This document shows, piece by piece, positions 1 to 43,292 of a stretch of 43,292 nt of DNA. The stretch comes from Jimgerdemannia flammicorona (lineage: Eukaryota). The stretch spans positions 1-43,292 of the forward strand of contig RBNJ01000078.1 in the NCBI GenBank assembly GCA_003990765.1. Direction: 5' to 3'. The notes beneath the pieces were generated by a model. That model saw nothing but the letters and a program-made list of their open reading frames with translations, did not search any database and was not told where the DNA came from. Each line of letters begins with the position of its first letter. Positions within the stretch are counted from its first letter, which is position 1. The position numbers and the translations under genes are program-made.

Positions 1-69
1 TTTGTTAGTAGTTAGATATAATAAGATAATCATTAATAAGTATATATAATAAAGATATCTTATAATCCT

Positions 70-360
70 GATAAAATCTCAATTGAGAATCAAGAACTGA
101 TTGTGCTATAGTTTAGAGATATGCTGATAGATCTTGAATAGACCAAATAGTCAATCAAAATTCTGCACCTTGTTGATATTGTAGAAATATTGGATAGTAG
201 ACAACAGCAGTAATTTACTGAAGCATTTTGGTTGTAAGAACATTAGAACTTGTTGATCATTCTCAATTTCTTTAATATACTTAGTCTTATTGATATAGAA
301 GAAATTGTTATTTTGTAACATCTTGAAATCAAAAACACTATTTACAAGAAAGGTGATATT
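70..360 (-). pseudogene. AAA-ATPase-like (PF09820-type P-loop NTPase) domain relic, probable C-terminal part of the Crinkler gene at 2232-2549
   Basis: Manual minus-strand translation: VNSVFDFKMLQNNNFFYINKTKYIKEIENDQQVLMFLQPKCFSKLLLLSTIQYFYNINK...NQFLILN*DF. This is a transition-eroded match to the family pattern DF..LR...YYVDKT.YI...FLRPRRFGKSLLLST..YF. In-frame stops are present. Confidence 0.7.
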
Positions 361-1047
361 TAGTTATTTTGATAGTTTGAGAGTAAAATCTAGCTCTCTT
401 TTGACAGAAATGTGTGAAGGGAAGACTAGAAATGAAAGAATAAGAGTGTAGAATTGATGATGATAGATAGATAGAAGAGTACTTGAGATAATGAGAATAT
501 TGTAAAGATAATTATTATAAATGCATAAAGAAAGCTCAAGAACTAATAAAAAACAGATAAAAAAGATAGAGCAGGCATCATGTTACAAAAAGAATAATCA
601 TTATAATATAATATAGATAGATAAATATATGTAGATAGATAGATGAATACAGATAATATATCAAACAAATATAGAGAAGATATTCATCAATAGATAATTA
701 AATAAATTGAGTAAGATAGATAAATATAGATATATATAAATTAGCAATAGATAAATAGAGATAATATAATATAATATAATATATTCTTTCTTCTTATTAT
801 CTCTGATCTTATTAAACTATAATTTATCAGTTGAATAAATATGTGATATATAGATAGACATATGAATGGATAGAGGGACAGATAGACAGACAGATAATAG
901 ATGAATAGATAGATTATAATTACAATTCAATCAATAAGAAAGTATTGTTGAATATGTATAATAGATAGATAGATATACAAAACAAAGTTTATATATTATA
1001 AATAGATATAAATACTTATATAGTGACTTAACAATAATATAAATATA

Positions 1048-2216
1048 CAGCTCCTTTCTCCACTACCTTACTAGTCACAAGGTTTGGTAGGTGACCTTCT
1101 GAGTCCCCTTTTCCCTAATATTACCCCCTCTATCTCGGGTTGGTTTGCTGTACCTACAGGGGCATGGTGGGAGGAGGGCAATGGTGATGAGTTGCCTCTT
1201 TATCAGTATCGGATCAGTGCTTCCTCTACTTTTTCGCAGATTCTGATGCCTTCAGCTACATCTGGGGTATACCCGTTTTGGTGCAGCACCTTCTTCCTTT
1301 TGCCATCACCAACAAGGAGTTGTCTTGGTATATCTTGGGCTATATAGGGAGTCGGCCGACCTTGGGCATCAAGTGCTCAGTATAGGTTACCTGCAGGTTC
1401 TCGGTGCCTGTAGTGGGGCCCTCTGGCTTTGGCGAGCTTCCCGGTGAGCATGGTTCTGGCGTAGGTGACTGTTTTTCAGGTGATGTTAGGATGGGAGAAG
1501 AGATGGCCATTACAGATAGGAGGAAGGGCAATTACAGTAAACCAGTAGGGTGCCAGGCTGGGGGCGGTCGTCAGGGCTGGGGTGAGTGCTGCTTCAGTGG
1601 GGCCTTTTGATTGGTACAGTGTAGTTAGGTGGTAGGTGTCACTCTCGGCTTCTTTTGGCAATTTGTGGGGTTGGGCCCCAGTCGTCAGGGGGGGTCGGGG
1701 GGCCCGAGGCTACCCATTTCAGGCATCTTGGCTATACTCAACTAGAACTAGGAGCTGACATAGCAATGTGATCAAGGCCCACAGGCTTGAGTAGTGGGGT
1801 ATTGGGGGTTTTCTCCTGCCTCATGTGTAAGTCCTCTACTAGGAGAACCAGGCCCTACCCACCATATTGTACTTTGATGAGGGTTTTTTCTTTGCCTGTC
1901 ATTCTCTTTGGAGTGGCAGGGGCTATTCTATTCAGCTCAGGCATGGCCTTGTACATATATTGGGTTCTTAGGTGTATGCTTTTGGTCATTGGCATGGCTG
2001 AGTTTCTCCTGGTGGTAGGGAGAGCATGGTGTATAGAATGAGGTGTAGGCTATTTTGTCCTGCTGTGCCTGGTATGGTTGAGCTGCTGAACAATAGCTAG
2101 CCTAGGTTAATGGGGGGGCAGTACTTGATGGGTAGTAGGGGAGGGTTTTGGCCTAAATAGTCTAGGTTCCCTTCCAATAAAAATCCATGGAACATAGAGT
2201 TCATTAAACAAAAAAA
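1048..2216 (+). mobile_element. ~1.17-kb non-autonomous poly(A)-tailed retroposon (SINE-like or truncated LINE)
   Basis: GC-rich block in AT-rich DNA. It ends in AATAAA...CATTAAACAAAAAAAA and is flanked by a 15-bp TSD: AATAATATAAATATA (1033-1047) and AATAATATAAATGTA (2217-2231). Related copies lie at 12358-12375, 16504-16840 and 42271-43041. Confidence 0.8.
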
Positions 2217-2231
2217 AATAATATAAATGTA

Positions 2232-2549
2232 GAATTTCAGAGACTTTTATCAGTATTCACCAACTTTGTATATAAAATCTGTTAGCTTCATCTCTTTAAG
2301 TATACTCTCAATATCTGTTTTAGAATTATCTCTGAGAGTCTTCAGAATAGAATTATTAATAGTACAGAGTGGTATTTTGACCTTCCAAAGAACTAGCTTG
2401 TCCAGTGTGAACTGGTCAAATTCAGATTGTTTTTTAATTTTAATCTTCTCCTTAAGATTACTAATGATCATATAGTTAGAAATATCAACTACAAATGCAC
2501 TCTCGGTAGTTTCTCCATGAACTAGACAGTTAAGTCTAAATGTGGATAT
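2232..2549 (-). pseudogene. Crinkler (CRN)-like N-terminal ubiquitin-like domain, pseudogene
   Basis: ORF STFRLNCLVHGETTESAFVVDI...LKEKIKIKKQSEFDQF...LVLWKV is typical of a CRN N-terminus. It continues past two stops into YIYIIVKSL (eroded HIHIIVxxP motif) across the retroposon TSD. The start codon appears eroded ATG->ATA at 2549. Confidence 0.75.
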
Positions 2550-3279
2550 GTTTTTCAATAAGTAGATAAGTGGGCTGGTAGATCATTTTAAGAATTTGAG
2601 TATACAAATGGAGAACATAAGAAAGGAAAATAAAGCCTTATTCAAATAAGTATTATATAATTATTTCAAAGTTTATATTACTTATGTATGAAGGGCTCTA
2701 TAATATGACAAGCTGACAAGTATTAATTGGTAAACTAGATAGTAGAATTTTATCTTTAATATAGTGAAGATAAGAAAAGAGAAAGAGAGAGAGAAAAATG
2801 GAAAAAGAAGAATACCAACTCTGAAATATCAATTAGTATATACAAGACCATTTTTCTTAGGTTAGGCAAATTTTTAAAAGTAGAGAAAAAGTATACAACT
2901 GTATACAAGAGCTTGACCTGTGATCTAAGATATTACTATAGTAAGCTGTAATCTTATAATTTTGTTTTAGTATTCACTAATACTTCTTAGATAAGTTTTC
3001 AGAACCTTATAGTATAATAGTTCAAATCTATCTATTAGTTATAAGAAACAGCTATTCTCATAGCTTCCAAGCAATCTTATGAGATAATTATAAAGGAAAG
3101 AAGTATAAAAACAGACAGCATTAGGTTATACTTTTGGCTTACTTATTATAATTATTCTATATAGTAGATATAAATAATTAAAAGATTATAAGTAAAACAA
3201 TGGCAAAAATAGAATATTCAAGCATGAGTAATATCAAATATTTACTTTATTTAATTTTGTTACAGTATACCTTATATAA

Positions 3280-4420
3280 GACTTTTAAGCTCTTTTTAAG
3301 TCAAAATAAGATATCTTTTTAATAGCTTAACTCAAAGTCATAAATGGTAGATCCATAAGTATTAGCCACCAGCTTAAGAAGAAAGCTTATATCAATAAAA
3401 GAACATTATACTGCTGAGATTGCAATATATCTCTTTGCTAAAAAACCTACTTAAATATACTAAAAATTAGTTAAGCTTATTTTGAAAATATTAGAAATTA
3501 TTTGCTAAAAAATAGTCTTTTATTATAGCTTTATAGCAATATAAAAAGAATATCTCAGTAAAAAACTAAAATAGTAATCAATATAAACATAGCTACTATA
3601 GCAAAGAATTTTCTTTTAAATTATACTAAAGTTTATAAGCTGCTCAGTCTAGTGAGAAATATTAATCATATGATCTAATCAATTATTTTTTTATTTATAA
3701 AAATGAGCTTTTAGTTAGTTTAAAAGAAGTTAGTACTCTGCATATACTTAAATATAATGTGTTTTACAAATTATAGTATCAATTAACTTTATAAATGACT
3801 ATAAAAAAAAAAAAATAAAAAAAATAAAAAAAAAAGTTAACTTTATAAATTCAAATTATAAGTTTCTGAACTAATTTATATAATATAAACTTATCAATAT
3901 TTACAGAATAATTTATAATTCAAAGCTTATAAAGAAGAAGAGATCTAATATTTATTAAAAAAATATAAAGAGCATCTTGCTAAAGTTAAGTTAGAATAAA
4001 ACTATTATAATAAAAATATCAAATTTATAGAAGAACAATAGAAACTTATTAATTAATATCATTTAATGGTAAATACTAAGACTCAATATTACTATATTGA
4101 TATTACTATTCATTATAGTTATAACTAAGCTCAAAATGTCTATATATCTTATTCAGATCAATAAATTAATAAAGTGTATTATATATCTTAGTACTTGTAA
4201 GGTATAATTGTTTGAAATTTAAGATAAAGCAGTCTATGAGCAAATTAAATATATTTTTAATAAAAATAAACTTCTTGGAAAAGGTCTAAATAGTATATTT
4301 AGCCTAGTCTTCAATAAAATTAAGCAATTTAATAAAGGTAAAAGGTACTTAAAAATTACTTATAATAATGGTAAACAAAATAAAAATAATATTACTCTTT
4401 AGTTTTACTTATATTTAGTA
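3280..4420 (+). mobile_element. Heavily decayed DNA-transposon transposase relic (DNCxGQNKN-motif family, Sola-like)
   Basis: Eroded translations HYSYN*AQNVYISYSDQ*INKVYY (~4111) and GKGLNSIFSLVF...HLKIT-like YLKITYNNGKQNKNNITL*FY (~4277-4410) resemble the HYSFDxAQxV...GKGxN...DNCxGQNKN motifs. Many stops; termini not identified. Confidence 0.45.
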
Positions 4421-5685
4421 TTCTCTTAATTGTCTTTGTATATTATTTATATATATCCTTGGGCATAGCATCATTAAAAAGAGATAAAATTATCTATTGG
4501 AGATTTTTTCAATCTGTTTTTCTTAGTAGTATAATCTCTTTTTTGATAAGTATAATAGATTCAATTGCTAGCTCTTCAAAATTACCATATTTATTGTTAT
4601 ATTTAAAATCATCTGTTTCAGATAAGTCTCTTCTGAAATTATATTATCAGAATCTCTGTTATTACTAGAACTCTATATTATTACTAGAATGTAATCAGTA
4701 GTATTAATTACTATACTCCTCTATATTACTAGATAGTGATCAGTGACAATTATATCTATATTGGGCATTATCTCTATAATTTTTTCATAGCTCATCCTCA
4801 AAGCAGATTGATGAGCAAGTCTGGATATATGACATTTAATTGATTAGGATTCTATTATTTCCAAGTTTATTATTCTTAAGTCTATTTATTGATAAATACT
4901 AATTATTAAACATTCTAAAACTAATTAGTTTATTTTTATATTAACCATCAGTCAGTAGCTAGATACTCATATAAATATTAATCTTCACTTATTTCTATCT
5001 CTATCCTCAAATTTTGAAATAAATCTATATATATCACACACTATTACAAATATAGAGTAGTTGATAAATCAAATATTACATATTTGAAATTTCGAATTAT
5101 TATATACAAATTTCATCACTAGAGAATTTTCAACAAATAATATGTAATGCAAGTAATTATTACCATTGCCCTTAATTCTTTATGAGCAGTTATTCAGATA
5201 TATTTATATTATCATAAAGATTTCAAATAGATTTACTAATGTATATTATTTGTCTTCTATAGAACATTCATAGTATGCTCTTGACTATTTTATCTCTAGC
5301 TTCTCATTCAATTGTTACAGTAAATATTTCAACATTAAAACATCAGTATGCTCCCAACAAATATTTAATATTTGAGTATATTCTCACATTTTTCCAGAAT
5401 TAAGATAAATATATATATAAAATAAAATAAAATAAAATAAAAAAACAATAAGATATAAATTTTTATAATCTAAGAGATAGTAAAAATTATCTTACTATAA
5501 ATACTACTTTAATAAATTATTATTATTTAATCAAATATAATCCTTTTTAACTAAATAAAATATAAAAAAGAAAAATATTCCGGAAGCTGTTACGTCACCA
5601 CAAGCCACATGCTATGTCAACCAAAAGCGGATTTTTCATTGCTTCGCAAGCCACTACATCTTGCTTGGAAACTCTTTCTTCTACC

Positions 5686-5964
5686 ATGTCGCAAAGGTAA
5701 CTAATATTTCAAGTTTAAATGATTCGCTCGCAAGGTTTACATGAGACCTACAAGATTAACAAATAATTGTAGGCCCACATATTCCGCATCCAAGGCGTCA
5801 CTGGCCGTTCCGTCCAAGAAATCCAAGAAACAATATGGTAATGGAGCACCCGCGCAACAGCTAAAGTCTCCCAAATCAATACCGTTTGATCCTCTGGCAG
5901 AGCAAAAGTATTCAATTTTCACGACTAATCTTCGACTGTTACTCGCGTTTTCTGTGCACATTGT

Positions 5965-5998
<34 letters not shown>

Positions 5999-8243
5999 CT
6001 CTTTATCCTCCTTTCCACCTCTCCTTTCTGATGCATTTGATGGACAGGAAACACACCGAGTTAATGACCCCTCAAAATATAAAATACAAGTCAACTAATT
6101 CTGCGGCGTCATCTTTACCGAATCCTCCAAAAGCTGCAAAAAAAGTGAAGCCCAAAAAGTTCAGTCCTGTTCTCTTGGGCATACCAGACGGTGATATTTC
6201 GCCGGACGACGCCGTTGACGCTTACGCCACCAAGATCGGTGGAACACCTGTATATAGAAACTCAATGTTTGGCTATCAAATGATACGTTCGCAGGGCCTT
6301 TCTCTTCTCATAATTTTTTTTCTACGACCCTCCTCTCCTCCACCTCCCCTCTTCTTAAAATGCACGATAATAATAATGCAGAATTGGCTCGTGCCCACAT
6401 GCCCACCACCGGCCGACGTTGCGCAATGTGGATCCTGTGATCGCTTCATGTATTTGCTGTTCCAAGCCTACGTGCCTTTGGAAAATTCTCCTTTCGAACG
6501 CGTCGTTTACGTTTGGGCTTGCAACCAGAGGAGATGCATGCGAAGAAATGGAAGGTAGGAGCCAGTACTGGCTTTCCTTCGTCGATTGCATTCCACTTCG
6601 TTTTGTATGTTGAAACATACCTTTTCTTTGTAATAGTTTTCGTGTTGTCCGAGCGCACAAGTTGGACGAACAGTATCAGAAGCAACAGCAGCAAAAGGAG
6701 AAGCAAAAGAATAAAGCAGAAGACGCACTGGCGTCGCCGTCCCGGGACGGTCTCTTCAACGGTCAACAGAGTACCGGCTCATCGGCACCATTCGCAGTAA
6801 GAAACGTTTGATTGCGTCGGTGTGATTAATGCGTTCTAGCATGACCACTTCTTACGCCATCACGCATTTTCTATCTATATGCAGTTGGGTGACCTGTGGA
6901 GTAACACTGACGGCACAACGCCATTCGGGACCCCAATTCCGCCCGGAAATATACTGTCTGGCGATGATGAAAGCGGGAAATTTGAACTGTTCAACAAGGC
7001 GGACACTACCAAGGTGTCTTCAGAGGAACCAAGTCACACTAGATCGATATCATCTGATGACCATGGTGAGAGTGAGATAAAAAGCGAGAAAACGCTCGAG
7101 GAAGACCCTGCAGACTGTACATCGTCGTCGAACGTACAGGCAGTGTCGTGGGTGTCGATTGTTGGCAGTAACTCGGATAACCCGTCGGATGGGAGCGGTT
7201 TTGGGACGGCAATATCAAAAAAACTAGTTGCTGATATTTCAAGTACCGAAATGAAAAACAATTTGAACCTAAGCTTACAATTATCCAATGGAAAGGGCGT
7301 TGCGAGTATGTATCCTCTCATAGTGATTATTATGGACTTGATATCAGCAGCTATCTGACAATCTCACATCACTGCATCTTCCCTCCAGAGTGGCCATCAG
7401 TTGCCGATATACCGGCCTTACCAGCTCAATATCTTTACATTACCGAAGAGGTTCTGGAAGTGTCATTCGATTCGCTCGGGATTGATTTGTCAAAGTATCA
7501 AAAATACATTGAGATGGAGGAGGACAACGATGATTTTGAAGAAGATGGTGAGGGAGGTGGAACTTGGGCGGGCGAAGCCTACGAGAAGCAGAAGCTACCC
7601 AAGGGAGTGGATAGGGTATTCAAGCAATTCACGGAGAGAATGGCCCAATGGCCAGAGCAATGTGTGAGGTTAGCTTGAGTAATTTGATTTTCTACATTGA
7701 TTGACTGATATCCTGATATTTTGCTAACTCGGTATACTGTCCCCTCCTCCTCGTTTTTTTTTTTTTTTTTTTTTCTACATGAATTCCAGATACGAATTTG
7801 GTGGGACGGCTCTTCTGTATTCGAACAGCGACACTATTTCCTCCCGTCTCCTTGTCACACCTTCCGCATCATCGAAAAGATACAGTACATTTTCCACCAC
7901 TCGCCTCCCGCTTTGTCCTCACTGTGGTGCAAAACGTATTTTCGAGTTGCAACTCATGCCGAACATTCTCTCGGTGCTGCCCACGACTGACTACGCGATT
8001 GCCGAGGAGGACCGCGATCGCGAGAGGATAAAAAAGAAAAACGGAGAGGCGAACGGGGAGGAAAAGGAGAGACGGGACATCGAGAGGTGGAATGTGGGAA
8101 TGGAATGGGGAACGGTATTGGTTTTTGTATGCGAGCGCGATTGTGATGGAACTACAGGACAAGCCGGTAGAGTGTTGGAGGAGGGTGCGGAAACCGTAAA
8201 ATATTTTGAAGAATTTGTCTTAATTCAGTTCGAGGCGGATTAG
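5686..8243 (+). CDS. TSR4: PDCD2-like / Tsr4 family 40S biogenesis chaperone (multi-exon)
   Basis: Spliced motifs TKIGGTP, CGSC...MYLLFQAYVP, RVVYVWACNQRRC, WAGEAYEK, QWPEQCVRYEFGG, CPHCGAKRIFELQLMP, GMEWGTVLVFVC and EEFVLIQFE*. GT-AG introns. The start at 5686 is inferred from a micro-exon (ATGTCGCAAAG|gtaa). Confidence 0.85.
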
Positions 8244-8633
8244 ATCTATGTCGTTGAAACCGCAGCAAGAAATATATGACGCATTCGGATGATTTTGAGT
8301 CATTTTGGGATTTAATATTGTGCGGATAAACGGGTGGATAAACCAAGATTCCTCAAAGGGCGATGGTATGATGACGACAACCGATCAGAGTTAGTGAGAA
8401 TATTTTGCCAAGGTGCGGAGTCGCGGGAGGTCCGGAAGCCGGGAGGTGGGGCTGGTCAAAAATTGTTATAAAAAGGCGGGAAGGCGTGGCATGACCTCCT
8501 GAATCAATTTGTCAAATTTCATCGTCGATGCGGATAGGTACCCAATTGTCCACCAATCCCCGCCCTTGTCCCAGCCTCATCTCCTCACATCTAACCATCT
8601 TCACCACTCCTCTTCATTTGTCGGACACCAGCA

Positions 8634-11182
8634 ATGACGACTACAGCAATCGCACCTCTCCTCGACACCCTCGACTTCGTCGTCCTCGGCGCTATCGGTC
8701 TCGCCACCGTCGCATGGATCTCTCGGAAGGCCCTTTTCGACCTCATAGCTGGCACCAAAAAATCTCCCCCAAATCTCCTCTCTTTCGACGCCTCCCATAA
8801 GTCAAAGCCCGCACCAACAGCTTCGAAAAAGGAGAGAAACTTTGTTAAGAAAATGAAAGAGCAGGTTAGTGTAGGCCCTCAAGGTTTGTGCGTACAAGAT
8901 CTGGACATCGTTAGGGTATAGGAGCGAGAAATACAGTGATGAGATTCACAAGAGCCTGGGAATGCGAGACGAGCCGTGCTACATAAAGTCACCGCGAGTT
9001 TTGTTGTTTTGGCGGTTCGGAGGAGCCAGTGGCGGGGCCATCTGGAGACCATTCCAATTACGTACCCTAACCACCCCACCCTCCATCGGCTGTACCCCAT
9101 GTCCTTTAGGGTCGCAATGTCATTTTTTTCTACGGTTCCCAAACCGGTACCGCTGAGGACTATGCCGCCCGCCTCGCCAAGGAGGGCAGCCAACGTTTCG
9201 GGCTCAGTACCATGACCGCCGACATGGAAGAATATGATATAACATATTTAGACCAACTTCCCGAAGACTTTCTTGCCTTCTTCATCATGGCCACCTACGG
9301 CGAAGGCGAACCTACCGACAATGCCGTCGACTTTTGGGAGATGATCACGCAGCAGGAGCAACCCGAGTTTAGCAAATCCTCCGAGTCTGAGGATCCCGAG
9401 AAGCCGCTCAAGAACCTACGCTACGTCGTTTTCGGTCTCGGCAACAAGACCTACGAACATTATAACCTGGTTGGCCGCACTGTTGACAAGCGCCTTAGCG
9501 AGCTTGGCGCCACCCGAATCGCCGAACGCGGTGAAGGTGACGATGATGGTAGTCTCGAGGAGGACTTTCTGGGCTGGAAGGACGATATGTGGAAAGCCGT
9601 GGCTGAGGTAATGGGCGTGGACGAGAACAGCAAGAATAAGGGGCCCAGACAGCCCGCGTTTGAGGTCGTGGAGAAAGACGACGCGAACTTGGACAACATC
9701 TTCCTCGGCGAACTGACCGAGCGGAAACAAACCAACGGAACGTGAGTGTCTATTTGAGTCTTCTTTTTGAAAGCCCGTTACCTCAAGCTGGTACACATCT
9801 CGATAAAAGCGCATACTCATTTCTGTCTATCTTCACATGGTTTTTGTATCACCGAATCCGCTGTCAGTCGCCCTATTTACGACGCTAAAAACCCGTACGT
9901 TGCTCCCATTACCACGCGCGACATATTCTTCAACTCTGACCGTCGTTGTCTCCATGGCGAGATTGACATCACTGGATCCGGGCTCACTTACCAGACCGGC
10001 GATCATGTTGCAATTTGGCCCATCAATGCCGAATCTGAGGTCGAACGGCTTGCGCGCATCCTCAGTCTCACCGACAAGTTGGACAAAGTCATCGTTGTCA
10101 AGTCTACCGACCCGGCATCCACCAAGCCTCATCCTTTCCCCGTCCCGACCACTTATCGCACTGTTCTGCGATCCTATCTTGACATCTCGGCTCCGCCATC
10201 TCGGCAGACCATGTCTAGCTTGGCCGCCTACGCTCCCACCGACAAGACCAAAGAGATTCTGACGAGACTTGGTGACGATAAGGACGAATTCCGAGTTGTC
10301 GTCGCTGACGCCCGTCGTAATCTCGGAGAGCTACTGGAGTGGGTGGCCCAGGCCGACAGCGAGGCCACCAGCTTCTCCACCATTCCCTTCGACCTCATCG
10401 TCGAGTCCCTTTCGAGGCTACAGGCTCGCTACTACTCAATTTCGTCATCTTCCAAGGCCCACCCCAACCAGATCCATGTCACAGCCGTCATTCTCGATTA
10501 CAAACCGACATCGACACCCGAACGCACGGTCTATGGCGTTGCCACCAACTATCTTTGGTCGATTCATAGCCAACTCAACCGGATACAAGACGGGAGCCCT
10601 CGATATAATATCGAAGGTCCGCGCGGCATCTACGTCTCAAAGGATTCGGACACACCCACGATCAAGCTTCTCGTGCACGTTCGCCATTCCAATTTTAAGC
10701 TGCCGCGCAATCCCGCGCTGCCGATCATCATGGTTGGTCCCGGTACCGGCGTGGCACCGTTCCGCGGTTTCCTGCAAGAGCGTGCGATCCAGAAACGCGA
10801 TGGACGCGACGTCGGCAAAACGCTTCTGTTCTTCGGGTGCCGCCGCAGCGACCAGGACTTTATGTACCAGGACGAGTGGCCTACGTATTTCGAAAAACTA
10901 GCGGAGAACGGCTCGCGTATGACCACTGCGTTCTCACGCGAGCAGTCGACGAAGGTGTACGTCCAGCACCGGATACAGGAATACCGCGAGGAGCTCTGGC
11001 AGATGATCCAGCAAGGCGGGTACATCTACGTGTGTGGTGACGCCAAGAATATGGCTCGTGATGTGAATGGCGAGTTCGTGCGCATGGCACACGAACTCGG
11101 TGGCATGACAGAGGAGAAGGCGGCGACATTTGTGAAGGACCTCAGAGGTCGTGGGCGCTACCAGGAGGATGTGTGGAGTTAG
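8634..11182 (+). CDS. NCP1: NADPH-cytochrome P450 reductase (three coding exons)
   Basis: N-terminal membrane anchor; FMN domain FYGSQTGTAED, ATYGEGEPTDNA and FGLGNKTYEHYN; FAD/NADPH domain RYYSISSS and MVGPGTGVAPFRGF; C-terminal YQEDVWS. Confidence 0.95.
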
Positions 11183-11901
11183 ATGGTTTTCTTCTGTTTG
11201 TTATTTCATGTACAAACAAACATTAGAGTTTATGTGTGTGTGCCATGTAATGACGTCACGCACATTGACAATTATAAGATAAAGAGATTTTGCAGCGAAA
11301 CATCACTTTATTCTTGTTATAGAACATTTAGTTATCTGTCTTGCTGAGCAACTTTTTATTTAGATTATGAATATAACCCGATAAATTATAGATATTGAAT
11401 TAAATTTGTTTAATTCAGAACAATCTGAGTTTATTTAAGTCTGATTTTAAAAAATATTAATTATATATTTTTTCTTATGTGGAATATTATAATCAGACAA
11501 ATATTATTTAAATAATCAATTTATTATTATTATCATTACCATTTTAAAATAATGATTAATATAGAATTTGAATTTTAGCTTTACAAATACTATTAAATTG
11601 GTTTTAATTCAAGTATATACTATGAACATTCTGATATTCAAACTTTTTTGCTTTGATATAATTAATATCTACAAGTAATTGAAAAGAACTTTAAAGCTCC
11701 ATAATTTATACAGATAATTATCTAGTAATTATAAAAAATGTTCTGGCTATTCACATTTCTCCATTCAGCAGAGTTAAGATAGAGAGGTCAAAATTAATTC
11801 TCGTACTATTAATCAAACAAAAAGTTCCTTGAATATCTGAGCCGAGTCATATTTATATAGCAGAGAAAAGAGAGAGGAGGGAAGCGAAGTTGGTAACTAT
11901 C

Positions 11902-11937
<36 letters not shown>

Positions 11938-11949
11938 ACGTGAAGCATG

Positions 11950-14900
11950 CCCCTTACATATGGGGCATCCTGCATGAAGAGAAATGCTCTGTGATCGCTG
12001 GAAGTAGATTCATCTATTTTGGAGACAGACAAGAGTTAAACAATTGAGCAAGGTGATTGAAGAGATGACAATATGGTATAAATATTATCTTTTCTACATA
12101 GTCCTCTTTTTCTACTTCCCAGTCTTCACAGTAGTATTTGTAGCCTTGGTTGCTCATAAGGTCTTGTTCAATACATACAATGAGCTTCTAGCACCAGCAA
12201 GAGTCTTCTCCATCTTTATAACTTCAAGTCATTTCATTGATATCTCCTGCCTTATACTTTTTAGATGTTGATAGAGATCAGATCCTGAGTCCCACGGCAA
12301 ATTCCTTATACATTGACCAATATCTATTTGTTGCAATTCCATGTGCGAGAGTTCCTTTTTTGTTTAACGGACTCGGTGCGAGAGTTCCTTACGTAGAGGC
12401 CTGGGAATGTTGGTCAATTCTTTGATCTGTGATGCATGGGTTTCAGCAAGTACTTCCATGTTTGAACAATCTGAAGCCAGTATCTCTATAGTCCACATGA
12501 ACTTGTTGATATTAGCCTTGCCTTTTTTTCTTAATTCATAATTTGATTTGATAAAGGTTTTGCTGGGTTTTGTCTTTCCAAGTAAACATACAGTCTATTT
12601 GTTGATATAGATTAGCCTTCATACAAACTGGAGTCCATAAGAGTCCACAAGTAATTGTATTTGATTTATATCAAAAAATACTTTGAAGGTGGTAGTTTTA
12701 TTCTTCTCTGCTTGATATGAGTTAGTGATCCAATTTGTATTATCAACTAATATATCATACTATTCATGAAATGTATTGTAAACTCCAGCAGCCATGAGAT
12801 ACAGTATAAAAACATTCTCTCATGATGCAATTGATAACTTACAGACAAGAGAGGGAAAACCAGTAATAGTGGTAATGGTGTTGGCTAGTGCCACTAATAG
12901 TGTATGCATCAGAATATGTGGTACCAGAAGTTCATTATCATCTGTATGTTGTTGAATAAATAGCTGAAGAAAATTGATAATTTTTACTGATACAGTCTTT
13001 TCTTTATTAGTGAAAGTTGTTCCTCTAAAAGCTGCCTTTTGAATATCATCTAATATGATAATATATTGAATTTTTACTAATTTCATAAATATCCTTACAA
13101 TGACCAGAAGAGTTTAGATGGTTTTTGCAAATGATTTCTAATCTTATGCTTTCTCTTTCTCTTCTTTCTCCTCTTTCTCCTCTATATCTTCAATATCTAA
13201 AGATACTATATTAGCAGCCATGTCTTGCTCATTCTGCTCATCCTCATGCCATATACCTCTGGCAGACAGTTGAAATAATTATTACAGCTTTTCTCCAATC
13301 TTTTATACTACAGATGCAGGTCACTCATTGATAATAGCCATCTCAAGTTTATCTATAAGATGCAATATCTGATATTTTGAATTTCTGAACTATTAGTCTA
13401 GATCCTACTGCTCCTCTTCTATCTGCTTTTTCTTGACTTTCTGCTATTGAGTGTTTTGATACTGTACTATCCTAGCAGAAGTGAGGTGAATCTGAAGAAG
13501 AATTTAGATAATATTGTGCAAAATCTAGTTGTAAATATCTTCATTTTATAGATTTGTTGCTGATGTATAGGTCTCCTTAAGAGATACTTACCAGATTATA
13601 TAATAGCTCATTATATCAGCAATCATCAAAGGCTCTGCTTTTTTCAAATTAATCTTCTTTCTGATTTATACAAAAAGCATGAGAAAATAAAAATAAGATT
13701 AATACTACAAATCTATAACAATCATAGGTCTACATATTACAAAATATAGAATAAATTTACATAATAATTCTCTACTTATTTCTTTTTATATCATATTTTC
13801 AATATAACTATAGAATAGGTTTTCAATGTAAGCAAAAGAAAAGAATCTAGCCTCAATAAAACCAATATGTTCTCTGGAATTGAGGTTAAGTTGACTAAAG
13901 ATTTGTATTCTCTGAAATCATAGTTTTAAGAAAAAATCTTTGCCAGATCAAGACATTTAGCATTTGGATTACCTATGAGGGAAAATACTTTTTCTGAAAT
14001 AACCTAATATTTGATAAAGTTAGTATAATAATAAAACACTATAATATTCTAAAGTAATATTATTCTTACCATATCTGTGATCTCTTAAATAACATTACAG
14101 AAAGCTTCAAATACTTGATAGTTGTCCTTTTGTTTAGAAATTAATTACTGTTCTATATCAGCTAAGTTATGCTTACCTTGAACAATCTACTGTAGACTAG
14201 TTGTAATAATATAATAGTCTTTGTCTATCTCTCCTTCATTATCTTATTTGATTGAGACTATTCTAGAATCAGAATTCTGTAAAGAAGTAGTAGCTGAAGT
14301 ATCAATATCAGAAATAGTGATTAGATTCATTGAAATGGTCATTATATATTCTTCTACAGTCTCTTTCTATATTTGTATTATACTGAAGTCTTTAATTCTC
14401 CTAAGATGGCTGGACAAACTAAGTGCATTCATGCTGCTTATATTTATTGTTTTGCTGAGTCTCTCAAGTATACTTTTGATATAGCCTTAAGATGGTAAAG
14501 CTTAATTAATATTTTTTTTTCTAGAAATTATCTAGTTTCTATAGTGTATAATTCCTTCTCACTTTCTTCTCATAGTTATTTCAGAGGTGCTCTTTTCTGC
14601 AAAGTGAAAAAAAAGTAAGTAAACTATCTGAAAATTAAAATAAATAATAATAATTTTATACTTATATTATTAATCATAGTAAATCTCTTAGTATGTTATC
14701 ACTAATTGATATGTAATTTGCAGGTACCTTTTACTTAAGAGCTACTCTTTGAGGTCTTTGGACTATAGCTAGAGAGATCATTGGTAGAGTAAAGATTATA
14801 TATAGTGTAGCTATTTGCTTAATTCAATTTTTTACTAGTTCAAGTAGGTACCATTCCCCTATTGATAATATTAAGTCTTGATGACTCAGAAGTATAACTG

Positions 14901-15650
14901 TGTGGTACTCTCTGCCTATATTTGGAGAGATTTTAACTGTTTTTCTATATGTGGAGAAAATTATAATCCTGACTACATAAAGATGAGTGATGATGAGTAG
15001 AAGTACCTCCTTTAGGATGATAGTATTTCTGTTGGACATGTAGAGATGAAATCCATAAAGAACTTTATTTCTGAGATATTATACAATTTGCTATATCAAA
15101 GTAGACTCACTTTCTACAATAAGTTTAGATATGACCAGATCTCAGAAATATAGCCATCTTATCTCATCAAAGGTTTTCTTTAGCAAAAGATTTGCTGAAG
15201 GCCAAATTGAATGCTTTATTCACCCTTACTATGAATTTATTATTAGAAGCTTGTAAAAAGATAAGGCTTGGGTCACTCTCTTTACAAAAATCTAAGACTC
15301 CCTATGTTAGGACCAATGGAGTTTAGTTAAGTGTTGGCAAGTTTGATACATCTTCAGGATAGAGTCTTTTTAGATATTTTGTATACTATTAAAGATATGG
15401 AGTAAGAGTTAATTACTTGACAATATGATAAAAACTTATATTTAAGATCATTAGCATATTAATATACCTATATAGCTATAGATAGAAGCTCCTCACTATT
15501 TGATACTCTCTTTTATTCTTTCTTACTCAGTACAACAATAGACTGAGCTGAGACTGAAAGAGCTCTGATTATAGTAATAGAGGTAGTTGACTGTTGCTGA
15601 GATTCCATAGAAGATGATCTATATTTTAAAAGACCAATTTTGAAATGCCA
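11950..15650 (-). other. AT-rich, CpG-depleted decayed repeat or gene relic, family not identified
   Basis: Long stop-riddled minus-strand frames with protein-like composition and possible intron remnants. No recognisable domain. Confidence 0.3.
12343..12390 (-). mobile_element. 18-bp 5'-truncated retroposon insertion with perfect 15-bp TSD
   Basis: GTGCGAGAGTTCCTT (12343-12357 and 12376-12390) flanks TTTTGTTTAACGGACTCG. Its reverse complement CGAGTCCGTTAAACAAAA matches the 3' end of the 1048-2216 element (AGAGTTCATTAAACAAAA). Confidence 0.75.
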
Positions 15651-16503
15651 ATAGAGCACATATTAGTAAAGTAAGATAGGTATATAGAACTCTATTACTG
15701 TGAGTTGTGATTTATAGATCACTGGTAACTATCTTCAGATAGTGTAAAAATTGTGAGGGCTATTTACTAAAGAGTCTAAGAGAGGGAAAAAAAGAGAAGA
15801 GATAAATGAAAATTCCTAAACCATATACAGTATACATAATAAAAAGAATTTTCAAAGACTCTATTATTATCTGAATGTATTATAGAATTTCTGAAGTTTG
15901 GAATTATATCTCTCTGATTGAATATAAGACTATCTCTATATAAAATATCAATATAAAACTAATTTATATTAAGTCTATTATAGAATCAAAAAACTATAAT
16001 ATTATTAAAAGTATTTTGAAATAAGAGCAGAGTAAAAAGATAGTACTATATATTTTCAAAGTATTCAATACCAAAGCTATTCAAGAATATTTAAATAAAG
16101 AGAGAATAACTTATAAAATTTACTAATAATTATATATCAATTCTAATAATTCTAATAAATATATAAATATCACTCATCAAGAAAATATTTCTGGATGAAG
16201 TTAGGAATTAAATCTTAAGAAGTGAGAATTACCAGAAACTCTGAAGAACTAAGGAAAAAAATGAAAATATTAAGAGTAAAAGTATATAGAGATAGTTCTA
16301 TATATTCTTTAATATACTATATAGAAGAAATTTAACAAAATCAGACAAACTGTATATAAAATAATATATAGTAAATGATATAATTACAAATAAATATGAT
16401 AAAGCTCTCTACTTTTTAGAACTTAACTGTAGTTGCAGTTACTCTACCAAAATACCTCAAAAAGAATTTACCAAACTATACAAAGCTTTTTAAGCTCTTT
16501 CTA

Positions 16504-16534
<31 letters not shown>

Positions 16535-16840
16535 GACTCAATGTCCTGCAGATTTTTTATTGAAAGGGAACCTAGACTATGTTGGGTTCTTGGGTGTACT
16601 CTTTCGGTCATTAATATATAGCTGGGTTTTTCCTAATGGTAGAGAGAGTATGATATACAAAATGAGGTACAGGCTACTTTGCTCTGCTGCACCTGGCATG
16701 GTCAAGCTGCTGGACAATAACTAGCCTAGGTTAATGGGGGGACAGTGCTTGATGGGTAGTGGGAGAGAGTTTTGGCATATAGTCTAGGTTCTCTTCCAAT
16801 AAAAATCTGTAGAACATAAAGTCCATTAAATAAAAAAAAA
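16504..16840. mobile_element. Head-to-head pair of retroposon 3' ends
   Basis: 16581-16840 aligns to ~1960-2216 and ends in poly(A). 16504-16580 is poly(T) plus an inverted copy of the last ~50 bp of the same element. Confidence 0.75.
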
Positions 16841-17267
16841 GAAAAAGAAGAGACTCCATCAAGTAAAGAACTTTACTTTCTTTCCCAATACAAAATGGAA
16901 AGGTGATGGCTTCCAGATGAAGGTAGGCCTGTTCAAAACAACCAGCTAGTTGGCACTATGGAAAACAAACAAATAGCCAAAAAACTAAATGATCCGGAAG
17001 GCTACGCCAAAATCTGAGGCAAGAATAGAATTGAAGAAAAAAGTAATTCAAATCAAATATCTCCTTTATGACTAATTCCCGCCATCTTGGCTACGGCCGG
17101 GATAACAGCAATGGTATGCTGGATGCTAATGAGGAGGCCTGCCAAGAGGCAAGGAAATAACGTCTTTTCAACCACCAAGCCACAATTGCTAGGAATCCGT
17201 GACGTCATTCTTTTCGCCACAAAACTTCGTCGCAGCACATCTACACAATAAACACCTTCATTCGAAT

Positions 17268-19568
17268 ATGTCTTTGGCCGACGAACTGCAAGCTGACCTC
17301 GACCTTCTGGAGGGGGGGGAGGAAGACCAGGAAGAAGACCAGCAGCAAGAAAATGCCGACGACAGTCTCATGGACGAAGACGGGCAGCCTGCCGAGGGCG
17401 ACGGCATGCAGGGGATCGAAGAAGAGGAAGAGCCCGAGAAGGACAGGATCGAAAAGATTGAAATGGGGGGTTTGGATGATGTGAAGAAGGTCTCCAAACT
17501 CATGCAGGGGAGGCCTATGCAAGAGGTTTTGAAGGTGAGCTACCTTGGCACAGAATCGGGCTTGGGTTTTGCCTTTGCGGTGGGTGGGTTTTCTGCGCCT
17601 CTGAATGTTCAATGTTGACTTTATTCATAGAACATCGACCTCTTCACATCAGAAAATCGCCTTCTACAAGTCATCTCCGCGCGACTCAACGCAGGCGGTA
17701 GGAGGGCCTGTGGAGGAAGATCCCGAGTACAAGCTGATCGTGCAAGCGAACAGCTTGACCGTCGACATTGACACTGAAATCCTTGCTGTGCATAAGGTCA
17801 GCTCTTTTTATAACTTCAATCCTTCTTTCGAAAGGATATCGCAAAATTTTATAACCCTATTGTTCACTTCCTTTACGCAATTCGCAGTTCATCCGCGACC
17901 ACTACAACCAAAAATTCCCCGAACTCGAATCACTCGTGCTGAATCCGCTGGATTACGCACGGGCTGTCAAGGCCATCGGCGAGGAAATGGACATTACGCG
18001 TGTTGACCTGCGTCCGATCCTTCCGTCAGCTACAATCATGGTAGTTACCGTCACAGGATCCACCACAAATGGCCGCGTTCTGACAAATCGGGAATGGCAG
18101 ATCACAGAGGAGGCATGCGACCTGGCGTTGGAGTTGGATGGGGCGAGAAGGACGGTAATTGTGCATTTGACGAAAAATTTGGGGAGGTGTATCGCATTTA
18201 TCCCTGGAAATAAGCTGTGCTCATACCATACTTACTCACTAGATCATAGATTACGTGGAATCACGCATGTCCTTTATCGCGCCAAACCTATCCCAAATCG
18301 TTGGCAGTGCAACGGCGGCCAAAATGCTCGGTGCCGCCGGCGGACTGACGGCTCTAAGCAAAATGCCCGCTTGTAATGTTCAGGCACGTTTCTAGCTTTC
18401 GTAATGTTCAGACAATTTCCATTCACTTATCATGTGACCGGTCACTCAGAAAGGCCTAATGTAATCTTTGAACATCCATTACGTTTCTACCGTTCTTCGA
18501 ACCAACACCTCACTTAGGTCCTCGGCGCCAGCAAGCGAGCTGCCACAGGCTTCTCAAATGCTACAGCGAAGCGACACACGGGATATATATATCATTCCGA
18601 AGTCTGCACACGCGCTCCCGTCGACCTGCGGATGAAAATCCAGCGGATGGCCGCGGCGAAATGTGTGTTGGCAGCGCGAATCGATAGGGCGCATGAGGCG
18701 ATGGATGGTATATTGTTGTTTTTCAAGTATGTTTGTGTTCTCGCTCGACAAATCGCCGTTTGTGAGCTGCAATCTCATACGAGCAACTTCGCATCGCTGT
18801 GTAAACTAGGCTCGATGGGCCATAAGATGCGGGAGGAAATCGACCACAAGATCGAGAAGTTACAGGAGGCTCCGCCTAGCAAGACGGTTAAGGCGTTACC
18901 CGCGCCCGATGATGCGCCCAAAAAGCGGAGAGGAGGCAGAAGGTGTGTTGGTTGGCTTGAGATTTTCCCTCTGATATATTTTTCCGCTCCCCTGTGCGTG
19001 TGCGTTGTGACATTGCCGATAAAAGGTTTTTATGCCAAGATATTTGCGTTTACTTTTACCTCTTGAATTTATTTATGGCACGCAGAGCCCGCCAGCAGAA
19101 AGAGGCCTACGCTGTCACGGAGCTACGGCAGGCCCAAAACCGTATGTCCTTTGGCGTTGCCGAGGATGAGACATTTGGTAGTTTCGGATTAACGAAAGGA
19201 CTTGGTCTGATTGGACAGCAAACAGGCAAGATAAGAGCGTCGGTGGCGGATCCAAAGAATAAAGGTGGGCCTTGCGTTGTTTGTTTCGTTTGCTTATGTA
19301 TACATAGGTGGCGTGTCTCCGTAACTTGGATTGAGACCCTTCAACTCCTCTTCTCCCAGTCAAAGCACCCAAATCAAAATCCTATGGCTCGTCGGGTACA
19401 ACGTCGGGACTTTCGTCGTCACTTGCCTTCACCCCCGTACAAGGTATCGAGCTTATTGATCCAACAGCGGCAGCTGAGCGTGTGAAGAAGGCAAACGATC
19501 GGTATTTTGGAGGTGGCGGGTTTATGAAGGTCGGAAAAAAGAAGGAGGGAGGGGGGGAGAAGGAGTGA
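17268..19568 (+). CDS. PRP31: U4/U6 snRNP protein Prp31 (multi-exon)
   Basis: [85 protein letters not shown] and [13 protein letters not shown]. Confidence 0.95.
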
Positions 19569-19871
19569 GATGAGGCAATGTGATGTAATTTGAATATACA
19601 TACACGATATTGAGCGGAGGTGGGTACAATAGGGGCCCCCCTTCGTGTCCCGTCGGTAGGCGACAATCATAGATGAAATTGACTCTCGTTCGGCAAAGCA
19701 TGAAACAAAAAATAAACAAAGCCGGGAAGTGTTATTGGTTATGAACAATACTATATACAGGACTAGGATGGGTTCAATTATCTACAGATATCTCTACAAA
19801 AATTGCATTGAATTTGTGTGTATGAATTAACTGATCCCAACTAAGCTAGACAGCAGTATTTTTATGTGGAT

Positions 19872-22800
19872 TTACGCGCCAAGCCCAGCCCGCCCCTTCC
19901 GCATAATGGCTTCGATGGGGATTGTGATGCCCGTGTTATCAGTACCCAGACTTTCTCCCTTCCTCCATCTAAATAACGAATGGGCAGAATAGAATAGAAT
20001 GAGTCAAAGGCACGTCCATTCCTTAATAAACAGTGCACACTCGCCAAACAAAGAAAAAGAAAGCATCGGCCAAACAGAAACTCACCCCATCGCGGCAAGC
20101 ATGCGGTGTCCCATGTTGTCTTCGCCCAATGGGCTGACATGTCCACCCACAACAGTCCTTTGGATCGTAGCGGCCTCGCCCTTGGCTTTACCGGTAATGA
20201 GGTCATCCTTGGGAATGCGATGACGTCGTAAAATGCTCGATTTAGCCGAGATGTCCGTCTGTGCGTCTCTAATGAAACGGTTAATGTAACGACGGTCCGT
20301 AGGCAGGAAGGTTCGCGATGTTTTGGTAAAGACGGTAAACCTGGTAGTCGAACATAGAATGAGATAAATTGTGAGCACAAGTCAGGAGAAAACAACCAAC
20401 AATATATGTCCCAGTTAAATTTACTCGCAAAAGCAGACCTCTCGTATTTGGTGATGTGCAAATTGTAAGCGGTCGCCAGCAAATCAACTTGCTGTAGAAC
20501 GATGCGCGGCATTGGAGCCAGTTGTAAGCTAATTGTTGCGTGAATGCAACAAAAAATAAAATCAGATAGGCGTGAGATAATGGGCTGAAAACCTGGCTAT
20601 CCGTTACGATATTGACGCGACTCGGGAGATCCATAATCATGCGTACCTTGAAATCGAGTTATCCTTAATGAATGTTTGAATTGTTCTGGATAGAAACGCA
20701 AGTGGTTAAGCACGTCGCCGATCGATAAAGAAATAGCAAATGCAACATATAAAGTGCCATTTACCGATCAACTTCCATCAGATCGATCAATTTATCGCCC
20801 TTTCCTTTCTTGTCCTTCCTTTCAACCGCGTACTTTGCACGCCGAGCAGCCTTTTTCTCGGCTTTTTTGCGTTTCTTTTCCAATTTGGACGAGAGTGCGA
20901 CTCGATCAACCTTGCGGCTGTGGCCGCTATTTGCTGCTTTCTGTTGTGCACGCTGGAGGCGTGCTTTGAGGCCTGAAAAAGACAATAGGGCAATTAAGGT
21001 GCTGGTAAAAAACAATGATTCCCATGTCTGCTACAGGTTATTATTCTATTTCGAAGAATCATAATTAATGAATACTTGCCTCCGTGTAGCGATGGCGGCA
21101 CCTGATCAAACGCGCCTTTCAATCTCTGTTGAAACTTTTCATTCATCTCCTTTCGTGTCCTGGCGTTCGCAGCCTTCCCCGCCTGCTCAATTATCCACTT
21201 CTCGTCCATGACCTCATCTACCTCGTCGTCCCATCCAAAGCGACCAGCGAAATATGCCAAATCGTAAACCCCGTCGTCATCGTCATTGTCATCGTCATCC
21301 ACCTCGTAGTCATCCACCTCGTCGTCATCGTCATCGTCATCGTCATCCACCTCGTAGTTATCCACCTCGTAGTTATCCACCTCGTCATCGTCATCGTCAT
21401 CTACCTCGTAGTTATCCACCTCGTCGTCATCGTCATCGTCATCCACCTCGTCATCGTCATTGTTATCCACCTCGTCTTCTTCGCTTTCCCCAACGCGATC
21501 CCCGCTATCGGAGCTTAGCAAGCTCTCTTCATTAATAGGCAAATCATGCCGCAGATTCAAAGCGGTCAACGCTCCTAACAATTGCTTGTTCGCGGGCAAG
21601 TCATAATCATCCGCATCATTCATAGTCGTGGTATTTTGTATGTAATCGATAAACGCTTCCGAATCCTCATCGTCCCCACTGTCGCCAAGGTTGATATCAT
21701 CTCTCCGGATGATGGCCTCCTTCCCCTTTCGTTTGGAGACATTTTCGTCCGGCCCCAGACGACTGCGCCTACGCTCGCGTTTACGCTTTTTCTGCTCTCG
21801 TCGTCGTGCCTTCCTTTCAACCCTCTTCTGCCTCATGTCCTCCTTTCTACTGTTGTTCGAGAAACCATCATCACGCTGTTTATGGTTTAGGAAGAGGGCG
21901 GAATTTCCGCTCAACAGCATATTCGCATCCACGTCATCGCATGATGTCTGAGAAGGAGCGAAACTTCTGAAGGCATCGGGGTCGCCATGGGGATCAAGAA
22001 CCCAGCTTACGGGTGCAACTTCTAAATTTTTGGCAATATCTATCGCCCACCCGGCGTTTTCCTTCGTTGAAGCTTCATCTGACATGCTTTGCTGCCCTTG
22101 CAATTGGACATTATCTATCTGATCGGAGCCTTCATCGTCATCATCTTTCGCCAGGTCAAATCCCCCATATGAATTCATAACATATACGGTCTCCTCGGCA
22201 TCTGACTCAACAATAATCTGGCGCCTCTTAGAACAGAAAAGATTCGGATCGCTACTCTTCGGATTGGTATCAATATTCTCGATTTGATTCTCCAGAGCTG
22301 AAGAGACGGGTTCTTCATCCGCCGTCATTGTGGATGGATTCCGTCGATTCGCGGTAATCATATTAACGCTACCGTACTCCAAGGTACCTCCCCAGTCGAG
22401 GTCGACATTTGACGGGACAAACTCAAGAGCCATAGTCCGCGATGGCTTGTCATTGTCCTCGTCGTCGTCATCCTCTTCTTCGTCCGATTCCAAATTTGCA
22501 TCTCGCAGTCGGATCGCACGTTGGGGCGACAGCGGCTTTGCGTCTTCCTCGGCCCATTCAAACGCCTGCATCAGAATCTCCTCCTCAGATTCTATAAATA
22601 CCAATGCGATAGAATTTCAGGTAGGCATGAATGTGAAACAAAGTTGGATGTGATGGCAGACATTGAAGGGCAAAATGAAAAGAGACCTTGTTCCTCTAGA
22701 AATTCCTCCTCGCTCTCCAAATTTTCGGAATTGAGCCCGACTGCAGCGCCGACATCAGGCTGACCGCTTTGCTTTTTTTTGTCATTGTTTGGTGTCTCAA

Positions 22801-23347
22801 CCCCGAGAACGCGAGCTGCGGAGGCCATTTCGCCGTCAATGTTAACTTCTCTGTTCTCAGCACGGCTTTGTTTCTTCTTTTTGGTAGCGGCACGTAGTAC
22901 GGTGATCTGTTCCGGTTCAGCTGTGGACGGATTGTAGCCCAGTCGAGCTACGGGAACCTGTTGTGGTTTTCTTTTGTTCGGGCCGGCGACTGCATTGGCA
23001 TTTTTGACTGAAAATGGCATCTCTATGGTATCGTTCCAGTGACGTCGCTTGTTTTTTAAAGGTTCTAAGGTACAGGAGATTTTGTCCAGAAAAAAAAAAA
23101 GGGAACATATAAATAGTGGATGCGCAAAAGTATAAAGAAAAGAGAGAAAGAGACCCGTTGGATTTCGCCTCAACACAATTTAATGTTTTTGGCTCTACAT
23201 ACTTGAGCTAATCCCTTGAGCTTCATCTTGATTGCCATACTCAAAGCTGTACTCCTCCGCATAATCGCGGCCACGGCCTCGGCCACGTCCTCGGCCACGT
23301 CCTCGGCCACGCCCTCGGCCCCTGTTCTGGAAGGTCTGGTTGGGCAT
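19872..23347 (-). CDS. R3H and G-patch domain RNA-processing protein (Sqs1-like), multi-exon
   Basis: N-terminal (RG)n tract, long acidic region, R3H-like region, and C-terminal G-patch NMGHRMLAAMG|WKEGESLG...GITIPIEAIMRKGRAGLGA*. Confidence 0.8.
21270..21475 (-). repeat. Coding tandem repeat (EVDNY / EVDDDDDD units)
   Basis: Repeated TCCACCTCGTAGTTA and TCGTCA units on the + strand, in frame within the G-patch gene. Confidence 0.85.
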
Positions 23348-24690
<1,343 letters not shown>

Positions 24691-25348
24691 TATGTTTCGA
24701 GGGGAGGGTTATCCAGATCTGGAAGTGTGTATGTAGAGTAGCGATGTCAGAAGACGGGATCGAAATCTGGGGAGTTTGGGCAGACTATCTATGTGGACTT
24801 CTTGCGTGTTAGTCTACTTTTACCTCTTTTTTTTTTTTTTTTTTTTGTTTGTTTTTTTGTGTCGATTTCGTGTGCAATAAAATGATCATAAATTGCGCGG
24901 TATTGCCTGTGTAGCACGTTCCGTCTTTGACCATCCGATCCTACTTTATATTTGCCAGGTATCACCATATGAATCAGTCTCGCATGAACCTCTTTTCTGG
25001 CGAATATGTGCACACGAAGCCTACACCTATAGCTTTGAAGTATTTTGATGTAGTTAAGGTGACTCTGTATTGAAATATAAAAAAAAAGGGGGGGGGGGGG
25101 GGGCAGATCACTTGCCAATGTTTATAAAGGAAAAGAGTGAAGTATACTTTCGTTATAAGCACGTATCGACTTCATTAGCAAACAGTGTTTATAAAGATGT
25201 GAAAATATCTTCGGCACTCGCAAGACAAGTCTTCTATACATCGCTACGTTATAGGAACAGTAATGATCGTAGCAACAGGGATAAAAAAGACAACCCGATG
25301 TATACCCAACCACTTCCACTATAGTCTTTGAGACGCTCAGCACAACAA

Positions 25349-25780
25349 TCACGGTGATGCGTCGGACGTTCGTTCCTTTGGAGCATTTTCATCACGAGAA
25401 GCCATTTGTATCGTTTGCCATATAATGAACATTGTCCAGAGGGAAATGATTGTAAATATCACAACCTGCAGAAATGGACAAGAAGAGGTCGAATATTCAG
25501 CTTCATTACACAATATTCGCTGCGGGAACGTTATATCATGATGCTCAAGATTCGAAGGACCATCCCCCTCCCCAACGATTCGCACGTCATCTTCGATTGT
25601 CATGATAGACCTCACCTTGGACACTAAGCAGCCATTTATGCGCATATACCATGGTTTGGCGAACGTGGAATCGTAACTAAAAGGACGGCCGGGGGAGATA
25701 AAAATGGAGACCTCCGCCGAACCGTTGTCTGGGTCGTTAACTAGCGGCCTGTACTGCGACTTGGGGTGTATGGTGGCCAT
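25349..25780 (-). CDS. Small hypothetical single-pass membrane protein (two exons)
   Basis: MATIHPKSQYRPLVNDPD...CLVSK|VVIFTIISLWTMFIIWQTI. GTGAG...TGCAG intron at 25615-25466. Divergent from the mS34 gene. Confidence 0.5.
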   Translation of the reverse strand: MATIHPKSQYRPLVNDPDNGSAEVSIFISPGRPFSYDSTFAKPWYMRINGCLVSKVRSIMTIEDDVRIVGEGDGPSNLEHHDITFPQRILCNEAEYSTSSCPFLQVVIFTIISLWTMFIIWQTIQMASRDENAPKERTSDASP

Positions 25781-25881
25781 TGTGTGGGGGTAAGTATGTG
25801 ACTGCATGATCGATAGCGATGACGTATCTTTGTTTATCTTTCAGTGACAACAACTTCAGAACTGAACTGAACTTCGTCTGC

Positions 25882-26440
25882 ATGTCTTTGTTTGCCAAAG
25901 AAATCCTTTCAAAATCGAACTTGCCCATCGTGAGGGCGGCAAAAAGATCGCAGAATCTTTTTGAAAGATTAAATGTCCTACATAAATATGGTGTCGGCGA
26001 GAAAGTGGTACGTATGTTGATATTATCTCTCTCGGTTTCCGTATATATATAATATATACAAATGAAATTTAGGGTTTACATTGTTATCCGAAGGTGCCCC
26101 ATAAGTGGGTAAAGAAAGGACTACAAGATTGCTACTACGAGGTCACGAAGGTGAAGTTGAAGGCCGTAGGTGTTACGATTTCTCCAAGTCTAGGACTCCC
26201 GTTTGTTCAAGCGTTTCATACTTCTGTCGATTATTATCTGTTTGAATAGGATATATCTCACGGCAAAGCATGGGGAGTTCAGGTGTGGAAAGGTACGTCC
26301 ATCAGATTTCATAATGCAGTCAGCCATCAATAAATATTCAACTGATCTGGGCTTCGTTTGGTTGCATTACAGGTCGCAGGATGAGGGATGGCCAACCCAC
26401 GAAGATAAAGCACCCCCTCGAGGATTGGTTAATTCTCTGA
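25882..26440 (+). CDS. MRPS34: Mitochondrial ribosomal protein mS34-like (four exons)
   Basis: Spliced product MSLFAKE...QNLFERLNVLHKYGVGEKV|VPHKW...DCYYEVTKVKLKA|DISHGKAWGVQVWKG|R...; NLF..L...GVG, Y.VTKV and HGKAWG...WKG are mS34 motifs. Confidence 0.7.
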
Positions 26441-26567
26441 AATAGTCACGGTAGTGAGCTGATTTCCCAATAAATTGCCACGCGATATCGAAATCACGTG
26501 TTAGGACCGAATAAGATTTGTCCTGATTGCCCCAACGGTTGTCTGCTCGCCCTGCAGAACCTTCGAC

Positions 26568-27881
<1,314 letters not shown>

Positions 27882-28343
27882 GCGGAGTGCCTGTGTATAT
27901 AAACGGATGTAAAGAAAGAATGGCGAAGATTGTTGCACGGAATGAAAGTTGCCCGCGGCGTGTTCATATTCACTGCTACCTTGACAATAAAGTATACATA
28001 GAGTTGAACATGAAGCTCTGAAGGAGTATGGTAAATAAATCGTGTGGGATAAGCTCGCAGCTACAGTTTAGTCAATGTTACTACAGGCTTGTCAGTAAAT
28101 ACAAAACCATCGTTTCGCTTGCGATAATGGTAGAAGGGTCAAAAATGCCGTGCCATATGTTGGGGATACATGATGGGGTTGATGTTGATGCACAGGTCTG
28201 TGACGTGTTTCGTGGTGGCACCGAACCTTGTGCGCGTGCTTTTTTTTTCTTTCGGGTTGAAAAGATTGCGCCGCACGAGTTTTGCTGTCGTTGCAGTCGC
28301 GTCCTCCTCCGTTCACCCTCCTGAGAAACATACTTATCAAGCC

Positions 28344-31300
28344 ATGGATCTATCCACAGTCTACCAGTTGTTCGTGGCAACTTATCACCCAGACCCCAAC
28401 GTGCATAAGCAAGCAGAGCTCAGCATTAGAGGGGTACGTGTCTAATCTGTCCGGAACGAGCGCAGTTCGATCTCTTCAACCTTTTCGGTGACTTTCCGAG
28501 ACCCCTGACCACACGTACAAACCCTTTGAATTCGCCGTGGACAGATTGAAGCCACACCGGGATTTCTCCCGGTAGTTTTGCAGATTCTTGGATCTGAAGA
28601 ATCTGAGCTCGGTGCGCGCCAGGCTGGTAAGTTTGAAGCCGCGGTTGCGCCGAAGAAGGACGGGGTAGTTAGCAGGAAACGAGGTATAAGATAAGGGAAG
28701 GCAGGGGGATATCTCAGTGTGGTAGCGTGATAAAAGGATCTCGGGTGCCTTGCTTCCCAAAAACAAGTCGAACAGGACAACTATACCTGTCGGTGAAATG
28801 TGTCCTTGAATTCGGCTGTAAAAAATGGCGCTATGTGAAATATAAACGACAGGTTTCTGTATCGCTTCTCATACTCACTGTCGTCCCGCGTCGCAAATCC
28901 TTTATTTAATGCTTACAGCTGCCATTTATTTTAAGAATCGCCTTCATAAATCTTGGGATGAGGCCAAGCAGAGTCCTAATCCCATTAACGAGCAGGACCG
29001 TAATGTTGTGAAGCAGGCAATCTTACAGGCTTTGATAACCGCACCCAACGCCGTGAAGTACGTGCATTAAGGGGTTCTTTTTTAACATTTGACTTTCAAA
29101 GACATGATAGAGAACATTGATCGGCATGCAGATTCTCAATGATCGCCTTTTCTCCGTACTCACGATAGGGTTCAACTTACCTCTTCACTGAACACGATCC
29201 TTAACAACGATTTTCCGGACCAATGGCCAGATTTTTTGAGCCAAGTTCAAACCGCACTCCAATCAAACGATGTTCGTTTGATTTACGTTGGTCTACTCGC
29301 CCTTCGCGAGGTTGTAAAGGTGTACCAGTGAGTATCCGCGTACATTGAAATACTCATTTTGTGACAAAATCGCACTTCTAGATCGCGGTCCATTACATGG
29401 TTATTATATAATCGTTGATATCTAATGCTTCCTTCACTTCGTATGGTATCAAAGATGGAAATCGGTCGAAAAGCGTGATCCTCTCAGCAACATTGTCAAG
29501 GCCACATTTCCTACGATCCAGAATATCGCTACGGGTCTCGTCAGCATTGATACCTTGGAAGCTGCTGAAATGCTCAAGACAGCCTTGAAAATCTACCATA
29601 CTGCCATTCACGTATGTATTGTGTCCGTTATGCCACTCGAGTGTGCAAGATTGGATTTGATGATATTAGATGCGGTGTTCATAACTTCCTGCTTGATCCT
29701 GGGCCCGATCACGCTTGGATACATGTAGATGGATCTTCCAAAATGCCTGCAGGAGCCCGCGTCCCTCGTTCCCTGGGGTACGATATTTGTGCAATTGGTC
29801 GATAAGCATGTACCGCAAGAGGGCCTTCCAGCAGATTCCGAGGAACGGGAGAAGTATCCCTGGTGGAAAGCAAAGAAATGGGCCTACCATTGTCTAAATC
29901 GTCTCTTCGGAAGGTTTGTGTCTACGGAATATACGAATCGTTTTAGCAATTCCGTGCATGAGACAATATGGTGTTCCTGATGTACGCTGTGATTACGTTT
30001 TTCCTAGGTATGGCAATCCCGCGCAATTGCCACAGAGCAACCAAAAGTACCAAGCATTTGCCAAGAACTTCATCACCAATTTCGCGCCCAATATCCTCCA
30101 CATGTATCTGAAGCAAATTGAACTGTGGATCAAGAAGGAGAACTGGATGAGCCAAAAGTGCTTAGCTCTCACAGCAGCCTTCTTTAGTGACAGGTCCGTT
30201 ACCGCTAAGCTTTCCTAACAAACAACGGTGTAACTGACTGATATCATTGAGAACACAACAGCACAAGCATCCTCGCCATGAAATTTAAGGATCTATCTCT
30301 GTCAAATTATATTTTTGCATTGGATCAGTGTTAAGCACAAGACGACGTGGCAAATCTTGAAGCCTCATACGGAGACACTCGTCTCCCATTTCATCTTCCC
30401 TCAGCTGTGCTTCTCGCAAGAGGATGAGGAACTCTGGATAGAGGATCCCGTTGAATACGTCCACAAAAAAGTTGGTCAGTGACTGCATCTCCCCCATGTT
30501 TAAATTTGCAAAAAAAAAAAAAAAAAAAAAAAAACCTTATTTGGTTTCTATGGCTAATCTATCTTCAACGATGCTCACATTCATATTCCTTTCAATATTA
30601 GATCCTCTGGAAGATTTTCATTCCCCAGTCACGAATGCGATCAATTTTCTCATCGACTTGGCCCGAGATCGCAAGAAGCACACTTTCATGGGTATCCTCG
30701 GATTTGCGAACAATATTTTGAGCAAGTATGTTTTACCGTACATCTTTCTTGTATAATTCAAGATATTTTCCTATCCAGGTAGGCTTCCCAAAACGGTGCT
30801 CATATCGTGTGTTTTATTAGGTACTCTGAGTCACCATTGGAAGCAAAGCTACCCAGGGAGAAAGATGGCGCCCTCTGCATGATCGGGTGCCTCGCGGAGT
30901 TGATCCTACGGAAGGTTGGAGAGTATACCCTCACTAAAACAGTGTGCTTTGATATCCACTCGGAAATTATCTGATCCATGGTCCATTGTGGAATTGTTAT
31001 GTAAGCAGAAATCTCCTGTCAAGTCCATGATGGAGCAATTCTTTGTCACTCACGTGTTCCCAGAGTTCAAAAGTCAATATCCATTTTTGCGGGCCAGGGT
31101 TCGTACTTTGCGTGCTGACTCGTACATAATATCTGTCATGAATTTTTATCTCATCGCCAACTTCTTAACTCTGTATATTGAAATAGGCTTGCCACATGAC
31201 AAATCAATTCAGCGATTTGGATTTCAGCAATCCGCAGGTATATGTCCTAGGTTTTCGCCTGGTATTGATGAATCTGCACAAAGCTAAAATTTTGGGTCGT

Positions 31301-34177
31301 CTCTTCGATGGTGCCAGAATCTTGCTGCGTTGTACCAGAGTGTCCTTGATGGTCTGCGCGATTCCGAATTGCCTGTCAGAGTTGAAGCTGCTTTAGCTCT
31401 GCAGCCCATGATCCGTCATGAATCTGGTATGTTTTTGTGTGCTACAATAACAACTAATTCAACAAAATTACGCTAACTGGGACGCCTATTTCGGCATCAA
31501 TATTTCACAGTGAGGAATGCCATGATTCCCAGCTTACCGTTTATCATGCAAGGTTTGTCATAGTCAATATCTTCTAGATAATGAATAGGCCCAGAAATTT
31601 ATTCACTCTGCTTTAATGATATAATAGAGCTTCTCAACTTGACGAATGAGATCGACGTGGACACTCTCGCCAGCGTTATGGAGGAATTTGTGGAGGTGTT
31701 TGCCGAACAACTGGCACCATTCGCAGTTCAGCTATGCTCGCAATTGGTAACATCGGCTGAAGGTGCTTGTAATTATATCACCCAAAACATTGTATATGCA
31801 ACAGCTTCTGATCGTTGTGCCGTCCTATTGTTTTGTAGCGTGATACCTTCCTTCGTATCATGGAAGACGTCACAAACGCGCAGCACAAGATCACTGAGGA
31901 AGAAGCGCTAGATGGTTCTATCGACCTTGATGAAATGGGCGATAAGACCATGGCTGCAATGGGGGTCTTGAAAACAATAGGCACCTTGATCTTGAGCTTG
32001 GAGAGCACGCCCGATGTAAGAAAGTCTATCAACAATTCGATGATTGTTGATTTGTTTCTTATTCACTGCCTTTTCATCAAGCCACGTCTTGTGCTCACTT
32101 CTGGACTCTCTCCCCTTCGCCCCCTCTCCCCGGCCGAATATGGACACATCTTTTTAGGTTCTTCAACAGCTCGAGAATGCTTTGCTGCCGGTTATCAAGT
32201 TCACATTGGAGAATTCAATCATCGGTGAGACATCAGTGTTCAGTTCTTTTATGGTAAAACTGTCTAGTGCATTTATTGTCATCTTGAAAGCAACTAAGCG
32301 TACAACTCCAACGAATTAAACAGATCTCTATGACGAGGTGTTCGAAATCATCGATAGTTGTACCTTTTCCAGTAAGCAAGTTTCTCCTACCATGTGGAGT
32401 GTATTCGAACTCATCTACATGGCTTTCAAGGAGTCTGGCATTGATTTCATGGACGGTAAGATTTTAGGGGTTATGTAACTATCAGTGACACTGTGGGTTT
32501 GTAAATTCCATTTGATGAGTGTTCCTAACAAGCTTGATTTATAGAAATGCTCCCAGCTCTCGACAATTACATCTCATATGGACGGGAGGTCTTCATGACC
32601 AATGAGAACATTCAGCGGATGATTTTTGATATTATAGAGACTGTAAGCGTCCCTTGCCATCTTGACGAAATTGCCCTTCTTCCGGTCGGCTTCGCGAAAT
32701 ACTCATCCATCTTGTAACTTTCAGGTAATGAAAAGCGATCGCCTCAATGAAAGCGATCGGGTTTGTGCATGTAAGCTAATGGAAGCTGTCTTGCTAAATT
32801 GTAAAGGCCGTGTGGATCAGGTATGTGTTTTGCTCAGGATATTACACCTGTGAGCATGATATGTCGCATTTTGAACCAGCTTTAACAGTGTTTCTTTGAT
32901 CGCAGCATGTTCCGGCTTTTTTGAACCTTGCTTTTGGGTATATTTCAACCAATAATATGAAGGGCACTGAATTTAAAGTTCACTGCCTGGAGGTGGTTAG
33001 TATTGTGTTTTCTCTCATTTTTCTGTTATTAGTCATTGAGTCATGTAAAAAAAATTGTTAATGCGAACACCACTACTCCATTTACAGGTGATCAACGCTC
33101 TGTATTACAACCCACTGCTGACGCTACGAATCCTTGAAGAAAATCAATGGACTCAAGGCTTCTTTACGTTATGGTTCCAGACCCTTGAAAAATTTTCCAG
33201 GGTTCACGATAAAAAACTTGTCATCGTCGCGTTGTGCTCGCTACTTGAGTTGCCCGCCGCCCAGTTACCGGCATCCCTGCAGGCAGGCTGGTCAGAGGTG
33301 CTAAACGGCATTGTGAACGTTTTCAAGACATTACCACGGGCTGTTGAGAGTGAGTTTTGCGTCGTTCTCTCTCATCAATGTATCAGATTTCCATCCATCT
33401 TTGTCGACCCAGCTCCTGTTCGTTTGCATTGCAGACCGCGAGCAACTCGAGAAACTATATGAAGAGGGAATTGATAGCGAAGATGATCTTGATGATGAGC
33501 TCAAGGAGGGTGGAGGATCAAGTGTGGAAGGTGACGCGGACGATGAGGAAGTAGACGAAGATGGTGCGTATTTTCTCGTGAATTGTGTTCTATCAAGATG
33601 TCTCTTGACGTGGTCAGACGGTAGCTATGACATACTAACTTGTTTGCAAATGGAAATGCGTGCACAGACGATGAAGATGTACATGACGAAGACAATGAAT
33701 ATCTCGAATATTTGGCTCAACAGGCGAGTTATTCCTGATAGACGTTGGTGAACTATGATATGTCCTGGTTAGATTTTGCACGTTTCTCAATTATTAACAG
33801 CACTTGCTGCAACGTCATTTCTTAGGCTGCAAATTCCTCACAGACTGAGGACGAAGAATCAGACGAAGAAGGTATTCAAGAGGAAGTACTATTTGAGTCG
33901 CCACTGGACGAAATCGATCCCTACATTCGGTTTGAAAATGCGTTCCGAGGGCTCCAACAGCACAATCCAGACTCGTACACACTTCTCACCAAAGACTTGC
34001 CTGCAGAGCAACAAAATGTTATCATGCAGATTCTGTCGAAGGCTGGTCAGTGTTCGGATTTTATTTTTTTATTTTTTTATTTTTTAATGAGTTTTCAGCG
34101 CACTGACGTTGTCGTGTATACGTTTTTCATCTCAATGTATAGATTCGAATCGTCGAAACGTGGCTGCTGCACGTTGA
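28344..34177 (+). CDS. NMD5: Importin-7/8 family karyopherin (Nmd5/Sxm1-like), many exons
   Basis: IBN_N start [75 protein letters not shown], and an acidic C-terminus. Confidence 0.9.
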
Positions 34178-34561
34178 TTGACGACACGAGCAAAGATCAG
34201 ATACGTATGGATGCAAAACTAGACCAATAGACATTACCATTTTCGACTAAACCATAGCTTAGATTGATGTATGTGACATGGCATTGGGTTTATCCCATTA
34301 AGGAAACATGTATTATGATTTTGGTGTTCATTCAGTGAAGATGTAGTGATCATATTATTTTTGTATTGAAATTACAATTTTCTTTAGTGTATCTTTTTGG
34401 CAGACTTTCATTTCAGACAATTAGATCCTGATATTATATTTCTGAATATATCTGTCAGAATGGGATCAGAAGGTCAATGTTTTTATATAATTTTCTTTTT
34501 TGAGATATTTTAGAATAGTTGGTTATGGATAGTGCTCTGAACGGATGGATTATAATACATT

Positions 34562-34604
34562 GATGATAGGCACTACATGGCATTGCTATGTAACTCCTAC
34601 TATC
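34562..34604 (-). ncRNA. Candidate omegaRNA scaffold hairpin at the element right end
   Basis: Minus strand GATAGTAGG-AGT-TACATAGCA-A-TGCCATGTA-GTG-CCTATCATC forms an extended stem-loop 15 nt after the Fanzor stop. The stem mismatches are repaired by reverting A->G. Confidence 0.5.
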
Positions 34605-34618
34605 TCCTGTATGGCTTC

Positions 34619-36058
34619 TCAGAGAAGGACCAAGGCTCCATCAAGCAATGCCCACAAGATCCTATGGACTTCATTCTCATCTCTGTCTATTACCATGCCA
34701 CATCTTTGGCAATTGTACACCTCAGACCCTCTTATCATCTGCATGTTTTCACACCAGCTATAGGTCTTGGATGTGTAGACTTCATTTTGGACAACAACAT
34801 AGATATGAAGCTCCTCTGCCTTGGAGATCAGATATTGACAGAAATGAAAGTGCCCCCATTGGAGCATTTGACAAACTGTGCAAGATCTAATCTTCCTTGT
34901 CTTACAGTTAATCATCTAGAATATCTCAAACAGAGGTATGACAATGGCATCAAACTCATGTATGAAGAATATAACTATCTTCTTGTAGATCTTGGATTGA
35001 AGACATAAGAGTTCTTATTGTATGCAGGCTGCTGCTATATTGAATCACTGAGCTTTCTTCTGCTTGTACTTCAAGTTGGATGATGCCAATTTGTCTTTTC
35101 TAAAAATGAGGTTGTCCATATGTTGGCAGAGGTGAATGATACATCTAATGTTATACTGTCTAATTTTGCCTACACCCTTTGTAGGAGAGTACTAAGTGAA
35201 TGGTATATAAATATCTGGATCAATGGCAATGGTATGAATATCCACTTGGGTTTCACAGATCTGCTTTTACATCTCATAAATCCAGAAAAATGTCCAATTA
35301 CCAGTCTTCCATAAATATGTCAGCTTGCAATTACTTATGATTTTGTGTAGTGATAGTTATTTGTTGTTCTTATGCTTCTTCTCGAAATGAAAAGGCCAGA
35401 GTATATATTGGTCTTCACATATTGAAATGAGAGACTTGTGACATTTAGAGTATAATAACATATCATAAGTATATAGATATAAAACATAAAAGCAATCTCA
35501 GAAATCCTTTGTAAAATTCTGAGTATAGATGATGATGGTCTAATCTGATTCCTTGCAAGTTCAAAAGAATAGATAATGTACTGGAGTTTCTGGTATATAT
35601 TATATGTTGTACTTGATGTTCTCATCTCTTGCTACTAGTGTCTTGTCAATGGCTTCATCAGTAATATTATCAGGTGCTTGTCTGAAACAACCTTAAAATA
35701 GTATCCTGATGCAAATAACTATCCTGCAAAACTTACACTCACCCCAGACTGCCATCTTCTGAAGTTTGGTATTCTCCTGGTCATCCTCATCTTTCTCAGA
35801 TCTCACATCATTATAGAGCTGGTATTTTTCCTATACAGGCTGTGCCTTGACTCATGTTTGCTGTACTGGTCCAATCTGACAATTCTTGCTATAACATTGG
35901 TAATGATGATTCCAGTTGATGATAGTATTAAAGGTAAATCTTACCAAACTCAGTCATCACTTGAGGAGCTTCTTCTGAGGGTGATTTGGATAAACCTTAA
36001 CCTTCAATGTGTAATTAAGAATGTCTTCTAAGCACTATTACTTATTGCACACTATCAT
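34619..36058 (-). pseudogene. tnpB: Fanzor2 / TnpB RNA-guided RuvC nuclease pseudogene (~480 codons, no frameshift)
   Basis: A single frame reads TLKVKVYPNHPQKKLLK**LSLVRFTFN (OrfB HTH), IAIDPDIYIPFT*YSP (RuvC-I DPG), MLQWGHFHFCQYLISKAEE...NEVYTSKTYSWC (RuvC-II), YNCQRCG (Zn finger) and DRDENEVHRI (RuvC-III). It has more than a dozen in-frame stops. The start ATG at 36058 is tentative. Confidence 0.9.
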
Positions 36059-36704
36059 TGCCTTTAGTTTTGTTATACATTTTTTGTCTGTTCTAGTGCT
36101 CTTGTCAATAATGAGCAGCTTATCTTCTCTGCATATAACAGATGAAGATAGTATTGATGGCAAGGATATCCTTAGTGAGCTCCTGCTCATCAGAGGTCAA
36201 CTCATTGAAGAGAACTATGAGTTTTGCAGAATAAAAGGAGAATATATATTGGATAAAGTTGAAGGCAAAACAACAGAGTTAGTCTCAGTGAGTAACCACA
36301 ATCTCCAAGACAATTCCTCTGCTTGTACATTTCAATAAGGTCTTAAGCCCTAGGTACTTGAAGTTGACACTGGAACCAATATCACTGAGAAGCTTATAAT
36401 TCAGGAATCAGGAATAGAGGAGTTCCTTCTATCACTTGAGGTTGTCTTTTTGTTTAGCACTTGATACATATATATAGAGATATTCTTTTGGGAAGGGGAA
36501 GGAGGAGGAGGTAGAGGTGGAGACAGAGGTAGAGGTGTTGTCAACATCACTAGAGGTCAATTCAGAAAAAAGAAAAGAAATATTATAAAGGTGAATACTA
36601 GAGAGAGATATCTTAGCAGTAATCTTTCCTTGTTTGAGCCAACAGTATAAGATGTCTGGTGATACCCTGAGCTTCTTAGTTGCCTGATATGCAGACAGAT
36701 GTAT
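36015..36704 (-). pseudogene. tnpA: IS607-type serine recombinase TnpA pseudogene with N-terminal MerR-like HTH
   Basis: ATKKLRVSPDILYCWLKQGKI (HTH), YIYVSSAKQKDNLK** (YARVSS..QK.DL.RQ), SDIGSSVNFK..GLKTLL, EIVVTH*D*LCCFAF (HRDRLCRF) and EQELTKDILAI..IF. The start appears eroded ATG->ATA at 36704. Confidence 0.88.
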
Positions 36705-36864
36705 GTAAAGAGAAAAGGAATAAGAATGTCTATTTGCACAATAGTGTATATACAATGTTTACTTATATATACTCACCTAGTCCTCTTAGTCAGATCTTCA
36801 TAAAATGCAAAGAAAGGTAGACTTTATTTCTTGTGGCTTATTAAGTATTACTAAGTAGAATTGT

Positions 36865-37009
36865 TATTGAGATTACAGGTTATAACTCAATATAGCACTC
36901 AATATAGATAATTTGTGGCGCAGTGGCATTGGGGTAACATCATCAATAATCGCATAAAAAGTGTGTAACATTAGGTAATCAATAAAACATTCCTCCTGAG
37001 TTTACAACA
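36865..37009 (+). repeat. 5' LTR (TA...CA, eroded TG...CA)
   Basis: Ungapped alignment to 41596-41740 with 13 transitions. Confidence 0.92.
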
Positions 37010-37079
37010 AAGGTTATAAGTCCCAATAGTGAAAGCGGATAATATATACACCTCTTTAGTATATGCTATACTACAACAT

Positions 37080-40000
37080 ATGAAGATGTCAAACCCAGAA
37101 AGCCCAAGCTCAAGTGCTGTGGCACCAAGCCCAGCAAGTAACACAAGCAGAGTGGGTACCGGTATAGGTACTATAGTCCCTCTAGTGGGTGCCCTGGTGA
37201 TTACTCTGATGGCGGCTATGATAACAAAAAGGACAATTCCTGTCTTCGATGGTAAGGATTATGCCATATGGGTGTACCATATGAGGAATCTCTTGGAGGA
37301 ATGCGGTCTAGAGGGCTACTGGAAGCTACAGGCTCAAGTAATGGGATATGATGTAGCGAAGGATCGTAAGGCATTGAGGGAGATTACATTTACTCTATCG
37401 AATAAGCAAATGAAACTCGTTATGAATGCTATGACAGTGAATGAAGCCTGGGAGACCCTACGTGATTATTATTAACAAGTATCTACGTCCAACAGATTCC
37501 ACCTGAAAAGACAGTTATTCAATCTATGGAAGAAGTCCAAGGAGAGCATTCAAGAGTATGCCAACTGTGTCAATGATCTGATGAATCAGGTGAATTCTCT
37601 TTCTATGCCAGCGGACCTTATCAGGGAGGAAGACAAGGTCCTGGCCCTTATACAAGGCCTTCCCGACATGTTTAATGTAGTTGTGTCTGCTATGTGGGAA
37701 TCCAATAAGCTCTTGGACTATAAGTACATCGTCATGAGCCTATTAAATAATAAATCGAGGCAGAACAATGGCGTAAATGAAGACTATGATGAGAAAGCAT
37801 TCTATGGCATGCATGGTCGAGGCAAAGAAAAGCCAAGTAAAGGATGAGGACAACATAATGGTCAACATGCCAAATTTGGTGGTAAGTACTTCTACTGTGA
37901 TAAGCCCGGACATTGTGTCCAAGACTGTAATCTTAAGAAGAAAGAAAAGGGAGACCAATGTGGTCAAGTAAATATCATAGACACCAACAATCAAGGTAGC
38001 AATGGAATGTTTTTTGTGGAGATAGAGAACTGCCAACATGCTGATATAAGCTATATGTCTGACAGTGCTAATGTGTATAGTGAAGAAGTTTGGCTCATGG
38101 ATTCTGGTACAATACAACATATGACAGTGCACCATGAATGGTTCTCTATATATGAGAAGTTCAAGCATCCCATACCTATCAAGCTAGGTGACAACAATGT
38201 AATCTATACTCAGAGCAAAGGAAATGTCAGTATATATCTGCACAGAAAGGTTGAAGAACCCTCAGGCACCTTTGCAGATATATTATATGCTTCAAATATA
38301 GGCAAAAATCTCTTCTCGATAGGACAAATAATGGCCCGAGGAGACAAAGGAGTAAACATACACCCAAACGGAGTAACAGTAATCAATCTAAAGAACAATA
38401 AGGAATTAATGTATGCATCAAAAAGAGGAAATCTTTATGCAATCAACAGTATACTGAACAGTACATCGGTACATTCTGCAATGGCAAACGACACCTGGCG
38501 TATATGGCATGAATGATTAGGATACATCAGCCAGACAAGCTTAGAACAGATGATGAGGAATAGCTCAGTGAAAGGATTGCCAAACTGTATATCTCCGAAC
38601 TTCTTTTGCGATGACTGCACGGTGAATAAGGCTTCTCAGAAATCTTTTCAGGAATGGATGAAGCAAGCAAATGGTATACTCGACCTTATACATATGGACA
38701 TCTGCGGTCCCATGCGTATATCATCACACTCCAGGAAGAAGTACTTCATTACTTTCATAGATAATTACACTTGTAAGGCCCATGTATACTTCCTCTCTGC
38801 AAAGAGCAAAGCATTCGAGAAATTCAAAGAATTCAAGGCGAGTGTGGAGAATGATACGAAATGTTGGATAGGGATGCTATACTTGGATAATAGGACAGAA
38901 TCCGTAAATAAGTCCTTTAAACATTTTTTAAAAGAGCATGGAATATGATATATTAGAATGGCTCCCTATATACTACAATAAAATGGCATGGTAGAATGGT
39001 TCAATCAAACGATCATCAAGATGGCCCAAATGATGATGAATGCAGCTGGCCTGCTGCAATCCTTCTGGGCCAAAGTATTGAACACAGCAGTGTATATATG
39101 TATGTAATCAATGCATTTCTCGAGCCTTATGCAAAGAGAGTGACATATAGTCTAAGAATGATAACCTTACATCTGAAGAACTGTAGAGTGGATCCAAGCC
39201 CGACGTCTCACACTTACGGACATTCAGAAGCGAGGCTTACATATTGGATAAAAGCAGAAATAGAGGAAAATTCGAGCCTAAGATGAATAAGCATATATTC
39301 CTTAGATACAATGGATCAGCATATAGACTGTGGAATATACAAAAACATAGTATAATCATCTCTTGCGATGTTCAGTTCAAAGAGAAAGCAAAGGAAGGTT
39401 GTGTGGAAATTTCTATACCATAACCAATCCAACAGCAAGTGGAATTATGCCAACAGTGAGCATGTATACTACACCAATGATTCCAACAACAATGGCACAA
39501 CCTATGCCAATGAGATTGATAGTGTAAATACCTACGAGACCTCCTGAACTGAGAATTATGGAGATTTCAGATAATAAAGAGGAAGATATCTCTCTGAAGG
39601 GTAAGAAGAAGTGCAAATCTGGGATAAATAATGAAGTCCAAGCAGATCTGGGAAATTACTGGAACCCACCCAAGTCATCTCGTCACAAATAACATTATGT
39701 GAACTATGCCTGCAAATACGCTTACATAGCAACAATCAGTGAGCCAGCACACTATGACAAAGCCATTCATTCGAATGATAAAAAGGAGTGGAAAAAGGCT
39801 ATGGACGAGGAGTATAACTCACTCATCGAGAATGACACGTAGAACTTGGTCCCTCTTCTGGCAAATTGACAAGCCATAGGATCCCGATGGGTGTATAAAA
39901 TTAAGTGCAATAGCAACAGTGGCATAGAATGATACAAGGCCCAATTCATGACAAAGAGGTATTCACAAGACTTTGAAGTCAACTCGACGAAACATTTTCC

Positions 40001-41338
40001 CTGGTATTTAAGCTTACTTCACTTAGAATACTTCTTGCAATCGGAGCCAAGTATGACTATGAGATACATCAAATGGATGTTAAGACAGCCTTCCTAAATG
40101 GAGACATAGATACTGAACTATATGTTCTTCAACCACAAGGATACAAACTCTATGACAATGAGAAGGAGTTAGTATGCAGACTATGCAAAGGCCTCTATGG
40201 CATAAAACAGGCAGTGAGGCTGTGGAATCGAAAGATCGATGATTATCTTATAGAAGAGAATAGGTTCAAACAATGTGAAGCAGACCTATACATATACACT
40301 CGTTATACATCCTCAGGAATGGTGTACTTGGGAATTTGGGTCAATGATATCATTCTGGTCAGGATGACAAGTGAGATCAACGAAGTAAAGGTAGCATTAT
40401 GCAAAAAGTTCAAGATGACAGATATGGGTGATGCATCTTTCCTTTTGGGGATATCCATCATATATGACAGGAGCACACATACTATATACCTAAGCCAAGA
40501 AGCCTACATTCAGACAATACTCGAGCAATTCGGCATGAGCGAGTGCAAGCCAGTCAGAACACTGATGGAGATGTCTGTGAGACTAAAGAAGTCCGATACA
40601 CCTGATGACAATGACATTCCCTATCGACAAGCAGTGGGATCCCTTATATATCTAATGCTCAGGATGAGACCCAACCTATCACATGCAATCAACAAGGTAG
40701 CACAATATGCATTATGCTATGACAAATCGCATTGGATGGCAATCAAGTGTATATTCAGGTACATTAAAGGTACAAAGAGCTATATGCTCAATTTGGGTGA
40801 TAAAGGAGTTAAAAGATTAAGCAGGAGTACTGTTACAGTAAGCCTTTCTGGCATATGTGATGCTGATTGGGCTGGGGATTTAGATGACAGAAGGTCTATG
40901 ACAGGATACTTCTTCTATCTCAATGACAGTGGAGCCATTTTGTGGCAAACTCATAAGCAATCATCAGTGGTGACATCATCTATGCAAGCAGAATATCAAG
41001 TGTTGTCAACGGTGATGAAGAAGGCTATCTGGCTTTGTGAACTACTAAAGAATCTGGAATTCCCTCAAGAATCTATAACTATATAACAGGATAACCAATC
41101 CACCATTGCTTTGGCAAAGAACCCTATATATCATACAAGAACCAAGTATATTGATATACAGCACCATTACATATAAGAGTACATTGAAAATGAGACTATA
41201 TGCCTGTTATATACTCCTATGGAGCAAATGGCAGTAGATTCGCTAACAAAGGCCCTTCCGAAGGCAAAGTTTGATTTTTGCATACAAGAAATGGATATAA
41301 TGACAAGCAACGAGCAAATAATGGCAAACGATGGGTAA
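37080..41338 (+). pseudogene. copia gag-pol pseudogene
   Basis: FDGKDYAIW (gag), YCDKPGHCVQDC (zinc knuckle), WLMDSGTIQHM (protease), HMDICGP (integrase), MDVKTAFLNG and WVNDI (RT), CDADWAGD (RNase H). Multiple stops and frame breaks. Confidence 0.9.
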
Positions 41339-41595
41339 AAATAAATATTACGGTAAAACGATGAGTAGAATGAGTGTTACAGCAAATATTTGTAATGGAA
41401 ATCTATAATATTGCTCAGGATTTCCATTTTTTCACTACTTCTCTTATCTATTTTTATACTTATAAGTGGGGAATTTTGACCTTTTTTGGTCATCTAGATA
41501 GTATCCCATTGGTAATATTTTGTTTTCTGCTTAACTTAGCTGAAGATTGATTAGTTTTTATTTGTATTTGCATTCTTTATCTCATTAAGCAGGAG

Positions 41596-41740
41596 TGTTG
41601 AGATTACAGGTTACAACTCGATATAGTACTCGATATAGATAATTTGTGGTGCAGTGGCATTGGGGTGACATTATCAATAATCGCGTAAAAAGTACGTAAC
41701 ATTAGGTGATCAATAAAACATTCCTCCTGAGTTTATAACA
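41596..41740 (+). repeat. 3' LTR (TG...CA)
   Basis: Begins TGTTGAG, ends ATAACA, and matches the 5' LTR. Confidence 0.92.
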
Positions 41741-42270
41741 ATTATCATCAAGTATTCCTAAGTAACTAATTTCAATGGTCTATGACAAATTGAATTCTTC
41801 ATATGACAATTGTACAAATTGAGTCAGTCACTTTTAAAATATTACTTTACCTATATAACTTGAAATTGATCTCATTATTAATAAAATAGATTTCATAGGA
41901 TTTTAATCTATTATATCACACTCATGAAAAGATGCAAAATTGAGGGAGTTTTTTAACATATGAATTAAGCAGAGAGGAGATAAAATTTCTATCAAAGTTA
42001 TAGTCAAATTGTGAATTTTAAAAAAGTAAAAACTAATTATTTATATCAAATTTAAATGATTAAAACTATATTATACAAAAGCAGGCCAGTACAAAGTAGG
42101 TCAGCAGGTAACAGCCAACAGTACACTAACAGCTGACAGTAGGTCAATTTGAAATTGACAAAACCAGCTGATAGTAATATTAAAAGCAGGCTGACAGAAT
42201 AGGCTGAAATCTGAAATTTATAGATAGAGCAGATCACAATCTGTGAAAATGATAGAGATGACAGAGTCCT

Positions 42271-43041
42271 GCTTCTTTCTCCACTATCTTACTAGTCATA
42301 AGGTTTGGTAGGTAACTTTCTGAGTCTTTTGTCCACAACTTATATCCTCTTTTCCTCAAATTGGTTTGCTATATCTATTACAGGATAGTGAGAGAGAGGC
42401 AATAGTAATAAGTTGCCTCTTTATCAGTATCAGATCAGTGCTTTCTTTACTTTTTTGCAGTTTTTAATATCTCTGGCTATATCTAGAGTATATATATCTG
42501 TTTTGGTATAATATTTTCTTCTCTTTACTATTACTAATAAGATATTATCTTAATATATTATAGACTATATATAGAGTCAGCCAATCTTGAATATCAAGTG
42601 CTAATATAGATTATCTGTAGGTTTGCTGGTATCTGTAGTAAAGTTCTCTGAGCTTTGGTGAGCTTTTTAGTGAGTATAATTCTAGTATAAGTGATTGTCT
42701 TTCAGAAGAAGTCAGAATGAGAGAAGAGATAGTCATCATAGATAAGAAGAAAGATAATTACAGTAGACCAGTAGAGTACCAGGCTGGTAATAATCATCAG
42801 GGCTAAGGTAGATACTATATTGGTGAGATCTTTTAATTAGCACTAAGTGGTTAAATATTAGATATCACTCTTGGCTACTTTTGACAATATATAGAATTGG
42901 GCCCTAGTTATTAGAGATAGCTGAGGAGCTCAAAGCTACTCTGATCAGATATCTTAACTATACTCAACTAGAACTAGGAGCTCATATAGTAATATGTATA
43001 ATTGAATTCTACAGACTTGAGTAGTGAGATATTAGAGATCT
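42271..43041 (+). mobile_element. Second, more eroded copy of the 1048-2216 retroposon (5' ~770 bp)
   Basis: Colinear with ~1050-1815 and shares essentially the same left boundary. Differences are mostly C->T and G->A. It is cut at a poly(T) tract. Confidence 0.85.
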
Positions 43042-43292
43042 CCTTTTTTTTTTTTTTTTATAGTTACTTAAACTTCTTTATTATTAAAATATCTATAAAA
43101 ATAATATACAATTCATAGATCTCATTAATCATCAATAATCTCACTCTAAGGAAAATCAATCAAATCTCCTAAAAGACTTATCAATCAATACTAACTTTCT
43201 ATTACACTCTTTTGTCATCCAGTACCAACTGATCCCAACTCTCTAAGATAATATTCTATATCTTCTTTACTACTTCCAACTCTCATCATCTC

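Follow-up and report, generated by a model that had tools for sequence, protein, structure and literature searches.

A two-gene IS607-type element in a fungal contig

The analyzed stretch of fungal DNA (43,292 nucleotides; here, the window) contains two overlapping, stop-ridden frames on its minus strand, which raises the question of whether they are the remains of a single transposon and, if so, of which kind, where it ends, and how it decayed. The original prediction read them as an IS607-type TnpA recombinase and a Fanzor2 RNA-guided nuclease forming one unit, a reading that is borne out by Pfam and homologue matches at that position. Each gene aligned to its homologue as a single colinear segment in tblastn searches, confirming that neither frame carries a frameshift, and the element occurs once in the window. 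The tnpB gene follows tnpA on the same strand and overlaps it. Positions 34542 to 36867 and 41746 to 41778 of the minus strand, approximately 2.36 kb in total, very probably represent one decayed eukaryotic IS607-family transposon carrying tnpA and a Fanzor2 gene. This copy is now non-functional DNA in which both genes are dead. Of the bounds first proposed (34542 to 36780), the right end proved exact, whereas the left end lies beyond 36780, with its terminus at 41778.

The Fanzor2 and TnpA pseudogenes

The nuclease gene, a pseudogene of a TnpB-family RNA-guided nuclease (Fanzor2), spans 34619 to 36547 on the minus strand. The frame extends upstream to an ATG at 36547 and contains 642 codons plus the stop, with 22 internal stops; it was expected to be a TnpB/Fanzor of about 480 codons, of which the type holds and the size does not. 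When the translation was searched against Pfam with its stops read as X, Cas12f1-like_TNB matched well above its cutoff (E 3.1e-12; 46.9 bits versus 26.3), whereas HTH_OrfB_IS605, also proposed for this search, gave a weak match under its cutoff (E 0.0069; 16.3 bits versus 21). A protein search returned 20 proteins with an E value of ≤1e-3 among 785 candidates. The best relative, P0001 (487 amino acids), is 49% identical at 98% coverage (E 2.8e-146), and its residues 22 to 486 align to 36028 to 34625 by tblastn (E 5e-148). With phmmer, 2,484 representatives were found at an E value of ≤1e-3, 15 of them at ≤1e-30.

The frame comprises an N-terminal domain (PYxN..LWLL..NSxFS), a basic NLS-like stretch, an HTH, RuvC-I, E.YTSK, a zinc finger, and DRDEN; the NLS-like stretch, located before the HTH, was spotted by eye. 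Signature residues were read from an alignment of 11 sequences, in which D443, P444 (and G445), E589, T592, K594, D621, R622, D623, and N625 are invariant or nearly so. The N-terminal motifs PYWN..LWLP..NSWFS are conserved in the same 11 sequences and are present in the window with tryptophan changed to stop. Among the motifs originally claimed, E.YTSK and DRD.N are retained, whereas RuvC-I reads DPD instead of the DPG of the relatives (IDPGVRTPF), a change consistent with G>A, and the first zinc-finger cysteine has become tyrosine. The relatives carry QNEAYTSKTC with IPPF at the strand of the canonical glutamate, i.e., a repositioned glutamate, and thus show the combination of DPG in RuvC-I and an alternative glutamate that is reported to mark Fanzors and pro-Fanzors (PMC10711439). 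The family also displays the Fanzor2 hallmark of the C-terminal half, D ... [TS][TS]xx-C4 zinc finger ... RD (Bao & Jurka 2013, PMC3627910), from which the window departs at that first cysteine.

Among solved structures, the family profile is closest to the mimivirus Fanzor2 ApmFz2 (Acanthamoeba polyphaga mimivirus L79; PDB 9b0l; E 4.8e-51, next structure 9e-20). The conserved N-terminal NSW aligns to ApmFz2 residues N82-S83-W84, which are reported to contact the guide-RNA pseudoknot (PMC11832414). The structured N-terminal extension of that protein (NTD/RuvC-R) is reported as missing from other solved TnpBs (PMC11832414), and the present family possesses an extension of this Fanzor2 type.

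The upstream gene is a TnpA pseudogene (35928 to 36704, minus strand) encoding a serine recombinase of the IS607 type, in which a MerR-like HTH occupies the N terminus. The gene has 258 codons plus the stop, rather than the approximately 230 first proposed, and contains 11 internal stops; its start ATG is mutated to ATA. The gene ends at the TAA at 35930 to 35928, the TAA at 36044 being an internal stop. A Pfam search of the decayed frame, including the Resolvase and MerR HTH models that had been put forward for it, returned no family at an E value of ≤0.1, and the identity of TnpA therefore rests on its homologues. Resolvase (PF00239) is found in all 15 proteins matched by the frame, and MerR (PF00376) is also found in 10 of them. 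The frame shares 62% identity with P0021 at 100% coverage (E 4.9e-73). Residues 1 to 257 of this protein align to 36704 to 35931 by tblastn (E 2e-85), so the whole length is covered, and it contains Resolvase (4.6e-19; residues 74 to 204) and MerR (6e-8; residues 8 to 40) domains. The predicted recombinase type thus stands through the homologues. The catalytic-serine motif YxxVSSAKQK is retained in the window copy.

Overlap of the nuclease N-terminal domain with tnpA

Along a dual-coding stretch of 620 nt (35928 to 36547, minus strand), tnpA is also read in frame +1 as the N-terminal domain of Fanzor2. Among 31 loci surveyed, 26 show a tnpA/tnpB-family overlap of 533 to 770 nt; in three others the TnpB match lies in the tnpA frame (L109, L111, and L121), and two show no overlap (L074 and L091), all five being either decayed copies or true exceptions. 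We tentatively suggest, while leaning against it on balance, that overprinting of the N-terminal domain on nearly the whole of tnpA, in frame +1 and over 0.53 to 0.77 kb, is a conserved and selected feature across the clade (cyanobacteria, Chloroflexota, giant viruses, and fungi) that makes nuclease and recombinase one inseparable unit. Such overprinting would explain why gene callers produce truncated nucleases (487 versus approximately 640 amino acids). No statement of it was found in the literature text searched. If new, it would be the wider point of this locus and would matter to anyone cloning these nucleases as genome editors.

Element ends and putative guide-RNA scaffold

The right end (34542 to 34674, minus strand), delimited by a covariance model and an alignment of right ends, harbors the predicted guide-RNA (omegaRNA/reRNA) scaffold. 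It spans the last 18 Fanzor2 codons and a 77-nt non-coding tail and terminates in ...AATCCATCC, followed by G. In the alignment of the window with 14 loci, all 14 relatives terminate at the same ...CCATCC. The base after this end is G in the window and in 13 of the 14 relatives and A in L004, and the flanks diverge beyond it.

The left end is split into two parts. Its proximal part (36705 to 36867, minus strand), upstream of tnpA, was aligned with L007 and four other relatives and contains the subterminal motif CTACTTAGTAATACTT at approximately 36842 to 36857. The distal part (41746 to 41778, minus strand) includes the true terminus and a second subterminal motif, TTACTTAGGAATACTT, and was aligned to the CCGT... 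termini of L004, L005, L016, and L020. The terminal triplet is CCA at 41778 to 41776 in the window and CCG in the relatives, so that CCG is present at both ends, i.e., at the left end in four loci and (as CCA) in the window, and at the right end in 13 of 14 relatives and in the window. When the left-end 50 nt were compared with the reverse complement of the right-end 50 nt in three relatives, the similarity fell within the shuffled range, and the flanks are unlike; judged by these comparisons, the element appears to lack terminal inverted repeats and a target-site duplication, as is characteristic of IS607. IS607 elements are described as carrying the dinucleotide GG at each terminus as well as in the target (PMC6188088), which differs from the CCG at both ends here; since CCG reads CGG on the opposite strand, it may be the same core. 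The CCG crossover core, the adjacent motif, and the guide remain candidates drawn from few ends (four left-end termini and the window).

Covariance model R1 matches the window only once, at full length over 34542 to 34674 (92.6 bits; E 3.4e-19). The underlying 40-pair structure was hand-set from single-sequence folds. Across 17 sequences, from some of which it was itself derived, it is 95.5% paired and includes 15 compensatory pairs; a slid-partner control gave 39 to 46% paired and 0 to 3 compensatory pairs, and none of 500 shuffles reached the observed values. In a wider alignment that was fitted to the model (A7), 93.5% is paired and both sides change in 32 of the 40 pairs, including those of the long-range helix. 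RNAalifold recovered 13 pairs from the wide alignment A3, because MAFFT gaps misplace two hairpins. Across 100 loci, the covariance model found 54 matches (metagenome, 44 of 80; prokaryote, 10 of 10; giant virus, 0 of 10). An alternative outer helix seen in single-sequence folds (AUGCA/UGUAU) was dropped because it is incompatible with the outer base pairs of the stop-codon hairpin and because a C.A mismatch disrupts it in L002 and L007. Rfam contains no family for this RNA; in L005 and L007, the sole match at an E value of ≤1 is the unrelated IhtA (24.8 bits versus a gathering threshold of 76). Overall, the last 133 nt of the element constitute a conserved, covarying putative guide-RNA scaffold.

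If the RNA is made as in IS607 TnpB systems (PMC10711439), the guide would be copied from the right flank adjoining this end, at 34522 to 34541 on the minus strand. By analogy with other members of the family, TnpA (a serine recombinase with a MerR-type HTH) would excise the intact element as a double-stranded circle and insert it by crossover at a short core, with CCG at both ends and without inverted repeats or target duplication. Fanzor2 would bind the approximately 133-nt RNA from the right end, the transcript running on into the flank, and would cut the emptied donor site beside an adjacent motif, after which the element would be copied back (homing/retention).

Decay by CpG-centered hypermutation

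Relative to the majority base of the relatives, 188 of 316 differences in the window copy are C>T or G>A, an excess not seen in four control relatives. The CpG sites of the family consensus are destroyed at 32 of 33 positions (TG, 16; CA, 9; TA, 6; AG, 1), and the CpG observed/expected ratio is 0.03 in the element and approximately 1 in the genes. This loss equals that of the other repeat blocks in the window. The two frames contain 33 in-frame stops (22 in Fanzor2 and 11 in TnpA), and 27 of the 28 stops scored fall at positions occupied by Arg, Gln, Trp, or Lys in the relatives, in agreement with the prediction that the stops derive from CGA, TGG, CAG, and CAA. The proposed inactivation by C>T hypermutation is hence supported by the substitution pattern, with the qualification that its context is dominated by CpG. 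As judged from the alignments, the copy was destroyed by transposon-targeted C>T/G>A hypermutation that is centered on CpG and comes close to saturation there; besides the stops, it cost tnpA its start codon and the nuclease one zinc-finger cysteine.

Classical repeat-induced point mutation (RIP; Ascomycota-style, CpA>TpA) could be proposed instead of CpG-centered deamination of methylated transposons, given that C>T changes also occur at CpA (21 of 71) and CpC (11 of 52), exceeding the controls, and that CAA/CAG and TGG codons account for some of the stops. However, the RIP indices of the element are not RIP-like (TpA/ApT, 0.81; [CpA+TpG]/[ApC+GpT], 1.50), the loss of CpG is near total, both strands have often changed at one site (the six TA), and the host appears to be of Mucoromycota type, a group in which the RIP machinery is not known. 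We consider classical RIP improbable on these grounds. The element offers an example, from an early-diverging fungus, of CpG-centered hypermutation directed at transposons.

The locus and its host

The element is inserted in the present 3' UTR (34178 to 34613, plus strand) of an importin-beta-like gene, whose stop codon (34175 to 34177) precedes it by 365 nt. The gene itself has a weak Pfam match to TPR_IPO11 that is under the cutoff (E 1.6e-5; 24.6 bits versus 27). The 3' UTR was delineated with contigs X1 and X2, which originate from two sequencing runs (shares 0.17 and 0.16) that are presumed to be RNA, none of the listed runs being recorded as such. Spliced X1 record 1 (3,638 nt), with GT..AG at 13 of 14 listed joints, covers 34142 to 34613, so that it crosses the right end and enters the element by 70 nt, antisense to the scaffold; the pieces from X2 end earlier, at 34303 and 34529. 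Between 34765 and 36270, neither X1 nor X2 provides coverage, a gap that has no bearing on expression of the element. Short X1 and X2 pieces at 36271 to 36524 and 36670 to 36704 are loose at both ends and were taken for low-complexity or paralogous matches.

The extension of the flanking-gene contig 70 nt into the element, to approximately 34613, might suggest that the host has recruited the copy, or just its right end, for a function of its own, such as terminating the importin-like gene or supplying its 3' UTR. This seems quite unlikely, as contigs cannot reveal true RNA ends, long contigs reach 34613 in one of the two runs only, no conservation evidence points to co-option, and both element genes are dead.

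A copia-type LTR retrotransposon (36868 to 41740, plus strand; Pfam Retrotran_gag_2, Pol_BBD, and RVT_2) interrupts the left end without belonging to the IS607 element itself. Its LTRs (36868 to 37009 and 41599 to 41740) are 92% alike, and it is bordered by a target-site duplication, GTTAT (36863 to 36867) and ATTAT (41741 to 41745). This nesting sets the relative order of events: the copia element landed in the left end after the IS607 element had inserted. One X2 contig passes from position 36864 straight into the sequence that starts at 41746, in a version with fewer mutations. This copia-free junction is a hint that the element exists in another copy or allele that is less mutated.

A cytochrome P450 reductase has its best match in a Mucorales fungus (59% identity, in a search limited to proteins of 773 to 2,205 amino acids), and the coarse protein atlas assigns it to Eukaryota, with Ascomycota the commonest. 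The host appears to be a fungus of the Mucoromycota type. The spliced flanking gene, the Mucorales match, and the nested copia all place the element in a eukaryote. An origin of the segment from bacterial or giant-virus DNA, through chimeric assembly or contamination, is extremely improbable. In favor of it, the architecture is prokaryote-style, the nearest named relatives among prokaryotes come from cyanobacteria and Chloroflexota, and relatives at about 30% identity occur on giant-virus contigs. Against it, a spliced RNA contig that was assembled independently connects the importin-like exons with the right end and continues to 34613, the loss of CpG matches that of other repeat blocks while the genes remain near 1, a eukaryotic copia is nested in the left end with its empty junction confirmed by X2, and the closest relatives, which include Glomeromycota proteins, are far nearer than any prokaryote or virus (49 to 62% identity despite the decay). 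The linkage to the importin gene, on which the original prediction depended, therefore stands, and the element is, as predicted from its prokaryote-like layout and now supported by the homologues and the spliced contig, an intronless two-gene unit in a fungal chromosome, physically linked to the adjacent importin-like gene.

Relatives and comparison with known systems

In the phylogenetic tree, the window sequence is sister to P0001/P0002 (SH-aLRT, 97) within a 10-row clade (99). The family adjoins a cyanobacterial/Chloroflexota group and lies further from the sampled giant-virus contigs in this tree, which includes no named Fanzor1 or Fanzor2 references. For that reason, it is the host, the signature motifs, and the 9b0l match that decide between the labels "Fanzor2" and "pro-Fanzor-like IS607 TnpB in a eukaryote".

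The original prediction that the lineage might be undescribed is not sustained. The supplement of Yoon et al. 2023 (PMC10711439) lists two Glomeromycota members as "Fanzor": CAG8580437.1 from Cetraspora pellucida, which is identical to P0017 (52% identity to the window, 45% covered), and a Diversispora epigaea entry that matches the subfamily of P0016 and L020. In that table, these are gene models, the Cetraspora model being a fused and shortened TnpA-Fanzor call; element ends, RNA, the tnpA overlap, and the host of the window do not feature in the portion of the source used here. A single dead copy carries little weight, Fanzor2/IS607 elements being established and the family already included in a published Fanzor table. 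What this copy adds is the fully resolved anatomy of this fungal (Mucoromycota/Glomeromycota-type) branch, namely its exact ends, candidate CCG core, 133-nt covarying scaffold, full-length 642-codon nuclease, and a nested copia insertion by which events can be ordered. Intact copies of the family are abundant in soil metagenomes. The element thus directs attention to intact natural relatives such as L020, which are open to direct testing and make the ancestral reconstruction first suggested as a route to an active nuclease unnecessary.

Besides the structural match described above, the family resembles ApmFz2 in its DPG RuvC-I, the repositioned glutamate in E.YTSKTC, DRD.N, an IS607 TnpA partner, and a guide RNA that appears to be encoded by the right end, with the last scaffold bases pairing over long range. 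It differs in its shorter scaffold (approximately 133 nt versus the reported 205 nt) and in being represented here by a dead copy in a fungal host. Giant-virus contigs share approximately 21 to 27% identity with the family in the alignment and are not grouped with it in the tree, and the RNA model matches none of the 10 giant-virus loci.

Bacterial IS607/ISXfa1 and cyanobacterial "pro-Fanzor" IS607 elements have the same arrangement, in which the MerR-like HTH of TnpA precedes the resolvase domain, tnpB is downstream, co-oriented, and overlapping, and inverted repeats and target duplication are lacking. ISXfa1 likewise has a fixed first flanking base after the right end (PMC10711439), and the family RNA model matches the 3' end of tnpB in all 10 prokaryotic loci. 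In contrast, identity reaches at most 46%, over the C-terminal 206 residues only, and the basic NLS-like stretch noticed before the HTH is a further difference.

Fungal Fanzor2 proteins have been described in Saccharomycetes (Ashbya, Eremothecium, S. cerevisiae EC1118, and Torulaspora; Bao & Jurka 2013). Their hosts belong to another fungal phylum than that of the window, and in the sections of this paper considered here (PMC3627910), the TnpA-bearing Fanzor2 elements named are from Acanthamoeba and viruses and not from fungi. The Torulaspora entry in the supplement nonetheless shares the same N-terminal motifs, PFWNE...SWFS, with the family.

Identification of the element

Three-frame translation of 34542-36780 on the minus strand revealed two recognizable proteins, broken only by stop codons, which were replaced by X before each frame was searched against Pfam. 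The frame from 36778 matches Cas12f1-like_TNB (E = 3.1e-12; 46.9 bits, cutoff of 26.3) and, weakly and under the cutoff of 21, HTH_OrfB_IS605 (E = 0.0069; 16.3 bits). The remaining two frames, that of the recombinase among them, gave no Pfam match at E ≤ 0.1. Among 5.8 billion proteins, the nuclease frame has 20 relatives (785 candidates), led by P0001 (487 aa; E = 2.8e-146, 49% identity, 98% coverage), and the recombinase frame has 15 (135 candidates), led by P0021 (E = 4.9e-73, 62% identity, 100% coverage). Resolvase occurs in all 15 recombinase relatives, accompanied by MerR in 10 (4.6e-19 and 6e-8, respectively, in P0021). In an exhaustive phmmer search, 2484 representatives reached E ≤ 1e-3, 15 of them with E ≤ 1e-30. 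When compared to the whole window by tblastn, P0001 and P0021 each align as a single colinear segment (36028..34625, E = 5e-148, and 36704..35931, E = 2e-85), with no second element copy. The match is therefore far beyond chance, and neither frame contains a frameshift, as originally stated.

Gene structure and element ends

Both genes are longer than the roughly 230 and 480 codons first estimated. The relatives' TnpA reads on beyond the TAA at 36044, where the window frame still matches it (...GLSKSPSE...) up to the TAA at 35930..35928. The TnpA pseudogene therefore comprises 258 codons (36704..35928, minus strand), with 11 internal stops and a start codon changed from ATG to ATA. Similarly, the nuclease frame runs on upstream and reads MLTTPLPLSPP...GLRPYxNVQ...LWLL...NSxFS... 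from an ATG at 36547. This upstream part aligns with the 647-aa relative P0036, with long ORFs of the DNA loci L001, L005, and L020, and with giant-virus (L082), cyanobacterial (L107), and SAR202 (L110) ORFs. The full Fanzor2 ORF (36547..34619, minus strand) contains 642 codons with 22 internal stops and shares 620 nt (35928-36547) with tnpA, read in frame +1.

The right end of the window copy and of 14 relatives terminates in ...AATCCATCC; a G follows in 13 of these relatives as well as in the window, and beyond it the flanks diverge. This G is 34542 in the window, exactly the predicted start. The left boundary initially set at 36780 was too short: similarity to the relatives reaches about 36854, and the left end resumes beyond a nested copia-type LTR retrotransposon (36868-41740; LTRs at 36868-37009 and 41599-41740, 92% alike) with a GTTAT/ATTAT target duplication and gag, protease-barrel, and RT domains. 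Past its 3' LTR, the minus strand reads CCATTGAAATTAGTTACTTAGGAATACTTGATG (41778..41746), which aligns with the left-end termini CCGTTGCAAATTTTTGCTTATTAATACAG... of L004, L005, L016, and L020. A contig from X2, a sequencing run guessed to be RNA, links 36773-36864 without interruption to a counterpart of 41746-41775 that is less mutated, carrying C at three places against T in the window. This junction is independent confirmation that the left end was split by the copia element, and it hints at a second copy or allele of that end in the same organism, free of copia and less mutated. Compared with the IS607 copy that it interrupts, the copia element is younger and has decayed less. When the copia element is left out, the IS607 element is about 2.36 kb long. 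Three relatives span 2141-2257 bp and carry CCG at both ends; these ends show no duplication, and any inverted repeat scores no higher than in shuffled sequence.

The copia element also holds long open stretches (a 369-aa RT piece and a 222-aa protease-barrel piece) at a CpG observed/expected ratio of 0.3-0.5.

Linkage to the host genome

The flanking gene is covered by spliced contigs in two runs of one organism, with GT..AG at 13 of 14 listed joints and introns of 75-142 nt. One contig spans 34142 to 34613, 70 nt inside the element. Since the reading frame of the last exon ends at 34175-34177, the element lies within the 3' UTR. One exon of this gene matches an Importin-11-like TPR below the cutoff (E = 1.6e-5; 24.6 bits, cutoff of 27), which makes the label "importin-like" plausible and not firm. 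A P450-reductase exon shares 59% identity with a protein from Mucorales, with further matches, in other fungal phyla, at ≤48% (proteins of 773-2205 aa compared). Taken together, these data exclude a chimera or contaminant for practical purposes. Unrelated to the element, an open frame of 540 aa on the minus strand at 20994-22616 encodes very long acidic repeats (D/E runs, VDNYEVDD units).

CpG-centered decay

Decay was assessed by comparing the window to the majority base of 14 relatives. C-to-T (103) and G-to-A (85) changes make up 188 of the 316 differences, with 65 reverse changes, and four control relatives treated identically display no such excess. The proposed C-to-T hypermutation is thereby borne out, with a signature centered on CpG rather than that of classical RIP. 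Of 33 consensus CpG sites, 32 were lost (to TG, 16; CA, 9; TA, 6; AG, 1) and one was kept; C-to-T change is lower at CpA (21/71), CpC (11/52), and CpT (6/56). The CpG observed/expected ratio falls to 0.03 in the element and to 0-0.1 in AT-rich repeat blocks, against about 1 in the genes of the window. The classic indices do not take RIP-like values (TpA/ApT, 0.81; (CpA+TpG)/(ApC+GpT), 1.50). A CpG-centered pattern of this kind would be expected if methylated repeats were deaminated. The 11 TnpA stops fall at Arg (6), Gln (4), and Lys/Gln (1) of the relatives, and for Fanzor2, 17 stops were scored (from 36058), of which 16 fall at Arg/Lys, Trp, or Gln and one at Asn/Ser. The most frequent replacements (R>C/Y/H, V>I, A>V, D>N, P>L, and G>R) are all transitions.

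AT-rich blocks at 1-1000, 2001-5500, 11001-16900, and 41001-43292 have a GC content of 0.18-0.35 and CpG observed/expected ratios of 0-0.2, against about 1.0 in the genes between them; they display the same transposon-targeted CpG loss as the element. At the DNA level, the closest relative that has long flanks, L007 (3381-5528 of a 90-kb contig, probably from a related fungus), is also decayed (broken TnpA and TnpB frames; GC content of about 0.5), and beside it lies a copia RNase H-like fragment (8493-8879) resembling the copia element of the window.

Relationship to Fanzor nucleases

The family carries DPG in RuvC-I, a repositioned glutamate (E.YTSKTC), and DRD.N, in columns invariant or nearly so across 11 sequences; this combination is the Fanzor/pro-Fanzor signature of Yoon et al. 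2023 (PMC10711439). Against solved structures, the family profile matches mimivirus Fanzor2 (9b0l) best (E = 4.8e-51; next, 9e-20). Its NSWF motif aligns to 9b0l residues 82-85, within the N-terminal domain unique to Fanzor2 (residues 53-130), where Asn82 and Ser83 touch the guide-RNA pseudoknot (PMC11832414). The nearest prokaryotic relatives are from Lyngbya (46% over 206 residues) and Dehalococcoidia/SAR202, and giant-virus contig relatives lie at about 30% identity. A quick ML tree of 43 rows, built without any named Fanzor reference, places the window sister to P0001/P0002 (97) within a 10-row family clade (99), which together with six metagenome rows (100) adjoins a prokaryotic group, apart from the giant-virus group. 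The cyanobacterial L107 and SAR202 L110 retain E.YTSKT, with the following zinc-finger cysteines replaced (EAYTSKTVSWTG and EAYTSKTRSWDG). We infer the transposition and homing mechanism of the element from the parts of the IS607 and TnpB literature drawn on here.

Fanzor2 has been reported in IS607-type elements and in fungi (Saccharomycetes) since Bao & Jurka 2013 (PMC3627910), and large Fanzor censuses followed in 2023 (PMC10530073). The supplement of the latter gave no match for the Glomeromycota names tried, and no paper came up in a literature search for "Fanzor" with "Glomeromycota". In the supplement of PMC10711439, both Cetraspora pellucida CAG8580437.1, identical to the relative P0017, and a Diversispora epigaea member of the family are entered as "Fanzor". 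The lineage, initially thought perhaps undescribed, is therefore already catalogued, and the window copy is a newly found, dead member of it.

Overlap of tnpA and the nuclease gene

Among 31 loci with an intact tnpA (at least 185 aa) and a downstream TnpB match, 26 have a nuclease ORF in frame +1 that starts near the tnpA start and overlaps it by 533-770 nt (L001, L020, L035, L036, L041, L045, L047-L049, L052, L056, L059, L062, L064, L065, L082-L085, L107, L110, L112-L114, L122, and L123). They take in giant-virus contigs (L082-L085), Lyngbya (L107), and seven Chloroflexota loci. Within tnpA, 28 offset-frame loci average 1.8 stops in the nuclease frame versus 12.7 in the other alternative frame. 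From these reading frames, the two genes appear to be dual-coding over 533-770 nt in the 26 loci. The N-terminal domain motifs sit in the overprinted part, and gene callers often truncate the nuclease because of the overlap (487 aa in P0001 versus a 636-aa ORF in L001). The word "overlap" is absent from the main text, figures aside, of PMC10711439, PMC3627910, and PMC11832414. IS607 orfs are said to "often overlap" in PMC6188088, and PMC9956272 distinguishes overlapping from separated layouts; the arrangement may already be drawn in a published figure.

Predicted guide-RNA scaffold at the right end

The 77-nt tail past the stop codon is conserved well above the coding sequence in the window and its relatives. 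A 40-pair structure, set from single-sequence folds on a MAFFT alignment of 17 relatives, comprises three hairpins, one within the last codons, one spanning the stop codon, and a long compound one, as well as a long-range helix (GAUGGA/UCCAUC) in which the last bases of the element pair. Across the 17 relatives, 95.5% of cells are paired (39-46% with slid partners) and 15 pairs changed on both sides (0-3 in slid controls), values attained by 0 of 500 shuffles, in a count that favors the structure, which partly derives from the same sequences. For 48 distinct sequences in an alignment fitted to the covariance model and hence biased, the corresponding values are 93.5% (38-45%) and 32 of 40 pairs (13-19), again attained by 0 of 500 shuffles; the long-range helix covaries in this alignment (one pair: GC, 26; AU, 14).

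The covariance model built from the structure matches the window full length at 34542-34674 (92.6 bits; E = 3.4e-19) and nowhere else in it. Over 100 loci, it yielded 54 matches (44/80 metagenome, 10/10 prokaryote, and 0/10 giant-virus), all of those listed being on the + strand, that of tnpB. Wherever tnpB coordinates were compared, as for all 10 prokaryote loci, the match sits at the tnpB 3' end. An Rfam search found no family matching the scaffold RNA. In the metagenome loci L029 and L030, the invariant GGGCTTTGCTTGGTGGAGC core is retained, as is the ...CAATCCATCC end, and the sequence directly upstream is unalignable with the zinc-finger and DRD coding sequence of the nuclease; these loci may be rearranged or non-autonomous derivatives.
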